In this document: positions 1 through 64,000 of the stretch, piece after piece
Layout of the letters: the number at the start of each line of letters is the position of its first letter
Position numbering within the stretch: the first letter of the stretch is position 1
Source: Candidatus Glassbacteria bacterium
GTDB lineage: Bacteria; Gemmatimonadota; Glassbacteria; GWA2-58-10
Assembly: GCA_019456185.1 (NCBI GenBank)
Contig: VRUH01000006.1
Coordinates: 26,113 to 90,112 of the forward strand
Direction of reading: 5' to 3'
DNA length: 64,000 nucleotides
Translations under genes and position numbers: made by a program
Notes under the pieces: model-generated
Database searches by the model: none
Told to the model about the DNA's origin: nothing
The model's input: the letters and a program-made list of their open reading frames with translations, nothing else

Positions 1-290
1 ACCACCTCCCCGCTATCATGGTCGGTGAGCCAGAAGAATTCCTCCCCGTCCTCCTCAACCAGAGTCAGCCCGTGCGCGCCGGGGAAACGGTCGCCCCAGG
101 AGCGCAGGAGGCTGCCGCCGCGGCCGAAAAACAAGACCGCCGGGTCTGCCTGGTTGAACACGATCACCTCGCCCGCCCGGTTGACCACCACTCCGTGGGT
201 GCGTCCGTTCGCACGTCCGCTGCCATTCTTGGGAATCCTGGCCCAGTTTTCGATCCACTCGTAGCAATGCTCACCGCCACCGATTTTCAT
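1..290 (-). CDS. NHL-repeat / beta-propeller protein (N-terminal part; runs off the window start)
   Basis: Not in the ORF track. Manual translation from ATG at 290 (GGAG upstream): MKIGGGEHCYEWIENWARIPKNGSGRANGRTHGVVVNRAGEVIVFNQADPAVLFFGRGGSLLRSWGDRFPGAHGLTLVEEDGEEFFWLTDH. The HGV/HGL spacing and WLTD are typical of NHL repeats. Confidence 0.7.
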   Translation of the reverse strand, partial: MKIGGGEHCYEWIENWARIPKNGSGRANGRTHGVVVNRAGEVIVFNQADPAVLFFGRGGSLLRSWGDRFPGAHGLTLVEEDGEEFFWLTDHDSGEV

Positions 291-319
291 GGTCCCGCTC
301 CAGTAGGATAATTGATTCT

Positions 320-338
320 GCGTATGATTATCATTCGC
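320..338. promoter_or_regulatory. Possible Fur-type box
   Basis: Minus-strand GCGAATGATAATCATACGC matches 14/19 of the GATAATGATAATCATTATC consensus, 30 nt upstream of the NHL gene start. Confidence 0.3.
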
Positions 339-478
339 CACAGATAGCAATTTAAGGAATCGGCGACTCTCTGCCAAGTCAACATAAATGCCCAACAGGT
401 TGCCCATGCAAACCTGGCAACCGCCAGGCCGGTTATCTTAGTACCTTTTTCCACTTATCCGAAGATTCCAACTCACTC

Positions 479-506
479 TTGACTCTTTATCAATATGCCT
501 TATAAT
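479..506 (+). promoter_or_regulatory. sigma70-type promoter
   Basis: TTGACT-N16-TATAAT upstream of the 537..713 ORF and the SRPBCC gene. Confidence 0.6.
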
Positions 507-536
507 CAGATGTAGAGCAGTAATATACAACGCTTG

Positions 537-713
537 ATGAAGCTCGACGCCAAGGAATCCGCGCAAAAATATTCGCGGGAACACCTGAACATTGAGCATA
601 TCGAAGGGCGGCCCTTTGCAGGGGTTGTTCCTTTCAATTTCGGCAATCGGACAACTCTTGGCCGCGGTTTGACAGATCGCCGGAAACTCTATGCCGGCTC
701 TTTAATCTCCTGA
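537..713 (+). CDS. Possible 58-aa small ORF
   Basis: MKLDAKESAQKYSREHLNIEHIEGRPFAGVVPFNFGNRTTLGRGLTDRRKLYAGSLIS*. Its stop overlaps the next ATG (TGATG). No recognisable family. Confidence 0.25.
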   Translation: MKLDAKESAQKYSREHLNIEHIEGRPFAGVVPFNFGNRTTLGRGLTDRRKLYAGSLIS

Positions 714-1186
714 TGCTGGATACTGAACGTATGACGCATTACAGGCACAGTCTGACTATCGATGCGCCCGCCGGCAGAGTTTACGATGCTCTGACCACGC
801 CCGGAGGTCTGGCCGGCTGGTGGACTGAGGACTGCGATATTGCCCTGGCCGAGGGCGGAAAGTCGATTTTCAGGTTCGCTAAAACCTACAATGTCATGCT
901 GATTGAAAAGCTGGTGCCGGTGAGCGTTGTAGTCTGGAAATGTATCGAGCAATACCACGATGCGTCCGGCCAGCTTTCCCGGCCGGACGAGTGGGTGGGC
1001 ACGACTGTCCGCTTCGAGCTCAGCCCGGTCTCCGAGCGGCGGACAAAGCTCGATTTCGAGCACGTGGGCCTGGTAGCGCAACTGGACTGCTGGGAAATCT
1101 GCGAACGCGACTGGAACTTTTTCCTCGATGAAAGCCTCAAGCCGATGTGCGAAACCGGCACGGGCAAGCCCTTCATTCCTTCCTGA
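713..1186 (+). CDS. SRPBCC/START-like (AHSA1-type) domain protein
   Basis: IDAPAGRVYDALTT..GLAGWW and T.L.FEHVGL...C..CE.DWNFFL.SLK motifs. Alternative start at 731. Confidence 0.85.
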   Translation: MLDTERMTHYRHSLTIDAPAGRVYDALTTPGGLAGWWTEDCDIALAEGGKSIFRFAKTYNVMLIEKLVPVSVVVWKCIEQYHDASGQLSRPDEWVGTTVRFELSPVSERRTKLDFEHVGLVAQLDCWEICERDWNFFLDESLKPMCETGTGKPFIPS

Positions 1187-1187
1187 A

Positions 1188-1427
1188 TCAATTCACCACA
1201 GGGTTGTCGTGCACGTTTCGGCCCCGGCAGTGCCAGATCCGCCGGCTTCGGTTCTGCGGGTGGTCCATATTCAGTTTCTGGTGCTGGGAGAAATAGCGCA
1301 TTGTGTAGCCGGTGCGGCGGATATCCTAGGCTAGCGGTTGGCACCGATCTCGATCCGCTCCTGTTCGCTGGGGCAGGGTCTCCACCGGGGCGCGAGTTCC
1401 CGGCACAGCCGCCACATGGTAAGGATC
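1188..1427 (-). pseudogene. Frameshifted gene fragment of unknown family
   Basis: Two consecutive high-GC3 reading frames (ILTMWRLCRELAPRWRPCPSEQERIEIGANR / DIRRTGYTMRYFSQHQKLNMDHPQNRSRRIWHCRGRNVHDNPVVN) joined by a frameshift and TAG near 1325-1335. No start or RBS. Confidence 0.35.
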
Positions 1428-1604
1428 AACTGTATCAAAGTAATTCGATTTTGATGCTCGCCTCAAATTGACAAGTGTGCAAGAAAAATAACTTGCGGCA
1501 CCGAAAAAGTTCGATTACGCTTTAAACCGGCTGGATTTCTAGTTGCCTCTTATCCAGACATTAATCTCCTGCCCAATACCTTGCCCTCGACGGAGGTTGC
1601 CGCC

Positions 1605-2918
1605 GTGACCAGACAGATCATCCTGAGTTTCTCAGCCGCGCTGATTGCTCTGGCGCTAGCGCTCTCAGCCGTCTGCTCCCAGCAGAGCCAGGCCGGTAAA
1701 ACCACGACTCCAAAAACAGTCACTGTCGCCCAGCAGGGCAAAGCCGACGTTACCGGCCGTGACAACTACGCCCTGCAGCGCGCCGCCGACATGCTCTCCC
1801 CGGGTGATACGCTCGAAATCGGTCCGGGTGAATACCTGATGGACAACGCGCTGGTCATCCCCGTCTCCGGCGTAACCGTCCGCGGCGTGCCGGGTCAGAC
1901 CGTACTGAAGAAAAAGCGCGCGGTGATGAGCCTGATTATCGAGGGCGGCGACTGGGGCGAGGATGTGTTCATTGTCGGGGAGCCGGAAAAATTCTCTGTC
2001 GGGGTTGGCGTGGCGATCCTGGACGACCGCAACCGGCAGGGCTACAGCGTGGTGACGGCCACGATCGAGGATATCCGCGGGGATACGGTGTTCACCAGCG
2101 AGCGCTCGGTCAACGACCTGAACTACGTGGACGGAAACGCCCGGCTGGAAAGTACGTTCCCGCTGCTGGCCGGTTACGAGCTGAGCGATGTCCTGATCGA
2201 GGGTATCACCGCCGACGGGAACAAGGACCAGAACCCGTTCCGTCTCGACGGCTGTCGTGGCGGAGCGATCTACCTGTTCGACTGCAAGAACGTGACTATC
2301 CGCAACTGCGTCGCCCGCAACTACAACGGCGACGGAATCTCGTGGCAGATCACCGACCGGATCACGGTGGAATCCTGCGAATCCTTCGGGCACACCGGCC
2401 TGGGACTGCATCCCGGCACCGGCAGCACCAACTCGGTGATCACCGATTCCCACTCCCACCACAACGGGATTGTGGGCCTGTTTCTGTGCTATCGGGTCCG
2501 CCTGGGCGAGTTCAGGAACAACCTGTTCGAGCACAACGGCCGCTACGGCGTCTCGATCGGCCACAAGGACTCGGACAACTTTTTTGAGAACAACGTGATC
2601 CGCAACAACGGTTTCAGCGGGGTCTATTTCCGCAAGAACCCCGAGAGAGTGGGCGGGCATCGCAACGTGTTCAAAAACAACAAGATCCTGGACAACGGCA
2701 ACGCGGAACGAGGCTATGGGGTCTATGTGGAGGCCGAGAACCAGGGCGAGGTGTTCGAGAATAACGTGATCGCCGAAACACGCACCGGCGGCGAGGCCAC
2801 CCAGCGCTACGGGGTCTATATCGTAAGGGGCACCAGCTCGGTCACTGTCGGGGACAACGAGATGAAGGGCCACTCCGAGGCGGACTGCCACGACGAGAAC
2901 TCGATGGCGCTGAACTAG
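1605..2918 (+). CDS. Secreted right-handed parallel beta-helix (pectate-lyase-like) protein
   Basis: Signal peptide, many Asn-ladder repeats (NNG..GI, ENNVI.NN). GTG at 1605 has GGAGG 8 nt upstream (the track starts at TTG 1581). Confidence 0.85.
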   Translation: MTRQIILSFSAALIALALALSAVCSQQSQAGKTTTPKTVTVAQQGKADVTGRDNYALQRAADMLSPGDTLEIGPGEYLMDNALVIPVSGVTVRGVPGQTVLKKKRAVMSLIIEGGDWGEDVFIVGEPEKFSVGVGVAILDDRNRQGYSVVTATIEDIRGDTVFTSERSVNDLNYVDGNARLESTFPLLAGYELSDVLIEGITADGNKDQNPFRLDGCRGGAIYLFDCKNVTIRNCVARNYNGDGISWQITDRITVESCESFGHTGLGLHPGTGSTNSVITDSHSHHNGIVGLFLCYRVRLGEFRNNLFEHNGRYGVSIGHKDSDNFFENNVIRNNGFSGVYFRKNPERVGGHRNVFKNNKILDNGNAERGYGVYVEAENQGEVFENNVIAETRTGGEATQRYGVYIVRGTSSVTVGDNEMKGHSEADCHDENSMALN

Positions 2919-2940
2919 CCGTAATCGAATACCGGCAAGT

Positions 2941-2972
2941 AAACAGGCCCGCCGGTTTCAGCGGGCCTGTTT
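2941..2972. terminator. Bidirectional intrinsic terminator
   Basis: AAACAGGCCCGC-cggtttca-GCGGGCCTGTTT between convergent genes. Confidence 0.8.
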
Positions 2973-2993
2973 AGTTTAACGATTTGAAAAGTT

Positions 2994-3734
2994 CTACTGC
3001 ATCTCCCGGATCCGCAGTTCGATTCCCTCGGCTCCCTCCAGCAGTGACTGCAGCTTGCCGACCTCCGAGCTGCCATAGTGGTATGGATAGAAAACCTTCG
3101 GGCTGACAGCCCTGGCCGCCTCGGCCGCCATCTCGACCGTCATCGTGTATGGCAGGTTCAGCGGCAGGAAAGCGATATCGATATCACCCAGCTCGTTCAT
3201 TTCAGGTACGTATTCCGTATCACCGGCGATATATACCCTGGTATCGCCGAACGTGACGACATAGCCGTTACCGTTGCCCTTGGGGTGGTATGGCTGGCCG
3301 TTGTCGCGCTTACTGATGATATTGTATGCCGGTACCGCCTCGATCTTCAGTCCCATCACCGTTGCGGACTCACCGTTTTTCATCACCACCGCGCCCTCCA
3401 GTCTGCCCGCCGAGCTGCCGTTGGCAACTATCTCCGTTTCCGGTTTTCGCAGTTTCGCCACCGCCTCCGGGTCCAGGTGGTCGCCGTGCTCGTGGGTGAT
3501 CAGGATCAGGTCCGCTTTGGGCAGGTCCGCATAGTCGGACTCGCGCAGAGTTGGGTCGGCGTGCACCACCAGCCCGCCGTACTCGAACATCAGCGTGCCG
3601 TGTCCGATAAACGTAATCAGCAGTTTTTCCGCACCTGTGCCGATAGTGTCCTTGTCGAATCCGGCGGCCTCCAGCCTGGCAACGCCGCACAGTACAAGCA
3701 CAGTGAACAACGAGAAAATTATCCGGTTCAGCAT
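2994..3734 (-). CDS. MBL-fold metallo-hydrolase (secreted)
   Basis: ITHEHGDH, IAGDT and PYHY motifs; signal peptide from MLNRIIF at 3734. Confidence 0.9.
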   Translation of the reverse strand: MLNRIIFSLFTVLVLCGVARLEAAGFDKDTIGTGAEKLLITFIGHGTLMFEYGGLVVHADPTLRESDYADLPKADLILITHEHGDHLDPEAVAKLRKPETEIVANGSSAGRLEGAVVMKNGESATVMGLKIEAVPAYNIISKRDNGQPYHPKGNGNGYVVTFGDTRVYIAGDTEYVPEMNELGDIDIAFLPLNLPYTMTVEMAAEAARAVSPKVFYPYHYGSSEVGKLQSLLEGAEGIELRIREMQ

Positions 3735-3780
3735 CGTACCCTCCCCTGCCGGGTGAAAAATAGCGGAACAGCCCCCTACC

Positions 3781-6700
3781 CTATTGCCCCGGGGCTTTCT
3801 TTTCAAAGATGGAATAGACCACCGGTACCAGCACCAGGGTGATCAGCGTGGAGCTGATCAGCCCGCCGATCACCGCCCTGGCCAGCGGCACCTGCGTCTC
3901 CGCGCCCTCGCCGATCCCGAACGCCAGCGGGGTCAGGCCCAGGATCGTTGTCGCCGCGGTCATCAGGATCGGGCGCAGGCGGCGGCGGCCGGCCTCCTCG
4001 ATCGCCTCGACCAGTCCCAGCCCGTCGCGGCGGCGCAGCAGGTTGGTGTGGTCCACCAGCAGGATCGCGTTGTTGACCACGATTCCGCCGAGCATGATAC
4101 AGCCGATAAACGACTGCACGTTGAACGTGGTGCCGGTCAGGAACAGCATCAGGATCACACCCACCGCGGCCATCGGCACGGAGAACATCACCACGAACGG
4201 GTCGCGCAGGGACTCGTACTGGCAGGCCATCACCATGTAGACCAGGATCAGCGCCAGGATAAAACTCAGCATCAGCTCTTTGAACGCCTTCTGCTGCTCC
4301 TCGTAGTCGCCGGCGAACACGATACTGAAATCTCGCGGGACCGGCACGGACTCCAGCCGCTCGCGGATATCATCGATTATCGAGCCCATGTCCCGTCCGC
4401 TGATATTGGCGCTGATCAGGGCGATCCGCTCCTGGTCCTTGCGCTCGATCAGCACCGGGCCGGTCCGCGGCCGGACAGAGACCACGTTGCGCAGCACCAC
4501 CTGGCGGCCGTCGCTGTTGGTCAGAGTCAGGTCCAGCACCTCGCCCAGTTCCATCGACTCGGCGTTCTGCATCCGGACCAGGATCCGGAACTCATCGCCG
4601 CCCTCGTGGAAATAACCGGCCGAGGAGCCGGAGAGCACAGTCTGCAGCGTATTGGCGATCTGCGAGACCGACAGTTTCATGTCCGCGGCCTTCTGCCGGT
4701 CGACAATGACAAGTTCTTCGGGCACGCCCAGTTCGCGGCTGATCTGCGCGTCGGTAACTCCCCGCACGCCCTCGATAATCTTCTTGACCCTCAGGGTCAG
4801 CTCGTTGGAAATCTCCAGATCGTGGCCGCGAATCTCCACCTGGACCCGTTCGGTGCCGCCGCTGATAATTCTGAACAGGAACAGGCCCTGGCCCTCGCGG
4901 GTACGGATCGTGACCCCCGGGATATTCGCCAGTTTCTCCCTGAGCACGGCGGCGATCTCCTCGCTGGAGCGGCTCCGCTCGAACTGGGACACCAGCGCAA
5001 CCCGCATGCGGCCCGTGTGCGAACCCTCCACCCGGTAGCCGCTGCCGCCGATACTGGTGACCACGTTCTTTAGTTCAGGTACGTTCTCCCGCACTATCCG
5101 TTCGACTTCCTCGAACTTCTCATCCATCACTTCGACCCTGATGCCCACGTCCATCTCGGCGTCCACCCGCACCTCGCCCTCATCGGCCTTGGGCATGAAC
5201 TCCACGCCGATCAGCGGCACCAGGGCGAAACTGACCGCCAGGGCGCCGGCCGTAACCAGGATCACCATCAGGCGATGGTTCAGGGCGTAGTGCAGCAGGG
5301 TTTTGTATTTACTTTCCAGCTCTGCCAGCACGCCGGAACTGAAAGATGCAAACCTGTCGAACCAGCCGGTGGATTTTTGCTCATCCCGGCTGTACATGCC
5401 CAGGATTTTCGCCGACAACATCGGCACAATGGTCACCGCCACGGCCAACGAACAGAGCAGCGAAAAGCTGACCACCAGCGACAACTGCTTGAACATCACC
5501 CCGCTCATCCCGCGTACGAACACCAGCGGCAGGAACACGGCCAGCGTGGTCAGCGTACTGGCGATAATCGCTGCGGTCACCTCGGCGCTGCCCTCGACAG
5601 CCGCCTCCACCCGGCTCATTCCCGACTCCCGCAGACGGTAAATATTCTCCAGCACCACAATCGAGTTGTCGACCAGCAGCCCGATTCCCAGCGCCAGCCC
5701 GCCGATAGTCATGATATTCAGGGTGAAACCGCCGAAATAAATCAGCGCGAACGTGGCGATAATCGAGACCGGGATCGCGGTGGCGATCACGATGGTGCTG
5801 CGGAAGCTGCGCAGGAAGAACAGCAGGACAATGATGGCCAGGATGCCGCCGTACATCGCCATCGAACCGACATTTGAGATCGACTTGGTGATATATTCGC
5901 TGGTGTCGATAATGGGCGTGATCTTGATCTGCGGGATTTCCTCGTTCAGCCGCTCGATTTCCTCCAGCACGCCGCGCGCTACCTCGACTGTGTTTGTGCC
6001 GGACTGCTTGCGCACCCCCAGACGGACGCCGTTCTTGCCGTTTACCCTCACGATCCGGGTGACGCGTTCCCAGGAATCTTCCACGCTGGCGATTTCGGCC
6101 AGCCGCACCGAAGCGCCATCGCGGAGGACGATTATCGTGTTACGGATCTGGTCGATATCGGTGAAATGTCCCGGAGTGCGGATTGTGACCTCGTACTGGC
6201 CGCGGTCGATTGTGCCGGAGGGCATATTGATATTCTCCGCCCGCAGCCTCCTCAATATCAGGCTCACGGGGATACCCAGCGCCTTGACCTTGTCGGCGTA
6301 GAGGTTGACATGGATTTCCCGTTTCAGGCCGCCCCAGATATCCAGTGCGGCCACGCCCGGCATGCGCTCGATCCGGTACTTGATCCGGTCCTCGATAATC
6401 TGGCGCATCTGCACGGGATCGAGATTACTCGACGCTCCCAGGATCAGGACCGGGAAACTGGCCAGGTCGAATTTGCGCAGGGTGGGACGGTCGGCGTCCT
6501 CGGGGAGCTGATCGACAATCCGGTCCAGGCGGTCGCGGATGTCGTTGGCCCCGGCGTCGATATCAACGCCCCAGGTGAAAGTCACCCGCACGCGGGTGCG
6601 CCCCTCGGATGAAATAGATGTCACCTCTTCCACGCCCGGCACCGAGCCCACGGCTTCCTCGATCGGGCGGGTGATCAGCTCCTCCATCTCCTCGGCGCTG

Positions 6701-6861
6701 GCGTTTTTGTACTCGGAAAAAACTGTCAGGGTGGGGTAGGTGATTTCGGGCATCAGGTCGATAGGCAGGCGGAAAAAAGCCACTCCGCCGATCAGGATAA
6801 CGATCAGCGTTACCATCGTGGTGAAAATCGGCCGGCGGACCGCATGACCGGACAGTTTCAC
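3781..6861 (-). CDS. RND efflux transporter permease (AcrB/AcrD/AcrF family)
   Basis: [26 protein letters not shown] and RLRPILMT motifs, about 1026 aa. True start is GTG 6861, overlapping the adaptor stop (GTGA). Confidence 0.93.
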
Positions 6862-8030
6862 TCTCCATCCTCCCCCAGCTTGATCGGCGCGCCGTCTTCG
6901 AGCAGATGGTGGCCCAGTTGAACCACCTGGCCCGAAATAGAGGGTTCGATTATTTCCGTCATGGCGCCGGTGGTAATCCCGACTTTGACCGGAACGAACT
7001 CGACCGTCATCTGCTGAGTATCGGCCAGGAACAGGCCCTGGTCGCCGTCGCGACGAGCCAGGGCCGCGGCCGGCACGACAGTGGCGTTCTCGTGCACGCC
7101 GAATGTCATCACCACCCGCACGAACATACCCGGCTTGAGCAGGTTGTCCGGGTTCGGGACCTCGATCTCGGTCCGGGCCTGCCGGGAGGATTCCTCCAGG
7201 CGCGGGGCAATCCTCACGACCTTGCCGGTGAACACCTTGTCCGGGTAAGCGTCGGTGGTGATCGTGGCCTGCATTCCGGTACGCACTTTCGAGTAGTCGC
7301 GCTCGATAACGTGAATCACAGCCAGCAGCGTGCTGATATCGAGGATCGAGACGATCGGCGTGTTCGGAGTCAGCATCGAGCCCTCGTAGCGGAAACGCTG
7401 ACCAATCACCCGCTTGCCGCCGCCCTGCTCGCTGGCTTCCCAAGTGGCCCTGACCCGCGTATACGACAACCGCACCTCCGCTTCCTGCAACTGGGCCTCC
7501 CTCTGGTCCACCTGGGCCAGGGCGACCTCGTAACGGGCTTTCTGGGCCACAAACCGGTCGCTGGCGATATCGTGGTCTACCTCGGCGGCGATATCCTTGT
7601 CGAACAGCGTCCTGACCCGCTCCAGCTCCCGGCGCGACACCGCCCTCGAGCTGCGGGCCTCCTCGAGCGAGGCTTTGCTCACCTCAAGCTCCGCCCTGGC
7701 CCTGTCGGCCTGCAGCGCGTACTCGTCGTCGTCCAGCACGGCGATCAACTGGTTGTACTCCACCTCATCGCCGATATCGACCAGTACGTTTTCCAGCCGG
7801 CCGCCGATTTTCGAGGCGGCGATAAACTGGGAGCGCGGCAGCAGGGAACCGGTGAAATTACCGATATCCTCGATTGCTTTCCGCTCCACCGGCACAAGCG
7901 CGACTGTTACCGCCGGACGCTCGTCCGCCGCCCCGGCTCCTGAACTGAGTATCGCCTCGTAAATCCTCCAGCCACCTACAAGCAGAATAAGTGCCGCAAT
8001 TAATACCGCCGTTTTTTTCATCGACTGCAT
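6858..8030 (-). CDS. RND efflux periplasmic adaptor (MFP) subunit
   Basis: N-terminal anchor, lipoyl/alpha-hairpin pattern, LKPGMFVRV; translationally coupled to the RND permease. Confidence 0.92.
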   Translation of the reverse strand: MQSMKKTAVLIAALILLVGGWRIYEAILSSGAGAADERPAVTVALVPVERKAIEDIGNFTGSLLPRSQFIAASKIGGRLENVLVDIGDEVEYNQLIAVLDDDEYALQADRARAELEVSKASLEEARSSRAVSRRELERVRTLFDKDIAAEVDHDIASDRFVAQKARYEVALAQVDQREAQLQEAEVRLSYTRVRATWEASEQGGGKRVIGQRFRYEGSMLTPNTPIVSILDISTLLAVIHVIERDYSKVRTGMQATITTDAYPDKVFTGKVVRIAPRLEESSRQARTEIEVPNPDNLLKPGMFVRVVMTFGVHENATVVPAAALARRDGDQGLFLADTQQMTVEFVPVKVGITTGAMTEIIEPSISGQVVQLGHHLLEDGAPIKLGEDGE

Positions 8031-8401
8031 CCCTTGCGTTGATCCAATACCGGTTAATGACCTGAATAATAAGAAATTTCCGCCCTAACAGCCGAGAATA
8101 GTTAAGCTAACAGGGATAGTTTCCTCTGGAAATGAAAATCAAACATGGGAAAGGTATCATTATAATTAAGTGAGCTACAGGGCCGCCATTATTCCGTTCT
8201 CCGTACTACAGAGCGAAATATCATACTCTCTCAATCTTGATTATTCTTTCGTTCTGTTGTATCCTTGCTGAGTTTCGATTTCCGCCAAATACAACCTGCC
8301 AAATGCTTTGAAACTGATAATCCGGCGCGATTGCCAGGCAGACGGCGACAGCGGACAGACTGATCTCCATCAAGAGCAGGTACAGGTCCCTCGGAGAGAT
8401 A

Positions 8402-9967
8402 ATGGCGATATTTTATCGAATTGCGTCCGGTGTCAGAAATTTCCTCGGCGGCAGGCAACAGCAGTTGGCCGGCATGTTGATCGGCGCGTCGGTTGTACTG
8501 CTTGCCTTCGCCGGGCTGCGCTACACTTCCAGCGACAGTTTCTGCGTTTCCTGCCACGTCCATCCCGGCGCCGACTCCACCTGGACACTTTCGACCCATT
8601 ATAAAAACGAAAGCGGAGTCATCGTCCACTGCTACGAGTGCCACCTTCCCCCCCCGGGCCTGTACCACCTGAGCGAAAAAGCAAGGATGGGGCTGCGCGA
8701 CGCGTTCAGCACGGTTTTCCGGGACACGGACAAGATCGACTGGGAGGAGCGCTCGGCGTTGTACAACGCTCACACTTACACCTATGACAGCTCCTGCCTC
8801 AGCTGCCATGCCGATCTCTACAGCGTCGGCCTGACCGACAAGGGCGTGGAAGCCCACAAGCATTACGAAAGCCAGCCGGACAAGCTTTACTGTATCAACT
8901 GCCATAAAACCGTGGGCCATTTCCACGAGGCAGCATTGATTGCCGAATCGGATTCGGCCCCGGGACAGAGACCGGCCCGGCGAGTGGAGACAGGCTCCGA
9001 GCTGGCTGGCTACAGCGAGACAATCCCCGGCACGGACGTGACTTTCGAGATGGTGGCGATCCCGGGCGGCCCGTTCATGATGGGCAGCCCGGATGATGAA
9101 CCGCTGCGCGACCAGGACGAGGGCCCCGTGCAGGAAGTGGCTCTCAGTCCGTTCTGGATCGGCGAGACCGAGGTAACATGGAACGAGTTCCGCGCCTATT
9201 TCGACGAGACCTCGCAGCCGGCGCGCAAAGACACGCTCTCCGACCACGTGGCCGACACCAGCTACGTGGACACCCGCACAGGTCCCACGCCCAAATACGG
9301 CTCCCCGGATATCGGCGGCTGGGAGTCGGCCTACTCGATGACCCATCACGCGGCCACCGAATACTGCAAGTGGCTTTCGGAGAAAACCGGCAGGGAATAC
9401 AGGCTGCCCACCGAGGCTGAATGGGAGTACTGCGCCAGGGCGGGCACGCAAACCCCGTATTTCTTCGCGGGCGACCCGGCTAAAATGAGCGCCAGGCCCC
9501 TGCTCAATCGGATCTTCGGTACGGAGGACGGAGAGCTGGCGCGGTTCGTGTTTTTCCGGCGCAACAGCGGCGGCCAGGTGACAAACCCCTACACCAACGA
9601 ACCCAACCCGTGGGGCCTGTACAACATGCTGGGCAACGTCAAGGAGTTCTGCCGCGATTTCTACGCAGCCGACGCCTACTTCCGCGCTTACGAGGGTGCG
9701 CCGGGACTGTCCTCCGGCCCGTTAGTCGACCCCGCCGGACCGCCGACCGGCAGCGAGCACGTGGTGCGCGGCGGCTCCTACCTCAGCGACCCGGCCGATT
9801 TCCGCTCGGCCAGCAGGGGACGTACCGCTCACGACGCCTGGCTGTTAACCGACCCGCACAAACCGAAAAGCAAGTGGTGGTATTCCGACTGCATGGAAGT
9901 GGGCTTCCGCGTGGTCAGGGAGCCGGATGAGAGCGAGGCCGTGATCTCCGCCGGCGGAACGGAGTAA
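8402..9967 (+). CDS. NapC/NirT-type tetraheme cytochrome c fused to an FGE-sulfatase (SUMF1-fold) domain
   Basis: N-terminal TM helix; CVSCH, CYECH, CLSCH and CINCH heme motifs; C-terminal GGPFMMGS, RLPTEAEWEY, NPWGLYNMLGNV and RGGS motifs. Confidence 0.85.
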   Translation: MAIFYRIASGVRNFLGGRQQQLAGMLIGASVVLLAFAGLRYTSSDSFCVSCHVHPGADSTWTLSTHYKNESGVIVHCYECHLPPPGLYHLSEKARMGLRDAFSTVFRDTDKIDWEERSALYNAHTYTYDSSCLSCHADLYSVGLTDKGVEAHKHYESQPDKLYCINCHKTVGHFHEAALIAESDSAPGQRPARRVETGSELAGYSETIPGTDVTFEMVAIPGGPFMMGSPDDEPLRDQDEGPVQEVALSPFWIGETEVTWNEFRAYFDETSQPARKDTLSDHVADTSYVDTRTGPTPKYGSPDIGGWESAYSMTHHAATEYCKWLSEKTGREYRLPTEAEWEYCARAGTQTPYFFAGDPAKMSARPLLNRIFGTEDGELARFVFFRRNSGGQVTNPYTNEPNPWGLYNMLGNVKEFCRDFYAADAYFRAYEGAPGLSSGPLVDPAGPPTGSEHVVRGGSYLSDPADFRSASRGRTAHDAWLLTDPHKPKSKWWYSDCMEVGFRVVREPDESEAVISAGGTE

Positions 9968-10067
9968 TACTTTAACACTTTCGCAATCTCACTTTGTTTG
10001 CTATATTATTAGTAGACACTGATTTGAAATCTCGCAGGCCCTTTTCCATATATTCCGGAGGCGTGCC

Positions 10068-11015
10068 ATGTCCGAGAAACTGAACCGCAGGAATTTCCTT
10101 TCCAAAGCCGCATTGGGCGCTACCGGGGCAGGCATGTTCCTCAGCTGCGAGGAGCGGAACCTGGCCGAAAAGCAGGGCGACATGCCCAAAGAACCGCCGA
10201 TCAAGGGCCTGCAGACCGGTAAGATCGGCAACGTGACCTTGAGCCGGCTGATGTGCGGCGGCAACCTGGTCAGTGGTTTCGCCCACGCCCGCGACCTGAT
10301 CTACGCCTCGAACCTGATCAAGGCCTACCACACCGACGAGAAAGTGCTCGAGACTGTCCAGCTCTGCGAGGAGAACGGGATCAATACGGTGATTTTCCGT
10401 TGTGACGATCAGATTGTGGGGCTGATGAACAAGTACTGGAAAGAGCGCGGCGGCAAGATCCAGTGGCTGGCCCAGACCTATCCAAAGCTCGGCGACCTGA
10501 CCAGCAACATCCAGATTGCGATCGACAACGGAGCCATCGGCGCGTTCGTGATGGGCGGGATAGCCGATAAGCTGGTGGCCGACGGCAAGGTGGACGTGCT
10601 GGGCGAGATCAACGGCTTCATCAAGCAGAACGGGCTGATCTCGGGGTTCGCCGGACATGCGCTCGAGGTGCCGATGGAGGTCGAGAAGGCCGGGATCGAC
10701 AACGATTTCTACATGAAGACCTTGCACCATCACGGCTACTGGTCGGCCATTCCCGAGGAGAAACACGACAACCTGTGGTCCAACACTCCCGAGGAAACAG
10801 CCGAGTTCATGAAAAGTGTCGAGAAGCCGTGGATTGCCTACAAGGTGCTGGCCGCCGGGTCGATCCATCCACGCGAGGGCTTCCGCTACGCGTTCGAGCA
10901 CGGGGCCGATTTCCTCTGCGTCGGCATGTTCGACTTCCAGGTCCGCGAGGACGTGATCGTGACCAAGAGTATCCTCTCCAAGGATATCACCCGGGACAGG
11001 CCCTGGCGGGCATAG
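10068..11015 (+). CDS. Tat-exported aldo/keto-reductase-like oxidoreductase
   Basis: NRRNFLSK twin-arginine signal; IG...SRL.CGGN and KPWIAYKVLAAG motifs of the AKR-like TIM barrel. Confidence 0.7.
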   Translation: MSEKLNRRNFLSKAALGATGAGMFLSCEERNLAEKQGDMPKEPPIKGLQTGKIGNVTLSRLMCGGNLVSGFAHARDLIYASNLIKAYHTDEKVLETVQLCEENGINTVIFRCDDQIVGLMNKYWKERGGKIQWLAQTYPKLGDLTSNIQIAIDNGAIGAFVMGGIADKLVADGKVDVLGEINGFIKQNGLISGFAGHALEVPMEVEKAGIDNDFYMKTLHHHGYWSAIPEEKHDNLWSNTPEETAEFMKSVEKPWIAYKVLAAGSIHPREGFRYAFEHGADFLCVGMFDFQVREDVIVTKSILSKDITRDRPWRA

Positions 11016-11047
11016 ATCGATTTAAGCTGACTCTTTGGCCGTAAGCT

Positions 11048-11083
11048 AAAAAGGGGCCGCCCGTTTGCACCGGCGGCCCCTTT
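11048..11083. terminator. Bidirectional intrinsic terminator
   Basis: AAAAAGGGGCCGCC...GGCGGCCCCTTT between convergent genes. Confidence 0.75.
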
Positions 11084-11116
11084 ACTGTAACAGGCTGTTA
11101 TCATTTTTCCGACCAT

Positions 11117-12562
11117 CTACTTCAGCTCTTTCAGCAACTCCAGCAGGAATCTCCAGGTATTCCCCAGGGACGGGATGTTCAGCCGCTCGTCGGGTGAGTG
11201 CGGGTTCTGGATTGTCGGTCCCAGCGAGATCATGTCCATCTCCGGGTAGATTTTCCCGATCACCGCGCATTCCAGACCGGCGTGGATAATCTCGAACTCC
11301 GGCTCCCTGCCGTAAAGACCGCTATAAACTTCCCTGCATTTGCCGATCAGCGGCGATTGCAGATTCGCCGGCCAGGATGGGTACTCGCTGCCGAACTTAC
11401 ACTGAGCGCCGGCCAGGGCGGCAATCGAGGTAATCGCCGAGGAAACCATCTCGATCCGGCTCATTACCGAACTGCGCTGACTGGTCAGGATGTGCAGTTT
11501 CCCCTCACGCAGCCCCACCACCGCGAAACTGTTCGAGGTCTCAACCTCCCCCTCCACATCGGCCGACATCTCGATAACCCCGTGGGGCAAGGCGTTCATC
11601 AGGTTTGCGACCCTGGACGAATCCTCGACACTCAGCGCACCGGCGGTTGCGATTTCCTGCCGCGCGGCTTCGATTGCAACGCCCCTGTCGCTGGCGGCAA
11701 ACTCTGCCCTCGCAGCCTGCTCGAAAGCGGAGACAGCTTTTTCCAGCTTTCCGCCCTGGCCCGCTGCGCAGGCAATAACGGCCTCCGCCTCGCGGGGGAT
11801 AGCGTTGTGCGCGGTCCCGCCCTCGATCGAGACCAGCCGCAGCGAGACGTGCCGACCGGCCTGACAGAGCGCCCGGCCCAGCAGTTTGTTGGCGCAGGCC
11901 CTGTGTTTGTCGATATCCACTCCGGAATGCCCGCCGAGCAGTCCGCTCACCGTAATCCGGTAAACCTCCTCAGTATCAGCCAGCGGCGCCGCGGGAGACT
12001 CCAGCGTGATCACTGTTTCTCTGCCGCCCGAACAGCCGATCGTAAAGACGCCCTCATCCTCGGAATCCAGGTTCAGCATGATCCGCCCGTTCACAAATTC
12101 GGCCTCCAGCCGGGCCGCCCCGGTCAGTCCCTGCTCCTCGTCAACCGTGATCAGCAGTTCCAGCGGCGGGTGCGGGATATCGCTTCGTCCGGCCAGCGCC
12201 AGTCCCATCGCAATCGCGATCCCGTTGTCCGCGCCCAGGGTAGTCCTGTCGGCGGTCAGCCAGTCGCCATCGATTATCGAGCGGACCGGGTCCCTGGAGA
12301 AATCATGGTCCGAATCAGGGGTTTTCTCGCAGACCATGTCCATATGGCCCTGCAGCACAACTGTGGGCGCGTCCTCGCAGCCCGCGGAGCCGGGGATCTC
12401 GATTACCACATTGCCCAGCTTATCGGCCCGGGTGGTCAGCCCCGCGTTTTTGCCCCACTCCTGCAGCCACTGCGAGATTCGTTCCTCCTGTTTCGACTCC
12501 CGGGGTACGGCGTTGATCCGCTCGAAAAGTTCAAGTATCACTTTTACGTCCTGATCCATCAA
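11117..12562 (-). CDS. pepD: Aminoacyl-histidine dipeptidase (M20 family)
   Basis: LQGHMDMVCEK, TLGADNGI, VDEEQGLTGA, GGHSG and IHAGLEC motifs. Confidence 0.92.
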   Translation of the reverse strand: MMDQDVKVILELFERINAVPRESKQEERISQWLQEWGKNAGLTTRADKLGNVVIEIPGSAGCEDAPTVVLQGHMDMVCEKTPDSDHDFSRDPVRSIIDGDWLTADRTTLGADNGIAIAMGLALAGRSDIPHPPLELLITVDEEQGLTGAARLEAEFVNGRIMLNLDSEDEGVFTIGCSGGRETVITLESPAAPLADTEEVYRITVSGLLGGHSGVDIDKHRACANKLLGRALCQAGRHVSLRLVSIEGGTAHNAIPREAEAVIACAAGQGGKLEKAVSAFEQAARAEFAASDRGVAIEAARQEIATAGALSVEDSSRVANLMNALPHGVIEMSADVEGEVETSNSFAVVGLREGKLHILTSQRSSVMSRIEMVSSAITSIAALAGAQCKFGSEYPSWPANLQSPLIGKCREVYSGLYGREPEFEIIHAGLECAVIGKIYPEMDMISLGPTIQNPHSPDERLNIPSLGNTWRFLLELLKELK

Positions 12563-12766
12563 TCACCTCTCTCGTTATTGATCTTCCGAACCGAAATTAC
12601 GCGTGCAGTGAAATTAGCGCATCGGAAGCCGGTTGAAAAGGTTCTGTGCATCCGGTTAACCGGCGGCCGGCCGGGTGCCCAATAACCTTGTCATTCTGCC
12701 GGAACCGGGGAATATTTGAGTGTCAATCCAGAGTAGAGTTATTGAATTTGGCCGTGAGGAGAGAAA

Positions 12767-14104
12767 ATGCCGGATCAGCTTAAACGACGGGACTTCATCA
12801 AACTTTCCACGGCGTCGGTCGCCGGTATGGCGCTCACCCAGGCGGCGAAACCCGGCAATACTCTCGCCGCCGACAAGCCGGTCCGGCTTGGATTTGTCGG
12901 GGTCGGCGACAGGGGTTCCTGGCACCTCGATTGCGCACTCGGGATCGAGGGCGTGGAGGTCCCGGCCATCTGCGACATCAAGGACCACTACCTCCACCGC
13001 GCCAGGCGCTGGATCGAGGAATCGGGCCGGCCCGCGCCGCGGCTCTACGGCAAGACCAAGACCGACTGGCAACGGCTGTGCGAGGAAGAAGACCTGGACT
13101 GCGTGATCTGCTGCACCTCCTGGGAATGGCACCAGCCGGTCTGCGTGGGCGCCCAGAAAAACGGCAAGCACGCGGTCAGCGAAGTGCCGATCGTACAGAG
13201 AGTGGACGAGGCCTGGGAGCTGGTGGAGACCTGGGAGAGCACGGGCAAGTGGGCCACGATCGGGCTGGAGGGTTTCTCCTCGCTGGCCGTGCTGAACATG
13301 GTGCAGAAAGGCATGTTCGGAGATATCATCCATGCCGAGGCCGGCTACGTCCATGACCTGCGGCTGGTGAAATTCGACCCGGAGCGCGAACCCTGGCGGC
13401 TCCAGCACTCGATCGAGCGCAACGGCAACCTTTATCCCGACCACCCGATGAACCGGATCATGCCCTGCCTGGGTATCAACCACGGCGACCGGTTTGAATA
13501 CCTGGTGTCGATGAGTTCCGGGTCGCAGATGCTCAATGAATACGCCGCCCAGTACTATGGCGAGGACCATCCCCTGGCCACCCGGAAAATGGCCCAGGGC
13601 GACTATAACTGCACCCTGCTGCGTACGGTCGGCGGCAAAATGGTGACCCTCAATTTCGACACTAACACTCCCCACCCCCGCGGCTTCTTCCGCCTCCAGG
13701 GCTCGAAAGGCGTGTTTATCGCCGGGGCCGGAATCGGTGATGTCGGCCGCGGGGCGCTGATCTATCTCGATGGGGTCTCGCCCGAGGCGCACAGCTGGGA
13801 AAAGGCCGACAAGTACATGGAAGAGCACGCACACCCGGTGGTGAAAAACTATCACCCGCCGGAGCGGAGCCAGGCCGTACGCGGCCACGGAGGCAATGTG
13901 CGGCGGACACCGATCACCTGGCACCGCCTGGTGCGGGCGCTGCGCGAAGACCGGATGCCCGATTGGGACGTGTACGATTCAGTCACCAGCAGCGCGATCT
14001 CGCCATTGACCGAGATATCCGTGGCCGGGCGCAGCTCACAGGTGGAGTTCCCCGATTTCACCAGAGGCAAATGGGAAACCGCCGGTCCCTGGGAATTCAG
14101 TTGA
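12767..14104 (+). CDS. Tat-exported Gfo/Idh/MocA oxidoreductase, GH109-like
   Basis: KRRDFIK Tat signal; GFVGVGDRG Rossmann motif; KHAVSEVP; YPDH (GH109 YPTH-like). Confidence 0.85.
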   Translation: MPDQLKRRDFIKLSTASVAGMALTQAAKPGNTLAADKPVRLGFVGVGDRGSWHLDCALGIEGVEVPAICDIKDHYLHRARRWIEESGRPAPRLYGKTKTDWQRLCEEEDLDCVICCTSWEWHQPVCVGAQKNGKHAVSEVPIVQRVDEAWELVETWESTGKWATIGLEGFSSLAVLNMVQKGMFGDIIHAEAGYVHDLRLVKFDPEREPWRLQHSIERNGNLYPDHPMNRIMPCLGINHGDRFEYLVSMSSGSQMLNEYAAQYYGEDHPLATRKMAQGDYNCTLLRTVGGKMVTLNFDTNTPHPRGFFRLQGSKGVFIAGAGIGDVGRGALIYLDGVSPEAHSWEKADKYMEEHAHPVVKNYHPPERSQAVRGHGGNVRRTPITWHRLVRALREDRMPDWDVYDSVTSSAISPLTEISVAGRSSQVEFPDFTRGKWETAGPWEFS

Positions 14105-14186
14105 CCTTCCGGGAAATTATTAGAAGCTGTTTCATAACTGGAGTTTTATTTCAAACTTTCGCCCATTGGCAGGTAATCCCAAAAAC

Positions 14187-14360
14187 ACAACCCCCTGTTT
14201 CCCCCTTTTCTAAGGGGGACTAAAACCGGATAACCTCAGCCACCGTGCAAAAAAGCCTGAGACCGGACAGGCACCCCTCTCGAGAGGGGTGCCTGCACAA
14301 GCAGGCGGGGTGTGTATTCCCCTTAACAAAGGGGGTGCCTGCGAAGCAAGCGGGGGTTGT
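14187..14360. repeat. Composite REP/BIME-like palindromic element
   Basis: CCCCCTT-ttct-AAGGGGG, a perfect 28-bp palindrome at 14268-14295, GCCTGC-N-GCAGGC hairpins, CCCCTT-aaca-AAGGGG. The ends ACAACCCCC...GGGGGTTGT are inverted repeats. Confidence 0.7.
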
Positions 14361-14484
14361 CCCGTTTTAAGATTATGAAACAACTTATAGCAAAAACGAA
14401 CGCGGCCATGACCCGTAACGAGTCATGGCCGCATTTTTATGTTTATCCCGATCATGGACACAGTCTTCACAGGATTATCAACAA

Positions 14485-14571
14485 TCAACCGAATACGCCG
14501 GTTCCCATCATTAAAACACCAATAATCACGAATGCAACCACGATCACTAATGTGATATCTTCGCGCTTCAT
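14485..14571 (-). CDS. 28-aa single-TM small protein downstream of the SSS transporter
   Basis: MKREDITLVIVVAFVIIGVLMMGTGVFG*; purine-rich AAGGGG SD-like motif; starts 34 nt after the SSS stop. Confidence 0.55.
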   Translation of the reverse strand: MKREDITLVIVVAFVIIGVLMMGTGVFG

Positions 14572-14605
14572 CGCCCCTTATACTCCCCTCTGCTCTGGTG
14601 TCCGG

Positions 14606-16387
14606 TTAAATTTCCTTGACGACAGTCATTTGTTCACTGGTAGCCCGCTCTATCTGCCCGTCGGTGACTGTGGCCATCTCGGCCTTGAAACACAGCGCCC
14701 ACATCATCACGATACCCAGTACGAACCAGGTGATCTGCCACGACCACAGCGCCGGGAAACCGGCGAACGAAAAAGCGTCGTTGCCAACTATGCAGGCCGG
14801 CCCGATAGCGAACATGAACCACAGCGGCACTACCACTTTCATCGCCTTGCGCCACTTGCGTCCCGTGGGACTCGGCCTGTCCAGATTGTCCAGCCACTTT
14901 CTGACTTCCCGCTGGCGCTCTTTGGTTTCCCGGTCGTCCCTGATCCCCACCCCGCGGCACAGGTATGCAACCAGCAGGCCGATACCGGTGCCCCAGGCGG
15001 CGGAATGAATCGTGAGCGGGTACTTGAAGACTCCGTAGGTCAGGAACACCGCGATCATACCGGCCAGCACACCCAGGGTCGTGCCGATCGCCGGCCATCT
15101 GAAACCCCACAGACTGCCCATCAGGGGGACATACATCACGAAGCCGAACGCCGTGGCCAGCCCGCCCAGCATCACGATCGCCGCAGTGGAGGTCATCCCG
15201 ATCGCAAGCGCCGCCACAGTCAGCAGGGTGGTGAAAAGCCGGTTCATCCAGATCTGCTCGGAGTGGCTGCCCTGTTGCTTTCGTACATAGCGCCACCAGA
15301 AATCCCGCAGGAGAATCGACCCGCCGGTTCCGATATACGGCGCTGCGGTGGAGTGCATGGATGCTATCGCCCCGATAAAGACCAAGCCCAGCATGACCGG
15401 CGGCAGAAAATTTTTCATCAGCAGGGGCACCACGTCCTTATCGGTAGCAAGGCCCACAAAGTCCGGGTGACCGGAGTTCTGCAGCAGGATCGCTCCCAGG
15501 CCCTGGAAGGCGGTGAAGAAAAACAGGGCGCAGCCCACGACGAAAGTGGACATGAATACCTGCTGCCAGGCGAACGGCCTAGGGTCCTTGTTGGCGAACT
15601 GCCACATCGTGAACGCGGGCGAGGCCTGGATACCCATCAGGGAGAACATGTAGGTCAGGATCATCAACGCGGTCCAGTTGGTTTCTCCCACGGTGAAATC
15701 CATAATCGAGGGTACTTCCAGGTACTTCCGTTCAAGCTTACAGATTTCCGCCGCGAACTCGGTCCAGCCGCCGAAATAGGCCAGGACGTAAACGCCAAGG
15801 ATTACGATGCCGCCCACCAGCAGGATAAACTGGACTACGCCCACCCAGGTGCTGGCCCGCAGTCCGCCGGTGACCACGTAGAACCAGACCACGAACGCCA
15901 GGAAAATCGCACCGTAGGACTCCGGGAAACCGGTTACCCAGTGAAACAGCGCCCCGGCCGCCATCAACTGGATAGCCGAATAGAACAGGGCGTACAGGAC
16001 TGCCGTAATCACCACCAGCCAGCGCAGGGCCTCGTTGTTGTAATAGTAGGCGTACATGTCGCCCGGGGTGATAAACCCGTAGCGCTTACCCATCATCCAG
16101 GCTCGCTTGGCGAAAAACGCGCCGGTTATCGGGATGGTCAGCACGTAGAAGGAAGCGAATGCGTAAGCGAGACCGTACTTCCAGATCAAACCCGGGTGGC
16201 CGATCGTGGTCCAACCGCTGAACGAGGCGGCCGAGGCGGCCAGCAGAAACGCGAGAAACGGGATCGCCCTGCCGCCGATCGTAAAATCCGATGACGTTTT
16301 TTCAGCCTTGTAACCCTTTAATCCCCAATAGAAACAGTAGATGATGTAAGTTCCCAACATCAGGTACACCCAGGTTACTCCACTCAT
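14606..16387 (-). CDS. Sodium:solute symporter family (SSS) transporter
   Basis: About 593 aa, highly hydrophobic; DFTIGGR, ASFSGWT..GHPG and ITPGDM motifs; GGAGG before ATG 16387. Confidence 0.88.
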   Translation of the reverse strand: MSGVTWVYLMLGTYIIYCFYWGLKGYKAEKTSSDFTIGGRAIPFLAFLLAASAASFSGWTTIGHPGLIWKYGLAYAFASFYVLTIPITGAFFAKRAWMMGKRYGFITPGDMYAYYYNNEALRWLVVITAVLYALFYSAIQLMAAGALFHWVTGFPESYGAIFLAFVVWFYVVTGGLRASTWVGVVQFILLVGGIVILGVYVLAYFGGWTEFAAEICKLERKYLEVPSIMDFTVGETNWTALMILTYMFSLMGIQASPAFTMWQFANKDPRPFAWQQVFMSTFVVGCALFFFTAFQGLGAILLQNSGHPDFVGLATDKDVVPLLMKNFLPPVMLGLVFIGAIASMHSTAAPYIGTGGSILLRDFWWRYVRKQQGSHSEQIWMNRLFTTLLTVAALAIGMTSTAAIVMLGGLATAFGFVMYVPLMGSLWGFRWPAIGTTLGVLAGMIAVFLTYGVFKYPLTIHSAAWGTGIGLLVAYLCRGVGIRDDRETKERQREVRKWLDNLDRPSPTGRKWRKAMKVVVPLWFMFAIGPACIVGNDAFSFAGFPALWSWQITWFVLGIVMMWALCFKAEMATVTDGQIERATSEQMTVVKEI

Positions 16388-16485
16388 CAAGCCTCCTGTC
16401 CGTCATCAGGGTATGAAAACTCCGAATTACTGTTCAGCAGCCGCCGGTGCGCGCTTGGTAACCGGCCTGCGCGGGTATGCGACAA

Positions 16486-16504
16486 AATTCTCATACTGAG
16501 AATT
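16486..16504. promoter_or_regulatory. Palindromic operator candidate over the SSS promoter
   Basis: AATTCTCA-tac-TGAGAATT adjacent to a minus-strand TATAAT in an AT-rich stretch. Confidence 0.45.
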
Positions 16505-16578
16505 ATAATTATTATTAAACTAAAACTAAACCATCTGCTTGATCCGCGCAACTTGCTTTTTCGGGCGTATCGCAGACG

Positions 16579-16605
16579 AAAAAAAGGCCGCCTGAATCGG
16601 CGGCC
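16579..16605 (-). terminator. Intrinsic terminator after the metallophosphoesterase gene
   Basis: Minus strand GGCCGCC-gattca-GGCGGCC followed by T7. Confidence 0.75.
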
Positions 16606-16702
16606 CCACATTTCACTCTCACTTTTATCCGTATTCCGCTCACAATAAAATCATGATTTCAGCCAGCGGTCGTACCAGTCGAAAGCCTTCTCCAGAGGAC
16701 GG

Positions 16703-17806
16703 TCAATCCTTACTCCGCAGGGTTACGCGGATAATCTCCCCCGGCCGCCAGAGACGCATGCGCGGGCCCCAGGTACCAGCGCCCCGGCTGACAATAACAG
16801 TCATCCCGTCCACCTCATGCTGTCCGCCCAGAAACGGATACTCCTGCATCACCAGGTAGCCGAACGGCCAGACCTGCCCGCCGTGCGTGTGGCCGGCAAG
16901 CATCAGGTCCGCCCCCTGCGCAACCGCCGCGGCGAACCTGGCCGGCGCGTGGGATAGATAGACAGTCGCCCCGGGAGGACGGTCGGTCAGAGCCCGGGTT
17001 ACCGGGTCGCCATCCTGTCCTCGGCGCCTGCGGGACCCGAGATAATCGACACCCGCCAGCACGAAACCCGGGCTGATCTCGATCCACTCGTTGCGCAGCA
17101 CCCGGATACCGGCGTCGCTGTAGGAGGCGATACTCCGGGCGCTACTGCCGTAGAACTCGTGATTACCCAGCACGGCCCAGACGCCCAGCGGCGCCTCGAA
17201 TCTGCGCAGGGCCGGCACCATCTCGCTCTGGGGCGTACCGTGACCCTCGAATATATCTCCCAGCATGATGATGAGGTCCGGCTGCATGGCGTTGATCTGG
17301 TCCACCCGGGCCTGGAGCCACCGCTTGCCGATCAGCGTGCCCAGGTGCATGTCCGACACACCGACCAGTACTGTCCCGTCCAGCCGCTCGGGCAGTTCCG
17401 CCAGCCGGACCTCATAGTCTCTTACGACCGGCGTGCGCATTGCCTGGAAAAACGCGAGAGCGGACATCAGCGCCCCGGCCAGCAGGGCTGCTCCGCGTAA
17501 AGCAGGCGCGTACTTTTTCAACAGGAAACCGAATCCGGTCACCAGATCGGCCGCCAGTACGCAGATCGACGTCAGGAACAGCACGGCGGTCCAGTTCATC
17601 GTGAACATCTCGAGAATCAAGGCCAGCGCGCCGGTGCTGTCGTGACGGTACATGCGACCGCAGTAGAAAATTATCCATAACAGGATACCTGTCCCGATCA
17701 GCAGCTTGCGGGAAATTATCCGCTCGATAAATGGAACCGTGGCGGCCCGCCAGAATACGTAGGCATGCATCAGGCTGACAGCGGTAGTCAGAACTGCTCC
17801 GAACAT
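16703..17806 (-). CDS. Membrane-anchored metallophosphoesterase (YkuE/YaeI-like)
   Basis: SDMHLG, LGDIFE, VLGNHE and LAGHTHGGQ motifs; N-terminal TM helices. Confidence 0.92.
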   Translation of the reverse strand: MFGAVLTTAVSLMHAYVFWRAATVPFIERIISRKLLIGTGILLWIIFYCGRMYRHDSTGALALILEMFTMNWTAVLFLTSICVLAADLVTGFGFLLKKYAPALRGAALLAGALMSALAFFQAMRTPVVRDYEVRLAELPERLDGTVLVGVSDMHLGTLIGKRWLQARVDQINAMQPDLIIMLGDIFEGHGTPQSEMVPALRRFEAPLGVWAVLGNHEFYGSSARSIASYSDAGIRVLRNEWIEISPGFVLAGVDYLGSRRRRGQDGDPVTRALTDRPPGATVYLSHAPARFAAAVAQGADLMLAGHTHGGQVWPFGYLVMQEYPFLGGQHEVDGMTVIVSRGAGTWGPRMRLWRPGEIIRVTLRSKD

Positions 17807-18001
17807 TCAATCCCCTTGCCGCGTTTTTCCACAAACCATATTGCAGCTTAACATGTCAGATCACCGAATTGTCCAAACTCGAATCCAATCTGAACGGAAC
17901 TGCTCCGATTATTACTCAATAATGAGTAAAACCCGCGCACGGATAACTCAAGTGCCAGCATTCAAGCCGAAAGTTCGCGGGAAAGTTTCAGTTTGCCCAC
18001 C

Positions 18002-18087
18002 GCCGTGTTCGACGCCGCCGGGGCGAGAGGGTTTTTCAGCTGCCGATAACCCCGGCGCGCGTCCGCGAGGCCCTGAAAGCCCAGTGA
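18002..18087 (+). pseudogene. C-terminal remnant of a xanthine dehydrogenase-family molybdopterin subunit
   Basis: Removing a 2-nt AG duplication at 18026 gives AVFDAAGARVFQLPITPARVREALKAQ*, the characteristic XdhA/CoxL-type C-terminus. Confidence 0.65.
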
Positions 18088-18117
18088 CCGGTTGGATGAA
18101 ATCTGATTTGGAGTGAT

Positions 18118-18153
18118 AAAAAAAAGGCCTGCCGGTTTCGGCAGGCTTTTTTT
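18118..18153. terminator. Bidirectional terminator closing the sel cluster
   Basis: A8-GGCCTGCCG-gttt-CGGCAGGC-T7, immediately after the stop at 18166. Confidence 0.85.
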
Positions 18154-18165
18154 CAAGATGACAGG

Positions 18166-19248
18166 CTAGTTTACCTTCTGCCAGTCGTGACTCTCCACAT
18201 CGAAAACAAATTTCACTTTTACTTCGTCCGGAATGTAGCACTTCTTGTCATCGCAGGCCTGATAGCCGAACGTACCCTCGATTACGAGGTTTTCGATTGA
18301 CGGAGCGTTATCCTGATCGCTGACACGCAGGTTTTTCTGGGTGCCGATCACGACTTCCTGCATGAAGCGGAATGAGCCGGAATAGGACGCCAACTCCTCG
18401 TCCAGCGCCTCCATTCTGATAATCTCCGCCTCGGGAAAGCGTGTTTCGAGACCCTTGTAGTACCGGGACTCTTTCAACTGCCAGGAAACCGGGATATATC
18501 CGCCTTCCACCTCCGGCGCATAGACATGCATCCTGTCTTTGAGGTGCACGTCGAAAATCAGCGTGATATGGTTGCCGGCACGGACCTCTGTCTGGCTGGC
18601 CCGGTATTCCAGGGTGAACGCGTTGGTTTCGAGCCTGCCCACCGGGATGTCGGGAGACCAGCCGAACTGCTGTATCAGCACTGATTCCTGGGTCACCCGC
18701 TCCCAGTAATTCTCCAGGAAAATCTTCTGTTGAACGACCTGGTCCGGACCGACAAGATACTGGCCTGGATGGGCGATCCCGTAGTTGCGATGATCTTTCG
18801 GAATGGTCTGGTTGATAATCCCGAACGCGTCGATCACTTCGTAGCCCGGATCGGCCAGCAGCGGAACCGCGATATTCTTCCGCGTGGCGAACTTGTTCAG
18901 TATCTCCGGTGTGTCCCGGCTGATCGCGCAGATTCCGAGACCCCGTTTCCGATATTCATCTTTAAGGTTTTCGAGCTCCACGAGCTGCGTTTTGCAGTAG
19001 CCTCACCAGTCCGCCGAACGGTAGAACAGGATCAGCAGACCGTTCGGCCCCGCCAGTGAACCAAAATCCTGTATCCTGCCGTTCTGGTCGGGCAGGCTGA
19101 ATGACGGTATTTTATCACCGACTTCCGGGCCAGACTGGCTTGCGCTGTCCTGGGCGTACAATGCGCCTCCATCCTCAGAGCATATCGCAGCCGATGCCGC
19201 AAACAGCAATATCAGCATTGGCAGAAAGAACAAAGCGGCTTTTCTCAT
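18166..19248 (-). CDS. Selenoprotein: exported AhpC/TSA (redoxin)-fold domain with a UxxC motif plus a DsbD-alpha-like domain (360 aa, Sec82)
   Basis: Track ORFs 19003..19248 and 18166..18981 are in frame across TGA 19003-19005, giving FYRSADW-U-GY-C-KTQL. Signal peptide, GGAG RBS, SECIS-like hairpin, C-terminal YQACDDKKCYIP. Confidence 0.9.
18972..19002 (-). promoter_or_regulatory. SECIS-like hairpin of the AhpC/TSA-fold selenoprotein
   Basis: CG(C)AGCUC-GUG-GAGCUCG; the G-initiated loop starts 22 nt after the UGA. Confidence 0.7.
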
Positions 19249-19361
19249 GGCTCTCCTCTCAGCGATTGGTCCAGTACCGGATTCCGTAACTGCATCTGTG
19301 TTGTCGAGCCAAATTAAGCTTTTTCCGCTTGCTGTGCAACACCATGCTTTGCGGGAAAAAT

Positions 19362-19459
19362 TGGCGGGAGCGCGTGAGAATCGAACTCACCGCGGACAGT
19401 ATTAGTGCCCGCCACCGGATTTGAAGTCCGGGAGGCACACCAGTTACCCATCCGCCCCC
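19362..19459 (-). tRNA. selC: tRNA-Sec (anticodon UCA)
   Basis: 98 nt. CCGGA-CUUCAAA-UCCGG anticodon arm, long variable arm GCGGGCA/UGUCCGC, T-arm GUGAG-UUCGAUU-CUCAC, G73 discriminator, encoded CCA; directly downstream of selD. Confidence 0.95.
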
Positions 19460-19491
19460 GCATATCCATCTTCGCTCGCCGGCTGGAAGTC

Positions 19492-20550
19492 TTATTTGAC
19501 CACGGCGATTCTCCCGGGATTCTCAGCGCTGACCCGGCCGATTACGGCAGCCTCGCGGTCTCCTTCCCGGTGCAGGGCCGCCAGCAACTCCTCGGCGGTC
19601 TCGGGCGCGATAGAGATCAGCAGGCCGCCGGAGGTCTGGGCGTCGAAAAAGATCATCCGCTCGTGCTCGCTCACATCCGGGCTGAAACTGACCACGCTCT
19701 CGAGAAATTCCTTGTTTTTGGACGTCCCGCCGGAGATAAACCCCGACTGCATGGTCCGGGCCAGCGCTTCCGGCAGATACGGTATCGCCCCGGCGTCCAG
19801 AGTCAGCCCCACTCCGCTGCCCCTGGCGACCTCGTGGGCGTGGCCCAGCAGGCCGAACCCGCTAACATCCGTGGCCGCGTGGGCCCCGAACGACACCATC
19901 AGCTCCGAGGCCGTCCTGTTCAAGCGGACCATAATCGAGGTGATCCGCCCGATCTCTTCATCGGTGAGCTTGCCGGCTTTCAGCGCCGTGGTCATGATTC
20001 CCATGCCGAGCGGCTTGGTCAGGATCAGCGTGTCGCCGGGACGGGCGGTGGAGTTGCGGACAAATTTCTGCGGGTGGACCGTGCCGGTAAGCGCCAGGCC
20101 GAACTTCAGCTCCTCGTCCTTGATCGTGTGCCCGCCCACGATCGGGCAGCCGGCCTCGGCGGCTTTATCAGTGGCACCGCGGATTATCTCGGCGATTGTT
20201 TCCAGATCGACTTTCTTTTCCGAGAAGCCGACGATATTCAGCGCGGTAACAGGCTTGCCGCCCATGGCGTAGATGTCGCTGAGCGAATTGGCGGCCGCGA
20301 TCTGGCCGTACTGGTAGGGATCATCGACCAGCGGCGTGATCACGTCCACCGTATTGACCAGGGCCAGCTCATCGCTCAGACGATACACTCCGCCGTCATC
20401 CGCGGTGCTGGTATCGACCAGCAGGTTCGGATCCGAGACAGGCGGCAGCATTTGCATCAGCTTGCTTAACTCCGTTAAGCTCAGCTTGGCCAGTCAACCG
20501 GCGCTGGCGACCAGCTCTGTCAGCCGCTTTCTTTTGTTCTTGTGGAACAT
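19492..20550 (-). CDS. selD: Selenide, water dikinase (selenophosphate synthetase), Sec-containing (U19)
   Basis: Frame extends through TGA 20494-20496 to ATG 20550 (GGAG RBS): MFHKNKRKRLTELVASAG-U-LAK. Also DDGGVY, NSLSDIYAMGG, GGHT, ATDVSGFGL and DAQTSGGLL. Confidence 0.95.
20458..20493 (-). promoter_or_regulatory. SECIS-like hairpin of selD
   Basis: AGCU-GA-GCUUAAC-GGA-GUUAAGC-A-AGCU: perfect 7-bp upper stem, G-initiated loop 21 nt after the UGA. Confidence 0.85.
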
Positions 20551-20616
20551 CCGGTTTCTCCCCGATTGCTTCATTCGAATCGCCACAACCGGTTAAAGTG
20601 ACAATGGCGGCAACCG

Positions 20617-22530
20617 TTACGTTTCTCTCAGCCGCCTGATATTTCCGCTGCGTTCGGTCAGACCGCGCTGGTCGAAATGAATCAGCAGCGGTGTTGCGTA
20701 TTTACGCGAGCAGCCGATCTTCTCGCGGAATTCCGACACCCTAATCTCACCATTTTGCCGTAATAATTCAACCAGAACCTTTTCCGCCTTTTCCACGGCG
20801 CTGCGGTGGAAAATCACCCGCTTGTCCGCTTCCGGCATGATTTCAACCAGCCGGCCCATCTCGATCAGTCCCCGGACGATATCCGCTGCTCTCTGCTCGC
20901 CAAGCTCCTGAAACCGTCCGGCCACATCCCTCAGCGACGGGGTCGTGAAACCGGCCCGGCTGTAGAGATCCTCGATTCCGGCCGCAGGCTCCCTGTCCCG
21001 CACGCTGAATTCGACAGCGTGGCCCTCCAGCGCGATCGCCTCGCCCCGCAGCACAGCCTGACCGCTGGCCGTCAACATCCGCAGGACAACCTCCCAGGCC
21101 GCGGAATCGGCATTTTCCAGCAATTTACTTTTCAGCTCCGACTGCTTGATTCCGTTCAGATACGGGTTTTGTTCATGGAAACTTTCCAGATATTCAACCG
21201 CCCTGCGGCATACTTTTTCCAACTCCCCGGTCAGCATTACCGCTTTGACGGTTTTCCGCCCGAGTCCTGTCAGAACTCCCTCGCCCAGCAGCTGTTCCAC
21301 GGTTTCGCGCACGCGGTTTTCCGGCAGAGCCAGTGCCCGGCTCAACTGTCCGGTTGTTTTCGGCGCCAGGGGCGTCGAGGCCAGGTGGTGCAGAATCAGC
21401 CGGTCGGCTCCGGCCTGCTCCAGCTCCTCGAGCTGCTGGATATCCCGCGCCCCCAGATATTTCAGTTTCTCGGGGTGCACCTCCAGGATCGTCCCGCCGC
21501 CGATCGTGACCGGAGGCGAGTAACTGCGGATGATAAACCTGTCGCCGGTATCGGCAGCCACCGGTTCCTCAAGCCTGAACTGCACCACAGTCGCCTCCCC
21601 CGGCGCAACCGCTTTCCCAACCAGCGGCACAACCCTGGCCAGCAGTTCCCGGCAGCCGAGGTGAAGCCTGATTCTGGTCCTGTTCTTCAGTGGCTGAGCG
21701 CTTTCGAGCAGGTACAGCCTGGCGTTGACCATACAGGTGGGCGAAAAATAACCGGGGCTGGCCAGCATGTCGCCGCGCTCGACCTCATCCCGCTCGACAC
21801 CTGTCAGGTTGATCGCCGCACGCTGACCCACGCCGCTCTCGGCTACCTCCTCATTATGCACCTGAATTTTTCGCGCCCTGACCTCTCTGCCCCGCGGCAG
21901 CAGCTCCAGCCTGTCGCCGGCGCGCAGGCTGCCGGCCAGGACAGTGCCGGTGACAACATTGCCGATCCCCTTGAGGACAAACGATCTGTCGATCCAGTAA
22001 CGGAAGATACCCTTGTCATCCCTGGCCGGGGCTTCGCGAATCTCCTGCTCCAGCACCGCCCGGAACTCCGCAATCCCCTCCCCTGTCCGGCTGGAGAGGC
22101 ACACAACCGGCGCATCCTTGAGGAGCGTACCGGCCACGAACGCTGAGACTTCCTCTTTGACCAGCTCCAGCCAGTCCCGGTCGACGAGGTCGATCTTGGT
22201 CAGCGCAATAATCCCGCGACGGACATCCAGCAGGCGCAGGATGTCGAAATGCTCCCGGGTCTGGGACATGATCCCGTCATCGGCGGCGATTACCAGGATC
22301 ACCGAATCGATAGTGGTAATGCCGGCCAGCATGTTTTTGATAAACTTCTCGTGCCCCGGCACATCGATTATGCTCACGTCGGGTCCGTAGAACACGTAAC
22401 CCAGATCGATAGTCATGCCGCGCAGCTTTTCCTCCGGCAGCCTGTCCGCGTCGATATCAGTCAGGGCTTTGAGCAGCATGGTCTTGCCGTGGTCGATATG
22501 GCCGGCGGTGCCGATAATCGTGTGTTTCAT
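20617..22530 (-). CDS. selB: Selenocysteine-specific elongation factor
   Basis: [19 protein letters not shown] and [12 protein letters not shown] motifs; C-terminal winged-helix [11 protein letters not shown]; 637 aa. Confidence 0.97.
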
Positions 22531-24020
22531 CCGGGTGAATTCCTGCCTGGCCGGGCTGGGTGGTTGCCGTCAGCCGATTTCACGGGCTTGCTCCGGCAGT
22601 TTTTTAAGGCTCCGCCAACAAGCCCGGCGAGCGTATCCGTCTCGCGGGGATGGACCGTGCGCAGGTCCAGCAGGTAACGGTCCTCGGCAATCCGGCCGAA
22701 TACGGGCGGATCGCCCAGCCGCAGACGGCGCGCAAGCTCGTCGGCGGAAACCCGCTCACCGCCGATAGCCACCAGACGGGTCGGGATTCCGCAGGCCGGC
22801 ATCGCACCGCTGCCCATCTGCGATTCACCGTCGATTATCTCAAGCTTGATACTATCGCCTGCTTCCGGGCGCACAGCTTCGATAAACTTCTTTGCCCGTT
22901 GTTCCAGTTCCTCCACACCGGCGGCTGCCATCCGCAGGACGGGCAACTGATCGAACAGCACCTTCTCATCCAGGAAAAGTTTCAGGGTGGCCTCCAGCGC
23001 CGCGTAGACCATTTTATCGCAGCGCAGGGCGCGGCTGAGAGGGTTGTTTTTCAGCATGTCCACGTATTTTTTCCGGCCCACCGCGATACCGCACTGAGGA
23101 CCACCGAGCAGCTTGTCTCCGCTGAAAGTGACCACGTCCGCGCCGTCGCGGATACTCTGAACGACCACGGGTTCCGGCGGCAAACCGTAGCCCGTGAAAT
23201 CCAGCAGGCAGCCGCTGCCGATATCATGGACAAGCGGCAGAGTGCGGGAGTCGCAGAGCGGTTTCAATTCCGCAAGGGGGACCTCGCTGGTAAAACCCCT
23301 GATCCGGTAGTTACTGGGGTGGACTGTCTGCACCAGCGCCGTACGCTCGGCGATCGCTTTTTCATAGTCGGCGAGGTGGGTCCTGTTGGTGGTGCCGACC
23401 TCGATCATTTCCGCGCCGCTGAGGCGCATCACGTCCGGCATCCTGAACGATCCGCCGATCTCCACCAACTGGCCCCTGGAAACCAGCACCTCCCGCTGGT
23501 CGGCCAGCGTATTGAGCACCAGCAGGACCGCGGCGGCATTATTGTTGACCACGATCGCAGCCTCGGCGCCGGTCAGCAGGCGGAGCAGTTCCTCGACATG
23601 GGCATGACGGCTGCCGCGCCTGCCCGAGGCCACATCGATCTCCAGCGTGCAGTAATTCTCCACCGCCCGGGCCAGTGCATCCCTGGCCGTATCGGCCAAC
23701 GGCGCCCTGCCCAGACCGGTATGCAGGATAATCCCGGTGGCATTGATCGCCGGGCCGAGACCGGGACGGGATTTAGCGCGAACCCGCCGGGCAACCTCGC
23801 ACGCGACAGAGCCGGCGGACAGATCGATAGCAGCCGGCTGATCCGCAGGAGCCGCCAGGACCGTGTCGCGCAATTCCTGCAGGACTGCCTTGATTGTCTC
23901 TTTGACCAGCCGCTTGGGAAATTGCTCGCCGAGAAGCTGAATCACCGGGTTGGCGAGCATTCTCGTGGTGCTGACAATATCTTTCAGCATCAGCTTTCCG
24001 GCCGCTGAATCGTGTTCCAT
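22527..24020 (-). CDS. selA: L-seryl-tRNA(Sec) selenium transferase
   Basis: [49 protein letters not shown] (PLP Lys). Stop overlaps the selB ATG (ATGA). Start at 24020 (or 23990) is inferred. Confidence 0.96.
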
Positions 24021-24050
24021 CCCCGCATTTCCTTTCCAGAGAGCCGCCAC

Positions 24051-24080
24051 AAAAAAAGGCCGCCGGAACCGGCAGCCTTT
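24051..24080 (-). terminator. Intrinsic terminator between the TlpA-like selenoprotein gene and selA
   Basis: Minus strand AAAGGCUGCCG-GUUC-CGGCGGCC-U7, ending 30 nt before the selA ATG. Confidence 0.75.
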
Positions 24081-24104
24081 GTCAGCCGATTATCGGAACA
24101 GGAG

Positions 24105-25514
24105 CTACTGCGAGCTGTTGATTTCGATCCTGACCGGGATGTCCTGCCGGCGGTACAGGCAGGTGCCGTTGAGATCCTCGCAGACGTAATACAGTGAATA
24201 CGCCGGAACGACAACCGTGCCCCCGGCGTTTTCCGGGCATTTGATTTCGAATTCGAGCCTGCGGGTCTCCTGGCTGACCGGTTCCGGAGGTATGGGCACT
24301 GTCAGGTGACGGTTATCGACCTGCCACCCGTCCGGCGTGTCAATCCAGAAAACCAGGTCCTCCATCTCGTTGTTCCAGTGCGCCTTCTGTGACAGGTCCG
24401 GCCGGAGCACGACATGCACGCGGCCTGTTTCTCCCGGCGCCAGCGTTCCCGGCACGACAGTCACCTCGGCCCTGATCAGCCTCCGCTCATCGCGGAATAT
24501 CCGCCCATCGGGGTCCGGACTCCGCAGCTCGGTCCCGCCGGCCTCGAACGACTCGGACGGGTAGGCGAACTCAGCGCCTCCGGGTTCCACCCGCAGGACC
24601 GAGGGCGTCTCGCCCCTGGCTTCGATCTCCCGCCTGGCCTGGTTGACCCAGTCGTAAAACGAATAGGGCTTATCCAGCCTGGGGCCGTACTGCTGGATCC
24701 GACGTCGCCAGATATACTGGTTCGGGTCGAGCTCCAGCGCCCTGCCCCAGTGGGAGATTGCAGCTTCGAAATCACCCTCCCGGCGATAATCCGAATCGTA
24801 GCGCGCGCGGTAAGCGGCGCCCAGCCGGAAGTGGGTCGGGCCGTGGTCCGGTTCCAGCTCAACCGCCTCGCGGTAGGCCTCGACAGCCCTGTCCAGCGCT
24901 TCATCCCCGCCCCAGAGGACCAGGGAGGCGGCGTAATTCCGCTGGTTGTCGGCGCTCCGGCCCGCATGCTCCTGAAGCCGGGCGAGATCGGGAGCTTCGG
25001 CCCGGACCGGCACCGGCCGTGTCGAGCCGACATAGTCTGTTTCCAGAAATCGGCTGTACTCTTCGTCGCTGGGACGAAGCGCGCGTACGATACCCTGTTC
25101 ATCGATCAGGGCCGTAATCGGCACCGCCAGCACTTCGAGCAGGTTTTGCCGGTCGACCAGGATCGGCCAGTCCATCTGCTGCCACTGCATGAACAGGCGG
25201 GCCCTGTGGGGATGCTGTTCCTGGATGATCCCCACCATCTTGACGCGGCCCGCTGCCCTGTCTTCCTCGGTTTTTTTGTGCCACCCGGGCACGTGCTTGC
25301 GGCAGCCCGCTCACCAGGATGCGAAGATATGCAGCACGAGTTTCTGGCCGCGGTAAGCCGCCACCGAGAGCGGCCGGCCGTCATCGAGCGACGGGAACGG
25401 CAGGTCGGGGAACGGCTCGCCGACAGCGATCCGGGGAGCACCCGCGACAAACGACGTCATCCCCAAAAGCAGTGTCGAGAGCAGGACCACCGCGATCCTG
25501 AGAACATCTGTCAT
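24105..25514 (-). CDS. Selenoprotein: exported TlpA/redoxin domain with a UxxC motif, TPR region and DsbD-alpha-like C-terminal domain (469 aa, Sec68)
   Basis: Track ORFs 25311..25583 and 24105..25292 are in frame across TGA 25311-25313, giving HIFASW-U-AG-C-RKH. GGAGG before ATG 25514; TPR-like AVEAYREAVELEPDHGPTHFRLG; C-terminal YYVCEDLNGTCLY. Confidence 0.9.
25278..25310 (-). promoter_or_regulatory. SECIS-like hairpin of the TlpA-like selenoprotein
   Basis: GUGCC-CGGGU-GGCAC; the loop starts 24 nt after the UGA with G at position 2. Confidence 0.65.
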
Positions 25515-25564
25515 ATCGGCCTCCACAGCCATGTAATACCACTCCGTGATGTCTGAGTTGCATT

Positions 25565-25593
25565 TATATAATAAATACCCCACTAGATTTCAA
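25565..25593 (-). promoter_or_regulatory. Candidate sigma70 promoter for the sel cluster
   Basis: Minus strand TTGAAA-N17-TATATA in an AT-rich patch about 50 nt upstream of ATG 25514; the -10 match is weak. Confidence 0.35.
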
Positions 25594-25614
25594 GAATCAC
25601 CGCCCAGCCCGAGA

Positions 25615-26595
25615 TTACCTGCCGAGAGCATCGACAACGGCCAGCCATCTGCCGGGGCCGACCTGCCAGGCGTCGACATGGTGCATCGCTTCGGCGTTCC
25701 AACCGCTGGAGGAAGCCTGGACCAGCGGAGTCTCAATCATCGTCTCCGCATAGTCGGTCGTGCTGAGAGTGGTGATCTCGAAAGCCAGCGCCCGGTTGCC
25801 ATAGGTGGGATAACAGTCCTGGCCGATGCGGTAGAGCCTGCCATCGATTTCCAGCGGCCGGCCGGCCGGGCGGGCGGTGTCGAGGTTTTTCTCGATTACC
25901 GGACTTTGCGGGTGCTCGGTCCACGGCCCCATCAATTCGGCGGCATAAAACAGGCGCAGGGTCTCGTTGCCCAGCCGCGCGGCGAACATCCACCACATGT
26001 CGTCATGGCGGAAAATCGTCGGGCTGATGTAATGATCTCCGGAAATAATATCGCCCTGATATTGCCATTGATCGGGAAACGCGGTGGCCTTATAGAGCCG
26101 GACGGCAGTTTCCGTGTGGGCTTCGGGAGTCATGTAGTAGTCATCCTGCCATTTGAAAACGTAGGGGTAAGACAGGTCGTAAGGTTCATCGACAACTATC
26201 CGTCGGTGTTTCCAGTGCAGGCCGTCACTGCTTTCGGCCAGCCCGATCCCGCCCTCTTTCTTCTTGTCGCTCTTGGCCGTAAAAAACAGATAGTAGGCTG
26301 AATCTGTCGCGATCATGAACGGATGGGCGACAATGTTGACGTCGAGATCGGTGACATCCTCTCCTCGCAGTACCGGGTTGGTGACATTCGCCGGAGCGGA
26401 CAGCTCGAAGGGCGACGGCCCGGTCAGCACGCCGATCGTCCAGGCGTTTTCCGCTTCCCGGTCGCCCGAGGACTGCGCCTGCCCGTCCTGACCGGCGCCG
26501 CAGCCGATGGCTGTCAAGTTCCCCAGCAGCAGTCCCCAGGCCAGGGCCGCGACCAGCCGCCTGCCGGTGGTTAATCCTGAAAATGAGCGTTTCAT
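25615..26595 (-). CDS. Exported five-bladed beta-propeller glycoside-hydrolase-like protein (GH43/GH130/GINT1-N-like)
   Basis: AHPF, IGLAESSDGLHW, DLSYPYVF..DDYYM.PE and ARPAG motifs; signal or lipoprotein-like N-terminus. Confidence 0.65.
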   Translation of the reverse strand: MKRSFSGLTTGRRLVAALAWGLLLGNLTAIGCGAGQDGQAQSSGDREAENAWTIGVLTGPSPFELSAPANVTNPVLRGEDVTDLDVNIVAHPFMIATDSAYYLFFTAKSDKKKEGGIGLAESSDGLHWKHRRIVVDEPYDLSYPYVFKWQDDYYMTPEAHTETAVRLYKATAFPDQWQYQGDIISGDHYISPTIFRHDDMWWMFAARLGNETLRLFYAAELMGPWTEHPQSPVIEKNLDTARPAGRPLEIDGRLYRIGQDCYPTYGNRALAFEITTLSTTDYAETMIETPLVQASSSGWNAEAMHHVDAWQVGPGRWLAVVDALGR

Positions 26596-26736
26596 GTTTG
26601 AGCTCCCGTTACGAGTTCTCGGCTCAACCAGCCGATTATCAGCGGGTAAGATTTAACGTTGAATTGCAAGCTCGGTCAACCAGTGACTTAAATCGCTTAT
26701 TTCCCCTGACACCTCCCGGAACTGTACCAGGCACCC

Positions 26737-28275
26737 TCAGATTCGATCGACTTCATCACCACTCATAAACAGTTGCACGATTTCCGGCTTGGTGACCTTG
26801 CCCATGTTGTTGCGGGGCAGATCGTCGAAAATCCGCATCCGGGCAGGCAGCTTGTATGCCGCGATTTTTTCCCTGGCCCACGAGCGAAGAGAATCCAGCG
26901 TTAAAGAGCCCCCGTCGGCGATCACAACCGCGGCGCTCACGCGCTCGCCCCATTCAGGATCCTCGACTCCGACCACGGCGCAATCCTTAATCCCGGGATG
27001 GGTCCGGAGCACCTCTTCGATTTCCAGCGCGGATACTTTGTAGCCGCCGGTTTTGATAATATCCACCGATTTCCGGCCGAGAATGCGGTAGTTGCCGTTT
27101 TCGACAACGGATACATCACCGGTGCAAAACCAGCCGTCGCGGAAGCTTTCCCGGGTAGCCCCGGGCTTTCTCCAGTATTCCGAAAAGACAGCGGGCCCCC
27201 TGACCTGAATCTCTCCCTGATCTCCCTGACTCACCACTTCCCCGTTTTCATCCACGAGCCTGACCTGCATATTCGGCAGGGGAGCGCCCACATAGCCCGG
27301 TACTCTGCTGCCGTTGAGCGGATTGGATAAAGCCATGCCGATTTCAGTCATTCCATAGCGCTCCAAGAGTACGTGCCCGCTGAGAGTCCGCCATTTTTCG
27401 ATCATGCTGACCGGTGCGGCCGCCGACCCGGAAACCATCAGCCGCAACTGTTCACAGGCGGCGGACATGGTATCCCGCTCCTGCGGGGAAGCCGCATCCC
27501 AGAATGCAATGAGCTTTACATAAACGGTTGGAACGGCCATGAACAGCGTCAGATTTCCATTTATAATTCGGTCCCAGACTTCAGCGGCATCGAACTTTGG
27601 CAGGAATTCGCAGACCGCGCCTGTCCTGAGCGCGCAGGTGAGCACGTTAATGATCCCGTGGATGTGATGAAGGGGGAGCACGTTCAGGATGTGATCATCG
27701 GGGGACCAGCCCCAGGCTTCGATCAGCGACATCGCCTGGGCTTCGATATTATCATGGGTGGTGACGACTCCCTTGGGTTTTCCGGTCGAGCCGCTGGTGT
27801 AGAGAATCATCGCCCGCCGTGCGGAACTGATTTCGGGCAGCGAACCCGGTTCTGCTTCAAGCGCGTCGGTGGTCGAGACAAACCGCCGGTTTGTCTTCTC
27901 CGCGACCGGCCGAAGCTTCTCTTCAAACGCGGGATGGCAGAGCACAGTCGCCGCATCCGAGTCTGCGACAACGTATTCCAGCTCCGGCTGAGGATGGACT
28001 ACGCAGAGCGGAACCGCGATTCCGCCGGCACGCCAGATTCCCCATTGGACGGCCACGTACTGAAAGCCGGGAGGGACCAGAAAGGCAATCCGCTGCTCCT
28101 CCAGATCTTTCTGGCGGTCAAGGAGACTCGACGCCACCCTGAGGGAGGCGTCCAGCAGTTCGCGGCAGGTATATGTTCTCCCTGAGGATATGACAGCGCG
28201 GCTTTCCAGGCTGCGTTGGGCGGTTGCGATGAGAGGAATATCAGGCATTTTGGACGTAAACCCGTTGAAGTTCAC
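26737..28275 (-). CDS. Acyl-CoA synthetase, malonyl-CoA synthetase (MatB/ACSF3)-like
   Basis: YTSGSTGKPKG, LPLHHIHG, ERYGMTE, FCTGD and NNMGKV motifs; directly downstream of madLM. Start may be 28248 or 28275. Confidence 0.85.
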   Translation of the reverse strand: MNFNGFTSKMPDIPLIATAQRSLESRAVISSGRTYTCRELLDASLRVASSLLDRQKDLEEQRIAFLVPPGFQYVAVQWGIWRAGGIAVPLCVVHPQPELEYVVADSDAATVLCHPAFEEKLRPVAEKTNRRFVSTTDALEAEPGSLPEISSARRAMILYTSGSTGKPKGVVTTHDNIEAQAMSLIEAWGWSPDDHILNVLPLHHIHGIINVLTCALRTGAVCEFLPKFDAAEVWDRIINGNLTLFMAVPTVYVKLIAFWDAASPQERDTMSAACEQLRLMVSGSAAAPVSMIEKWRTLSGHVLLERYGMTEIGMALSNPLNGSRVPGYVGAPLPNMQVRLVDENGEVVSQGDQGEIQVRGPAVFSEYWRKPGATRESFRDGWFCTGDVSVVENGNYRILGRKSVDIIKTGGYKVSALEIEEVLRTHPGIKDCAVVGVEDPEWGERVSAAVVIADGGSLTLDSLRSWAREKIAAYKLPARMRIFDDLPRNNMGKVTKPEIVQLFMSGDEVDRI

Positions 28276-28293
28276 AGAGGACAGTGCGCTGTG

Positions 28294-29067
28294 TCAACCC
28301 ATCAGTCCCCGTACAATCAGGAAAAACAGCGAAGGCACCACCAGGCAGCCCAGGCCCGTGTAAAAAGTAGCCGGCATCGCTCCGTAGGGCACCAGCTTGG
28401 GGTCCACCGCGCCGAGACCGGCCGCCACGCCGCTGGTGGTGCCCATCATCCCGCCGTAGATTACCGCCGACTGGGGGTTATTCAGTCCGATGAAATCCGC
28501 GACCAGCGGCGTGCTCAACATGACCAGAATCGATTTGACCAGACCGGCGGTGATGCTCAGCGCAATAATCTCGGAATTGGCCCCTAAGGCAGTACCAGTA
28601 ACAGGTCCGACAATATAGGTTACCGCTCCAGCGCCGATAGTGGTGATTGCGACAGGATCGGTATAGCCGAATGCGAACGCCGTCAACGCGCCGACGGCAA
28701 AAGAAACGACCACGCCCAGCACCAAGGATACAATACCCGCCAGGCCTGCTTTGCGGAGCTCATCCAGGCCGGCTCCGAAAGCGGTGGAGACAATTGCGAG
28801 GTCCCGCAACATCGAGCCGCCCATTAAACCTATTCCCGCGAAGACCGCGATGTCGGCTATCCCTTTCTGGCCGCCTGTGAGTGCACCGCCGAGATAGGCA
28901 AGCAGCAAGCCGGTCGAGATAGCTATCGCCGATCCATGCAGTCTTCCATTTGTAAGTTTATTGGAGAGAAAGTAGGACAGATAAATAATAATTCCTACCA
29001 GAGCGAAAGCTGTTATCAGGCCGTTTTCAGCGAGCACCCGGCCGCAGATTTCAAGCAGTGTCTTCAT
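28294..29067 (-). CDS. madM: Malonate transporter subunit MadM
   Basis: NGLITAFA, HGSAIAI, GGSMLRD, GAGAVTYIVGPVTG and PYGAM.ATFYTGLGC motifs. Confidence 0.92.
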   Translation of the reverse strand: MKTLLEICGRVLAENGLITAFALVGIIIYLSYFLSNKLTNGRLHGSAIAISTGLLLAYLGGALTGGQKGIADIAVFAGIGLMGGSMLRDLAIVSTAFGAGLDELRKAGLAGIVSLVLGVVVSFAVGALTAFAFGYTDPVAITTIGAGAVTYIVGPVTGTALGANSEIIALSITAGLVKSILVMLSTPLVADFIGLNNPQSAVIYGGMMGTTSGVAAGLGAVDPKLVPYGAMPATFYTGLGCLVVPSLFFLIVRGLMG

Positions 29068-29074
29068 GACGGAT

Positions 29075-29434
29075 TCAGTTCGTCCTGTTGAATTTGCCGA
29101 TCAGCATTACCATCACGAAACTCAAGACTACAGCGGCGGAACCGGCCAGGACCGCAACCGCGCCACCGGTGATCGCCGCCAGCACATTCTGCTGCGCCGC
29201 CATCGCGACAACCACGGGTATATACATCGCGCTCCAGAAGCCGATCCCTCTGCCGGTTCTTGCCTTCAGATTCAGCTCATCCTTATATCGCTCCGAGAGG
29301 AGAATCAGCAGGATCATCGAGATACCCACTCCACCGACATTGGCCTTCACTCCGATCAGCGCGCCCAGTGCCTCGCCGACTATCAGGCCGACCAGCATGC
29401 ATCCTGATAAGATTGCTACCCCGTAAACTATCAA
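29075..29434 (-). CDS. madL: Malonate transporter subunit MadL
   Basis: MIVYGVAILSGC, ANVGGVG, FWSAMYIPVVVAMAAQQNV; TTG start with AAGGAG. Confidence 0.92.
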   Translation of the reverse strand: MIVYGVAILSGCMLVGLIVGEALGALIGVKANVGGVGISMILLILLSERYKDELNLKARTGRGIGFWSAMYIPVVVAMAAQQNVLAAITGGAVAVLAGSAAVVLSFVMVMLIGKFNRTN

Positions 29435-29839
29435 ATCCGCTCCTTCCGATGGTTCGACAGCTTGCTAATATACCGGTCCGCAACCGATATCACTATCACT
29501 TTTTATGCAGGCCCTCCGGGGATGAAAGTTTTCGCTCGGAATCGAAAAAGAAGGCCATCTTTTGCTGTTTCAATTTTAATATGGAGAATGTCGGTATTTA
29601 CTTGACTTTTCCCGTTGCGATTATCATTGTAAATATATCCGCAGATTATCGGTCAGGCTCCACTCGTTGATTTATCCCAGTTCAACCGCCCGGTTATTCC
29701 GGTTATTATAGTTAATGCCAGCCTCGTTTCTCTTAGCCCTGCCAGTCGCATAACGACTAATTTGGCTCAGGAGGTGCCATCCAGGATGCGGGCTTGTTGC
29801 TTCTGCTGTTCTGTTCTCAACACGATGGAGGAACCAACC

Positions 29840-30445
29840 ATGAGGCAAGCACTGGCGTTTTCTTTGATGATCTCGTTTTTAGTAATTCTGCTTGGCTGCC
29901 AGCGAGATTCCAATCCGCTAGGGGTATTATCTTCGGAAGGTCCGACTTTAGCCGGCAAGGGGGGAGGTCCTGTAAACTACGACAACCCTAAAAAAGATTT
30001 GGTTAAAAAAGCTTCGAATGGGATTTATTATTTAGTTTCAAAAGATGCTGCTTGGCAAGCATTGCCAAGAGGAGCTGGTGCATTTGGAATGGGTAAGTTT
30101 TCTATCGAAAATGGTACTTTGACTATGCGTTTAGTTGCACATAGACTAACGCCAGGCAACTATTATACGGTGGAGCTAGTAGATAAGACAGGTGGTGGGT
30201 GGAATCCTTTTAGTGATGATAGATATAGTCGATTCTATGGACAAGCAGACGAAGATGGTAATGTTAAGATAAATTTCTCATGGGACATAAGTGGACATAG
30301 CAACATAGAATTGAACCTGAAGAATGCTGATAACGTCGCACTATTAGACCCATCAACATACGGGGTTCCAAGCGAGTGGATTCTTGGCACTGGACAAGGT
30401 TGGGATTCTATATTATTCGGAGCAACCCAATTGCTACCTTCCTAA
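29840..30445 (+). CDS. AT-rich orphan lipoprotein (201 aa)
   Basis: GGAGG RBS, lipobox LLG-C; about 40% GC (hand count of three lines) versus about 60% in flanking genes. Confidence 0.7.
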   Translation: MRQALAFSLMISFLVILLGCQRDSNPLGVLSSEGPTLAGKGGGPVNYDNPKKDLVKKASNGIYYLVSKDAAWQALPRGAGAFGMGKFSIENGTLTMRLVAHRLTPGNYYTVELVDKTGGGWNPFSDDRYSRFYGQADEDGNVKINFSWDISGHSNIELNLKNADNVALLDPSTYGVPSEWILGTGQGWDSILFGATQLLPS

Positions 30446-30626
30446 TCCAACTAACCCTAGTGACAGTTATAGGACGGCCCGAATTGTAGGGATAAAGTTA
30501 CTCTTGCGATTCGGGCCTTTCTATTTCCCATTTTAAATTGGCGGTAATCCATGCTAAAACTGTACGTCTTCAGAACAAGTTGAACATTATGAGCTTATAT
30601 CTGCGGCAATACGAATCTAATGAGCT

Positions 30627-30653
30627 GCCCCGCAGCAGAGTTGCGAGAAAATT
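30627..30653. repeat. Short REP-like hairpin (CCCCG.AGCA.AG family)
   Basis: GCCCCGCAGC-AGA-GTTGCGAGAAAATT resembles the copies at 49143 and 49231. Confidence 0.35.
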
Positions 30654-30849
30654 TTTTCGATCAAACTTCGGTGAATAAACTGAAAAAGCACAAACCCGAT
30701 CAATCGTTCCTTTACCCAAGATTATGTCCCGAGTTAACCCGGAGTCCCTGATTCAAGATTCTCCTTCCTAAACATCCGCCGAACAGGCAATATTCCATCA
30801 TGGCCGCAGGACGAACGTCGTTTCAATTTTGCAAGCACCGGAGGATTCC

Positions 30850-33800
30850 ATGCGTGGAGATACGGTTTTTCTGCTGCTGCTCGTCAGCTTTCTCCTGAGC
30901 GCCGCACCCCTGCTGACGGCCGAGGACCCGGCTCGTTCTCCTGTCCGGAAAATTCCGGCCTCCGGCAATGACTTGACTGTCGATGGCTCGCTGGAGGACA
31001 GAATCTGGCGCTACGCCGCCGGGATCCAACTGGAACCGGCGGAAAACGGTGTCCCTGCGGAGTTAAACGGGACAATTAAAGTAATCTCCCGCGGCGGCCG
31101 CCTCTGCCTGTCGGCTTTCCTCCCGGAGCCCGCCGGCAGGGTGCTGGCCAGGTCCATCGGTTATAACCCGGTTTGGGAACAAGACGCAGTCACGTCTCCG
31201 TTGGTAGAGGATATCCTGATTATAAAGCTTGCCACCGGGAGCGGTGAAAACGACCTGTCTGAACTGAAAATCGAGATTAATCCTCTGGGGGCCTGCCGCC
31301 TGGAGCGAAACGGCAGTCCCGTACCGGCTTCAGAGATACTCTCAGCGGCCGCGATTACAGACAGCGGCTGGAGCGTGGAATGCGCGATACCCTACGGCGA
31401 GCTCTATCAGGGAGACCGCTCCGGGGAAATCGAACTGGCTGTAACCCGGTTTCGCTCGAGGCGGCCCCTCGATCCCGCGTTCAGGTGGATTTCCTCTCCC
31501 GGCAACCGTCCAACCCGCTTAAAGCTTAATGACCATACCGGCGCTGAGAAAATCGACCCGCCAAAGCCGGCTCCCCCGGCAATGGGCAATACCGGCCCCG
31601 CTCTTCGCGTGGGCCGTGTCCAGGCAGTCCCCTCACTGGCTATTGATCCCGACGACCCGTTCTGGAACCGAATAAACGCCTTCCATCTGATGCGGAACGA
31701 ACCCAACCCGCGTCAGCCCCGCTTCCCAACCGAAATCAAATGGGTGCACGACGGGAAGCGCCTGGCGATACTTTTTGCCTGTTCGGAAGACGCGCGGGTG
31801 GACTGTGACAACGGGACGCGGGACAGTAATATCGCCGGCGACGACCATGTGTGCATTTACCTCGCGACTACAGGGTCCTCTTTTATCGAAATTCAAATCA
31901 ACCCGGTCGGGACGGTAAGGGACGCCAAAGGGCAGGGCCCGCATATGTTCAGGACAAGCTCTGGCGCATGGACCGGGGAGGTGGAAACAAACTACCTGAT
32001 CAACAACGACGCCTGGTACCTGAGGGTGAACCTGCCGTTGGACCAGATTGCCGGGGAACTGGGCGAGACAGCTGTCCCGGAACAGTGGAGAGTGCTGCTG
32101 GGCAGGACCAGGAGGTCCAGAATAGGTGAAAACGAAGAGATAAGCACGAATCCGGTGATCGGCAATCCCTACCTGCTGGCTCCGGCAAGGTTCCGCGGGC
32201 TCGTGCTGAGCGGCCAAAACCCGGTGGATCTCATTCCCGATCAAAAAGACTCCCTCGGTTCCGGGCAAAACGGCATTGCCTCACAACTGGAAGCAACCGA
32301 TTCGCACGTTTTTTCGAGAGTGGAAAGGAAATATCTCGAGATTACCGATATGCTCGACCGTTACCTCGAAGACAGGATAAAAACCATAGCCATCCAGGAG
32401 CACCGGCAGTGGGAGCAGGTCAAAACACTTCAGGATTGGGAGAAATTCCGGGATCTCAGGGTCGAGAAATTGAGAAAAACACTCGGTCCTTTGCCTGGGG
32501 ACAAATGTCCCCTGTTGTACCAGGAATCCGGTTCACTCGAAGGCGAGGGTTATCAGGTAAAAAATGTTTCCTTTCAGAGCAGACCGGGATTCTTTGTCGC
32601 GGCCAACCTCTACCTGCCCGCTGAGCCGAAAGACGACATGCCCGGAATAGTCATTATCCCGAGCCATCACTATCCCAAGATTCAGGGCGAGTTGAAAGAC
32701 AGCGGAATAGTCTGGGCCAGGTCCGGCTGCGCGGTGCTTGTCCTGGAAAGTCTCGGCTATGGTGAACGCGTGGAGGCCACACCCTGGTACCGTCAACCCT
32801 ACCACTCGGAAAGCCAGCTTGAATTTCAACTCAACCTTATCGGCCAAAACAGGCTTGCCTGGATCGCCTGGGACGTGAGCAGGGCGGTCGATCTGTTTTT
32901 CGAGCTCGGCAATGTCGATCCCGACAAGCTGATCCTTATCGGCTCGGTAACCTGGGGCGGAGGGCGTCCGGCGGCGCTGGCCGGCCTGCTGGACGAACGA
33001 TTCGATGCGGTGGTCCCGTTCAACTGGGGCAGGGTTTACTGGGAAAGCTATGGTATCCTCCGCAGTGCGGTCGACCACCTCACTCCCTGGCTTACCTGTG
33101 CCGCCATCGCTCCCAGAAAGTTCGTCTACGCCCACGAATTTTCCTGGGAGGGCGAGGAAGGGCACGCCCTCCCGTCGATCTCGGTTCCAGCCTGGCCGAG
33201 GTATGAGAAAGTGTATGGCCTCTACGATGCACGGGGCAATCTCAGCTCGGCGCAGGGAAAAGGACTGTTGCGGGTGAAGCAAACCATGGGCGACTGCTAC
33301 AGCCTGGGATCGGTGCAGCGCAGGCCGCTGTACCGGATATTCAACGAATGGTTCGATATCCCGATGCCGTCAGATGAAGATCTCAACATCGAGCTCGACT
33401 CGTGGCTCACATTCGACGGCGCCAGAAAAGGCCTGGACGTTGTCAAGTTGAAGGAATCCCTGAGGAGAATGCCCGATACATTACTGCTTAGCATCACACC
33501 CCAGGTCGACGCGCGGCTCGACAGGAGAGCCCTGCACGAACTGGCGCGGGATTTCGCCGGCAGGCAGCTGAGAGCCGCCAGGAATAACTTGGCGCAAAGT
33601 AATTCAAATGATCTCAAGCTGAAACTGGCTGGGAGGATGGAAAGAGTTCTCGGCGATACCGGTCCGCCCTCCGTAGCGGATGCTCAAACACTGTGGAAAA
33701 AGTCGCTGGACGGCGCAGTAGTGGAAGCGCTCGAGCTTGAGCCGGAACCGGGGATTATGGTTCCTCTGCTGATAATCAAACCCGCGCAGGCTGCAAAAAG

Positions 33801-34560
33801 TCCACTGCCGCTGGTTGTTGGCCTGGCCGAGGGCGGCAAAGACCGGTTCCTCAAGCAGAGGAGCGGTGAAATCGAGAATTTATTGTCTCACGGGATCGCA
33901 GTATGCCTGCCTGATGTGCGGGGGACCGGCGAGACCGCTCCATCGCAGTACAACAGGAACCCGTACCTGTCGGACAGGGTAATGGACCTGGGAGAAACTC
34001 TTCTCGGGCAGCGGCTCAGGGACGTCCGCGCAGTGTTGGCCTTCCTGCGCCAGCGAGAGGACCTCGACAGCCGGAAAGTTGCGCTCTGGGGAGAGTCTTT
34101 CGCCCCGGTCAACGAAGACAATCTCTGGATCGACGAACTGTCCAGCTGGCCGATCGCGCCCAGGATTCAGCATTTTTCCAGTCCGCTGGGGGCGCATCTC
34201 GCCTTATTCACGGCTCTCCAGGAGGACGGTATCATGGCCGTGGCGGCGCGAGGAGCGATTGTGAGCTATCTGTCTCTGCTGGAAAGCAACATAACCTACA
34301 CGCCGTTCGATATGGTGATTCCAAATGTATTCGAGGCGGGAGATATTAGCGACATATGCGCAAGCCTGGCTCCGATTCCCTTGCTGCTCGAAGGTGTTGT
34401 CGACGGCAGGAACCGGGCGGTGGGACCCGCCAGGCTGAAAGAAAAGATGAGAGACGTGTTAAATACTTACGGTGAAGCGGGAAAAACGGAGAACCTGCTG
34501 ATCCGGACCAGGACCGGATCAGCAGAGCTCGTAAACTGGCTCGTAGCTCAACTCCGTTGA
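30850..34560 (+). CDS. Large secreted protein: two CBM9/DOMON-like domains plus duplicated acetylxylan-esterase-like alpha/beta-hydrolase domains
   Basis: Signal peptide; LTVDGSLEDRIW and FIEIQINPVG (CBM9-like); VSFQSRPGFFVAANLYLP, WDVSRAVD, LELEPEPGIMVPLLII, LPDVRGTGE and GQRLRDVRAVLAFL. Confidence 0.7.
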   Translation: MRGDTVFLLLLVSFLLSAAPLLTAEDPARSPVRKIPASGNDLTVDGSLEDRIWRYAAGIQLEPAENGVPAELNGTIKVISRGGRLCLSAFLPEPAGRVLARSIGYNPVWEQDAVTSPLVEDILIIKLATGSGENDLSELKIEINPLGACRLERNGSPVPASEILSAAAITDSGWSVECAIPYGELYQGDRSGEIELAVTRFRSRRPLDPAFRWISSPGNRPTRLKLNDHTGAEKIDPPKPAPPAMGNTGPALRVGRVQAVPSLAIDPDDPFWNRINAFHLMRNEPNPRQPRFPTEIKWVHDGKRLAILFACSEDARVDCDNGTRDSNIAGDDHVCIYLATTGSSFIEIQINPVGTVRDAKGQGPHMFRTSSGAWTGEVETNYLINNDAWYLRVNLPLDQIAGELGETAVPEQWRVLLGRTRRSRIGENEEISTNPVIGNPYLLAPARFRGLVLSGQNPVDLIPDQKDSLGSGQNGIASQLEATDSHVFSRVERKYLEITDMLDRYLEDRIKTIAIQEHRQWEQVKTLQDWEKFRDLRVEKLRKTLGPLPGDKCPLLYQESGSLEGEGYQVKNVSFQSRPGFFVAANLYLPAEPKDDMPGIVIIPSHHYPKIQGELKDSGIVWARSGCAVLVLESLGYGERVEATPWYRQPYHSESQLEFQLNLIGQNRLAWIAWDVSRAVDLFFELGNVDPDKLILIGSVTWGGGRPAALAGLLDERFDAVVPFNWGRVYWESYGILRSAVDHLTPWLTCAAIAPRKFVYAHEFSWEGEEGHALPSISVPAWPRYEKVYGLYDARGNLSSAQGKGLLRVKQTMGDCYSLGSVQRRPLYRIFNEWFDIPMPSDEDLNIELDSWLTFDGARKGLDVVKLKESLRRMPDTLLLSITPQVDARLDRRALHELARDFAGRQLRAARNNLAQSNSNDLKLKLAGRMERVLGDTGPPSVADAQTLWKKSLDGAVVEALELEPEPGIMVPLLIIKPAQAAKSPLPLVVGLAEGGKDRFLKQRSGEIENLLSHGIAVCLPDVRGTGETAPSQYNRNPYLSDRVMDLGETLLGQRLRDVRAVLAFLRQREDLDSRKVALWGESFAPVNEDNLWIDELSSWPIAPRIQHFSSPLGAHLALFTALQEDGIMAVAARGAIVSYLSLLESNITYTPFDMVIPNVFEAGDISDICASLAPIPLLLEGVVDGRNRAVGPARLKEKMRDVLNTYGEAGKTENLLIRTRTGSAELVNWLVAQLR

Positions 34561-34613
34561 GATTGAGTTACACGCTGAACGGTTTTCAGCGCGATGCAAA
34601 TCCTTATCCTCGC

Positions 34614-35501
34614 TCAGCAGACCTCGGCTATCGCGGCCAGGCACTGCTTGAGTGGTTGGACCGGTGCGGATGGCTCGCTTTCGTATTCCAGCGAAAAAGG
34701 CCCGTCGAAACCGATTTCCACCAGCCTGTTCATCATCCCGGGCAGGTCGAGCATCCCCTGGCCCACAACCCGGTCCGACCAGCCGTACTCATTGCTGTCG
34801 TCGGGCACCATGTCTTTGAGATGGACCATTCGCACGCGCTCGCCGAACTCCTCGACAACCGCCACCGGATTGACACCCGAGCGGCCGTAATGCCCGCTGT
34901 CGACACAGAGGCCGACCATGGGCGACAGGTCTTTTATCCGCTCGCGGAACATCTCCGGGGTGGCGTATAGTTCGTCTTCCGGGCCGTGGTTGTGGATTCC
35001 CACCGGGATGCCGTACTCGCCGGCCAACCTGTCGACCAGCGGCAGGGCGTCGTAGACCGGGTAGACGCTGATGGCGATAACCCCCAGCGTTCTGCCGAAC
35101 TCGAATGCCTTTCTGGCCTGCGCCTCGTCGTTGGCCACCCGCTCCACCCCGAACGCATCGATTGTAATTCCGGCATCATCCAGTTTCGCCATCGTCTCCC
35201 GGACCACTCCCGCGTCCGAGTCAAGGGGCAGATGGACGCTCGGGGCCAGTTCGATGTGGCCGAGGTCCAGTTCTTTCATCCCGGCTATCATCCGGTCCAG
35301 GTCCCACTCCCGGAAACACCAGCTCTGCACACCCATCCTGAACCCGCAGTAAGCCTGCGATGCAGAATGTCCGGCCGGCACGGCGCTGCTCCCGGCGGGA
35401 GCCTTAGCGCCGCCGCAGGCCGCCAGCGCCGCGGCTCCCAGTATCCCGCCACCCAGACCGATAAAACCTCGCCTGGAAATTATTCGTCCGGACTCATTCA
35501 T
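34614..35501 (-). CDS. Tat-exported sugar phosphate isomerase/epimerase (xylose-isomerase-like TIM barrel)
   Basis: SRRGFIG Tat signal; IHNHG, CVDSGH, VHLKD and SLEYE motifs. Confidence 0.9.
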   Translation of the reverse strand: MNESGRIISRRGFIGLGGGILGAAALAACGGAKAPAGSSAVPAGHSASQAYCGFRMGVQSWCFREWDLDRMIAGMKELDLGHIELAPSVHLPLDSDAGVVRETMAKLDDAGITIDAFGVERVANDEAQARKAFEFGRTLGVIAISVYPVYDALPLVDRLAGEYGIPVGIHNHGPEDELYATPEMFRERIKDLSPMVGLCVDSGHYGRSGVNPVAVVEEFGERVRMVHLKDMVPDDSNEYGWSDRVVGQGMLDLPGMMNRLVEIGFDGPFSLEYESEPSAPVQPLKQCLAAIAEVC

Positions 35502-35566
35502 TGCGGCTCCCACGTAATAAGATGGTTAACATTTTTTCCTGATCAGTACTTACCACGCCTGTTGAA

Positions 35567-36880
35567 TTACCTCAGTTCCCTGACATACACGTTGCAGAAC
35601 TGCAGATGGTCGCCGTGGTGCTGCAGGGCGACCGGTCCGCGCGCAGGCATTCCGGGCAGTTCCGCGGCCCGGATAACGTGCTTTCCGTTAAGCTCCACGT
35701 TCAGCACGCTGCCCGCCACCGTTATCTCGAACCTGTTCCACTCTCCGACAGGGTTATCCGCGTTCATAACCGGGGTCACCGCCCGTCTCACTTCCGGGGG
35801 CATGCTCAGGTCGGTGCGGTAACCGTATACCTCGCCGGAACCGACCGGCAGGTTCCAGATATTGACCTGGCTTTTGGAGCTGCCGCGCAGGTAAATTCCG
35901 CTGTCACCTGCATTCATCACCGAGGCGGTCAGCGAGTCCCCGTTCTCCTCGAGCGCCACGCTGCCGTCGGGCAGGATGATGAACCAGTCCTTGAGGGACG
36001 GCTCACCGGCCAGTCGCCAGTCGACGATCATCGCGAAATCTTCGAACTCCCCTTCACTCCACAGGTTTTTCTCCTCGCGCTCAGCCTCGCTCTGGCCGTC
36101 ATAGTTTATCACGTTATCCTCGACCGTCCAATGCCCCTCGTGGCCCGCCACCCATTTCCAGCCGCGGAAGTCCAGCCCGTTGTACAGGCTGCTATATCCC
36201 CGGTCTTCCTGCGCCACCACCTCGGGCGGGAGCGGCGAGGACGGCAGTTCGGCGATCCGGATATTCCTGAAATGCACCTCGCTGCCCTCGCTCTCCAGGC
36301 AGATATACCCTTTGCGCGGGTTGCAGTTGAAAGCCCTTGTAACCAGGTCGCCGTTGACATGCAATTCCACCATGCCGTCCTTGCTCACTACCCGGTAGCG
36401 GTTCCACTCTCCGGTGGGGTTCATCCGGTCCCGGCTGGGCAATGCGCGCATCCAGCCCCGGGGGTGACGGTTTTCCGGGATAAGCGAAGCGCCCTTGATC
36501 GCGAACACATCGCCGGCATTGCCGTCCATGATCTGCACCTCTATCGAACGCGAGAAGGGCGAACCGACCGCCGGCAGGTCATCGGAGTGGATGAACAGCC
36601 CGGCATTGCCGCCGGCTTTGGTGTGACGCCACTCGAGTTCGAGTACGTAGTTTTCGTACATCTTTTCCGTACGCAGGATACCCATGGGCAGGCCGGTGCA
36701 GACAATCATCCCGTCGCCGACGGTCCAGGTCTCCGGAGCGCAGTTGACATTTACCCAGCCCCGCAGGCTGCCGCCGTCGAAGAGCGGCGTGAACTTCTCC
36801 GGCGCGCTCCGTGATGAACCGCAGGTAAGCACAAGGTACGAACCGAAAGCGAGCAGCAGCAGAGCGGTTAAACGTTTCAT
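35567..36880 (-). CDS. Lipoprotein with tandem DUF1080 (3-keto-disaccharide hydrolase) domains
   Basis: LFDGGSLRGW / LYNGLDFRGW, GNAGLF / GDSGIYLR, GEWNRY / GEWNRF, LESEG / LQHHG and FRNI / FCNV motifs. Confidence 0.9.
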   Translation of the reverse strand: MKRLTALLLLAFGSYLVLTCGSSRSAPEKFTPLFDGGSLRGWVNVNCAPETWTVGDGMIVCTGLPMGILRTEKMYENYVLELEWRHTKAGGNAGLFIHSDDLPAVGSPFSRSIEVQIMDGNAGDVFAIKGASLIPENRHPRGWMRALPSRDRMNPTGEWNRYRVVSKDGMVELHVNGDLVTRAFNCNPRKGYICLESEGSEVHFRNIRIAELPSSPLPPEVVAQEDRGYSSLYNGLDFRGWKWVAGHEGHWTVEDNVINYDGQSEAEREEKNLWSEGEFEDFAMIVDWRLAGEPSLKDWFIILPDGSVALEENGDSLTASVMNAGDSGIYLRGSSKSQVNIWNLPVGSGEVYGYRTDLSMPPEVRRAVTPVMNADNPVGEWNRFEITVAGSVLNVELNGKHVIRAAELPGMPARGPVALQHHGDHLQFCNVYVRELR

Positions 36881-36979
36881 GGTTTGAATCCTCCAGCCGT
36901 AAGGGTATGAATGGATTGCGCTAGATGGACCGGGTTAAAAGCCGATGCCCGGAAGGAATAACAATGAAGCCCGTTCATG

Positions 36980-37840
36980 TCACTTCACAAGCAGGCATTC
37001 CCCCTGCTCCAGAATGTGGTAACGCTCCTGGAGCGTGCGCGAAAGGTGCGTCCTCACTTCGACGGGGTATCCGTTCGCCCAGTAACGGTTCTCCGGCGTC
37101 TGCCGGTAGGTGTCGCGGTGCTGCGGCAGGATGTAATCCGGTTCCAGTTCGTTGATCAGGATAACCGACTGGCGAATGTGCATGTTGTGTTCGGTGGGCG
37201 AGAAAAAGAGGACGTCCACATTTTCCAATTCCAGGTGATCCTGCAGCAGGATGGAATCGCCGGGCTGCAGGAAAGTTTTCCCGCCGATCGTGATCAGGTA
37301 TCCGCAGTCCTCAAAATTAGCTTTACTGTGAAGCGAAAATTGCTTGTGTCCGTGGAGCGCCCGTATCGGCAGCACGCGGACACCCTGGATTTCGAATGGT
37401 TCTCCCGGTACAGCCACCCGGATGCGGTCTTCGGGTATTCCGAGTTCCCGTGCCTTGGCCACGCAGTTTTGCGGAACGACAAACATGCAGTCCGAGCTCC
37501 GGGCCAGTTCCCGCGACACTTTATTGTTGAAATGATCACCATGCTCGTGAGTGACGAATGAGATGTCCAGTTCCCCCGCCAGTTCCGCGGTAGTGACGGG
37601 TGAGCGCTGGATACGGTCCGCCGCTTCGAGAACCAGGTCCGTCCCGAGCAGAACCCCTCCCGCCTTGATCAGCCAGCCGTTATGACCGGTCCACCAGACA
37701 GCCACGCCGTCTTCGTGAGCACGGATTTCGGCGAGGATCTGCCTGGAGGGAAGAAGGTCTGCCGGCATCCCCTGCGCGAATACCCAAATGGGTAAGCCCA
37801 CTGATAAGAGTACCGCATAAAAACGTCCGGCAGCAGTCAT
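36980..37840 (-). CDS. Secreted MBL-fold metallo-hydrolase
   Basis: WWTGHNGW, VTHEHGDH, PGDS and PQH motifs; start inferred at MTAAG (37840). Confidence 0.85.
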   Translation of the reverse strand: MTAAGRFYAVLLSVGLPIWVFAQGMPADLLPSRQILAEIRAHEDGVAVWWTGHNGWLIKAGGVLLGTDLVLEAADRIQRSPVTTAELAGELDISFVTHEHGDHFNNKVSRELARSSDCMFVVPQNCVAKARELGIPEDRIRVAVPGEPFEIQGVRVLPIRALHGHKQFSLHSKANFEDCGYLITIGGKTFLQPGDSILLQDHLELENVDVLFFSPTEHNMHIRQSVILINELEPDYILPQHRDTYRQTPENRYWANGYPVEVRTHLSRTLQERYHILEQGECLLVK

Positions 37841-38184
37841 TAGTACTCTCCATTCAAAATGGATGCTGCATTCGGTGATGTCCGGACTAGTCCAGAAAAT
37901 CAGGAATTGAGCTGGCGGTCCGGTTAATTTTTCAGCGGCTGTGAGTCTGAACGCAGACTTCGTAACGGCCCTTTGCAACCAGCCCCTGAACGGTACAACC
38001 AAAAAGATGAGAACTCAAGTGGCCTGTGCCGATAACGGGATCAGTCAAAAAAGGAGGGCGGGAGATTTATCAGGTATTTTAGTACGAATTATAATTAGTG
38101 GAAGCTTCAGCGGAAATGCCCAAAACCGACGTATCGCTAAACTCCATTCAGCAATATTATCAGCTCTGGAGTCAATCAACCATT

Positions 38185-39114
38185 TCAGTGGAGCAGATTG
38201 AAAGCCAAACCGGCCAGAAAGGCGCCGGCCATCGTATAGGCTAAGTAGACCGCGACAGTTCTGCTGCCGAATCCTTCACGGAAGGCATAAAGGGCGGATA
38301 TTTTGGTTGCCGGTCCGGAGATGAAAAAGGCCAGCACGGCACCGCTGCTGAGCCCGAGTTCATTGAGCGCTTCCATGATCGGAATTGACGCTCCGCCGCA
38401 CTGGTAGAACGGCACGCCCAGCGCAATGGCGATCAGGATAGCGGAATAGCCGGAGTCGGAGAACAGGGACCGGACAAGCTCGGGAGGGACCAGGGCTTTT
38501 ATCGCGGCGCCGAGCAGCAGGCTCACGCTGAAAATTTTCAGGATGAACCAGCTCTGCCGTCGCAGGGAGAGCGCGAATGGTTTTCCGAAACTTCGCGGAG
38601 CGCTGTCTGTCAGACTGTCCACAGTCCTAAGAGGGAAACGTCCCTCGATTTTTCTGTAAATCAAGCCGGCACCGGCGCCAAGACAAAAAGCCGACAACGC
38701 GCGCCCGCAAGCCATCGCCGGACCGAAAGCGCCGTAGGTAAGCAAAAACAGGTTGGGGTCGATCAAAGGACAGGCAACCAGGAATGAGATGACCGGCGAG
38801 GCGGGAATCCCGGTCGAGAGCAGAACCGCCGAAAACGGGACGGCGAGGTAAACCGGCAGCGGCGCGGCCATACCGGCCAGAGTTGCGACAGCGATTGCAG
38901 CGGTCGTCCCGGCGCGGAGGATAGCAATTTTCGGCAGGCGGAAAATGAGCCGCTGCAGCAGAGCGATTACGACAATCCCCGCGCAAAGATAAGGGAGCAG
39001 CTCAAGCGCCAGTTCCCAGAAATTCTCCAGGATACGGTAAGTATAGGTTCTGAAAAAAACCGTATTGAATCGATCTAGCAGGTTCAATCGGCATTCCCCG
39101 CAGGCAGACAACAT
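38185..39114 (-). CDS. Permease, DUF318/ArsP-like family
   Basis: SFLVACPLIDP, GVPFYQCGGASIP and AFFISGPATKI motifs; multiple TM helices. Confidence 0.8.
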   Translation of the reverse strand: MLSACGECRLNLLDRFNTVFFRTYTYRILENFWELALELLPYLCAGIVVIALLQRLIFRLPKIAILRAGTTAAIAVATLAGMAAPLPVYLAVPFSAVLLSTGIPASPVISFLVACPLIDPNLFLLTYGAFGPAMACGRALSAFCLGAGAGLIYRKIEGRFPLRTVDSLTDSAPRSFGKPFALSLRRQSWFILKIFSVSLLLGAAIKALVPPELVRSLFSDSGYSAILIAIALGVPFYQCGGASIPIMEALNELGLSSGAVLAFFISGPATKISALYAFREGFGSRTVAVYLAYTMAGAFLAGLAFNLLH

Positions 39115-39140
39115 GGACGCGCCTGCTCCGCAGCCTTGTT

Positions 39141-41012
39141 TTACTGGTTGCTCTGACTTAGCGATTTCAGCAGGCCCAGCAGGTCGAAAATATCCACCCG
39201 GCCATCCGCATTGAAGTCGTATTCAGGGTCCTGGTTGTTACTGCGCAACTCCGTCAACAGTCTCAGCAGGTCGAATATATTTACCGCACCGTCCCCGTCG
39301 TAATCTCCGTTTGCACGTTCCGGTTCGACAGCCGTGGTGAACCGTATCTGCGCAAGCCGGTTACCGGCGTAGGATACATTCGTGTCCGGCTCGCAGACAT
39401 TCAGGCTGAACCGGCATACTCCGAATGTTTGTTTTACCTTGACCAGCACCCTGTTGACTCCTGCTTCGACCTGGATGCCCACAACATCGTTCGGCAGCCT
39501 GTGCTGACGGACTCCGCCATCGTACTCGTATACCGGTCGGCCGTTGAGCCAGACTTCCATGTTTCCGTCGGAGCCGGCCCACAGAAGCGCATCGCGTTTT
39601 TCCGGCGCTTCGAGATAGCTGAACGCATAGTAAACACAGTCGACTGAGTCCTGGAAAAAGCCGGCCGGATCGATCAGGTCATCGTAAAAGAATACCGCCT
39701 CGCTCCATCCGTCCCTCCCGGGCGCAGGCTCCGCGTCCTCCTCGCCGCCGGGCAGGTCCGCATCGGCCATGTACGCGACAAAATACGGACCGTTCAACAG
39801 CCAGATCCGGTTACTCTGGCCGTAATAGGGATAGGCCTTGTTTTTCACCGCGGCATCCATCTGCTTAGCGGCCTTGACAAACGGGCTTGCCGACTCTTCG
39901 ATCGTATTTCCGCTAATCGCGATCTTATCCTGTTGATTCTGCCCCATGCCGGCCAGGGCGGCCAGGGTGATATGCTCGATGTCGTCCGGGTTGAAATCCA
40001 TCAGCCGCGCGCAGACCGCATCGACGCTGACAATATCGACCCCGGCCACGATCATGTTGCGCCGCCGGGCTGTCCCGGAGGCAAACTTGGTCTTTTCCTT
40101 ACCCACGACAGCATCGACCACTACGAAATCGCAGCCGGCCGTCTGCGCCACATCCACAAAATTTTTCTGCAGGATGGTGGCCGAGTGGCCCAGACCTCTG
40201 CCGTTATTGTTGTACCCCTGGTCCTTGGACCAGCCGTATTCCATGCCCGGCAGCACCCCGACATAGTTTTTGAGACCCACGGTGATGCCTGTGGTATGGA
40301 CTTTCATCACGGGTACATTGATGAAAAAATCGGCGTCCAGCACTGTTTTGGGCAGATAGAAAACCGTCTGGGCGTCGGAGAGTCTCGGCGAGGCCGCCGT
40401 GGTGACCTCCACCTCGTCGTAATTCAGATCCACCCAATTCAGATTCAGGTCCGGGTAAGATGGATCGCCCCGGAGAGATTCGATCATTTCCTGGTAACCC
40501 GACACCACATAACCGTCCGATCCCAGCGACCAGGGGGGGGCATATGGCGTCCCCGGCCGGGCCCAGCCGCCGGCGCCCTCGGCCACGATAATTTCGAACT
40601 CGGGGTTGATCCGGTAGAGCATCAGGACCAGGGCTTTAACGACCCGCCAGTCGGTGATCGCGCCATTGCCCCGGTAGGTTGGCTCCACGATGTTGGGCTT
40701 GATTACGATTTTGCGGTCATCCTGGTCCAGATAAGCCTCCAGGCCGCCGGCAAGAGTCACGGCCTGCTCAACCATCGCGGCCACCTGGTCGTAGCTCAGG
40801 CTTTCAGAAACAGGCGCCGGCTCGCTCAGGGAGTTGTTGTCGCTGCGCACGATTGCAACCGTGCTCGATTTATCCGGATCGTAACGCCATTCCGAATACC
40901 AGCACCAGCGGGTGTGCTGAACCGCCAGCTGAGACCAGACAATATAGTCGACAACGACCAGGGCGAGGATTATCGACAGCAGGATTTTATTTTTGCGGGA
41001 AATCAAAGTCAT
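39141..41012 (-). CDS. DUF362 domain protein with a PA14-like domain and C-terminal dockerin-like repeat
   Basis: VIKPNIV, VAEG, INVPVMKVH, ITVGLKNYVG, VDAVVG and VSVDAV (DUF362); WAGSDGNMEVWLNG; GDYDGDGAVNIFDLL and DFNADGRVDIFDLL. Confidence 0.8.
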   Translation of the reverse strand: MTLISRKNKILLSIILALVVVDYIVWSQLAVQHTRWCWYSEWRYDPDKSSTVAIVRSDNNSLSEPAPVSESLSYDQVAAMVEQAVTLAGGLEAYLDQDDRKIVIKPNIVEPTYRGNGAITDWRVVKALVLMLYRINPEFEIIVAEGAGGWARPGTPYAPPWSLGSDGYVVSGYQEMIESLRGDPSYPDLNLNWVDLNYDEVEVTTAASPRLSDAQTVFYLPKTVLDADFFINVPVMKVHTTGITVGLKNYVGVLPGMEYGWSKDQGYNNNGRGLGHSATILQKNFVDVAQTAGCDFVVVDAVVGKEKTKFASGTARRRNMIVAGVDIVSVDAVCARLMDFNPDDIEHITLAALAGMGQNQQDKIAISGNTIEESASPFVKAAKQMDAAVKNKAYPYYGQSNRIWLLNGPYFVAYMADADLPGGEEDAEPAPGRDGWSEAVFFYDDLIDPAGFFQDSVDCVYYAFSYLEAPEKRDALLWAGSDGNMEVWLNGRPVYEYDGGVRQHRLPNDVVGIQVEAGVNRVLVKVKQTFGVCRFSLNVCEPDTNVSYAGNRLAQIRFTTAVEPERANGDYDGDGAVNIFDLLRLLTELRSNNQDPEYDFNADGRVDIFDLLGLLKSLSQSNQ

Positions 41013-41642
41013 AATCTCTGGCGAAAGGAGAACCCGGCCGTTGAAAAACCAGCTCTGCTGAATTCCAAATCAGAACAGGATGAGAATGGTATTTCAAAGG
41101 TATCGGCTGATATGCTGTCAAACAAGGAAAAACACTCGTCTACCGATGGTTCATCAATGAGCGGAGCCTATCTTTTGTCTCACATGAAATAACGTGTTGC
41201 AAGGCTAAAAGTTGTTAAAGATTTTCAGTTGCCTGTTAATTATTATCTCTTTAACATCACTGTTTTCTCCGCTCCGGCCAACCGGGTATCAATCAAGCGG
41301 ATTGCCTGCGGGGATGATGCCGGCAGTGTCTTCGTTTAAAAAATCCCTCGGAAGAAACCCGCACGCTGTTCAAAGTAAACAGCCGCGCTGCTCTTTTATC
41401 CTTCGATAATCTTACAACCGGTAAACAGATAACTCAAGAGGACAGCTGCGCCTCTCCGCCGTGGGCCTGGTTAGTCAACTCAGTCGCTGTCAACGCTGCG
41501 GACAGGAGCGTTCAGGAAACGATTTGACTGTTGTGCTATTTATGTTAGATCCATACCTTAATAACTACCTCTTCTGGCTTAGTGCTTGATTTCTCCGGGC
41601 CGGAGCCACTGCATGGCCCAATACTTCTAAAGCTTTAACGGG

Positions 41643-43892
41643 GTGATCGGGATGAATCACAAAACAGGCTGTTTTGTCCTCGCGATACTGATGCTTGTCT
41701 TTGGAATGAGCGGAGTTTCCGCCGGCGCGGAATTGTCACTGCGCGCCAGAGGATACAGCGTGCTGCCCTGTCCCCAGCAGGCGGAACTCGGAGAGCGTGA
41801 TATCGAAATCGATGAAAGCTGGGAAGTCGTTTGCCGTGCCGGCAATGACCATATCGCGTTCAAGCGCCTGATGCGGGGGGCCGACCAACTCCACGGGCTG
41901 GCGTTCGAGGGCGGCGGTGGAAAAATCGTTCTGCTTATCTCTCCCGGCGCGGTTGAGGATGGACCGCAGGCAGGCTCGGCAGATCAGGCATACCGAATCG
42001 ATATCGGGCAAGACTCTGTGACAGTTACCGGTAACGCCGGACAAGGACTGCTCTATGGCGTCCAGACATTCCTGCAGTTGTTGAGACCTGCGCGCGGCGG
42101 CGGATGGACCGTTCCGGCGGGCACTGTTACCGACTGGCCCAGGCTGGAGATGCGTTTCGTCCACTGGGATACCAAGCACCATCAGAACAGGATCGAAACC
42201 CTGAAGCGCTACGTTGACTGGGCCGCATATTTCAAGGTCAATGCAATCGGATTCGAGCTGGAGGACAAATATGAGTACCCGACCCATCCCGTTATCGGCG
42301 CTCCCGGGGCCTATCGCAAGGAACAGATGCAGGATTTGACCCGCTACGCCCTGGAGCGTTACATACAGCTTATCCCTCAGATCCAATCACCGGCCCATAT
42401 GGCATACGTTTTAAAACACGACCAGTTTGCCGGTTTCAGGGCCGATGGGAATAATTACCAGATTTGCCTCTGTGACGAAGATGCCGTCCAGTTGATATTC
42501 GATATGTACGCGGATATGATCGAAGCGACACCCGGAGTAGAGTATTTTCACGTGTCCACGGATGAAATCTACTACGCAGGCATTTGCGGCAAGTGCCGAA
42601 AAGCGCGGCCATACAACGATGAAAACCGCAGTTTGACCTGGGTCGAGTTCGTCAACCGTGCGTTTGACTGGCTGGAGCAGCGTGAGCGCAGAATGCTGTG
42701 CTGGGTTGAGTATCCCCTGCTCCAGGACCATATCCGGCTGCTGCCCCGGGGGCTGATAAACGGCGTAACCCACGCCGGCAGGAGCGACAGCTGGAACCGG
42801 GGACTGGAAAAGGCCGGCGTGGAACAGCTCATCTACAGCAGTCAGCAGGGCGGCGAACTGCTGGTGCCCAACTATTTCCCGTCAACGTTCAGCTACCGGG
42901 GCAACCCGATATCCGGCAGATTGAGTGCGGCGGCAAGCTCGGTAAACGATGTGCTCGGCCGTGGTGTCAAAGTGATCGGGACCTACGCCGCCGCCTGGGA
43001 TGACAGCGGCCTTCATGATGAACTCTTCTGGCTGGGCTGGGCGACAGTCACCCAATACGGCTGGTCGCCGCAGGGGCCTTCCGTCGAACAGAATGCAGCC
43101 GATTTCATGGATGTTTTTTACGGCAGCGGCAATCATGATATGATCGAGGCCTACCGTACGCTGATGGAGGGCGCCAGGTTCTATGAAAACGCCCTGGACC
43201 GTGTTCCCGCCAGTCGCCTGAAGCCATCCTACGGAAGTTATGCCCGCAAGGGCCGCGACACGACACGGATCGACCTCACCCTGGAGCCGCCGCAGTTCCC
43301 TTTCAGCTACGACATGACCCTGGTGACCGAAGACAATTTCAGCCGCAAATACGCCAGGCAGCTTGAGATGGCGCCCGAGATGTCTATCAGGCTGGATCAG
43401 CTGATCCATTTCCTCAGCGGCAAGCTGGCCAGTGTCGACCGCAACCGCTACAACGTCGAGGTCATGCTTTCCATCGCGCGGTTCGAAAAGCACTTCTGCA
43501 GGATGCTGCTCGACCTTTACGAAGTGGAAAAACTGCTGCATAGCGCGTCCCTGGCGCTGAAGCAGGAGAGGGAGGAGGAGGTTGTCGGAATCATGGCCCG
43601 GACTCACGCTGTTGTGGCAGGGATACTCGAGGACCGGGCCGTGATGTGGAGCGGCCTCAAAAACACTTGGGAGAAAAGCAGGTACGAGAAAGGCCGCAGT
43701 GCCGGCGGGCGGCAGTTCGTCCACGTGCTCGACGACCTGAAGGACCACCGCGCCGACCGCCGGCCGGGTCTGGACTACATGCTGGAACCCCTGGAAAATA
43801 TCGGTCTCGAACGCTGGAATACTCGCTTTGCGGAGTTCATCCGCAACTTCGCCGCCGGGACCGGCCTGGAACCGCCGGCCTTGGGAGATTGA
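41643..43892 (+). CDS. Secreted GH20-like beta-N-acetylhexosaminidase-family protein
   Basis: GH20b-like N-domain (GLLYGVQTFLQL, TDWPRLEMRFVHWD); HVSTDE catalytic-like motif. Start 41643 or 41652. Confidence 0.78.
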   Translation: MIGMNHKTGCFVLAILMLVFGMSGVSAGAELSLRARGYSVLPCPQQAELGERDIEIDESWEVVCRAGNDHIAFKRLMRGADQLHGLAFEGGGGKIVLLISPGAVEDGPQAGSADQAYRIDIGQDSVTVTGNAGQGLLYGVQTFLQLLRPARGGGWTVPAGTVTDWPRLEMRFVHWDTKHHQNRIETLKRYVDWAAYFKVNAIGFELEDKYEYPTHPVIGAPGAYRKEQMQDLTRYALERYIQLIPQIQSPAHMAYVLKHDQFAGFRADGNNYQICLCDEDAVQLIFDMYADMIEATPGVEYFHVSTDEIYYAGICGKCRKARPYNDENRSLTWVEFVNRAFDWLEQRERRMLCWVEYPLLQDHIRLLPRGLINGVTHAGRSDSWNRGLEKAGVEQLIYSSQQGGELLVPNYFPSTFSYRGNPISGRLSAAASSVNDVLGRGVKVIGTYAAAWDDSGLHDELFWLGWATVTQYGWSPQGPSVEQNAADFMDVFYGSGNHDMIEAYRTLMEGARFYENALDRVPASRLKPSYGSYARKGRDTTRIDLTLEPPQFPFSYDMTLVTEDNFSRKYARQLEMAPEMSIRLDQLIHFLSGKLASVDRNRYNVEVMLSIARFEKHFCRMLLDLYEVEKLLHSASLALKQEREEEVVGIMARTHAVVAGILEDRAVMWSGLKNTWEKSRYEKGRSAGGRQFVHVLDDLKDHRADRRPGLDYMLEPLENIGLERWNTRFAEFIRNFAAGTGLEPPALGD

Positions 43893-43926
43893 CCGCCCGG
43901 CTCCCGCCGGCTGGATCGAAGTGACA

Positions 43927-45423
43927 TCAATTGTTTTCCGTCAATCTGCCGACAAGGTATGGAGCCAGCCAAACTACCAGAGACACCGCCAGCATCCACT
44001 GGATAAAAAGGTTGCCGATCCCGAATTTCGAGAAGAGGTTCCACCAGCTGTCCAGATTCCAGCTCGCCGAATAATAAAGCCACCATACGATCAGGACGGT
44101 AAACTGGACCGGGATCAACCTGAGAACGATAAAGTCGAATCCCCTGCCGAGCCGGATATCGTTATTGTATCCCAGGTTGATCATTTCACTGCGGAATCGG
44201 TTGGCGCCGAATTTTTTCACCGCGATGCAGAAAAACAGGCCGCAAAGCAGCAGGGCCAGACTCCACACCCAGTCCTGATTGTCGAATACATTGCTCCACA
44301 AGGCGCTTGGCGTTCCCGCGATAATCATGACTGTCACCGCGGCCAGGGTGGCCGTTTTTCGCTTGAACCCGATATCGATCATGTTCTTTACCGCCAGTTC
44401 CACCAGTGAAACGAGACTGGTTAAAGCGGCTATCAACAGTGCGAAGAAAAAGAAGATTATCATTGCCTGACCGCCGCCCTGGCCCAGCAGCCTGGGCATC
44501 CAGATGAAGATGAGTCCGGTGCTGGACTCTCCTGTTTTACCTAAAAGTTGTAACGCCTCCTGGGCGGGCATCAGGGCAAAAACGGTGGGAATTATCGCCA
44601 GGGCGGCCAGAATGCTTGTCGCACTGTCGACAACACCGACTATCGCGGAGTTTTCCACAACACGCTCGCCAGGCTGAGAGTACGCCGAATACGTAAGCAG
44701 CAGTCCCCAGCCGGCGCCGGTCGACCAGGCGGACTGGGCCAGGGCCTCGACATAGATTTGGGGATTGAAGAAATCTTCGGGATTGAACTGAAAAAGATAT
44801 TTAACTCCCGACATCGCTCCGGGCAGGAGCAAGGCCTTGAGAGCTGAAAAGACCAGAATTAAACTCAGCACGGGCACAAAAATAACCGCCGACCTCTCTA
44901 TGCCGGCACGCACGCCGCCCAGCACGATAATCCCGACAACAGCCGCCGCGGCCCAATGGAACCATACCGCCTCCCAGCTGCCGGCAAAACCGCTCCAGTA
45001 ATCCATTCCGGTATGAGCGGTCACGGCCCCGCTCAAGGTTCCCAAAAAAAATTTCAGGCACCAGCCGGTTACAACCGAGTAATAGCACATTATTCCGGCG
45101 GCCGCGATTGCCATGAATCCGCCCATCCAGGCTTTGCGCGGTCCGGCTACCCGCAGAAAGGAACCCACGGTGCCATAGCGGGTCGTTCTGCCGATTGCGC
45201 TCTCAACTGTCATCAGCGGGATTGACCAGAGGAACAGGAATGCAAGCCACAAGCAGATAAAGACAGCGCCGCCATTGGCCGCCGCAACTTTGGGGAACCT
45301 CCAGATATTGCCTGTCCCCACGGCCAGGCCGACCGCGGCCAGCAGCAGCCCCAATCTCGATGAGAAATAGTCCATACCCTTTGAGCGGGAAGGTTCTTTT
45401 GCGTCCATCGAGTTATCCGGCAT
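43927..45423 (-). CDS. Sodium-dependent transporter (NSS/SNF family)
   Basis: AVGTGNIWRFP, NGGAVF, YYSVVTGW and QSAWSTGAGWG motifs. Confidence 0.92.
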   Translation of the reverse strand: MPDNSMDAKEPSRSKGMDYFSSRLGLLLAAVGLAVGTGNIWRFPKVAAANGGAVFICLWLAFLFLWSIPLMTVESAIGRTTRYGTVGSFLRVAGPRKAWMGGFMAIAAAGIMCYYSVVTGWCLKFFLGTLSGAVTAHTGMDYWSGFAGSWEAVWFHWAAAAVVGIIVLGGVRAGIERSAVIFVPVLSLILVFSALKALLLPGAMSGVKYLFQFNPEDFFNPQIYVEALAQSAWSTGAGWGLLLTYSAYSQPGERVVENSAIVGVVDSATSILAALAIIPTVFALMPAQEALQLLGKTGESSTGLIFIWMPRLLGQGGGQAMIIFFFFALLIAALTSLVSLVELAVKNMIDIGFKRKTATLAAVTVMIIAGTPSALWSNVFDNQDWVWSLALLLCGLFFCIAVKKFGANRFRSEMINLGYNNDIRLGRGFDFIVLRLIPVQFTVLIVWWLYYSASWNLDSWWNLFSKFGIGNLFIQWMLAVSLVVWLAPYLVGRLTENN

Positions 45424-45470
45424 CTGGAGTCAAAACAGCCTGTCAACTAGTTGGATTGCCCTGTCTCCTC

Positions 45471-46916
45471 TCAGCAATCCAGCTTTTCCCGGGCGCTTAA
45501 AATCTGATCGATATCCTTGCGCGCTTCCCGACTCAGTTCCGGGCTCCGGTGACCCGCGAGAACCTCTTTGACCCTGGTATTCAGGGTGGCGAAAAGGTCT
45601 TTGCTCTCAGAGATTTTCCACATTTCCAGAGGCTCGCGGTTAAACGACGATGGTGTCCAGATTTCATGGCAGTGCCCGATAGTGTGGTCGTCCTGAAGGA
45701 AGTGGCCTCCGGCGCCCACCCTTTGGATCGCCTCCAGGGCCAATGTCCGATCGTCGACTATCAGGCCCTCGGTGGCCTTGCGCAGCATCCCGATCACCTC
45801 GTTACAAAAAAGGATCATCTCCATGGAACTTACCATGCCGCTGGCCAGATACCCCACATCGTGAACCAGATTTTCACCGCTTAACAGGGCCAGCAGAATC
45901 TGGTGAGCCGCCTCGGCTCCCGCCTGGGCATCCAGGGTTTTACTGTCAGCCGCCCCGGCGAGTCCCCAGACAGGCAATTTATAATGGTGAGCGAGATCAC
46001 CGAAGGCGCTGAAGGAAAAGTGAAATTCCGGAGATGCGTAAGTGAAGGCGCCGAGGTGCATATCCATTGCGGTGACATTACCGCCGAAAATGAACGGGGC
46101 GCCGGGGGAACTCAGCTGATGGACAACCAGGCCGGCGAGGCATTCGGCATTGCCCAATGCGATTGCCCCGGCCATGGTGACCGGGGCGGTGCCGCCGGCC
46201 ATGCTGCCTGTAGGATAGGCCACCGGCAGCCTGTGCCGGGCGCAGAAGAGGATCATCTCCAGAGCTTCCCGGGTATGTATTCTCGGCGGAATGGGCTCGG
46301 TATAGAGAATGGCGAAGGGTTTGCTCGAAGCTTCCTCGCCACCGCCCCTTAGCGCGCACATTATTTCGTGGATCGGCTGGATGTCTTTGAGGCCCTGGGC
46401 GGTGTAAACAATCGGCTTGGCAGTCCCGCTCAGCATCGCATCGAATTGGTGTACGAACGAACTGGTACCGGGATAATCTCCGGCGATAGCCATGCTCATC
46501 ACAAAATCGAGATTCGGCATGGCGTCAACGAATCCGGCCATCCGGAAACTGTCTTTTTTGGCCGATTTTCTGAGTTTCCCAGCTTCGGGATCGAATGTTT
46601 GCGGCGTGTCGGAACCCGTGCCGAAATAGACGTTGCGGGCAGTGAGTTCCATTGCGGGCTTTCCGTTCCGGTCATGGATCACAACCTTTTCCGGCGCGGT
46701 TTCGATAGCGTTTGTCACCAGTTCCGCCGGTATCATCACGAGATCATCCTCACCCGCGCTACCACCGTGCTCCAGCAGGAGTTCGCGTACGCCGGGATGC
46801 ATGAACCTCATCCCCTGGCTTTCGAGTATCGTCAGGCTGGCCTCGTGAATTTTCTTCAACTCTTCAGGATTCAACACAGTTAAACGCAGTGAGGGCGAAT
46901 AGCGGGATGGATCCAT
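45471..46916 (-). CDS. Trimethylamine methyltransferase family protein (MttB/MtgB-like, non-pyrrolysine)
   Basis: IHEASLTILE, AGGTAPVTMAG, DMHLG, DSKTLDAQAGAE and GGHFL motifs; no in-frame TAG; start inferred at MDPSRY (46916). Confidence 0.9.
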   Translation of the reverse strand: MDPSRYSPSLRLTVLNPEELKKIHEASLTILESQGMRFMHPGVRELLLEHGGSAGEDDLVMIPAELVTNAIETAPEKVVIHDRNGKPAMELTARNVYFGTGSDTPQTFDPEAGKLRKSAKKDSFRMAGFVDAMPNLDFVMSMAIAGDYPGTSSFVHQFDAMLSGTAKPIVYTAQGLKDIQPIHEIMCALRGGGEEASSKPFAILYTEPIPPRIHTREALEMILFCARHRLPVAYPTGSMAGGTAPVTMAGAIALGNAECLAGLVVHQLSSPGAPFIFGGNVTAMDMHLGAFTYASPEFHFSFSAFGDLAHHYKLPVWGLAGAADSKTLDAQAGAEAAHQILLALLSGENLVHDVGYLASGMVSSMEMILFCNEVIGMLRKATEGLIVDDRTLALEAIQRVGAGGHFLQDDHTIGHCHEIWTPSSFNREPLEMWKISESKDLFATLNTRVKEVLAGHRSPELSREARKDIDQILSAREKLDC

Positions 46917-47150
46917 CGATTGATACCTTCGAGGCAAAGTAAGTGTACCTGCATGAGTCAAAAGTTTGTTGGCTGGTTTATTTCCAAAGACTGTAGCATT
47001 AAATATGCAGGAATTCAAGCACCACGGCCAGGACACCTTTAGCGGGGGGAAAAGGACTTTTTCCGGGTCCAACGATACTTGAGTTCTCTCATGATTAGTG
47101 CTACCGTTTGGGAAAACAGGTTGATGGCACGAGTCGAGGGGGGCTCGCAG

Positions 47151-48308
47151 ATGGATGATGAACGGGCGGCGCGGAAAAATTATCTTTTCCCGGCGGTTTT
47201 TGTCTGTCTTACAGCGTTGAGTGCAGGATGCGCCAGTTCGGGAAAAGAACCGGCGGAGGGCGAGATGTCAGGCGCGAATGAGAATGTGTCCTTTATGACC
47301 GTGGCAGAACTGATGCAGGAACCCAAACTAGACGCGCACGCTCATTTCATGGCCCTGGCAGTGGAAGATGAAGAGAAGTTCATTGCCAAGCTGAATGAAC
47401 ACAACATGCAGTGGCTCTCGCTCTGCACCGTGGGTACAAACTGGTTCGATCTTCGCCAACAGATCGGACTGGCTGAAAGATTACATTCACGTTATGCAAA
47501 CCGCGTTGAGTGGGCCGTTTCTTTCAATCTCGAGAACTGGAACTCACCGGATTGGGAGAAACAGGCAATCAAGACAATCGACGAGGGAATTGAGCACGGA
47601 GCCGTTGCGGTCAAAGTCTGGAAAGAGTTCGGTATGGTGCTTAAAGACCCTGAGGGCGGCTACGTGATGATCGACGACCCGCGGCTGGACCCGGTACTCG
47701 ACTATATCCGCTCCAAGGGGTTGACTCTGACCGCCCATATCGGTGAGCCGTACAATTGCTGGCAACCGCTGGAGTCGATGTCGAACCAGCGGTCTCGGGA
47801 TTATTATGGCGAGAACCCCAGGTATCACGGCTACATTCATCCCGAAATCCCCGGCTATTGGGAACAAATCGCATCCAGGGACAGGATGCTCGAAAAACAT
47901 CCGGACTTGAGGGTGGTTGGCGCTCATCTCGGCAGCCTGGAATGGGATTTGAATGAGTTGTCCTTGAGGTTGGACAGATACCCCAATTTTGCTGTTGATC
48001 TGGCGGAGAGAATTTATAATTTGCAGGAGCATGGGCGGGAAAAGGTTCGCGATTTCATGATAAAATACCAGGACCGCCTTCTTTACGGGACAGACCTTGT
48101 ATCCGGTTGGGGTGAAAACGGTGTGGATGGAGACCTCGGAAAACTCGACAATACCTATCTCTCGGACTATCGCTATTTTGCCTCGGATGAGGAGATCGGT
48201 GTTCCCTGGATCAGCGAATCCTCCAGAGTTCAGGGGCTTAAGCTGCCGGCTGCTGTTCTGAAAAAGGTATTTTACCGCAACGCAAAAACATGGTACCCGG
48301 GTATCTGA
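47151..48308 (+). CDS. Amidohydrolase family protein (lipoprotein-like)
   Basis: DAHAH, VKVWK, AHIGEP, GAHLGS and LYGTD motifs; LSAG-C lipobox; start 47151 has a G-rich RBS. Confidence 0.85.
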   Translation: MDDERAARKNYLFPAVFVCLTALSAGCASSGKEPAEGEMSGANENVSFMTVAELMQEPKLDAHAHFMALAVEDEEKFIAKLNEHNMQWLSLCTVGTNWFDLRQQIGLAERLHSRYANRVEWAVSFNLENWNSPDWEKQAIKTIDEGIEHGAVAVKVWKEFGMVLKDPEGGYVMIDDPRLDPVLDYIRSKGLTLTAHIGEPYNCWQPLESMSNQRSRDYYGENPRYHGYIHPEIPGYWEQIASRDRMLEKHPDLRVVGAHLGSLEWDLNELSLRLDRYPNFAVDLAERIYNLQEHGREKVRDFMIKYQDRLLYGTDLVSGWGENGVDGDLGKLDNTYLSDYRYFASDEEIGVPWISESSRVQGLKLPAAVLKKVFYRNAKTWYPGI

Positions 48309-48423
48309 GGAAACCCGGTGCAATCCGGACAAAAGACTTTTCTTCTTTCATGTGTTTCAGTCTCTGCATACCGCCCCGCCGAAAGAAATCCGGGATTAGC
48401 ACATTAAGGGGATGAACGGTAAT

Positions 48424-48452
48424 AAAAAAGGCCTGCTAGCCATTAGCAGCCC
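48424..48452 (-). terminator. Minus-strand terminator-like hairpin
   Basis: Minus strand GGCTGCTA-atggc-TAGCAGGCC-T6. Confidence 0.5.
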
Positions 48453-49142
48453 CTATCTCTTTATATCGCGGAACTGACGGAACTATTTATAAAAATTCCC
48501 CGCAGGTATGCCGGACGCCCTGATTGAGCAGATTCAGGTTGTGGAGGCTTACTTTCATCAGCTGTTTCCGGACTCGTTTTCGTGGGGGCAGATCAATGCT
48601 TTCCTTTCCCATCAACAAAAAGAATTCCCAGATACTTGCAAATTTCTTTTTGAAACACTATGTTTAATCAGGTGCGGGGGTAGTTGTGGAAGAAGTTTTT
48701 TTGTGCTGTACCCGCACTTGGCCCGGCAAATTCCAGAAAAATGGAATTGCCGGGTCTTTTTTTTCAGTTGATTGACTTCAAGCATGACAAAAGCCATAAT
48801 CAAGTAGATGCAAAATCTTCAACCTGGAGGTTTGCAATGGCTAAGTTCAAAGATTTCCAACACGGTCCGCTTAACATGCGGCACGGAGAAAAAGTATCCC
48901 ACATTCGGCCGGCGAACTGGAACCATGAAATCCTGGATTCCAAATATTGTCCAAAACCCTCGTCTGCCAAAGCTTTTCCCAACACAGAAAATCACCTCCA
49001 CTTCCACAGCGACGAGCAATCTGATAGCCTGGCTCGCATTTTGAGTAAAAAAACTTCTCTGCTTAGCATCCTGGGCTCTTGGCTGAAGGCCTCCTGCTCT
49101 CATTTCTATCGCGAATAAAGAAATTCCTGAAAAATTGACTCT

Positions 49143-49254
49143 CCCCGCGGCAAGCCACGGGGCATTATGCCAATTTCCTGGCACTTTGTGCCAGCGGAAT
49201 TTCTAAATGCAATAAACCAAATGCGGTAAGCCCGGAGCAAGCTCCGAGGAATTC
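49143..49254. repeat. Two CAAG-loop REP-like hairpins
   Basis: CCCCGCGG-CAAG-CCACGGGG-CATT (49143) and CCCGGAG-CAAG-CTCCGAGG-AATT (49231). Confidence 0.55.
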
Positions 49255-49299
49255 TTTTCGATTAAATCTCGGCCACTGCATCAGAAATGGAGTGAGAAA

Positions 49300-50394
49300 A
49301 TGAAGAGTTCAGGCTTGATTGTTTGCCTGGTATTGGTTTTACTCTTAGCGGCCGGCAGCGGGACTTTCCTCTTTGCCCGGTCAGGGAAGACCGCCAGGAT
49401 TGCAGTTACCCAGCCCAGGAATATTGAATGGCAGGATCCGTTTTCCAGTGAATATGACCCGGCCAGGATCCGCCCGCAATGCCAGGAGAACCTTGAAAAC
49501 AATTTCCGTCTCTTCGAGCGTGCCGGCGAGCTGGGGGCTGATCTGGTCTGCGGCCCGGAAGACATTCAACATATCGGCCCCTACCTGCTTTATCTCGAGA
49601 CTACGGACCCGGAGACTGGAGAATTGCTTTTCACCTCTCTGGCCGAGCCGATCCCCGGCCCGATAAGCCGGCGCGTTTCGGAAATCGCCCATAAATACCG
49701 GATGTATATAATCGCACCGATGTTCGAACGGGAAGGCGAGAAAGTATACAACACGGCGCTGGTCGTGGATCGTAACGGCGAGATAATCGGCAAGCACAGA
49801 AAAACTCACCTTCCGGTCATGGAAACCTGGGTGGTCAGCCGAGGGGATGAATACAAGGTTTTTACCACCGACTTCGCAAAAATAGCGATCGCCACCTGCT
49901 ATGAGGTGACCTATCCGGAAATCTGTGCGCTTTATGCCTTAAAAGGAGCGGAGTTGATTTTCAATCCCACCGGCGGTAAAGAGAACGATGGCCCTCTGGC
50001 CACCGCCCATCGCTACCTGACCCGGGCCAAGGACAACTCGGTTTACCTGGCCCCGGTTGCTTACGGCGAGGACGGCAGCGGAATTATCGATTTCAACAGC
50101 AAGGTGGTGGCCGAGGCGGTGGGGGTTACAGATACGGTCATCATGGCTGAAATAGACTTCTCCCGGGACCGGACAAATTCCAGCGAATGGTGGCGGAATA
50201 TCAACGGCACTGACAATATTCGGGCAATGAGGCTGCTTCTCAGAAGGCCCGAAACATACAAGCTCCTGACAGAGCCGAATCCTCTCCTGCTGGAACGCTA
50301 CCCGGACGTGCGTCTTACCACCGGTGACCGCAAGAGACAACTGAAGGCGTTAAAAGCGGTCGACTATAGCCCGAAAGGAGATACCAGGCGATAA
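49300..50394 (+). CDS. Secreted carbon-nitrogen hydrolase (nitrilase superfamily)
   Basis: Glu-Lys-Cys triad context: CGPED, HRKTHLP, ATCYE; signal peptide. Confidence 0.9.
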   Translation: MKSSGLIVCLVLVLLLAAGSGTFLFARSGKTARIAVTQPRNIEWQDPFSSEYDPARIRPQCQENLENNFRLFERAGELGADLVCGPEDIQHIGPYLLYLETTDPETGELLFTSLAEPIPGPISRRVSEIAHKYRMYIIAPMFEREGEKVYNTALVVDRNGEIIGKHRKTHLPVMETWVVSRGDEYKVFTTDFAKIAIATCYEVTYPEICALYALKGAELIFNPTGGKENDGPLATAHRYLTRAKDNSVYLAPVAYGEDGSGIIDFNSKVVAEAVGVTDTVIMAEIDFSRDRTNSSEWWRNINGTDNIRAMRLLLRRPETYKLLTEPNPLLLERYPDVRLTTGDRKRQLKALKAVDYSPKGDTRR

Positions 50395-50498
50395 CTTGTC
50401 TTCCATCTTTCAGCCTGATGAGCCGGCAGGGAAGCTTCCTCCCTCCTCAGGTTGCGCGGGTCGAACTTTTCATCCGTCCCTCGAGTCCGAATAATTCC

Positions 50499-50711
50499 AA
50501 CCAGCGTTTCGGTCTTTACCGCTGGCACGTGCTGGACCCGGTCCGGTTCGAGAAAGACCTCAAGGTGACTATCCAGGCCCTGGGCTGGCGCAGCGGAGGC
50601 CGTTACCTGCCGCTGCAGGACGATATCGCCTCGGTGGCCTACTGGTACCAGCGCGAGCCGCACGCCGGATTTCCGAAGCTGCCGGACAAGGATTATCTGG
50701 AAGTACGCTGA
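50499..50711 (+). pseudogene. C-terminal remnant of a DUF2961 (GH172) protein
   Basis: QRFGLYRWHVLDPVRFEKDLKVTIQALGWRSGGRYLPLQDDIASVAYWYQREPH is the DUF2961 C-terminus; only about 100 nt lie upstream of it. Confidence 0.8.
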
Positions 50712-50737
50712 GAGTACAGCATTGCACAGGGATAATA

Positions 50738-50772
50738 AACGCGGGGGCTGGTTTCAAACCAGCCCCCGCGTT
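50738..50772. repeat. Long palindrome (REP-like; probable terminator)
   Basis: AACGCGGGGGCTGGTT-tca-AACCAGCCCCCGCGTT, a 16-bp perfect stem with a GGTTTCAAACC core. Confidence 0.7.
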
Positions 50773-51181
50773 GTTTTGCGCGATGAAATGAAACCGGCTG
50801 ATAGTGCAGAGGCTCCCGTGTTAATTCAACCTGGCGGGGAGGAACACGCTGAAAGACAAGCCGGACAATGGAATGAATGATAATACGATTGCAATCAGGG
50901 CGGATACGTTCTATTTTGAGCAATCCGGTTTGGCGCGGCTGGGGCGCGGCTGACATTCGCTGATACGCGCGCAATATCGCTAACCCGGAAAAAAATGTAA
51001 CCAGATGCCTGTCCGTGGTGTATAAGAATAAAGAGTGCTGGCAATAACACCTGCGAACGAATAGATATTTCAAGCTTGTTTCCTGACTGGTTTTTCTGGT
51101 CCGAACGCTGCTGCACAAAGCTGATTCAAATAAATATCTTTTTCACGGTCTGGAAAAGTGCAGATTTCAGCTCTTAAAAAC

Positions 51182-52399
51182 ATGGCTTCATCTGGAATCC
51201 TCGCGATTCTTCCAGTCATACTTCCGGCCGTTTTCGCCGGCTGCGGCTCAGCCGCCGGCGGTGCGGCTCCTTTGACCTTTCTGGTCACCCGGCAGGACCT
51301 GGTCTCATCGATCACCGCCGAGGGAATTGTGGAAGCTCAGCGACAACTTCCCCTGCAAGCGCCCCGTCTTAGGGAGACACTTCCTCAACTGTCCTTCCTG
51401 TCGCCCGAATTTTCCTACGTCCGGAAAGGTGATGTGGCCATGAGGTTCAACGATGAAGAGATCCGCGTCAAGCTGGAACAGGCTGAGCGCAACCTTGAAA
51501 CCGTCCGTTCCGATCTGGCCAAGCTTGACGCGGAGCAGGAGAGCCGGATCGCCCAGCTCGAGGCGCAGGTCAGGCGTGCGGAGGCTTCGATGCAATCCTC
51601 ACGGCTCAAGCTGGCCGAGCTGGAGTTCGTGGCCCCGCGCGAACGCGAAATCAGGGAGCTGCAAATCCGCAAATCAGGAATCGAGGCCGCCAAGAGCCGC
51701 AAGAAGCTGGATTCTATCAGTCAAGTGCACAAGAAAGAACGCTCACAGTTCCTGCTGCGGATCAAGCAGGAGCAAAGCAAGGTCGGGACAGAGCGGTCAA
51801 ACATGGAGCAATTGGTACTGGAGGCGCCGGTTGACGGCTATGTTCTATACCACTGGAACTTTTTAACCCGAGAATTCTTCAAACCAGGAGACCCCGCTAT
51901 CCCCGGGGGGGCGGTGGTCTCTATTGCCGATATTTCCACCGTGCAGATAAAACTGCAGTTGAGCGAAACGGAAGTCCAGCGGATGGCCGCCGGCCAGGTT
52001 GCGGAAATCACTATCGAGTCGCTGGGAGGGCTTAAACTCAGCGGCAGGGTGATCCAGGTGGCCCAGGTGGCCAAGCCTGTCAGAAGAAATTCGGCTGTGA
52101 AAAAGGTGGAAGTGGTGGTGGCGATCGACACTACCGCCCCGGGCCTGGTGCCGGGCTTGTCGGCGAGTTGCACTGTGATAAAGGAGCATGTAGAGGACGC
52201 GGTTGTAGTACCGCTGGAAACGGTATTCGACCGGGACAGCGCCAAAGTGGTCTACGCCTTCTCCGGCGGAGAGTTTAGCGTGCGGCAGGTGGAGCTGGGA
52301 GCAAAGAGCGCGGATTTCGCGGTTGTCCTTGAGGGCCTGGACGGCGGCGAGCAACTGGCCCTTCGCGAGCCGGACCGTTCGTTGATCGCCGGCGATTAG
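51182..52399 (+). CDS. HlyD/MacA-type periplasmic adaptor 1 (lipoprotein)
   Basis: VFAG-C lipobox; long coiled-coil hairpin; LEAPVDG and PGLSASC motifs. Confidence 0.85.
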   Translation: MASSGILAILPVILPAVFAGCGSAAGGAAPLTFLVTRQDLVSSITAEGIVEAQRQLPLQAPRLRETLPQLSFLSPEFSYVRKGDVAMRFNDEEIRVKLEQAERNLETVRSDLAKLDAEQESRIAQLEAQVRRAEASMQSSRLKLAELEFVAPREREIRELQIRKSGIEAAKSRKKLDSISQVHKKERSQFLLRIKQEQSKVGTERSNMEQLVLEAPVDGYVLYHWNFLTREFFKPGDPAIPGGAVVSIADISTVQIKLQLSETEVQRMAAGQVAEITIESLGGLKLSGRVIQVAQVAKPVRRNSAVKKVEVVVAIDTTAPGLVPGLSASCTVIKEHVEDAVVVPLETVFDRDSAKVVYAFSGGEFSVRQVELGAKSADFAVVLEGLDGGEQLALREPDRSLIAGD

Positions 52400-52421
52400 C
52401 AACTACAGGGAAGCGGATTAT

Positions 52422-53696
52422 ATGAAAGTAGCGGAGTTGAAAGCGGTCAAACATTTGCTGGTGTATTCAGCGGCGACTGTTCCGCTGGCGCTCAGCCTCT
52501 CCTGCGGCAGTCCGCTGGGCAGTACGGTTCCGGTTTACACAGTGGCGCGCGGGAACTTCCAGAACACCCTTACTGTCACCGGCGACCTCAAGGCCGTCAA
52601 TTCGCAGGTGATTTCCGCGCCGGCGCTGAGCTGGTCGATGGGAATGCCTAAAATCGCCACGCTGGTGGACGACGGGAAGAAAGTGGAAAAAGGCGAACTG
52701 CTGGCCCAGTTCGACCCCTCCGAAGTTGAAAAGACGCTGACCGATGCGCAGAACGAGTTGGATATCGCCCTGGCCGAGTTGGCCAAAACCGAGCTCAATC
52801 ACAGTTCTGAAATTGAAGACCTGGAGTCCGACCTTCAGGTAGCCGAGATCGACTTGCGTATCTCCAGGCTGAAGCTCGAGCAGTCATCGTTCGAGGCTGA
52901 AATTGACCGCAAGCAGATCGAGCTCAATGTGGAAAATGCGGAAATCCAGGTCGAGCAGGCGCGCAGGGAAATTGAGAACAAGAAGAAGGTCCAGCATGAG
53001 GACCGGAGCAAGCTGAAGCTTAAAGTCAACCAGGCCCGCAGCAAACTCGAGCAGGCGCGGGAAACCCTCGAGAGCTTGACTGTCCTGGCTCCCTCGCCGG
53101 GAATCGCGATCCTGCGCGAAAACCGGCAGACCGGCGAAAAAGTTCAGGTCAACGACCAGGTATATCCGGGCTGGCCCCTGATTGGCCTGCCGGACTTATC
53201 TCTGCTCAAGGCCGATGCAAAAGTCAACGAGATCGATATCTCCCGCGTGGAAATCGGCCAGCGGGTCAGGATCAGGCTCGACGCCTACCCGGACACCGTA
53301 TTCACCGGCAACGTCAAGGAGATTGCCACCCTGGCCACGAGAAAGGACCGGGGCTCATCGTCGGTGATGGTGTTCGAAACCACGATTTACCTCGATGGCG
53401 AAGACGAGCGCCTGCTGCCCGGCATGACTGTCAGCTGCGAAATCCTGATTGACGAAATTCCGGATACCTTGTTTATCCCGCTGGAGGCCTTGTTTTTCAG
53501 GGACGGTGAGCGGATTGTCTATGTCCGCAACGGCGCGGGGTTCGACGAGCGTAACATTAAAATCGGCACCGAAAGCGAGAACTACGCGGTCGTTGTCGAG
53601 GGGCTGGAGGAGGGAGAGAGCGTGGCCCTGATCGACCCGACAGTCTCCGCGGAGGAAGAGGAAGACAGCGGCGGTAACGGTGAAGAGGAGCAATGA
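52422..53696 (+). CDS. HlyD/MacA-type periplasmic adaptor 2 (lipoprotein)
   Basis: LSLS-C lipobox; LAPSPG, VNEIDISRV and LPGMTVSC motifs. Confidence 0.88.
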   Translation: MKVAELKAVKHLLVYSAATVPLALSLSCGSPLGSTVPVYTVARGNFQNTLTVTGDLKAVNSQVISAPALSWSMGMPKIATLVDDGKKVEKGELLAQFDPSEVEKTLTDAQNELDIALAELAKTELNHSSEIEDLESDLQVAEIDLRISRLKLEQSSFEAEIDRKQIELNVENAEIQVEQARREIENKKKVQHEDRSKLKLKVNQARSKLEQARETLESLTVLAPSPGIAILRENRQTGEKVQVNDQVYPGWPLIGLPDLSLLKADAKVNEIDISRVEIGQRVRIRLDAYPDTVFTGNVKEIATLATRKDRGSSSVMVFETTIYLDGEDERLLPGMTVSCEILIDEIPDTLFIPLEALFFRDGERIVYVRNGAGFDERNIKIGTESENYAVVVEGLEEGESVALIDPTVSAEEEEDSGGNGEEEQ

Positions 53697-54721
53697 TGAA
53701 GCATGCCGGCGGTAAAATCATCTTGATTGCGGCTCTGACTGCGCTCATCTCCTGCGGCGCAGCGGAGCGGGACGAGAGAGATTCCGGCCCCGGGGCCGTG
53801 TCCCTGTTCACCGAAACCGGACACCTTCAGGCGGTCAGCAGTACCGGGATCGTGATGCCCTGGTACAACTGGTCGTACGGCCAGCCGCAGATAACATTCC
53901 TCGAGACAGAAGGCACTATCGTAGACAGGGGAGACGTTGTGGCGGAGCTCGATAAATCCGGCGCGCTGAAAGCTCTGGAAAACGCCGAGGCGGAACTGGA
54001 GATTGCCCTCGCCGACCTGAGCAGTATGAAAATGAACCAGGCCACGGCATTGGAAAAGCTCAACGCCGAACTCAGGCAGCGCCTCTCCCGGCATCGTCAG
54101 GCCCGGATCGACACCCAGCGCGTGGCCTACGAATCCGAGTCGAAAAAAAATATCGAGCTGCTCGAGCTGGAGAACGCGGAAATCGAAATGCAAAAGGCCG
54201 GACGCAAGATTGAATCGACAAAACTGGTGCAGGTGCAGGAGCTCAAGATCCAGCTCGCCAAAATCGAGCAGACACGCTCCGTCATTACCACCGCGGAACG
54301 AGCGATCAAAAATTTCACGCTCACCGCTCCGGCTCCCGGAATGGTGGTTTACAGTATCATCCGTCAGGACCGTGAGCGCCGCAAAGTGCAGGTCGGCGAC
54401 AAGCTTCATAGAGGCCGGCCGATTGTCCAGTTGCCGGACATGTCGCAGATGAAAGCCGAGACCGCGGTTAACGAAACCGATATCAGCAAGATCGAGACGG
54501 GCCAGAAGGTGCTGGTCCGCCTGGACGCCTATCCGCGCAAGGTGTTCGATGGGGTGATTACCTCGATCAGCTACACCTGCCACCGCAAAAACCGCAATTC
54601 GAGTATCAAGGTCTTCGATGTCGTGGTGCTGGTGGACGGTACGGACCGGATTCTGAAACCCGGTATGACTGTCAGTTGCGAATTCCTGTCGACGGCGGAA
54701 ACGGTAACCGCCAATCCCTGA
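53693..54721 (+). CDS. HlyD/MacA-type periplasmic adaptor 3 (lipoprotein)
   Basis: LIS-C lipobox; LTAPAPG, VNETDISKI and LKPGMTVSC motifs; ATGA overlap with adaptor 2. Confidence 0.85.
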   Translation: MMKHAGGKIILIAALTALISCGAAERDERDSGPGAVSLFTETGHLQAVSSTGIVMPWYNWSYGQPQITFLETEGTIVDRGDVVAELDKSGALKALENAEAELEIALADLSSMKMNQATALEKLNAELRQRLSRHRQARIDTQRVAYESESKKNIELLELENAEIEMQKAGRKIESTKLVQVQELKIQLAKIEQTRSVITTAERAIKNFTLTAPAPGMVVYSIIRQDRERRKVQVGDKLHRGRPIVQLPDMSQMKAETAVNETDISKIETGQKVLVRLDAYPRKVFDGVITSISYTCHRKNRNSSIKVFDVVVLVDGTDRILKPGMTVSCEFLSTAETVTANP

Positions 54722-54748
54722 TTCACTTTCCCGGAGTCAAGCGGCAGC

Positions 54749-55987
54749 ATGGAACTGCGTGACTATCTCAAGATGGGTCTCGAGGGCCTGTCCTACCACA
54801 AAATCCGCTCCCTGCTGACCATGCTGGGGATTATCCTCGGCGTGGCCTCGGTAATCGCCATGCTCTCGATCGGCGAGGGCGCCAAGCGGGAGGCCCTGGC
54901 CAAGTTCGAGGTGCTGGGGGTCAACAACATTATCGTCCGGGAAAAAAGGCTCAGCGATCAGGAACTCGAAGAAGCGAGGGCCAAGTTCTCGGCGGGGCTG
55001 TCGCTGGCCGACGCCGGGGCGATCGGAGAGATAGTGTCGACTGTCGAGCGGATCGCCCCCCAGGCCGAACTCGAGGTCGAGGCGAAATTCGAGGACAAAT
55101 CGGTCAAGTCCGTGCTGGTGGGCGCAACACCGGATCTGTTCAGGATTCTCAATTACGACCTCAGCGCCGGCGTAGCGCTGAGCCGGGAGCAGTGCGACCG
55201 CGCGGCCAAGGTCTGCCTGCTGGGCAGCGAGGTGGCCCGCGACCTGTTCCCGTCAGTTGAACCGCTCGGACGGCAGGTAAAAATCAACGACCAGTGGTTC
55301 GAGGTCTCCGGTGTGATCGGCAACCGCTCGCTCTACACCGAAACAGTGGGCGAACTGGCCGCCCGCAACCTGAACCAGGATATCTATATCCCGCTCTCGG
55401 CGTTCCTGATGAGGTTCGACAAGGAGGAAAACCTGGCCAGCGAAATCGACCAGCTGACACTCAAGGTGGCCGATTCGGACGACCTGGTGGAGACCGGCGC
55501 GGTGATCCGGCGGATATTGGAGCGGCGGCACCATAACAACAAGGATTTCGATATCGTGATCCCGTTCGAGCTGCTCAAGCAGGAGGAGAAGGAGCGCCGG
55601 ATCTACAACATCGTGCTGGGTTCGATCGCGGCGATCTCCCTGCTGGTGGGCGGGATCGGAATCATGAACATCATGCTCGCCTCGGTGCTTGAGCGGACGC
55701 GCGAAATCGGTATCCGGCGGGCGCTGGGGGCCAAGCGGCATGATATCCAGATCCAGTTTCTGCTCGAATCGGTGGGTCTGAGCCTGGTGGGCGGACTGAT
55801 CGGGATCGCCCTGGGGATTATCCTCTCGGTGATCGTGGGCAATATCGGGGATTTCAGCTCGATTGTCTCTCCTCTCCACGTCCTGCTGGCCTTCGTGGTC
55901 TCCGGCGGCGTGGGCGTGGCCTCGGGCACCGTGCCGGCCAGGCGGGCGGCGAGTATCGACCCCATCGAGGCCTTGCGCTACGAGTAG
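54749..55987 (+). CDS. ABC transporter permease, MacB/FtsX-like
   Basis: RSLLTMLGIILGVASVIAM and SLLVGGIGIMNIMLASVLERTREIGIRRALGA motifs. Confidence 0.93.
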   Translation: MELRDYLKMGLEGLSYHKIRSLLTMLGIILGVASVIAMLSIGEGAKREALAKFEVLGVNNIIVREKRLSDQELEEARAKFSAGLSLADAGAIGEIVSTVERIAPQAELEVEAKFEDKSVKSVLVGATPDLFRILNYDLSAGVALSREQCDRAAKVCLLGSEVARDLFPSVEPLGRQVKINDQWFEVSGVIGNRSLYTETVGELAARNLNQDIYIPLSAFLMRFDKEENLASEIDQLTLKVADSDDLVETGAVIRRILERRHHNNKDFDIVIPFELLKQEEKERRIYNIVLGSIAAISLLVGGIGIMNIMLASVLERTREIGIRRALGAKRHDIQIQFLLESVGLSLVGGLIGIALGIILSVIVGNIGDFSSIVSPLHVLLAFVVSGGVGVASGTVPARRAASIDPIEALRYE

Positions 55988-56056
55988 TTCAGTCTCTCCA
56001 GACCATCAGTCGCTTAATGAGTTACCCATAATCAGCTATAGTATTGAGAGGTTAGC

Positions 56057-57589
56057 ATGAACCTGAAAATGCGTATCGCCGGGCTGATTCTCTGCTTAAC
56101 GCCAGCGACCGCTCAGTTGGCTGCCCAGCTGGAACCGGTGGACCTGACAGTTGACGATGCAATCGAGCTGGCCCTGGAGCGAGGTTACCGCGCCAGGGTG
56201 GAGCGGCTGAACCTGATCCGGGCCGAGCAGCTGGTTAAAGCGTCCAAAGGACGGTTCCGCACCCAGATCACGATGCAGCTCAACGCACCCGATTTTCAGG
56301 AGAGCGTCCAGCCGTTCCGGATCCCGAACGAGGTCCCCTATTACAACACCACCGGCAGGCTGAGATGGCAGAGCAGACTGACGATCACCCAGCCGCTGCC
56401 CACCGACGGCAGGATCAGTCTCAACTCCAATCTCTACCAAACCCGCGAATCGGTCTTCCGCGACCAGTTGAACACCACCGATAAGGACAAGCGCTTCTAT
56501 ACCTCGCTCCGTCTCGAACTGCGCCAGCCCCTGTTCGTACCCAACACGCTCAAACTGGGTCTCGAGCGGGCGAATCTTCAGCACGAGCTGGCCCAACGGG
56601 ATTTTACCCGCACCGAGCTGGACGTTGTCTACCAGGTGACCGAATCCTTCTTCAACCTTTACCGCACCAAACGCGAACTGGAGATCGCCAGGGAGGAAGT
56701 GGAGCAGCAGCAGGAGTCATATAACCTGGCCCAGCGCAAGTTTGAAGCCGGCCTGATCCCCGAGGTCGATGCCCTGCAGATGGAGGTCGACCTGGCCCAG
56801 AGCCGCAACAATATGCTGAGCGCCGAGGGGAGTCTTTCGCAGCAGGAGGACCTGTTCAAGCTCACTGTCGGGCTGCCGCTGGAGGAGCGTGTCGACGTAA
56901 CCACCGAGTTGCGGATCAGGCGGTTCGAGGTGGATCAACGCCAAGCGGTCGAGCATGGCCTGGCTTACCGCTCCGAGATCCGCGAACGGGAAATCAACCG
57001 CCGGCTGGCCGAAATCACCCTGGAGCAAACCGACGCACAATCGGCGATCAGCGGCGTAATCAGCGCCTACTACGACCTGACCGGCGTCAGCGACCCGCTG
57101 CTGGACTACGGCAGCAGCGTATCGCGTCTGTTCCGCTCCAGTATCGAGGACCTCAAGCAGCGGCCGAAAAACAGGGGGGTCACGTTCACGCTCTCCCTGC
57201 CGATCTGGGATTCCGGGGTCAACAGGGCCGAGGTGGCCGAGGCCCGCGCCACCCTGCAGGTGACTGGCTTGAGCGAAGAGGAGGAGCGACGCAGGGTAAC
57301 CCGCGAGATCAGGGCGGTAATCACCCGGCTGAAAGAAACTCTCGGCCGCCTGGACGTACTCAGGCAGAGCGAGGAGGTGGCGCTGCGGGGCTACGAGATC
57401 AGCCAGGCGCGGTTCGTCAACGGAGATATCACCAGCCAGGACCTGGCGCTCAACCGCGTAAGGCTGACCAATGCCCGCCAGAACTACCTGTCGGCGTTTA
57501 TCGCCTACCAGCTGGCTGTCGCCGACCTGAAACGCAACACGCTCTACGACTGGGAGAACGGCAGGAGCCTAGTCGAGGACGCGAGTTGA
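56057..57589 (+). CDS. TolC-family outer membrane protein
   Basis: Signal peptide; [20 protein letters not shown] and RFVNG motifs; helical repeats. Confidence 0.88.
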
Positions 57590-57612
57590 CCGGCCGGAGC
57601 GGGAACAACGGA

Positions 57613-58299
57613 ATGCTGATCGAATTGAATGAAATAGCCAAGATCTACCGGGTGGGCAACTACGACGTGCACGCTCTTCGCGGGGTGGACCTGCGGATAG
57701 ATGAGAACGAGTACGTGGCGATCATGGGCCCCTCGGGCTCCGGCAAATCCACGCTGATGAATATCCTGGGATGCCTGGACACGCCGAGTTCGGGGACCCA
57801 CTATTTCGCCGGAGAGCTGGTGAGTTCGCTCAGCGACGACGCCCTGGCCGGTATCCGTAACCGCCGGATCGGCTTCGTGTTCCAGACCTTCAACCTTCTT
57901 CCCCGCACCGACGCGCTGACCAACGTGGCGCTGCCGCTGGTATACAGCGGAGCCAGCCCCGAGCAGCGGGTCGAGGCGGCCGGACGGGCGCTGGCCCGGG
58001 TCGGGCTGGCCGACAGGATGGAGCACAGGCCCAACGAGCTTTCCGGCGGACAGCGCCAGCGGGTGGCGATCGCCCGGGCCCTGGTCAACAACCCGTCGAT
58101 TATCCTCGCCGATGAGCCGACCGGCAACCTGGATTCAAAGACCGGCGAGGAGATCATGAGGATATTCAATGCGCTTCACCAGCAGGGTAACACGATTATC
58201 CTGGTGACCCACGAAGAGTATCTCGCGGCCAACGCCAGCCGGATTGTCCGCCTGATGGACGGCCATATCGAAAGCGATCGGGTTGTGTCCAGAGATTGA
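57613..58299 (+). CDS. ABC transporter ATP-binding protein (MacB/LolD-like)
   Basis: [22 protein letters not shown] and [11 protein letters not shown] motifs; start 57613 (or TTG 57586). Confidence 0.95.
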
Positions 58300-58353
58300 A
58301 CGCGCTGAAATTGCGGAAACAAGTCAGGGTGCGGACTGTCGGCTATCCATCTC

Positions 58354-58503
58354 GAGAAAATCCAATCCTGGAGGAGGCACTATAATGTTAGCCGGCCTCA
58401 CATGGCCCTGAACCACCTGACTCCCCGGCAATACCGGGCATCTGAGCCAAACTTAACCTCCAATCCCAACTTTATGACTGGTACATGAATGGGGGCAAGC
58501 TCA
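58354..58503 (+). mobile_element. IS3-family (IS407-like) remnant: transposase C-terminus and right inverted repeat
   Basis: EKIQSWRRHYNVSRPHMALNHLTPRQY (YNxxRPHxxL..TP motif) followed by ...ATGGGGGCAAGCTCA. Confidence 0.8.
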
Positions 58504-58574
58504 CCCAAAAACATAATAGAGTTGATTCAGGCGTTGGCGGTTTGACTGCTCTACTATTCAATGAAATCTTTTTT

Positions 58575-58588
58575 CGGGAGGCAGGTCA
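58575..58588 (+). mobile_element. Second IS3/IS407-like terminal repeat fragment
   Basis: CGGGAGGCAGGTCA resembles the GGGGGCAGGTCA end of IS407-group elements. Confidence 0.4.
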
Positions 58589-58852
58589 CTCTGAGGGGGA
58601 AGTATCTTTTTTCCTGCTCAGGCCCAGAAAATAATTGATACTCCTGATGAAAACGGATAATTTTTCGTAGAGATGATGGGAATCTCTCGATGCAAGCTTA
58701 AAAGGACGAAAGATTTCGCTCAAAATCAAAAAATTAAACCATCTTTGGCAGTTTTAATTTTGATATGGGGAATGTCGAATTAACTGCTTTCAGCCCTGTT
58801 CTCCCGGTGAGAACCGTTGTCCGGCCGTCCCCCAGCCGACCCGGAGCACCCC

Positions 58853-59698
58853 ATGAGCAAGAGCAGGCCAGCAAGCCAATCAATTTATCTGCCGGACATT
58901 TTTACCATCGGATCGGTGTCGGAGCTGTCTCCCACGGAAAAGCTGTTCCGGCTGGAATTTCCCGCCGGCAAAAGTTTCATGCACAAGCCGGGCCAGTTTA
59001 TCCAGCTTTCTCTGGCCGGCTACGGCGAAGCACCGATTTCTATCTCCAATTCGCCCACACGGGGCGGTTACCTTGAACTGGGTATCCGACAGGCAGGCAC
59101 CCTGACCGGGGCCATGCATCGGCTGAAACCCGGCGACAATGTGGGAGTGCGCGGCCCGTTCGGCAGTTGTTTCGAAGTCGGCGGCCTGCGGAGCAACGAC
59201 CTGCTGCTGATTGCCGGTGGCTGCGGGATGGCCCCCCTTCGCTCGCTGATCCAGTACTGCGAGGACCGCCGGAAGGAGTTTGGCCGGGTGACGATCCTCT
59301 ACGGGGCCAAAACTCCGGCAGACCTGCTCTACAAGGACGAACTGAGCGCCTGGGAAAATTCGGACAGCCTGGATTGCCTGACCACGGTGGACAGCGACGG
59401 AGGTGATGCCAGCTACAGGGGCCACACGGGTTTTGTCCCGGCGTTGATCGAGCCGCTCGCTGTTGATCCTGACAATACCCGGGCCGTGATCGTCGGGCCG
59501 CCGCTGATGTACAGGCCGGTTATCGGGGAACTGCGAAAAAAAGGCCTGGAGGAAAGCCGGATTACGGTTTCCCTGGAGCGCCATATGAAATGCGGTATTG
59601 GTAAATGCGGCCATTGCGCGATCGAGCACCTCTACTGCTGCCTGGACGGGCCCGTATTCCCACTCCAGGATGTAAGCGAATTGTGGGGAGCGCTATGA
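58853..59698 (+). CDS. FAD/NAD(P)-binding 2Fe-2S subunit (AsrB / sulfhydrogenase gamma / FlxA-like)
   Basis: PGQFIQLS..G.GEAPIS, RGPFG, IAGGCGMAPLRS and MKCGIGKCGHC...CLDGPVF motifs. Confidence 0.9.
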   Translation: MSKSRPASQSIYLPDIFTIGSVSELSPTEKLFRLEFPAGKSFMHKPGQFIQLSLAGYGEAPISISNSPTRGGYLELGIRQAGTLTGAMHRLKPGDNVGVRGPFGSCFEVGGLRSNDLLLIAGGCGMAPLRSLIQYCEDRRKEFGRVTILYGAKTPADLLYKDELSAWENSDSLDCLTTVDSDGGDASYRGHTGFVPALIEPLAVDPDNTRAVIVGPPLMYRPVIGELRKKGLEESRITVSLERHMKCGIGKCGHCAIEHLYCCLDGPVFPLQDVSELWGAL

Positions 59699-61734
59699 GT
59701 AAGACCCTGACGACATGCCCCTACTGCGGGACCGGCTGCACTTTTTATCTGGTGGGCGACGGCTATGGGGAACTCATCGGGGTGGAACCCGCCACCGGCC
59801 ATCCCTCGACCCGGGGCCAGCTTTGCGTCAAGGGCTGGAATGCTTTCAATTTCGTCAACCATCCCGACCGCCTGAAGACCCCCCTGATCAAAACCAATGG
59901 GAAATTCAGGGAGGCCGGCTGGGACGAGGCCCTGGGACTGGTCAGCGATAAATTACAGGAACTGGCGGCCAAATACGGCAGCGATTCGCTGATGTTCCAA
60001 TCCTCGGCCAAGACGACCAATGAGGAAAATTACCTGTTGATGAAACTGGCCCGGGCTGTCTTCAAAACCAACAACATAGATCATTGCGCCCGTCTCTGCC
60101 ATTCCTCAACGGTTGTGGGCCTCTCGGCGGCTTTCGGTTCCGGGGCCATGACCAATTCCATCGGCTGTTTCGAGGAGACCGAGCTGATATTCGTCACCGG
60201 CTCGAACACCACCGAGCAGCACCCGGTTATCGGCTCCAGGATCCTGCAGGCGGTCGGCAGGGGCACCAAACTGATCGTGGCCGACAGCCGGACTATCAGG
60301 CTGGCACGCTCGGCCCACCTGCACCTGAAACACAGGAACGGCACCGATGTGGCCCTGCTCAACGGGCTGATGCACGTTATCATCGCCGAGGGCCTAGAGG
60401 ATAAGCAGTTCATCGACAGCCGTACGGAGAACTATGCCGAGCTGATCAAAACCCTAAAGAATTATACACCGCAGGCAGTTGCCGAAATTACCGGGCTCGA
60501 AGCTCAGCAGATAGTCGAAGCCGCGAGAATGTACGCCACCGCCGGCAAGGCCATGTTGGTCTATTCAATAGGAATCACCCAGCACACCCATGGAGTGGAC
60601 AACGTAAAATCCTGTGCCAACCTGGCGATGCTTACCGGCAACCTGGGCTCACCCGGCACCGGGGTCAATCCGCTCAGGGGGCAGAACAACGTGCAGGGGG
60701 CCTGCGACATGGGCGCCCTGCCAAACGTCTATAGCGGCTACCAGAAAGTGGACGATGCGGCCATTCGCGGCCGGTTCGAGCGGGCCTGGGGCGTGCAGGG
60801 GCTGCCTTCAAGCCCCGGGCTGACCGAGACCCAGGCTATCGAAGCCGCCGCCGGGGGTACGCTCAAAGGCCTCTTCATCGTGGGAGAAAACCCGGTAATG
60901 TCCGGCCCGAACCAGGGCCACGTGAAAAAAGCTCTGGAAAAGCTGGAATTCATCGCTGTCCAGGACATATTCCCCACACCCACAACCGAATTTGCCGACG
61001 TTATCCTGCCGGCGGCCTGCTATGCAGAAAAAGACGGCACCTTCACATCCACTGAACGCAGGGTGCAGTTGGTCAACAAGGCGGCGCAACCAGTGGCCCA
61101 CAGCCGGGCCGACTGGGAAATAATCTGTGAGCTGGCTCGCCGGTGCGGCTATGGGGGCATGGACTACGCCTCACCCTCGGAAGTGATGGACGAGATTTCA
61201 AGCCTGACGCCGATCTACGGCGGGATCAGTTACAAACGGATAGACCCGGTGGGCCTGCAGTGGCCCTGCCCGGATAAAGACCACCCGGGCACCGCGATCC
61301 TGCATACCGGCAAGTTCACCAGGGGGCTCGGGCGGTTCTCTCCGGTAGAATACAGGCCTCCGGCCGAAACCCCCGACCGGGATTACCCGTTTATTCTTTC
61401 GACCGGCGGCAGCTACTTCCACTGGCTCACCGGCACCATGACCCGCAGGACCCAGGTCCTGCAGCGCGAGGAACGGGACCCCTACGTCGAGATAAACCTC
61501 ACCGACGCCGCACGGCTGGGAATCGGCGACCGCCAGCCGGTAGAGGTGGCCACGCGCCGCGGCAGCGTACGGGTGTTGGCCAGGGTAACCGATAAAATAA
61601 TTCCCGGGGTGATATTCATGCCGATCCATTTCGAAGAGAGCCCGGCCAACGCGCTGACCAACAACGCTCTCGACCCGGAGTCGAAAATCCCCGAATACAA
61701 GGTCTGCGCGGCCCGAATCAGGGGGTCTGAATGA
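59695..61734 (+). CDS. Formate dehydrogenase alpha subunit (FdhF-like, Mo/W-bisPGD, Cys ligand)
   Basis: CPYCGTGC...C.KG 4Fe-4S motif; DHCARLCH (TGC at the Sec-equivalent site); LRGQNNVQG; start ATG 59695 overlaps the upstream stop. Confidence 0.92.
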   Translation: MSKTLTTCPYCGTGCTFYLVGDGYGELIGVEPATGHPSTRGQLCVKGWNAFNFVNHPDRLKTPLIKTNGKFREAGWDEALGLVSDKLQELAAKYGSDSLMFQSSAKTTNEENYLLMKLARAVFKTNNIDHCARLCHSSTVVGLSAAFGSGAMTNSIGCFEETELIFVTGSNTTEQHPVIGSRILQAVGRGTKLIVADSRTIRLARSAHLHLKHRNGTDVALLNGLMHVIIAEGLEDKQFIDSRTENYAELIKTLKNYTPQAVAEITGLEAQQIVEAARMYATAGKAMLVYSIGITQHTHGVDNVKSCANLAMLTGNLGSPGTGVNPLRGQNNVQGACDMGALPNVYSGYQKVDDAAIRGRFERAWGVQGLPSSPGLTETQAIEAAAGGTLKGLFIVGENPVMSGPNQGHVKKALEKLEFIAVQDIFPTPTTEFADVILPAACYAEKDGTFTSTERRVQLVNKAAQPVAHSRADWEIICELARRCGYGGMDYASPSEVMDEISSLTPIYGGISYKRIDPVGLQWPCPDKDHPGTAILHTGKFTRGLGRFSPVEYRPPAETPDRDYPFILSTGGSYFHWLTGTMTRRTQVLQREERDPYVEINLTDAARLGIGDRQPVEVATRRGSVRVLARVTDKIIPGVIFMPIHFEESPANALTNNALDPESKIPEYKVCAARIRGSE

Positions 61735-62714
61735 AGGCGGCCAGTTTGGGACAGTTGGAGGATTTTCTCGGTTCGGTGCGGCAGGAGTACGAGGTGGTTG
61801 TGCCGGTGGCTCTCAGCGACGGCACCGTTTCCATGGGCAGCCCGGATGAAGGCAAGCTCAGCCTGACCGGCAGGCGGACCGCAGCCAGGCCGGCCAGCGT
61901 CTTCTTTCCCCACTGCGACCGGGTGCTGATTATTTCCTCCAGCGATGAGATGAGCCTGCCCGCCGCACCGGCCAAGCCTTTGCTGGTCGTGGGCCTCAGG
62001 GCTCCGGACTTGGATTGCCTGGAGTTCACGGACAACTTTTTCAACTGCGGCTACAGGGATGATCTCTATTTCAGCCGGCGCCAGTCTGCGGTTGTGGTGG
62101 GGCTTTCCGGCAGGTGCACCGAAGACGGCGGGTTTTCCAGAATCTGCGGCGGGAAATGTGACCTGGAACTGGTTTGCGATGGCGAGGTGTTCTATTGCGT
62201 TGCCTACTCCGGGCGGGGCCGGAAACTGGAAGAGAAGATAGAAGGCAGCCTCCGGCAGGGCCTGCCCGTGGAATTGACCGAAGAATCAGAGTCGCTCTCG
62301 GTCGAAGGAGAGGAACTGCTCAGAAAAACCGCCGAGCTGCTGGCCGGCCGAAAGGTGCCGGACCACTACTGGGCCGAACTGGCGGAGCGCTGTATCGAGT
62401 GCACCGGCTGTAACCTTGTTTGCCCGACCTGCACGTGTTTCGAGGTCTACGACAGGGATTACAACGGGCAAACCGTGCGCAGCCGGCTCTGGGATTCCTG
62501 CCAACTGAGTGGTTATGCCCGCGAAGCCAGCGGATTCAACCCGATGGGAGCGCAGATGAGCAGGACCCGCCGACGGCTCCACCACAAGCTGGTGGACGAT
62601 CCGCGAAGGTGGGGAGTGATCAGTTGTTTCCTCTGCGGAAGATGCGATGAAATCTGCCCCACGGGGATCGGCATCATGGCGGTCTCAAGAGAAATCGTCG
62701 ACCGGTTCGGCTAA
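61731..62714 (+). CDS. 4Fe-4S dicluster subunit (AsrA / sulfhydrogenase beta / FlxB-like)
   Basis: CIECTGCNLVCPTCTCF, WDSC and CFLCGRCDEICP motifs; ATGA overlap with the FDH gene. Confidence 0.88.
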   Translation: MKAASLGQLEDFLGSVRQEYEVVVPVALSDGTVSMGSPDEGKLSLTGRRTAARPASVFFPHCDRVLIISSSDEMSLPAAPAKPLLVVGLRAPDLDCLEFTDNFFNCGYRDDLYFSRRQSAVVVGLSGRCTEDGGFSRICGGKCDLELVCDGEVFYCVAYSGRGRKLEEKIEGSLRQGLPVELTEESESLSVEGEELLRKTAELLAGRKVPDHYWAELAERCIECTGCNLVCPTCTCFEVYDRDYNGQTVRSRLWDSCQLSGYAREASGFNPMGAQMSRTRRRLHHKLVDDPRRWGVISCFLCGRCDEICPTGIGIMAVSREIVDRFG

Positions 62715-62811
62715 TGCGCTCACCTGCCTGGGCGCACCCCATAACTCCTCCATACCGGATTCAATCCACCACAGATGCACTTACCGGTAGCGTTGACCAT
62801 CAGGAGTACCG

Positions 62812-63957
62812 ATGATCTATCAACCCGAAATGCTGATGATCGGCTCGGCCGGCAGAAACTCCGGCAAAACCCTGCTCGCCTGCAGGCTGATAGAAAAGTA
62901 CACACCCGGCGGCAAGATAACCGGCCTCAAGGTCACCACGGTAAAACATACCGCGGAACAGTGCCCTCACGGCCAGTCCGGGTGCAGTCTGTGCGCGGAG
63001 TTCGAGGGCAATTTCAGCATAGTCGAGCAAGCAGCTGGCGCCGACACTGCCAAGGATACCGGCAGGATGCTCGCCGCGGGTGCTGACCGGGTATTCTGGC
63101 TGCGCACCCGGGTGGGATATCTGGCACAGTGCTATGAGGCGCTCAGAAAAATGATCGACCCGGAGGCGAGCATCATCTGTGAGTCCAGCAGCCTGCGGCA
63201 GGTGGTGGAGCCGGGAGTATTTTTGGCCACCATGCCAGCCGGGGAGCCGGGCAATATCAAACCTTCCCTGAAAAAAGCGCTCTGCCATGTGGACAGGTTG
63301 CTTTATCCGGGCAGCAACGGGCCTGATATCGATCTGGATGACATAACGCTGCTGGACCGGCAGTGGCATCTGCGCTTGCCGGCGGCAGGGATAATCCTGG
63401 CGGGTGGAAAAAGCCGGCGGATGGGCAAAGACAAAAGCCAGCTTCCGGTCCGGGGAAAACCGCTGATCGAACACGTTTACAATCAGCTCAAACCATTGTT
63501 CGGCCAGATATTGATAAGCTCCGGCCTGCCCGGGCAGCACTGTATTAACGGCGCCCTGACGGTGCCGGATAAATTCCCCGGGGCAGGGCCGGTGATGGGT
63601 ATCATGAGTTGCCTCGAAGCCTCCGCCTGCCAGTTGAATTTCGTGGCGGCCTGCGATATTCCCGGCATCGACTATAGGTTGATCCGAATGATGTACAACC
63701 AGGCCGGGGACTACGATGCAGTTATCCCGCGATGGGGTGAGGCTGAATACGAACCATTATTCGGCTTTTACAGAAAATCGCTTTGTGGTCCATTCCGGTT
63801 GTTTATTGACTCGGGGGGAAGAAAAGTTCGCGAGGCCCTTGCTCCGCACCGGGTAAAATATATCAGGATCGAAAATGAACGCCGGCTGCGTAATCTTAAC
63901 ACGCCCAAAGATTATGCTGAGTTTATCAACGCGGTGCGGCTGGGCCCGGCGCACTGA
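62812..63957 (+). CDS. mobA: Molybdenum cofactor guanylyltransferase (MobA) fused to an N-terminal P-loop domain
   Basis: N-terminal GSAGRNSGKT and CPHGQSGCSLC; C-terminal ILAGGKSRRMGKDK, GAGPVMGI, ACDIP and NLNTP. Confidence 0.85.
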   Translation: MIYQPEMLMIGSAGRNSGKTLLACRLIEKYTPGGKITGLKVTTVKHTAEQCPHGQSGCSLCAEFEGNFSIVEQAAGADTAKDTGRMLAAGADRVFWLRTRVGYLAQCYEALRKMIDPEASIICESSSLRQVVEPGVFLATMPAGEPGNIKPSLKKALCHVDRLLYPGSNGPDIDLDDITLLDRQWHLRLPAAGIILAGGKSRRMGKDKSQLPVRGKPLIEHVYNQLKPLFGQILISSGLPGQHCINGALTVPDKFPGAGPVMGIMSCLEASACQLNFVAACDIPGIDYRLIRMMYNQAGDYDAVIPRWGEAEYEPLFGFYRKSLCGPFRLFIDSGGRKVREALAPHRVKYIRIENERRLRNLNTPKDYAEFINAVRLGPAH

Positions 63958-64000
63958 ATTTCAGGCAGTTTCCAATCAGGTACTTCTCCCGCTACTGCCC

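What the first reader, a model, noticed from the sequence alone, without database searches (positions are those of the whole stretch)
8402..11015. Tetraheme NapC/NirT quinol-dehydrogenase domain fused to a Cys-less FGE-fold domain, paired with a Tat-exported AKR-like gene
Four CxxCH motifs and a membrane anchor are fused to a SUMF1 fold whose catalytic Cys pair (RGGSWxC...C in true FGE) is absent (RGGSYLSDPADFR), so it is unlikely to mature sulfatases. Inference: the FGE fold is a docking or sugar-binding module that wires periplasmic oxidoreductases (next gene; GH109-like gene at 12.8 kb) to the quinone pool.
Basis: partly seen in the sequence, partly recalled or inferred. Interest (0 to 1): 0.62.

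Follow-up and report, generated by a model that had tools for sequence, protein, structure and literature searches.

The report
Haem-flavin wire for exported TIM-barrel enzyme
A membrane four-haem cytochrome is fused to a catalytically dead sulfatase-maturase-like domain that probably carries a covalently attached flavin, and it is paired with an exported enzyme of an unnamed TIM-barrel family, which looks like an undescribed way of linking a periplasmic enzyme to the respiratory quinone pool.

Summary
ORF 8402-9967 encodes one membrane helix, four CxxCH haem sites (NapC/NirT family) and an FGE-fold domain without the FGE cysteine pair. ORF 10068-11015 is a twin-arginine-signal TIM barrel with no Pfam or NCBIfam family ("TIM315"). 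The fusion is not a chimera: more than 5,000 proteins share the architecture.

The FGE-like subfamily is normally followed by a Tat-exported Gfo/Idh/MocA dehydrogenase. It occurs with a NapC tetrahaem, a PSCyt1 cytochrome or no cytochrome. A conserved loop carries an ApbE-type flavin-attachment motif (here D290-TRTGP-T296, canonical DGISGAT or DAITGAT in orthologues). ApbE genes adjoin 13 related loci.

In the Glassbacteria clade of this window, TIM315 replaces the dehydrogenase. Elsewhere in the same genome, TIM315 is fused to a DoxX membrane domain and then carries its own motif (EAITSAT), as do DoxX-linked Gfo/Idh/MocA enzymes.

My best reading is TIM315, then tethered FMN, then four haems, then the quinone pool, or the reverse direction (confidence 0.58). 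Nothing here is biochemically shown, and TIM315's cofactor and substrate are unknown. The "AKR-like" label is only a remote resemblance, and the proposed link to the GH109-like gene has no support. I found no published description.

The parts
8402..9967 (+). Gene for the 521-aa NapC/NirT tetrahaem cytochrome fused to an FGE-like domain
   Evidence: ORF with a ribosome-binding site. PF03264 and PF03781 both match. More than 5,000 homologues share the architecture.
8465..8518 (+). N-terminal membrane-anchor helix (residues 22-39, LAGMLIGASVVLLAFAGL), preceded by Arg6, Arg12 and Arg18
   Evidence: Read from the sequence. It aligns with the NrfH membrane helix.
8543..8557 (+). Haem 1 site CVSCH (C48-H52), followed by the invariant H54-P55
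8630..8644 (+). Haem 2 site CYECH (C77-H81)
8675..8701 (+). EKARMGLRD segment. K93 and D100 align with the NrfH quinol-pocket residues Lys82 and Asp89, and K93 corresponds to Lys91 of CymA.
   Evidence: Alignment to 2j7a_C. Both residues are invariant in 34 diverse homologues. CymA K91 is essential for quinone interaction (PMC2762525, abstract).
8795..8809 (+). Haem 3 site CLSCH (C132-H136)
8891..8905 (+). Haem 4 site CINCH (C164-H168)
9038..9922 (+). FGE/PvdO-fold domain (about residues 213-507)
   Evidence: PF03781 matches residues 216-475. The AF2 model is confident here. The best structural match is PvdO 5hha, TM 0.75-0.78, followed by true FGEs.
9269..9289 (+). Candidate ApbE flavinylation motif D290-T-R-T-G-P-T296, with T296 the predicted FMN-bearing residue, in a low-confidence loop (residues 273-301)
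   Evidence: G294, T296 and P297 are invariant. The motif sits at the same position in 114 of 120 homologues, and about 28 of them have canonical [ST]GAT. L011 has DGISGAT and L013 has DGITGAT. The loop has pLDDT below 50.
9767..9805 (+). RGGSYLSDPADFR: the former FGE active-site loop, with Ser461 and Phe466 in place of the two catalytic cysteines
9851..9889 (+). Subfamily-specific insertion DPHKPKSKWWYSD (D484-D496). It marks the FGE-like proteins that pair with Gfo/Idh/MocA or TIM315.
   Evidence: It is invariant in the fusion family. It is shared, as DPQxPKSxW[WY], with the PSCyt1-fused and stand-alone forms.
10068..11015 (+). Gene for TIM315, a 315-aa exported TIM-barrel protein of an unnamed family
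   Evidence: No Pfam or NCBIfam match. More than 7,000 homologues. AF2 gives an 8-stranded beta/alpha barrel. It lies directly downstream of the fusion in every member of the window's clade that I could check.
10083..10154 (+). Twin-arginine signal (NRRNFL plus a hydrophobic region), ending in FLSCEE. That segment combines a lipobox-like Cys27 with the family-wide conserved motif LSxEE[KR]xL.
   Evidence: Read from the sequence. R7, R8, F10, L25, S26, E28, E29 and L32 are invariant. Homologues are named 'twin-arginine translocation signal domain-containing protein' by NCBI.

Best explanation
The two genes form one electron-transfer unit. Gene 1 is a membrane-anchored NapC/NirT-type tetrahaem cytochrome that exchanges electrons with the quinone pool at a conserved Lys/Asp site near haem 1. 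Its periplasmic FGE/PvdO-fold domain has lost formylglycine chemistry. I infer that it carries an FMN covalently attached by ApbE to Thr296 on a flexible loop. Gene 2 (TIM315) is a Tat-exported, presumably cofactor-loaded, TIM-barrel enzyme. In this Glassbacteria clade it takes the place that a Tat-exported Gfo/Idh/MocA dehydrogenase holds in other phyla. The tethered flavin would convert the enzyme's two-electron chemistry into one-electron steps for the haems: substrate, TIM315, FMN, four haems, quinone. I favour the oxidative direction by analogy with the sugar dehydrogenase partners and the carbohydrate-degrading gene context, but the reverse direction (quinol to a periplasmic reductase) is not excluded. 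Shown here: the domain architecture, the conserved motifs and the conserved gene pairings. Inferred: flavinylation, physical docking, redox activity of TIM315, the direction of flow and the substrate.
For: 1. Architecture and quinone-site residues.
2. The FGE-like subfamily is followed within 400 nt by a specific Gfo/Idh/MocA in 22 of 45 loci from five phyla. Counting frameshifted, contig-end and one-gene-apart cases, this holds for nearly all the NapC-fused members outside the window's clade that could be checked. 19 of those 22 partners have RRxF Tat motifs.
3. The same FGE-like domain is fused to NapC tetrahaem or to PSCyt1 mono- or di-haem cytochromes, or stands alone.
4. The motif D-x-x-[ST]-G-[PA]-[ST] sits in the same loop in 114 of 120 fusions, with canonical TGAT or SGAT in about 28. 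None of 120 TIM315 homologues, and none of 31 partner Gfo/Idh/MocA proteins, has it. The published motif is D-x-x-[S/T]-G-A-[S/T] (PMC12052999).
5. ApbE genes lie directly beside the FGE-like gene or the pair in 13 loci, and the window's genome encodes ApbE (PF02424, E 5e-48).
6. Partner swap: TIM315 directly follows the fusion in the window, in L007, L088 and L089, and in genomes G011, G020, G022 and G026.
7. Complementary design in the same genome. A DoxX-TIM315 fusion carries EAITSAT about 35 residues before the barrel. The motif is present in 102 of 120 homologues from several phyla and in near-variants in at least five of the remaining 18. DoxX-adjacent Gfo/Idh/MocA proteins carry EA[IV]T[AS]AT in 12 of 12 loci. 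The strict motif occurs in only 9 of about 2,993 ORFs of the genome, and one of those is a bona fide FMN_bind protein with EAITGAT.
Against: - No biochemical data exist for any member.
- The window's motif has Pro where ApbE substrates have Ala, and Thr-Arg at the x positions. Published mutagenesis shows that changes at the Gly and Ala positions lower flavinylation.
- No ApbE gene lies near this locus. The nearest is on another contig.
- TIM315 has no recognisable cofactor site. The AKR tetrad is absent.
- The 80 Planctomycete-type TIM315 loci have no NapC-FGE, DoxX or ApbE nearby.
- A promoter-like match lies in the 100-nt gap between the two genes, so co-transcription is not shown.
- The haem domain has low confidence in AF2, as expected for a model without haems.
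Confidence: 0.58

Rival explanations
1. Hub model. The cytochrome-FGE protein serves Gfo/Idh/MocA dehydrogenases encoded elsewhere in the genome. TIM315 is not a redox enzyme but a metal-dependent sugar isomerase, lyase or hydratase. It would occupy the operon position that the xylose-isomerase-like TIM barrel (AP_endonuc_2) holds in other phyla, processing the oxidised sugar.
For: - Operons in other phyla read NapC-FGE, Gfo/Idh/MocA, AP_endonuc_2 (L009, L012, L014, L090).
- TIM315 gives 79-93% hhalign probability to AP_endonuc_2.
- TIM315 sits next to Gfo/Idh/MocA genes in G000 contig C40 and in L003.
- G000 has three partner-type Gfo/Idh/MocA genes without their own FGE-like neighbour.
- AP_endonuc_2 homologues occur in 17 of 80 Planctomycete-type TIM315 loci.
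Against: - In the DoxX-TIM315 fusions the flavin motif is built into the TIM315 polypeptide just before the barrel, with no Gfo/Idh/MocA gene nearby.
- The presence or absence of the motif in TIM315 follows the same rule as in Gfo/Idh/MocA: own motif with DoxX, none with an FGE-like partner.
- The full-length profile match to AKR is better than the partial one to AP_endonuc_2.
- PF01261 does not match.
Confidence: 0.2
2. The FGE-like domain carries no flavin. It is either a PvdO-like periplasmic oxidase acting on a small molecule, or a pure docking or carbohydrate-binding module, and electrons pass directly between the partner enzyme and the haems.
For: - PvdO is the closest solved structure and the top NCBIfam hit.
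- The window's motif deviates from the canonical ApbE motif.
- 13 of 45 subfamily members did not match the motif pattern.
Against: - Orthologues carry fully canonical DGISGAT or DAITGAT at the same loop position.
- ApbE is adjacent in 13 loci.
- An NAD(P)-type two-electron donor cannot hand single electrons to haems without a flavin-like mediator (established redox chemistry).
- The NF051459 PvdO score of 111.9 bits is far below its cut-off of 500.
Confidence: 0.12
3. The protein is a genuine, haem-assisted formylglycine-generating enzyme that matures sulfatases.
For: PF03781 matches, and databases name homologues 'sulfatase modifying factor 1' or 'formylglycine-generating enzyme'. Sulfatase genes lie within a few kb in L002 and L007.
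Against: Both catalytic cysteines are missing in the whole family. The conserved neighbour is a dehydrogenase or TIM315, not a sulfatase.
Confidence: 0.02

Closest known systems
NrfH / NapC / CymA (NapC/NirT family, PF03264), membrane tetrahaem quinol dehydrogenases
   Same: One N-terminal membrane helix, four CxxCH sites, and the conserved Lys and Asp of the quinol pocket (NrfH K82 and D89, CymA K91). All connect the quinone pool with periplasmic redox enzymes.
   Different: The window's protein carries a roughly 300-residue C-terminal FGE-fold domain with a flavinylation-type motif. Its partner is a Gfo/Idh/MocA dehydrogenase or TIM315, not a nitrate, nitrite, TMAO or fumarate reductase. Electrons probably flow into the quinone pool rather than out of it.
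PvdO (PDB 5hha), the Cys-less periplasmic FGE-fold protein of pyoverdine maturation
   Same: It is the best sequence and structure match for the C-terminal domain (E 6.5e-21, TM 0.75-0.78). It is also periplasmic and also lacks the FGE cysteines.
   Different: The NCBIfam PvdO score is far below its cut-off. PvdO has no cytochrome and no DPxxPKSxWW insertion. The motif loop in the window's protein is an insertion region that PvdO aligns to only poorly.
ApbE-flavinylated extracytosolic electron-transfer proteins (NqrC/RnfG FMN_bind, DUF2271, DUF3570, PplA; eLife 2021, PMC8238504)
   Same: An extracytosolic Thr in a D-x-x-[ST]-G-A-[ST]-like motif, ApbE genes in the neighbourhood of homologues, and a role linking membrane electron carriers with periplasmic redox enzymes.
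   Different: The carrier fold (FGE/PvdO), the NapC/NirT membrane module and DoxX are not named in the two flavinylation surveys searched. The usual motif variant here has Pro before the modified Thr.
Tat-exported Gfo/Idh/MocA enzymes with tightly bound NAD(P): Zymomonas glucose-fructose oxidoreductase and the Bacteroides BT2158 glycoside 3-dehydrogenase pathway
   Same: These are folded, cofactor-loaded periplasmic sugar oxidoreductases. The usual partners of the FGE-like subfamily belong to this superfamily, and the 3-keto-glycoside enzymes DUF1080 and AP_endonuc_2 occur in the same loci.
   Different: The published enzymes recycle their cofactor with a second sugar, and re-oxidation 'via cytochromes' is only suggested (bioRxiv 2024.03.25.586180). 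In the window the partner is a TIM barrel, not a Rossmann-fold enzyme.
Aldo-keto reductases (PF00248) and xylose-isomerase-like TIM barrels (PF01261)
   Same: TIM315 is a (beta/alpha)8 barrel. hhalign gives 88-97% probability to AKR over 212-257 columns and 79-93% to AP_endonuc_2, while control barrel pairs give at most 2.6%.
   Different: Neither Pfam model matches. The AKR Asp-Tyr-Lys-His tetrad is not conserved. TIM315 has its own invariant residues: H73, R75, D76, K92, E101, E102, Q132, D153, D167, H197, D213, K217, K259, D281, D289 and Q291.
Cytochrome-linked glucoside 3-dehydrogenases (LacABC, ThuAB) and DoxD/DoxX quinone-linked membrane proteins
   Same: Both are functional analogues: periplasmic sugar or substrate oxidation coupled to the respiratory chain, and DoxX as a quinone-facing membrane partner.
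   Different: The catalytic subunits are unrelated (FAD-dependent GMC enzymes and ThuA). No tethered FMN has been described for them.

Membership tests
NapC/NirT cytochrome family (PF03264) | Profile match above the curated cut-off | tested here: met
   89.9 bits against a cut-off of 24.1, residues 22-174.
NapC/NirT cytochrome family (PF03264) | Single N-terminal membrane helix followed by four CxxCH haem sites | tested here: met
   Helix at residues 22-39. CxxCH at 48, 77, 132 and 164, all invariant in 34 homologues.
NapC/NirT cytochrome family (PF03264) | Quinol-site Lys and Asp near haem 1 (NrfH K82 and D89, CymA K91) | tested here: met
   K93 and D100 align with NrfH K82 and D89 and are invariant.
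NapC/NirT cytochrome family (PF03264) | Quinol or quinone oxidoreductase activity and haem content | not testable with these tools
   Needs haem staining, spectra and a quinone assay.
Formylglycine-generating enzyme (FGE/SUMF1) | FGE fold (PF03781) | tested here: met
   135.9 bits. Foldseek matches FGEs with TM 0.60-0.68.
Formylglycine-generating enzyme (FGE/SUMF1) | Catalytic, copper-binding Cys pair (GGS[FW]xCxxxxC) | tested here: not met
   Ser461 and Phe466 occupy the two positions. No homologue in the alignment has the pair.
Formylglycine-generating enzyme (FGE/SUMF1) | Conserved association with sulfatase genes | tested here: not met
   The conserved neighbours are Gfo/Idh/MocA or TIM315. 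Sulfatases appear only sporadically.
PvdO (NF051459) | Equivalog score above the cut-off | tested here: not met
   111.9 bits against a cut-off of 500.
ApbE flavinylation substrates | Motif D-x-x-[S/T]-G-A-[S/T] on an extracytosolic segment | tested here: inconclusive
   The window has D-T-R-T-G-P-T, with Pro in place of Ala. Orthologues have DGISGAT, DGITGAT and DAITGAT at the same position, and 114 of 120 carry the motif or the Pro variant. The motif definition comes from PMC12052999.
ApbE flavinylation substrates | ApbE encoded in the genome, or next to the substrate gene | tested here: met
   ApbE (PF02424, E 5e-48) is on contig C152 of the same genome. ApbE lies directly adjacent in 13 related loci. 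It is not adjacent in the window itself.
ApbE flavinylation substrates | Covalently bound FMN | not testable with these tools
   Needs in-gel fluorescence or mass spectrometry, plus a T296A variant.
Aldo-keto reductase superfamily (for TIM315) | PF00248 match and the catalytic Asp-Tyr-Lys-His tetrad | tested here: not met
   No Pfam match. In the hhalign alignment the AKR Lys aligns with Gln136, the His with a variable Met/His/Gln position, and the DxxxxY segment with a gap.
Aldo-keto reductase superfamily (for TIM315) | Remote profile and fold similarity | tested here: inconclusive
   hhalign gives 88% (E 3e-6, 212 columns) with signals trimmed and 97% untrimmed. Foldseek rank 2 is the putative AKR 4exa, but all TIM-barrel hits have TM of about 0.5. 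Control barrel pairs give at most 2.6%.
Xylose-isomerase-like TIM barrel (PF01261, for TIM315) | Profile match | tested here: not met
   No Pfam match. hhalign gives 79-93% over only 143-173 columns.
Tat substrates (for TIM315) | [ST]-R-R-x-F-L-K motif plus a hydrophobic region at the N-terminus | tested here: met
   N-R-R-N-F-L-S-K followed by AALGATGAGMFLS. R7, R8 and F10 are invariant in 30 homologues. The Pfam and TIGR Tat models did not reach threshold.

The most novel reading that the evidence does not exclude
Periplasmic dehydrogenases that are exported folded, of two unrelated folds (Rossmann-type Gfo/Idh/MocA and the new TIM315 barrel), share a general and undescribed outlet for their electrons: an FMN on a swinging arm, attached by ApbE. 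The arm sits either in trans on a repurposed FGE/PvdO fold, which may itself be fused to NapC tetrahaem or PSCyt1 cytochromes, or in cis on the enzyme's own linker, and the enzyme is then coupled to a DoxX membrane protein. This would make the FGE fold a new class of flavinylated electron carrier, DoxX a flavin:quinone oxidoreductase partner, and TIM315 a new family of respiratory-chain-linked periplasmic enzymes. Thousands of proteins now labelled 'formylglycine-generating enzyme', 'DoxX family protein' or 'hypothetical' would need re-annotation.
Probability: 0.35. Interest if true: 0.85.

Novelty: new variant of a known kind. Interest (0 to 1): 0.72.

Why it matters
How periplasmic enzymes that carry a permanently bound nicotinamide cofactor get rid of their electrons is an open question in the recently described 3-keto-glycoside pathways of gut and environmental bacteria. 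The authors only speculate about cytochromes.

This locus and its relatives offer a concrete, testable answer: a tethered flavin on an FGE-like fold, wired through four haems to the quinone pool. That would make sugar oxidation outside the cytoplasm energy-conserving.

The window adds two things:
- The same outlet has been re-used for a completely uncharacterised, very widespread TIM-barrel family with more than 7,000 homologues.
- A parallel DoxX-based design follows the same flavin logic.

If confirmed, the finding would extend the catalogue of ApbE substrates, correct the annotation of thousands of proteins named FGE or SUMF1, and give a handle on the function of DoxX proteins.

Tried and rejected
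- **Assembly chimera.** Rejected: more than 5,000 full-length homologues from many assemblies and phyla.
- **True sulfatase maturase.** Rejected: no Cys pair and no sulfatase synteny.
- **Family assignment of TIM315.** Pfam, NCBIfam, PDB sequence searches (single sequence and profile) and Foldseek gave nothing specific. A local 27-residue match to IMPDH/GMP reductase is not significant (E 0.05-0.3). hhalign to a DHODH (FMN TIM-barrel) alignment gave 0.1%.
- **A flavinylation motif inside stand-alone TIM315 or inside partner Gfo/Idh/MocA.** None found.
- **A common partner for Planctomycete-type TIM315.** In 80 metagenome loci, no neighbour family occurs in more than 10 loci. The recurrent ones include AP_endonuc_2-like barrels and a Flavin_Reduct-like protein in 7 loci.
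- **Separate cytochrome genes next to stand-alone FGE-like genes.** None found consistently.
- **Literature.** Searches combining NapC or tetrahaem, FGE or PvdO, Gfo/Idh/MocA, DoxX, ApbE and 3-keto-glycoside terms found no description of these architectures. The library is incomplete, so this is absence in what was searched.
- **False positive of the motif scan.** The amidohydrolase on contig C26 carries the family's ordinary 'TPxEAITAAT' segment and was set aside.


Full report
**1. Observation.**
The + strand holds a 521-codon ORF (8402-9967) with a GGAGAG ribosome-binding site. After a 100-nt gap comes a 315-codon ORF (10068-11015). The first protein has a single N-terminal hydrophobic helix (residues 22-39) and four CxxCH motifs at residues 48, 77, 132 and 164. 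Pfam gives NapC/NirT (PF03264, E 2e-25) over residues 22-174 and FGE-sulfatase (PF03781, E 3e-39) over residues 216-475. The segment RGGSYLSDPADFR (456-468) is the counterpart of the FGE active-site loop GGSFLCHxSYC, and Ser461 and Phe466 replace the two cysteines. The second protein begins MSEKLNRRNFLSK and matches no Pfam or NCBIfam model. Upstream lies a divergent RND efflux operon and downstream a convergent M20 peptidase gene, so the two genes stand alone as a pair.

**2. The fusion is real and widespread.**
A search of 5.8 billion proteins returned more than 5,000 significant hits. All 120 listed hits carry PF03781 plus PF03264. They come from Gemmatimonadota/Glassbacteria, Latescibacterota, KSB1, Bacteroidota, Acidobacteriota and others, and are annotated only as 'SUMF1/EgtB/PvdO family nonheme iron enzyme' or 'formylglycine-generating enzyme'. 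In an alignment of 34 diverse members, all eight haem cysteines, four further histidines (H54, H66, H152, H173), K93 and D100 are invariant, and none has the FGE cysteine pair. Alignment with the Desulfovibrio NrfH structure (2j7a) puts K93 and D100 on NrfH Lys82 and Asp89, the residues lining its quinol pocket (the role of these residues is from my own knowledge of the NrfH structure). The equivalent Lys91 of CymA is essential for quinone interaction (PMC2762525, abstract). The N-terminal half thus has what defines a quinone-pool-coupled NapC/NirT cytochrome.

**3. What the FGE-like domain associates with.**
- The window's FGE-like domain belongs to a distinct subfamily marked by a C-terminal insertion, DPxxPKSxW[WY].
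- In 22 of 45 loci the gene is followed within 400 nt, on the same strand, by one particular orthogroup of Gfo/Idh/MocA oxidoreductases. 19 of these 22 have an RRxF Tat motif.
- Most exceptions among the NapC-fused members are a 0.5-kb gap, an intervening cupin gene, frameshifts or contig ends.
- DUF1080/3-keto-disaccharide hydrolase and xylose-isomerase-like TIM-barrel genes, the other enzymes of the 3-keto-glycoside pathway (PMC8121099; bioRxiv 2024.03.25.586180), are frequent in the same loci.
- The part in front of the FGE-like domain varies. It is a NapC/NirT tetrahaem anchor, one or two PSCyt1 class-I haem domains (Verrucomicrobiota, Planctomycetota, Acidobacteriota), or only a signal peptide (Bacteroidota, Planctomycetota).

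Fusion of one non-redox-looking fold to two unrelated cytochrome types argues that it takes part in electron transfer. None of the partner dehydrogenases reaches any named NCBIfam equivalog.

**4. The flavin lead, and how I tested it.**
After I had reached point 3, earlier notes of this scan on other genomes suggested that this FGE-like domain carries an ApbE flavinylation site. I treated that as a hypothesis and tested it.
- *Motif.* The pattern D-[AGST]-x-[ST]-[GASR]-[AP]-[ST] occurs at one and the same loop position in 32 of 45 subfamily members, and in none of 31 partner dehydrogenases and none of 10 TIM315 proteins. Among the 120 listed fusion homologues, 114 have the motif. Most read TGPT, and about 28 have canonical TGAT or SGAT, such as DAITGAT, DAVTGAT, DGITGAT and DAISGAT. 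Pro and Ala therefore interchange before the candidate Thr. The published motif is D-x-x-[S/T]-G-A-[S/T] (PMC12052999).
- *The window.* It reads D290-T-R-T-G-P-T296. G294, T296 and P297 are invariant, and the loop (273-301) has pLDDT below 50 in an otherwise confident domain model.
- *ApbE.* ApbE homologues lie directly next to the FGE-like gene or the pair in 13 loci. The window's genome has an ApbE gene on another contig (PF02424, E 5e-48).
- *Literature.* The two large flavinylation surveys do not contain the words FGE, sulfatase, MocA, NapC or DoxX.

Flavinylation is thus well supported by comparative evidence, but it is not shown, and the Pro variant is untested.

**5. What is special about this window: the partner is swapped.**
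Fusion proteins at least 64% identical to the window's are not followed by Gfo/Idh/MocA. They are followed by the 315-aa protein: in the window, in L007 (76% identity), in L088 (a contig named Glassbacteria), in L089, and in four related genomes, G011, G020, G022 and G026. Matching contig lengths suggest at least seven more cases. A 51%-identical fusion (L090) has Gfo/Idh/MocA plus AP_endonuc_2 instead. The swapped clade also differs in the FGE-like domain right after the motif. It has TGPTPKYGSPDIG---GWE against TGPTPPYGSPDQGWGKGxRP, a three-residue deletion, which is where a partner interface would be expected.

**6. What TIM315 is.**
It has more than 7,000 significant homologues that are very well conserved, about 60% identical between Glassbacteria and Planctomycetota. 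About 90 columns of the alignment are invariant, many of them charged or polar. AlphaFold gives an eight-stranded beta/alpha barrel (pLDDT 76). Foldseek finds only generic TIM barrels with TM of about 0.5, the second hit being a putative aldo-keto reductase. PDB sequence and profile searches find nothing significant.

| Comparison | hhalign probability |
|---|---|
| TIM315 vs AKR, signals trimmed | 88% (E 3e-6, 212 columns) |
| TIM315 vs AKR, untrimmed | 97% |
| TIM315 vs AP_endonuc_2 | 79-93% |
| TIM315 vs DHODH | 0.1% |
| Controls: AKR vs AP_endonuc_2, AKR vs DHODH, AP_endonuc_2 vs DHODH | 2.6% or less |

The AKR catalytic tetrad is not conserved in that alignment. TIM315 is therefore an unnamed TIM-barrel family, perhaps distantly related to AKRs. 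Within the window's phylum it occurs only in the window's own family, in 13 of 151 genomes, with 4-13 paralogues each.

**7. Independent evidence that TIM315 is a flavin-linked redox enzyme.**
One paralogue in the same genome (contig C179, 527 aa) has this layout: a DoxX membrane domain (PF07681, above its cut-off), an internal RRELIKSL Tat-like motif, a further hydrophobic helix, the segment WEEKHLLAA that is shared with stand-alone TIM315, the sequence EAITSAT, and about 35 residues later the barrel.
- This architecture is widespread: thousands of significant hits, the 120 listed being 57-82% identical over nearly the full length, from KSB1, Latescibacterota, Bacteroidota, Planctomycetota and Acidobacteriota, all labelled only 'DoxX family'.
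- 102 of the 120 have [DE]-x-x-[ST]-[SGA]-A-T at that spot, including canonical DAISGAT and DAVTGAT. At least five of the remaining 18 have near-variants. 115 of 120 keep the internal RR motif.
- The same genome has a DoxX gene followed by two Tat-type Gfo/Idh/MocA genes that carry EAITAAT and EAITSAT near their C-termini. DoxX adjacency with the motif holds in 12 of 12 loci across the family's 13 genomes.
- Genome-wide, the strict motif occurs in only 9 of about 2,993 ORFs. They include these three proteins, a bona fide FMN_bind (RnfG/NqrC-type) protein with EAITGAT, a secreted 225-aa protein overlapping a Gfo/Idh/MocA gene, and another FGE-like protein with DAISGAT in the former cysteine loop.

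The result is a two-by-two pattern. The enzyme is Gfo/Idh/MocA or TIM315. The flavin site lies either on an FGE-like partner, or on the enzyme itself together with DoxX. TIM315 behaves exactly like the dehydrogenase in this scheme, which is my main reason to treat it as the redox partner of the window's cytochrome.

**8. Mechanism proposed.**
TIM315 is folded and loaded with an unknown cofactor in the cytoplasm and exported by Tat. In Glassbacteria it is possibly lipid-anchored through Cys27 of FLSCEE. It docks on the FGE-like domain. The FMN tethered to T296 accepts two electrons and passes them one at a time to haems 4 to 1, and the quinone is reduced at the K93/D100 site. I favour the oxidative direction because the equivalent partners are sugar dehydrogenases. 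I also favour it because neighbours in related loci are glycan-degrading genes: heparinase II/III-like, GH5, GH16, GH42 and glucuronoyl esterase. The reverse direction, a quinol-driven periplasmic reductase as is usual for NapC/NirT proteins, remains possible.

**9. Rivals.**
- *Hub model.* The cytochrome serves Gfo/Idh/MocA enzymes encoded elsewhere, and TIM315 is a non-redox sugar-converting barrel in the operon slot of AP_endonuc_2. The operon order in other phyla and the partial profile similarity support this. The built-in flavin site of the DoxX-TIM315 fusions argues against it.
- *No flavin.* The domain would be a PvdO-like oxidase or a pure docking module.
- *Genuine FGE.* This is excluded by the missing cysteines.

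By established knowledge it uses NAD+ in a redox-neutral way, so it needs no outlet.

**10. Limits.**
- Everything rests on sequence comparison.
- Loci were found by pattern scans capped at 600 stretches, so the counts are samples, not censuses.
- My family profiles were built ad hoc.
- ORF calling was mechanical.
- No multimer model could be made.
- Earlier notes of this scan on other genomes had already proposed the cytochrome-flavin relay for the Gfo/Idh/MocA partner. What this window adds is the TIM315 partner swap, the DoxX-based cis design, and the motif statistics that tie them together.

Noticed in passing
G000 contig C179:62068-63651 (L203:569-2152), outside the window: A DoxX-TIM315 fusion keeps a twin-arginine motif (RRELIKSL) in the middle of the polypeptide, before a fifth hydrophobic helix. 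It is a candidate polytopic protein needing both Sec and Tat for insertion. The motif is conserved in 115 of 120 homologues.
   Followed up: partly
G000 contig C39:7737-11837 (L201), outside the window: An operon of DoxX plus two long Tat-type Gfo/Idh/MocA proteins (549 and 612 aa), each with an EAIT[AS]AT flavinylation-like motif near the C-terminus. DoxX adjacency is conserved in 12 of 12 loci across the family's 13 genomes.
   Followed up: yes
G000 contig C154:19916-22126, outside the window: A different FGE-like protein (PF03781, E 3e-37) has a canonical DAISGAT motif exactly in the loop after RGGSW, where true FGEs have their cysteine pair. This may be a second, independent way of turning the FGE fold into a flavin carrier.
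   Followed up: partly
G000 contig C87:33508-34185, outside the window: A 225-aa secreted protein without any Pfam family carries EAITAAT, and its gene overlaps by 4 nt the start of a Gfo/Idh/MocA gene. It is possibly another flavinylated partner type.
   Followed up: no
L021, L025, L026, L032, L035: The same FGE-like subfamily is fused to one or two PSCyt1 ('Planctomycete cytochrome C') haem domains instead of NapC/NirT, again next to Tat-type Gfo/Idh/MocA genes.
   Followed up: partly
L003/L004 8001-13398 (Planctomycete-type metagenome contig): Three tandem TIM315 paralogues are followed by a BT2158-like Gfo/Idh/MocA gene and an ApbE gene, with no FGE-like or DoxX gene in the 17 kb read. The flavinylated protein of this cluster is unidentified.
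   Followed up: no
L089 9202-11434: A Tat-signal aldo-keto reductase with a C-terminal ferredoxin-like Cys cluster (PF00248 plus Fer4_9) lies next to a multihaem cytochrome (Paired_CXXCH_1). It is another exported TIM barrel apparently wired to haems.
   Followed up: no
window 10137-10154: In the Glassbacteria clade the TIM315 signal peptide ends in FLSC-EE, a lipobox-like cysteine, whereas Planctomycete homologues have LS[LF]EEK without Cys. The LSxEE[KR]xL segment is invariant although it lies at the signal-peptide boundary, which suggests the N-terminus is retained or functional.
   Followed up: no
window 34614-36880 (- strand): A 437-aa DUF1080/3-keto-disaccharide-hydrolase-like protein (421 bits with my profile) lies next to a 299-aa protein with a Tat motif (RRGFI). 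These are further periplasmic sugar-oxidation-pathway genes in the window.
   Followed up: no
G008 contig C220:27761-33503, outside the window: Five TIM315 paralogues in tandem in a related genome. Genomes of this family hold 4-13 copies each, and the other families of the phylum sampled hold none.
   Followed up: no
window 9980-10009: A sigma-70-like promoter match (TTCGCA, 16-18 nt spacer, TATATT or TATTAT) lies in the 100-nt gap between the cytochrome gene and TIM315, so the second gene may also have its own promoter.
   Followed up: no

Follow-up and report, generated by a model that had tools for sequence, protein, structure and literature searches.

The window, a stretch of 64,000 nucleotides from a Candidatus Glassbacteria bacterium, contains on its minus strand a block of six genes in the order geneB, selA, selB, selD, selC (encoding tRNA-Sec) and geneA (Table 1), where geneA and geneB denote two flanking genes for putative secreted proteins. 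The placement of all these elements on this strand, as proposed in the initial annotation, was borne out by the analysis of open reading frames, Pfam, ARAGORN and Rfam. In-frame TGA codons occur in three genes of the block, namely geneA, geneB and selD; the TGA of selD (20496-20494, context SAG-U-LAKLS) is also present in the relatives L161-L164. The stop of selA and the start of selB overlap in the sequence ATGA. The start of selA is more probably ATG 24020, and geneB has an alternative start, ATG 25514. A strong terminator-like hairpin separates geneB from selA, so that geneB probably lies outside the sel transcript; the terminator-like hairpin 3' of geneA likely marks the end of one selA-selB-selD-selC-geneA transcript. 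As had been noted before, the window lacks a membrane DsbD-beta or CcdA protein: scanning its non-overlapping open reading frames of at least 100 aa for DsbD_TM/CcdA domains gave no match.

Table 1. Features of the block and of its flanking selenoprotein genes; positions refer to the window.
Feature	Position	Strand	Evidence or context
Intrinsic-terminator-like hairpin 3' of geneA	18127..18146	minus	
geneA, putative secreted selenoprotein, 360 aa with read-through	18166..19248	minus	AhpC-TSA 3.4e-26; DsbD_N 2.8e-4; AF2 pLDDT 86.8; family alignment
geneA, DsbD-alpha-like domain, aa 213-345	18214..18612	minus	PF11412; hhalign
geneA, AhpC/TSA (Prx-like) domain, aa 43-174	18727..19122	minus	Pfam; Foldseek
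geneA, SECIS hairpin	18972..18989	minus	CG-C-AGCUC-GUG-GAGCU-CG
geneA, Sec codon TGA	19003..19005	minus	...RSADW-U-GYC-KTQ
selC, tRNA-Sec, anticodon UCA	19362..19459	minus	ARAGORN; Rfam RF01852, 70.4 bits (gathering score 47)
selD, selenophosphate synthetase, itself a selenoprotein	19492..20550	minus	Pfam SelD; TIGR00476, 369.7 bits
selB, Sec-specific elongation factor	20617..22530	minus	Pfam GTP_EFTU, Beta-barrel_SelB, SelB-wing_2/3
selA, selenocysteine synthase	22527..24050	minus	PF03841, 2.1e-144
Terminator-like hairpin between geneB and selA	24055..24080	minus	11-bp stem and T-run
geneB, putative secreted selenoprotein, 475 aa with read-through	24105..25532	minus	Redoxin 2.7e-11; AhpC-TSA 4.4e-11; TPR families; AF2 model
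geneB, C-terminal Ig-like beta-sandwich, aa 353-471	24120..24476	minus	AF2 pLDDT 80-92
geneB, TPR helical region, aa ~183-282	24687..24986	minus	Pfam TPR_11/TPR_1/TPR_2; AF2 helices 183-305
geneB, thioredoxin-fold (Redoxin/AhpC-TSA) domain, aa 37-153	25074..25424	minus	Pfam
geneB, candidate SECIS hairpin	25278..25292	minus	GUGCC-CGGGU-GGCAC; stem begins 21 nt after U of UGA
geneB, Sec codon TGA (first residue of U-A-G-C)	25311..25313	minus	...HIFASW-U-AGC-RKH

Both flanking genes had been read through their TGA codons as selenoproteins, and a comparison with relatives upholds this. At the homologous codon of geneA, 72 of 80 metagenomic relatives have TGA, seven a Cys codon and one TAA; in full-length homologues cysteine aligns with the U, and the Cys-codon forms are uninterrupted. 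For geneB, all 80 genomic loci have TGA at this codon and align across it, and a Cys form was not found among the relatives. In both proteins the Pfam AhpC-TSA/Redoxin domains extend over the U-x-x-C site. The hairpin of the geneA family has the consensus CAGCUC-GUG-GAGCUG at +19..+33; 94.6% of the cells are paired, and 14 double-sided changes were observed in three of the six pairs. None of 500 shuffles reached the observed value, slid controls were paired in only 15-45%, and the hairpin is degraded in the Cys forms. The 15 nt of the candidate geneB hairpin are near-invariant across 81 sequences with a protein identity of only 51-60%; in the hairpin, third codon positions are fixed to 95-100% versus 48-86% in neighbouring conserved codons, and most of the rare substitutions are compatible with G-U pairing. 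If the TGAs were ordinary stops, each supposed selenoprotein would be two genes or a pseudogene. TGA is indeed the most frequent ordinary stop of the window (20 of 37 large open reading frames), which means that the genome is not recoded, and gene callers as well as NCBI annotate the downstream halves only. This explanation, to which we assign practically no probability, is nevertheless effectively refuted already: the TGA coincides with the first Cys position of CxxC within a single thioredoxin fold, frame and flanks are conserved on both sides of it in several phyla at the loci counted above, Cys-codon homologues of geneA read on without a break, and the TGA is followed by a SECIS hairpin in which compensatory changes occur, with the Sec machinery adjoining. 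Judged from these sequences, geneA and geneB are genuine selenoproteins, in which the attacking residue of a thioredoxin-fold U-x-x-C is Sec. Their families are widespread, yet cut off at the UGA in public annotation.

In the geneA product, a signal-like N-terminus precedes a Prx-like fold of the AhpC/TSA type, which contains U-G-Y-C, and the C-terminal domain is DsbD-alpha (DsbD_N). Its best Foldseek matches are BCP/AhpE/PrxQ and ResA proteins with TM values of 0.7-0.79; the list, meant as a structural control for nDsbD, was filled by Prx matches. None of the NCBIfam models attains its cut-off. The assignment of the C-terminus to DsbD-alpha, already made in the initial annotation, is confirmed by PF11412, which is matched by 13 of 13 family members (best value 5e-12), the copy of the window scoring 24.6 bits, just under the gathering score of 25. 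The Cys pair C332/C337 (CDDKKC, 18238-18255) is invariant within the family. Moreover, the family motif YQACDDKxCYxP aligns with YQGCADAGFCYPP of E. coli nDsbD, and in hhalign the pair corresponds to C103/C109 of that protein (E 7.5e-4).

In geneB, a signal-like N-terminus is followed by a TlpA/ResA-like thioredoxin fold with U-A-G-C, by TPR repeats, by a conserved linker with the invariant motif NQYIWRRRIQQYGPRLDKPYSFYDW after the TPR region, and by an Ig-like beta-sandwich. The protein is covered by no Pfam or NCBIfam model; sub-threshold NCBIfam matches of its thioredoxin domain are ResA, TlpA, StoA and DsbE. The sandwich contains a Cys pair, C451/C458 (CEDLNGTC, 24159-24182), which is invariant within the family and had suggested a second DsbD-alpha domain. 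This assignment is not supported: none of 16 family members matches DsbD_N even at E<=1, hhalign gave a probability of 1.4% against nDsbD and of 0.8% against the geneA domain, and Foldseek retrieved generic Ig-like folds, with nDsbD absent among the best 50. The architecture postulated as common to both proteins is thus only partially shared, since the C-terminal domain of geneB shows no detectable relation to DsbD-alpha; what they have in common is the export-like N-terminus, the thioredoxin-fold U-x-x-C and a Cys pair. The predicted export agrees with signal-like hydrophobic N-termini in 67 of 80 geneA and 69 of 80 geneB relatives, as judged by a hydropathy criterion only.

Six related contigs, all of one clade, share the linkage of these genes. 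The block is kept in L161, L162, L163, L164 and a JGI contig; in L164 geneB is only a remnant, the remaining block being retained, and in some of these contigs a third selenoprotein is encoded, likewise secreted, which has a deiodinase-like motif, CT-U-PP. Beyond this clade the association fades: sel genes were found near geneB relatives at three of 80 loci and near geneA relatives at none of 80. The idea of a portable module is not supported in this form, the block being restricted to one clade. That selABC is flanked by a selenoprotein gene of the organism is an established pattern (PMC1794560), and we consider it probable that the locus is a lineage-specific "selenocysteine island", in which the complete Sec-decoding set is clustered with the secreted selenoproteins it serves. 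No partner gene emerges from the conserved neighbourhood of geneB (80 loci). Directly upstream of geneA, a gene of the NrsF anti-sigma family was found at seven of the 32 loci with enough upstream DNA, five of which also have an ECF sigma gene. Based on these genes, a stress role of geneA is proposed; systems of the ECF/NrsF type respond to metal, ROS and hypochlorite stress (PMC3511200, PMC3420878, PMC4436054).

The reading we favour with good confidence combines this island with predicted envelope thiol-disulfide oxidoreductases, geneA being a client fused to a donor domain. For both proteins we infer export, the reductase direction, the electron source and the substrates: most likely, they serve thiol-disulfide reduction in the envelope and receive their electrons from a transporter of the DsbD/CcdA type, the gene of which lies beyond the window, and they probably repair or reduce cell-envelope proteins. 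Both would belong to the TlpA/ResA/Prx-like branch of the thioredoxin fold, with Sec replacing the N-terminal attacking Cys of CxxC. Sec would attack the oxidised target, a disulfide or a sulfenic acid, and the resulting selenenylsulfide would be resolved by the neighbouring Cys. In geneA, the fused DsbD-alpha Cys pair most likely re-reduces the oxidised U-x-x-C within the same molecule and would itself be reduced by a membrane transporter of the DsbD/ScsB/CcdA type encoded elsewhere; in effect, this client would carry its own donor. In geneB, holding the substrate probably falls to the TPR and Ig-like domains, and the C-terminal Cys pair could be a second redox site or may be purely structural, i.e. 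a disulfide. It is known that DsbD-alpha-type domains donate electrons to thioredoxin-fold and Prx-like clients, that ScsB maintains PrxL, a Prx-like protein, in its reduced state, and that stand-alone ScsB-alpha proteins exist (PMC3322552).

In the initial annotation, the two products were instead regarded as soluble DsbD gamma-alpha units, whose UxxC is supplied with electrons by a CcdA encoded in trans or by quinol-linked cytochromes and hands them on, via the C-terminal Cys pair, to various periplasmic clients. Such a relay, which we judge unlikely, could draw on the genuine DsbD_N domain with its catalytic Cys pair in geneA and on the fact that CcdA reduces TlpA/ResA-type proteins directly, as is known for ResA and StoA. 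The thought that DsbD arose by fusion of once separate alpha, beta and gamma proteins would also fit (PMC3322552). A multihaem cytochrome gene lies within the block in L161 and L163, but is missing from it in the window, L162, L164 and the JGI contig, and CcdA does not occur in the conserved neighbourhoods of 160 geneA/geneB family loci. Moreover, the thioredoxin domains do not resemble DsbD-gamma: the Pfam matches at E<=0.1 are AhpC-TSA, Redoxin, AhpC-TSA_2, Thioredoxin, Thioredoxin_2, Thioredoxin_8 and GSHPx, none of them DsbD-gamma-specific, and NCBIfam and Foldseek likewise point to Prx-like/ResA/TlpA proteins. These are classical clients of DsbD-alpha or CcdA. Of the proposed relay, the Sec-containing UxxC, the export-like N-termini and the alpha domain of geneA stand, whereas the gamma identity and the alpha domain of geneB do not.

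A doubtful role of geneA is that of a putative Sec-dependent periplasmic peroxidase for H2O2 or organic peroxides, recycled by its DsbD-alpha domain. The BCP/PrxQ/AhpE peroxiredoxins as top structural matches, the AhpC-TSA E-value, the name "peroxiredoxin" given to homologues in source records, the ECF-sigma/NrsF stress loci of some homologues and the periplasmic peroxiredoxin pathway of Caulobacter (PMC3322552) are consistent with it. However, RSADW-U-xx-C replaces the Prx signature PxxxTxxC, with U at the position of Thr; a Trx-like motif of this kind marks the "Prx-like" class of selenoproteins (PMC1088965), and PrxL, a Prx-like CxxC protein, is without detectable peroxidase activity (PMC3322552). 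For geneB, we deem it quite improbable that the product is a maturation factor of cytochrome c or copper proteins, i.e. a putative CcmG/ResA/TlpA-like reductase with a substrate-binding TPR module, which would keep the Cys residues of apoprotein CxxCH or Cu sites reduced. The TPR module would have a counterpart in the TPR protein CcmI, the closest NCBIfam models are ResA, StoA, TlpA and DsbE, the Trx+TPR architecture is common to NF041054, and genes for multihaem cytochromes lie close by in the window (8402-9964) and, in relatives, within the block. These NCBIfam matches are, however, all far under their cut-offs, the conserved neighbourhood of 80 loci contains no ccm/ccs or cox genes, and L164 has kept the block with no more than the geneB remnant.

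Among known systems, geneA comes closest to the "Prx-like thiol:disulfide oxidoreductase" selenoproteins (PF00578, UxxC) known from Geobacter and from the Sargasso Sea and GOS data sets (PMC1088965, PMC13188914), with which it shares the AhpC/TSA fold, U-x-x-C instead of the Prx motif T-x-x-U/C, and Cys homologues; it differs by the added C-terminal DsbD_N domain and the signal sequence. The catalogue papers on Prx-like selenoproteins do not mention such a fusion; those in the GOS paper are Prx/PP2C, Prx-like 2/Secretin_N, and Prx-like 3/Unknown_3 with CxxC. With E. coli DsbD and ScsB, geneA has in common the Pfam DsbD_N domain and the Cys pair equivalent to C103/C109. It is without membrane beta or gamma domain, and its alpha domain forms the C-terminal part of a fusion with a Prx-like domain of the client type. 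The two Cys residues of the pair are spaced as C-x4-C, against C-x5-C in DsbD, and their partner centre is Sec-containing; the C-terminal domain of geneB is not DsbD-alpha-like by the tests run.

The best NCBIfam match of geneB is NF041054, the "ResA-like WAxxUGC motif-containing protein" (the "UGC-containing" Prx-like/TlpA selenoprotein of GOS), likewise a secreted-type thioredoxin-fold selenoprotein; the match covers the Trx and TPR-like region (geneB 41-281 versus profile 84-318 of 354). However, geneB reaches 77.7 of the 300 bits required by the cut-off, has U-A-G-C (UxxC) instead of U-G-C, and contains about 190 additional residues, namely the invariant linker and the Ig-like domain with C-x6-C. 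The order of a thioredoxin fold and a TPR domain is also that of the cytoplasmic chaperedoxins YbbN/CnoX, from which geneB is set apart by description, as it is predicted to be secreted and has a U-x-x-C, presumably active, and an additional Ig-like domain. The block as a whole resembles the selA-selB-selC and fdhA clusters of Proteobacteria, in which the Sec machinery is likewise grouped with the selenoprotein gene served and which have been proposed as a unit enabling horizontal transfer of the trait (PMC1794560). Here, in contrast, the cargo consists of two secreted thioredoxin-fold selenoproteins (three in relatives) instead of formate dehydrogenase, and a Sec-containing selD lies inside the block.

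The two genes for secreted-type UxxC proteins that flank selA-selB-selD-selC, here termed geneA and geneB, had been proposed in the initial annotation to be read through at an in-frame UGA, and the comparison with homologues bears this out: in both families the sequences align across the TGA, and a SECIS hairpin follows in each. For geneB, a protein search gave more than 2,400 relatives, and the best 120 of these cover 74-84% of the query and start just past the TGA. A genomic scan with one genome per species detected a relative in 541 genomes; 80 loci were kept, and all 80 align through the stop and possess TGA in the motif ASW-U-AGC-R-x-HVPG (U, selenocysteine, Sec). The hairpin GUGCC-CGGGU-GGCAC (15 nt, a 5-bp helix with a CGGGU loop) is located at +22 to +36 and encodes V-P-G-W-H. 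Its nucleotides are near-invariant, though the proteins share only 51-60% identity; third codon positions are fixed to 95-100% within the hairpin versus 48-86% in adjacent conserved codons, and the rare substitutions are mostly G-U compatible. Since the helix is invariant, it offers almost no covariation.

For geneA, 423 relatives were retrieved. The full-length ones (about 360 aa) read RSADW-C-PxC-K, with Cys opposite the window's U, and about 12 entries of 271-274 aa are Sec forms shortened by gene callers. Among 80 metagenome loci, the Sec codon is TGA in 72, a Cys codon in seven and TAA in one; at this last locus (L124), the hairpin is still intact, and the TAA is either a sequencing error or a recent gene inactivation. 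The consensus CAGCUC-GUG-GAGCUG forms a 6-bp helix at +19 to +33 after the TGA. In 71 distinct sequences 94.6% of the cells are paired, and compensatory, double-sided changes occur in three of the six pairs (14 cells), such as the replacement of G-C by A-U seen in 10 sequences. The observed values were attained by none of 500 shuffles, and slid controls were paired to only 15-45%; in the Cys forms of geneA the hairpin is degraded. The spacing and loop-G rules applied to both hairpins are those of the bSECISearch model. Single-sequence MFE folding did not distinguish the hairpins (z-scores +0.75, +0.22 and -0.67); they were recognised by comparative analysis only. No SECIS family of Rfam matched, tRNA-Sec being the only Rfam match.

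TGA is the most frequent ordinary stop of the window (20 of 37 large ORFs), so the genetic code of the host is not reassigned, and selA, selB, selC and selD are all present in the genome according to ARAGORN, Rfam, Pfam and NCBIfam. On these comparative grounds, both geneA and geneB are to be regarded as real selenoprotein genes. Moreover, selD itself contains Sec, its TGA being kept in four related contigs (L161-L164), and hence the window block encodes three selenoproteins and not two. A search for other genes with in-frame TGA across the window yielded no further convincing selenoprotein. The cytoplasmic molybdopterin oxidoreductase at 58817-63954 (plus strand), which is accompanied by Fer4 and FAD/NAD subunits and a MobA-like gene, is without in-frame TGA. 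An MttB-family (trimethylamine methyltransferase-like) gene, which adjoins a sodium:neurotransmitter-family symporter gene at 43930-47072 (minus strand), has no in-frame stop and is therefore probably a non-Pyl betaine-type methyltransferase.

Homologues with Cys aligned to U exist for geneA, in the RSADW-C-PxC forms and the seven Cys loci; for geneB, Cys counterparts came only from the wider TlpA/ResA family. A full-length Cys form of geneB was found neither among the best 120 matches, nor among the 80 genomic loci, nor in the 150 top-ranking members of a set of 445 strong cluster representatives (50% identity). The only long entry (protein match P0300) was rejected as a full-length Cys geneB, as its sequence is frameshifted or garbled.

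The arrangement of the block is listed in the following table. Two terminator-like hairpins make it likely that geneB is transcribed by itself and that selA-selB-selD-selC-geneA constitute a second unit. The hairpin between geneB and selA overlaps the annotated GTG start of selA, which implies ATG 24020 as the selA start and again a separate transcription of geneB. The gap between tRNA-Sec and geneA is 113 bp.

Positions of the features of the Sec block in the window and of two further genes found between selC and geneA in related contigs
Feature	Sequence	Position	Strand	Remarks
geneB	window	25532 (or 25514)-24105	minus	start ATG; in-frame TGA 25313-25311 within HIFASW-U-AGC-RKH
terminator-like hairpin	window	24080-24055	minus	strong; between geneB and selA
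selA	window	24050-22527	minus	Pfam, NCBIfam
selB	window	22530-20617	minus	ATGA overlap with selA; Pfam, NCBIfam
selD	window	20550-19492	minus	own TGA 20496-20494 (SAG-U-LAKLS); Pfam, NCBIfam
tRNA-Sec (selC)	window	19459-19362	minus	ARAGORN; Rfam RF01852, 70.4 bits vs 47
geneA	window	19248-18166	minus	TGA 19005-19003 within RSADW-U-GYC-KTQ
terminator-like hairpin	window	18146-18127	minus	strong; 3' of geneA
third selenoprotein	L161	15952-16578
third selenoprotein	L163	5344-5970
third selenoprotein	L164	11251-11886
third selenoprotein	JGI 3300072015 contig	8055-8717		inferred from two in-frame called ORFs only
multihaem c-type cytochrome	L161	16618-17343		Cytochrome_C7/NapC-NirT-like
multihaem c-type cytochrome	L163	6173-6742		Cytochrome_C7/NapC-NirT-like

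Both flanking proteins had been envisaged as fusions of a DsbD-gamma-type Trx domain with a C-terminal DsbD-alpha domain (nDsbD, Pfam DsbD_N). The gamma assignment was not supported: the nearest relatives of the N-terminal Trx domains are AhpC-TSA/Redoxin proteins together with ResA, TlpA, StoA and DsbE. The alpha assignment was supported at the family level for geneA but not for geneB.

The geneA protein consists of a signal-like N-terminus, an AhpC/TSA domain (3.4e-26) and a C-terminal domain matching DsbD_N (PF11412). Although the window protein alone scores slightly below the gathering score of 25 (21.3 bits for the whole protein, 24.6 bits for the isolated domain), 13 of 13 family members match PF11412, the best with 5e-12, and a precomputed PF11412 match exists on most database homologues; judged by these profile matches, membership of DsbD_N is clear at the family level. 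By means of hhalign, the stretch YQACDD-KxCYxP was aligned to YQGCADAGFCYPP of E. coli nDsbD (E 7.5e-4; reference sequence checked against 1JPE), which places the Cys pair opposite the catalytic residues C103 and C109. In a Foldseek search with the AF2 model (pLDDT 86.8), the N-terminal domain superposed best on BCP/AhpE/PrxQ and ResA; all 50 rows listed for the whole model are Prx or ResA matches to this domain and are uninformative on the alpha domain, and no DsbD-gamma chain is among these top 50. The Prx peroxidatic motif PxxxTxxC(U) is missing in geneA; it reads RSADW-U-GY-C instead, with U in the Thr position. Such a Trx-like U-x-x-C in place of the Prx motif characterises the 'Prx-like' class of selenoproteins, which has been known for long (PMC1088965, PMC13188914). 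Three relatives of 610-617 aa (P0006, P0007, P0009) show extra matches to DUF899 (PF05988, thioredoxin-like) and may be larger multi-domain forms of the Prx-like-DsbD_N fusion.

The geneB protein combines a signal-like N-terminus, a Redoxin/AhpC-TSA domain (about 1e-11), TPR repeats, a linker with the invariant sequence NQYIWRRRIQQYGPRLDKPYSFYDW...GGAEFAYP, and a C-terminal beta-sandwich (aa 353-471, pLDDT 80-92), which terminates with YYVCEDxxGTCLYRRQD. The AF2 model was computed with X in place of U; its first 80 residues are without alignment depth and poorly folded. None of 16 members matches DsbD_N with the C-terminal domain at E<=1, and hhalign gave a probability of 1.4% with nDsbD, over 10 irrelevant columns, and of 0.8% with the DsbD-alpha domain of geneA. 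Foldseek listed only generic Ig-like folds in its top 50 (C3 MG domains, TRAP, PapD-like), and PDB-sequence profile searches with the C-terminal domain of either protein gave nothing meaningful. The resemblance to DsbD-alpha that remains is a loose one, an Ig-like sandwich whose last hairpin carries a Cys pair, and this pair may be structural. At its cut-off, no NCBIfam model (release 20) recognises geneB. The nearest one, NF041054 'ResA-like WAxxUGC', scores 77.7 bits against a curated cut-off of 300 and covers the Trx and TPR part only; moreover, geneB possesses U-A-G-C, whereas NF041054 (WAxxUGC_long) requires U-G-C. More than 500 species-level genomes, from Acidobacteriota, Gemmatimonadota, Verrucomicrobiota, Planctomycetota, Poribacteria, Marinimicrobia and other groups, contain a member of the family; NCBI names these relatives 'tetratricopeptide repeat protein' or 'hypothetical protein' and lists them with 375-402 aa, the active site missing.

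In both proteins the alignments make Sec the nucleophile of a Trx-fold redox motif, and the N-terminus is signal-like. The reductases of the envelope include TlpA, ResA, CcmG and Prx-like proteins, and DsbD-alpha, ScsB or CcdA maintain them in the reduced state. ScsB does so for the Prx-like protein PrxL, for which no peroxidase activity was detectable, and alpha domains also occur as stand-alone proteins (PMC3322552). We infer that geneA is most likely a client fused to its own donor domain: a membrane transporter encoded elsewhere than in the window would supply electrons to the alpha Cys pair, which would hand them on to U-x-x-C and thereby to an oxidised target in the envelope. The initial annotation had assumed the reverse order, from U-x-x-C to alpha; this flow is possible, but it fits the family identity of the Trx domain less well than the direction from alpha to U-x-x-C. 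For the TPR and Ig-like parts of geneB, substrate binding seems most plausible; a role in the maturation of a cytochrome or a Cu-protein would be a possible alternative. A wider reading, which we advance tentatively and consider rather doubtful, is that geneB represents an undescribed, essentially obligate selenoprotein family of the secreted architecture Trx(UxxC)-TPR-Ig(CX6C), which would form, together with geneA and the deiodinase-like selenoprotein of the related contigs, a selenium-dependent redox system of the envelope; the Cys pairs of the C-terminal sandwiches would then be second redox centres, that of geneB being an independently arisen analogue of DsbD-alpha.

As to the electron source, the initial annotation had stated correctly that neither CcdA nor DsbD-beta is encoded in the window; a search for DsbD_TM/CcdA genes found none there among ORFs that do not overlap and are at least 100 aa long, and none in the conserved neighbourhoods of the geneA and geneB families. 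Clustering of the neighbourhoods of 80 geneB loci indicated no conserved partner gene. The 'NapC fusion' of the initial annotation is one ORF (8402-9964, plus strand), which combines an N-terminal NapC/NirT tetrahaem cytochrome (2e-25) with an FGE-sulfatase, i.e. formylglycine-generating enzyme-like, domain (2.6e-39); at another locus (L037), an FGE-sulfatase gene is situated between selA and geneB. Elsewhere on the plus strand of the window is a MacB/FtsX-ABC efflux cluster (51158-58296), in which three HlyD-type adaptor paralogues follow one another and an outer-membrane factor is also encoded. Large ORFs of 1243 aa (30829-34557), 645 aa (14357-16291) and 315+495 aa (10068-12682) on this strand are without Pfam matches at E<=1e-3; a Tat-like motif, RRNFL, begins the ORF at 10068.

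Upstream of geneA homologues, an NrsF-family anti-sigma gene (PF06532) was found on the same strand in seven of the 32 loci with enough upstream DNA (L115, L124, L131, L133, L136, L151, L160; upstream region of 0.3-3.4 kb). The distance from its end to the Sec codon is 0.3-0.6 kb in six of these and about 2.5 kb in L160. Five of the seven also possess an upstream ECF sigma gene, and Sec as well as Cys forms are represented. NrsF/ECF sigma pairs govern responses to metals, ROS and hypochlorite (PMC3511200, PMC3420878, PMC4436054), which suggests that geneA homologues are under envelope-stress regulation in Acidobacteriota-type soil bacteria.

The linkage to sel genes, which had been taken as the mark of a portable module, is kept in the window's own clade, defined by SelB sequences at least 58% identical, but not in the wider families. 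A selA or selB gene within 10 kb is a feature of only three of 80 geneB loci (in 52 of the 80, the flanks total 10 kb or more), no sel genes were found near geneA relatives in 80 loci, and no tRNA-Sec was detected in the 160 loci of both families. Within the clade, the block is conserved in the window and five related contigs. L161 and the JGI contig show the order geneB-selA-selB-selD(U)-selC-...-geneA; L163 has the tail of geneB at its start, and in L164 geneB is an internally deleted remnant, the same order following in each; L162 begins within selA and continues with selB-selD-selC-geneA. The remnant in L164 (5917-6465) fuses residues ~5-108, including the TGA, to ~379-475, with loss of the TPR region and the greater part of the Ig domain, while the remaining block is intact. 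In L165, the next outgroup, selA is not preceded by geneB. Between selC and geneA, L161, L163, L164 and, judging by two in-frame called ORFs, also the JGI contig contain a third selenoprotein gene of the secreted Trx-fold type with a deiodinase-like GACT-U-PPY(F) motif, which is not present in the window; gene callers break it up, in frame, into ORFs of about 76-88 aa and 122 aa. The window, L162, L164 and the JGI contig lack the multihaem cytochrome gene that is located there in L161 and L163. Among named SelB relatives, the nearest come from 'Gemmatimonadota bacterium', then KSB1, Zixibacteria, Calditrichota and WOR-3, which points to an FCB-group lineage as the host, and not to the PVC group that the Pfam content had suggested. 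The genes flanking the block differ among relatives; its composition in the window is unremarkable, and no mobility genes were seen at it. On two unrelated contigs without sel genes, a geneA-type gene adjoins a geneB-type gene, in tandem in L122 (6505-8328) and divergently in L053 (2325-5592), which hints weakly that the two families are connected in function.

These results describe two widespread families of secreted redox proteins, which depend on Sec and are cut at the UGA in public annotation. The main interest lies in the breadth of the geneB family, its apparently obligate use of Sec and its systematic mis-annotation. That no Cys-containing orthologue was found makes geneB unusual among bacterial selenoproteins and is an argument for a chemical role in which selenium cannot be dispensed with; it also makes the family well suited to the question of why Sec persists. 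As a natural client-donor fusion, geneA lends itself to studying how DsbD-alpha recognises Trx-fold partners, with the selenenylsulfide as a reporter. The findings imply a need for selenium in the envelope redox homeostasis of soil and marine Acidobacteriota, Gemmatimonadota and relatives, which current selenoproteome catalogues may under-count.

Compared with known systems, both the Trx-fold UxxC chemistry and the clustering of sel genes are of known kinds. The full-length architectures, a Sec-containing Prx-like-DsbD_N and a Trx-TPR-Ig in which Sec is apparently obligate, appear to be new: neither is covered by NCBIfam release 20 or described in the selenoprotein reviews and catalogues PMC13188914, PMC2398784, PMC1088965, PMC12013277 and PMC13326102, which represent an incomplete coverage of the literature; there might be an overlap between the Trx domain of geneB and the family catalogued as 'thiol-disulfide isomerase-like (cd02966, UxxC)'. 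Clusters of selA-selB-selC with a selenoprotein gene of the organism have already been described, and such clustering has been argued to be what permits the transfer of the Sec trait (PMC1794560). The cluster in the sense of Zhang et al. (2006), i.e. contiguous selA-selB-selC with an adjacent selenoprotein gene, is found in the window and in the five related contigs. The window block is new cargo on this known theme, in which sel genes lie beside the selenoprotein genes they serve.

What the first reader, a model, noticed from the sequence alone, without database searches (positions are those of the whole stretch)
18166..19248. Hidden selenoprotein 1: AhpC/TSA-fold W-U-G-Y-C plus DsbD-alpha, immediately downstream of tRNA-Sec
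The ORF track splits it into 81-aa and 271-aa ORFs. The TGA at 19003-19005 lies exactly at the first Cys of the redoxin CxxC (RSADW-U-GYC-KTQL), the downstream part has no convincing own start (GTG seven codons after the UGA), and a G-loop hairpin follows. A standard pipeline would call it a pseudogene or two hypothetical proteins.
Basis: partly seen in the sequence, partly recalled or inferred. Interest (0 to 1): 0.78.

Follow-up and report, generated by a model that had tools for sequence, protein, structure and literature searches.

The report
Split gene is a known-type selenoprotein
The two short reading frames are really one gene for an exported redox enzyme that uses selenocysteine in place of a cysteine, a member of a selenoprotein family first predicted in 2006 that gene callers still cut in two.

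Summary
On the minus strand, 19248..18166 is one 360-codon frame broken only by TGA at 19005..19003. That codon sits on the first Cys of RSADW-C-xx-CK in every full-length homologue. All 8 metagenome loci fetched for short-called homologues, and 78 of the 80 best genome loci, carry TGA at this column, so it is neither an assembly error nor a pseudogene. A short hairpin 14-15 nt after the UGA, with a GUN loop, covaries across 86 sequences and is weaker in 6 Cys forms. In the window's own clade its seven codons are frozen at synonymous sites. tRNA-Sec and selD, selB, selA lie directly upstream. The protein has a signal-peptide-like N-terminus, an AhpC/TSA-fold redoxin domain with U-x-x-C, and a DsbD-alpha-like C-terminal domain with invariant YQACDDKxCY. 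It lacks the peroxiredoxin Pro and Arg, so it reads as a thiol-disulfide oxidoreductase, not a peroxidase. It is not new as a kind: a Solibacter usitatus homologue (41% identity over nearly the full length) was listed as a "Prx-like thiol:disulfide oxidoreductase" selenoprotein by Zhang et al. 2006. I saw no mention of the DsbD-alpha domain or the placement in the sel gene cluster in the passages I read. Function is inferred and untested.

The parts
18166..19248 (-). Complete selenoprotein coding sequence. 360 codons: ATG 19248, Sec codon 82, stop TAG 18168..18166.
   Evidence: Single frame with one internal TGA. Both sides are conserved in homologues.
19253..19257 (-). Shine-Dalgarno-like AGGAG, 5 nt upstream of the ATG.
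   Evidence: Sequence read.
19183..19248 (-). Signal-peptide-like N-terminus (about residues 1-22): MRK, an 18-residue hydrophobic core, then ASA|A.
   Evidence: Kyte-Doolittle mean of 2.3-2.6 over residues 3-23. Residues 1-33 have pLDDT below 50. Homologues have similar N-termini. No SignalP run was possible.
18727..19122 (-). AhpC/TSA (redoxin, thioredoxin-fold) domain, residues 43-174.
   Evidence: Pfam PF00578 at 3.4e-26 and PF08534 at 6.9e-15. PDB profile hits to AhpE, ResA and BCP. Foldseek TM-score 0.75-0.80 relative to BCP and AhpE.
19003..19005 (-). UGA read as selenocysteine (U82), the first position of the U-G-Y-C redox motif at the N-terminus of helix 84-94.
18994..18996 (-). Cys85, the resolving partner in U-x-x-C. 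It sits at the position of the peroxiredoxin peroxidatic Cys.
   Evidence: Alignment to M. tuberculosis AhpE. Present in every aligned sequence that covers this column.
18972..18989 (-). SECIS-like hairpin beginning 14 nt after the UGA: C-G, G-C, a bulged C, 5 bp AGCUC/GAGCU, and apical loop GUG (the Val90 codon).
   Evidence: Fold of -6.7 kcal/mol. Covariation across 86 sequences. Weaker in the Cys forms. Seven codons frozen at synonymous sites.
18214..18612 (-). DsbD-alpha-like (DsbD_N, immunoglobulin-like) domain, residues 213-345.
   Evidence: Pfam PF11412 at 3.4e-05 and 24.3 bits for the domain alone, against a cutoff of 25. All 36 family members match at E <= 0.01, the best at 7.5e-11. 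The domain model (pLDDT 91.7) has E. coli and Neisseria nDsbD and ScsB-N as its top 7 PDB hits.
18238..18255 (-). Invariant Cys332-x4-Cys337 within YQACDDKKCY, the presumed second redox centre.
   Evidence: Q330 A331 C332 D333 D334 C337 are invariant in 31 and in 36 sequences.
18118..18146 (-). Intrinsic terminator: an 8-bp GC-rich stem plus a T-run, 19 nt after the stop codon.
19362..19459 (-). tRNA-Sec (selC), anticodon UCA.
   Evidence: ARAGORN. Rfam RF01852 at 70.4 bits.
19492..20574 (-). selD, which has its own in-frame TGA at 20496..20494. Start is ATG 20574 or 20550.
   Evidence: TIGR00476 at 9.1e-105, with the match starting at model position 33. The upstream frame reads ASAG-U-LAKLS.
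20617..22530 (-). selB, the Sec-specific elongation factor.
   Evidence: TIGR00475 at 2.6e-101, and the SelB winged-helix Pfam domains.
22527..24050 (-). selA, the selenocysteine synthase.
   Evidence: TIGR00474 at 1e-165.

Best explanation
One gene (19248..18166, minus strand) encodes an exported two-domain selenoprotein.

**Decoding (inferred).** SelB bound to Sec-tRNA(Sec) reads UGA-82 as selenocysteine. It is directed by a short hairpin that starts 14 nt downstream and carries a GUG apical loop. The whole Sec machinery (selA, selB, selD, selC) lies directly upstream on the same strand. No terminator-like site was found between selD and the gene, and a terminator follows the gene, so all may form one transcript.

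**Protein.** After Sec-pathway export, the N-terminal AhpC/TSA-fold domain presents a thioredoxin-type W-U-G-Y-C centre at the start of helix 1. The C-terminal domain is a DsbD-alpha-type beta-sandwich with an invariant C-x4-C pair.

**Most likely function (inferred).** It acts as an envelope thiol-disulfide (selenylsulfide) reductase. Electrons would come from an unlinked membrane CcdA, DsbD-beta or ScsB-type transporter, pass to the alpha-like Cys pair, then to the U-x-x-C centre, and finally to oxidised envelope substrates. Sec supplies the stronger nucleophile.

**Shown versus inferred.** Shown here: the gene structure, recurrent and conserved Sec coding, RNA-level constraint on the hairpin, the domain identities, and the absence of the peroxiredoxin catalytic residues. 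Inferred: Sec insertion itself, export, the direction of electron flow and the substrates.
For: - **Single frame:** one internal TGA, a Shine-Dalgarno motif only before ATG 19248, and none before GTG 18981.
- **Cys at the column:** full-length homologues have RSADWCxxCK there.
- **Recurrence:** TGA sits at that column in L001-L008 and in 78 of 80 genome loci. These are mainly Bryobacterales and other Acidobacteriota; a Gemmatimonadales MAG is the closest, at 62% identity.
- **Standard code:** TGA is an ordinary stop in 7 of 14 Pfam-confirmed genes of the window.
- **Hairpin covariation:** 89.6% of cells are paired against 16-41% when the partner is slid. 40 cells changed on both sides against 15.0 +/- 2.9 in shuffles (0 of 500 shuffles reach it). 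Pair 24-34 is G-C in 61 sequences and A-U in 20, with one unpaired.
- **Cys-form contrast:** Sec forms keep a mean of 6.25 of 7 pairs (n=87); Cys forms keep 3.8 of 7 (n=6).
- **Frozen codons:** in the window's clade, the 7 hairpin codons are identical in all six sequences. Only 15 of 116 conserved-residue columns are identical gene-wide, and this is the only such run of 7 among 110 windows.
- **Sec machinery:** tRNA-Sec, selD, selB and selA lie adjacent. The arrangement recurs in L003 and L009, and tRNA-Sec is also upstream in L001.
- **Fold:** the full-length model has pLDDT 87.7 and pTM 0.83, with U82 at the N-terminus of helix 84-94. The N-domain matches BCP, AhpE and ResA. The C-domain matches nDsbD and ScsB-N.
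- **Not a peroxidase:** U82 aligns with the peroxiredoxin Thr, and C85 with the peroxidatic Cys. The Arg column is Pro161, which is nearly invariant in the family.
- **Terminator:** one follows the gene.
- **Prior listing:** the S. usitatus homologue is listed as a selenoprotein.
- **Precedent:** exported Prx-fold proteins are kept reduced by alpha-domain-bearing transporters (PMC3322552).
Against: - There are no protein-level data. Sec insertion is inferred.
- The window's own hairpin is short (5 + 2 bp, -6.7 kcal/mol). In a 60-71 nt context it is no more stable than shuffled sequence (z = +0.47 and +1.05). Its support is comparative only.
- No Rfam family matches it.
- The DsbD_N match of the window protein itself is just below Pfam's cutoff (21.3 and 24.3 bits against 25). 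phmmer against PDB finds nothing for that domain.
- No CcdA or DsbD-beta partner gene is conserved next to the family. The window was only partly scanned for one.
- The Cys-form control has only 6 sequences, and one of them (L092) keeps 5 of 7 pairs.
Confidence: 0.85

Rival explanations
1. The protein is a true selenocysteine peroxiredoxin. It would reduce H2O2 or organic peroxides directly in the envelope, with the DsbD-alpha-like domain acting as its built-in reductant.
For: The best Pfam and PDB matches are AhpC/TSA, BCP/PrxQ and AhpE. A periplasmic peroxiredoxin fed through a DsbD-family transporter is known, PprX in Caulobacter (PMC3322552). Some homologues lie behind ECF sigma/NrsF stress regulators. 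A selenol can react with peroxides without the peroxiredoxin catalytic residues (my own knowledge).
Against: The peroxiredoxin signature PxxxTxxC is not present. The Pro position is Ser78, the Thr position is U82, and the catalytic Arg column is a nearly invariant Pro161. The motif W-C/U-x-x-C with an opposing Pro is the signature of TlpA/ResA/CcmG-type oxidoreductases. The known Sec peroxiredoxins carry TxxU, not UxxC (PMC1088965). A Prx-like exported protein lacking these residues, PrxL, showed no peroxidase activity.
Confidence: 0.12
2. The TGA is a true stop. The locus would be a pseudogene, an assembly error, or two separate small genes.
For: Gene callers output two ORFs here and in all related loci. 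The single-sequence hairpin is thermodynamically unremarkable.
Against: The same TGA is present in 86 independent loci from many assemblies and lineages, with strong conservation of the reading frame on both sides. The 81-aa piece would hold only the first strands of the thioredoxin fold, and the 271-aa piece would lack its active-site motif and a ribosome-binding site. The hairpin is under RNA-level selection. The Sec machinery is adjacent.
Confidence: 0.02
3. The C-terminal DsbD-alpha-like domain is not an electron relay. It would be a substrate- or partner-binding (or metal-binding) module with a structural disulfide, and the U-x-x-C domain would be reduced directly by some other envelope reductant.
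For: No membrane DsbD-beta or CcdA gene is linked. The Cys spacing is C-x4-C, and I recall C-x5-C for E. coli DsbD-alpha (own knowledge, not tested). Fold similarity is moderate, with TM-score 0.58-0.62 and rmsd 5-10 A. In a subclade the neighbours include copper-related bufferin operons.
Against: The Cys pair and its flanking YQAC-DD-x-C-Y are invariant across 36 diverse members, as expected for an active site. The only known role of this domain type is thiol-disulfide exchange with thioredoxin-fold partners (PMC3322552 abstract).
Confidence: 0.2

Closest known systems
Prx-like thiol:disulfide oxidoreductase selenoprotein family (PF00578, UxxC; listed in Zhang et al. 2005 PMC1088965, Zhang et al. 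2006 PMC1794560 and the 2026 review PMC13188914)
   Same: AhpC/TSA fold, with a thioredoxin-like U-x-x-C instead of the peroxiredoxin T-x-x-U. The Solibacter usitatus member printed in Additional file 4 of PMC1794560 has the same RSADWUPYCKTQLVELE and YQACDDKKCY motifs. It is 41% identical to the window protein over nearly the full length, E 9e-91.
   Different: The other listed members (Geobacter, Desulfotalea, Rubrobacter) do not show the YQACDDKxC motif in the sequence stretches shown. I did not scan them for the domain. The DsbD-alpha fusion therefore looks like a subfamily. In the passages I read, the papers do not comment on the extra domain, export or operon context. The function of the family has never been tested.
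TlpA / ResA / CcmG-type extracytoplasmic thiol-disulfide oxidoreductases
   Same: Thioredoxin fold with W-C-x-x-C at the start of helix 1 and a conserved Pro opposite, exported, and reductive in role. ResA structures are among the best PDB matches. NCBIfam ResA scores 4.2e-13.
   Different: Scores are far below the family cutoffs (49.6 bits against 170). Sec replaces the nucleophilic Cys. A DsbD-alpha-like domain is fused. No link to cytochrome c maturation genes was seen.
DsbD alpha domain (nDsbD) and the ScsB alpha domain
   Same: Immunoglobulin-like beta-sandwich with a conserved Cys pair near the C-terminal strands. The top seven PDB fold hits are 1l6p, 3pfu, 1vrs, 5nhi, 6c29 and 6dnv. Pfam DsbD_N matches all 36 family members.
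   Different: The domain here is C-terminal to a soluble redoxin domain and is not attached to a membrane beta domain. The Cys spacing is C-x4-C. Sequence similarity is weak, and the window protein is just under Pfam's cutoff.
Peroxiredoxins BCP/PrxQ and AhpE
   Same: The best structural matches for the N-domain, with TM-score 0.75-0.80 relative to the target.
   Different: The defining Pro, Thr and Arg are replaced by Ser78, Sec82 and Pro161. This is not a member.
NCBIfam selenoprotein models NF041054 (WAxxUGC_long), NF040769 (SelL-related), NF053656 (TUGYCR) and NF040737 (PrxU)
   Same: Redoxin-fold selenoproteins with Sec in or near a CxxC-type motif.
   Different: All score far below their cutoffs: 33.4/300, 33.4/120, 19.5/100 and 17.4/270 bits. 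No model in that library passes its cutoff for this family, which is consistent with its being split into two ORFs in an NCBI assembly.

Membership tests
Prx-like thiol:disulfide oxidoreductase selenoproteins | AhpC/TSA (PF00578) fold | tested here: met
   PF00578 at 3.4e-26 and 92.1 bits, against a cutoff of 26. Fold hits.
Prx-like thiol:disulfide oxidoreductase selenoproteins | Thioredoxin-like U-x-x-C motif, with U at the column where the peroxiredoxins have Thr | tested here: met
   W-U-G-Y-C. In the AhpE alignment, U aligns with Thr and C85 with the peroxidatic Cys. The family description is in PMC1088965.
Prx-like thiol:disulfide oxidoreductase selenoproteins | Cys-containing homologues with Cys aligned to Sec | tested here: met
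   All 18 full-length homologues in A1 have Cys at the column. Six Cys-form loci were confirmed at the DNA level as TGC or TGT.
Prx-like thiol:disulfide oxidoreductase selenoproteins | Bacterial SECIS-like stem-loop just downstream of the UGA, with G in a small apical loop | tested here: met
   The hairpin starts 14-15 nt after the UGA with loop GUN. Covariation, the Sec-versus-Cys contrast, and frozen codons. In the window sequence alone it is weak.
Prx-like thiol:disulfide oxidoreductase selenoproteins | Homology to a listed member | tested here: met
   41% identity and E 9e-91 over residues 11-358 to the S. usitatus sequence printed under that heading.
Prx-like thiol:disulfide oxidoreductase selenoproteins | Actual selenium incorporation | not testable with these tools
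   Needs 75Se labelling or mass spectrometry.
Peroxiredoxin (Prx) proper | PxxxTxxC active-site motif | tested here: not met
   The sequence is S78-A-D-W-U82-G-Y-C85. Pro is replaced by Ser and Thr by Sec.
Peroxiredoxin (Prx) proper | Conserved catalytic Arg | tested here: not met
   The AhpE Arg116 column aligns with Pro161, which is nearly invariant in the family.
DsbD alpha (DsbD_N, PF11412) domain | Match to the family profile | tested here: inconclusive
   The window protein scores 21.3 bits (whole protein) and 24.3 bits (domain alone) against a cutoff of 25. All 36 of 36 family members match at E <= 0.01, the best at 7.5e-11.
DsbD alpha (DsbD_N, PF11412) domain | Immunoglobulin-like fold of nDsbD | tested here: met
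   The domain model has pLDDT 91.7. PDB hits 1-7 are nDsbD or ScsB-N, with E 9e-06 to 2e-04 and TM-score 0.58-0.62 relative to the target (0.41 for the longer ScsB-N).
DsbD alpha (DsbD_N, PF11412) domain | Redox-active Cys pair at the position of E. coli Cys103/Cys109 | tested here: inconclusive
   An invariant C332-x4-C337 exists, and the Pfam match spans profile positions 6-115 of 119. I did not obtain a residue-level alignment to E. coli DsbD, and phmmer against PDB found nothing.
DsbD alpha (DsbD_N, PF11412) domain | Electron transfer from a membrane beta domain | not testable with these tools
   No linked beta or CcdA gene was found. This needs redox-state assays.
TlpA/ResA/CcmG oxidoreductases | Score above the family cutoff | tested here: not met
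   ResA subfamily model scores 49.6 bits against 170.

The most novel reading that the evidence does not exclude
The DsbD-alpha-fused form would be a distinct, self-contained envelope electron relay: CcdA-type transporter to alpha-like C-x4-C, then to the Sec-x-x-Cys redoxin, then to substrate. It is the predominant form in Bryobacterales and other Acidobacteriota, where 78 of the 80 best genome loci are Sec forms.

In the window's lineage it would be one of the main clients of the Sec machinery. It is transcribed as the last gene of a selA-selB-selD(U)-selC unit that is flanked on the other side by a second exported redoxin selenoprotein candidate. That would make this 7.4-kb stretch a dedicated 'selenium island' for envelope redox defence. 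In a subclade the family comes under ECF sigma/NrsF stress control.
Probability: 0.3. Interest if true: 0.5.

Novelty: new member of a known kind. Interest (0 to 1): 0.3.

Why it matters
**Annotation.** This widespread gene is still systematically split. Every public gene call I retrieved gives two ORFs, and no model in the NCBIfam library scanned here passes its cutoff for it. That affects at least the 78 genomes seen here.

**Biology.** The family is a predicted exported Sec-dependent oxidoreductase that appears never to have been characterised. It is very common in soil Acidobacteriota. Its fusion to a DsbD-alpha-type domain offers a simple, testable model of how selenium chemistry is used in the oxidising cell envelope.

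**What it does not change.** It does not alter what is known about Sec decoding or the catalogue of selenoprotein kinds.

Tried and rejected
- **Single-sequence folding.** Folding 60-71 nt after the UGA gave no significant structure (z = +1.05 and +0.47). The hairpin became convincing only comparatively.
- **RNAalifold.** It recovered only the 4 central pairs, with weak energy.
- **Rfam.** It has no matching SECIS family. Its weak Thr and Phe leader hits at 18118..18181 fall on the terminator region and are well below their gathering scores.
- **phmmer against PDB.** The C-terminal domain found nothing.
- **Whole-protein fold search.** It was swamped by Prx hits, so the C-domain had to be modelled separately.
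- **Neighbour clustering.** Across 92 loci there was no universally conserved partner gene. RibH and NusB neighbours are clade-specific housekeeping genes.
- **GC3-based scan for TGA-split ORFs.** It was noisy. It did not even pass the target gene at the chosen threshold. It surfaced selD and the 25313 candidate among many gene-boundary artefacts.
- **Second candidate's C-terminus.** hhalign against the family profile was not significant (probability 0.75%, E 0.075).
- **ORF at 1335..2918.** The TGA-preceded ORF there shows no redox motif and was not pursued.
- **Interdomain distance.** I could not measure the Sec-Cys distance between domains because model coordinates are not exposed.
Full report
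**1. The observation**

On the minus strand the ORF list gives an 81-aa ORF (19248..19003) and a 271-aa ORF (18981..18166) in the same frame. Translating 19248..18166 yields 360 codons with a single internal stop. That stop is TGA at 19005..19003, in the context LFYRSADW-*-GYCKTQLVELE.

ATG 19248 is preceded by AGGAG at a 5-nt spacing. GTG 18981 is preceded by GCAAAACGCAGCTC, which has no comparable purine-rich motif.

tRNA-Sec lies at 19459..19362 on the same strand (ARAGORN; Rfam RF01852 at 70.4 bits against a gathering score of 47). Upstream of it come selD, selB and selA (TIGR00476 at 9e-105, TIGR00475 at 3e-101, TIGR00474 at 1e-165).

TGA is an ordinary stop for 7 of 14 Pfam-confirmed genes in the window, so the genetic code is standard.

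**2. Is the TGA real and coding?**

A search of the protein collection found two classes of homologues. One class is 345-380 aa long. The other is 271-278 aa long and starts immediately after the TGA column.

In the alignment, all 18 full-length homologues have RSADW-C-x-x-C-K, with Cys exactly at the window's TGA. I fetched DNA for seven of the short homologues, which gave eight loci, L001-L008. Every locus has an in-frame TGA at that column, preceded by a conserved reading frame (GP.G...F.RSADW) that the gene callers had output as a separate 25-89 aa ORF.

A scan of one genome per species returned 80 loci. Of these, 78 carry TGA at the column and 2 carry TGC. The carriers are mostly Bryobacterales and other Acidobacteriota MAGs. 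The closest genome-resolved relative is a Gemmatimonadales MAG at 62% identity.

An assembly error, a pseudogene or two independent genes cannot explain 86 independent occurrences with conservation on both sides.

**3. The recoding signal**

All Sec-form sequences can form a hairpin that starts 14-15 nt after the UGA. It has a 5-7 bp stem and a GUN apical loop, which is the Val codon that the ORF finder took as a start.

On an ungapped alignment of 86 sequences, the 7-pair stem has these properties:
- 89.6% of cells form standard pairs, against 16-41% when the 3' partner is slid by 1-3 columns.
- 40 cells changed on both sides, against 15.0 +/- 2.9 in shuffles (0 of 500 shuffles reach it).
- Pair 24-34 switches between G-C (61 sequences) and A-U (20 sequences) with only one unpaired case. 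It does so through a synonymous Gln third position and a Leu first position.
- Two sequences (L035, L072) changed the peptide (TEVVDL) yet kept a stem.

Six Cys-form loci keep on average 3.8 of 7 pairs, against 6.25 of 7 in 87 Sec-form sequences.

In the window's own clade (window, L001, L003, L004, L005, L009) the stem is C-G, G-C, a bulged C, then AGCUC/GAGCU. The seven codons T87-E93 are codon-identical in all six sequences. Only 15 of 116 columns with a conserved degenerate residue are codon-identical gene-wide, and this is the only run of seven among 110 windows.

The caveats are these:
- The window's hairpin is weak on its own (-6.7 kcal/mol).
- It is no better than shuffles in a longer context.
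- RNAalifold recovers only four pairs.
- Rfam has no matching model.

**4. What the protein is**

*N-terminus.* Residues 1-22 are MRK plus an 18-residue hydrophobic core ending ASA|A. They are disordered in the model. This looks like a signal peptide, but SignalP was not available.

*N-terminal domain.* Residues 43-174 match AhpC/TSA (3.4e-26) and Redoxin. The AlphaFold model (pLDDT 87.7, pTM 0.83) places U82 at the N-terminus of helix 84-94. It superposes on BCP/PrxQ, AhpE and ResA.

In the profile alignment to M. tuberculosis AhpE, U82 takes the place of the peroxiredoxin Thr and C85 that of the peroxidatic Cys. The catalytic Arg116 column is Pro161, which is nearly invariant in the family. 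The motif's Pro is Ser78. The protein therefore fails the peroxiredoxin definition. It has the W-C-x-x-C plus opposing-Pro signature of TlpA/ResA/CcmG-type oxidoreductases.

*C-terminal domain.* Residues 213-345 match Pfam DsbD_N weakly (24.3 bits against a cutoff of 25). All 36 of 36 family members match at E <= 0.01, the best at 7.5e-11. A separate model of this domain (pLDDT 91.7) has E. coli and Neisseria nDsbD and the ScsB N-terminal domain as its top seven PDB hits. The motif Y-Q-A-C-D-D-x-x-C-Y is invariant.

**5. Context**

No terminator-like site and no sigma-70-like promoter were found between selD, selC and the gene. A strong intrinsic terminator follows the stop codon (18146..18118). 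Co-transcription with the sel genes is therefore plausible but inferred.

The same selA-selB-selD-selC-gene order recurs in L003 and L009. tRNA-Sec is also upstream in L001.

In other clades the neighbourhood differs. About 8-13 of 92 loci, including both Sec and Cys forms, have an ECF sigma factor and an NrsF-type anti-sigma factor immediately upstream. Sometimes these sit beside a BufA1/MbnB/HvfC/DoxX operon. NrsF-type systems respond to metal and hypochlorite stress in the envelope (titles and abstracts of PMC3511200 and PMC4436054). No DsbD-beta or CcdA gene is conserved nearby.

**6. Mechanism**

The best-supported reading is an exported selenylsulfide/disulfide reductase with two redox centres. 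Precedent exists: exported Prx-fold and thioredoxin-fold proteins are kept reduced by the alpha domains of DsbD and ScsB (PMC3322552). Here an alpha-like domain is fused to the redoxin.

I infer this electron path: membrane transporter, then C332/C337, then U82/C85, then substrate. A direct peroxidase role is the main rival. The missing Prx residues argue against it, as does the UxxC motif where the known Sec peroxiredoxins have TxxU.

**7. Comparison with what is known**

The 2006 survey by Zhang et al. prints a Solibacter usitatus sequence under "Prx-like thiol:disulfide oxidoreductase" (PMC1794560, Additional file 4). It reads ...FYRSADWUPYCKTQLVELE...YQACDDKKCYTPE.... It is 41% identical to the window protein over residues 11-358, E 9e-91. 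The 2026 review still lists that family as "predicted with high confidence", PF00578, UxxC.

The kind is therefore known, and the two-domain acidobacterial form was already catalogued. The following appear unremarked in the passages I read:
- the DsbD-alpha identity of the C-terminal half;
- the predominance of the Sec form in Acidobacteriota genomes;
- the placement inside the sel gene cluster;
- the continuing mis-annotation.

On the last point, all NCBIfam selenoprotein models score far below their cutoffs, and an NCBI assembly carries the gene as two ORFs.

**8. Verdict**

The finding is a correct call of a real selenoprotein gene that ORF finders split. It is a new member of a known, uncharacterised selenoprotein family. 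Interest is modest at 0.3.

Noticed in passing
window 19492..20574 (-), TGA at 20496..20494: selD is itself split by an in-frame TGA (...RLTELVASAG-U-LAKLSLTEL...). The called ORF starts at model position 33 of TIGR00476. A 7-bp hairpin with loop GGA lies 16 nt after the UGA. Sec-type SelD is a well-known selenoprotein.
   Followed up: partly
window 24105..25532 (-), TGA at 25313..25311: A second split redoxin gene lies directly upstream of selA, with motif HIFASW-U-AGC-RKH. It has a signal-like N-terminus, a Redoxin/AhpC-TSA domain (about 3-4e-11) and TPR repeats. Its best NCBIfam match is the selenoprotein model NF041054 (WAxxUGC_long) at 77.7 bits, far below the cutoff of 300. A 5-bp hairpin with loop CGGGU lies 21 nt after the UGA. 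Its C-terminus carries YYVCEDLNGTCLY, which resembles the YQACDDKKCY motif, but hhalign was not significant. The sel genes are thus flanked on both sides by candidate exported redoxin selenoproteins.
   Followed up: partly
L007, L008, L010, L016, L019, L085, L089, L090, L091, L092 (upstream of the homologue): In one subclade the homologue, in both Sec and Cys forms, lies immediately downstream of an ECF sigma factor and an NrsF-type anti-sigma factor. In L091 and L092 a BufA1/MbnB/HvfC/DoxX (bufferin-type) operon is adjacent. This hints at regulation by envelope metal or oxidant stress.
   Followed up: partly
L022, TGA codons at 5060 and 6145: Two tandem Sec-form paralogues of the family sit in one Solibacteraceae MAG contig, each with its own TGA and hairpin.
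   Followed up: no
P0006, P0007, P0009 (610-617 aa): Some homologues are about twice as long yet cover 89-90% of the query at 33-38% identity. This suggests a larger fusion architecture built on the same two domains.
   Followed up: no
L035, L036, L072 (hairpin region): These Sec forms have a different peptide after the CxxC (CKTEVVDLN) but keep a stem of different sequence (GAGGU...ACCUC) at the same distance from the UGA. This is a natural compensatory variant of the recoding hairpin.
   Followed up: partly
window 18981..18979 (-): The GTG that ORF finders take as the start of the 271-aa ORF is the apical-loop triplet of the recoding hairpin. This explains why every public gene call for Sec forms of this family starts at or just after the same place.
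   Followed up: yes
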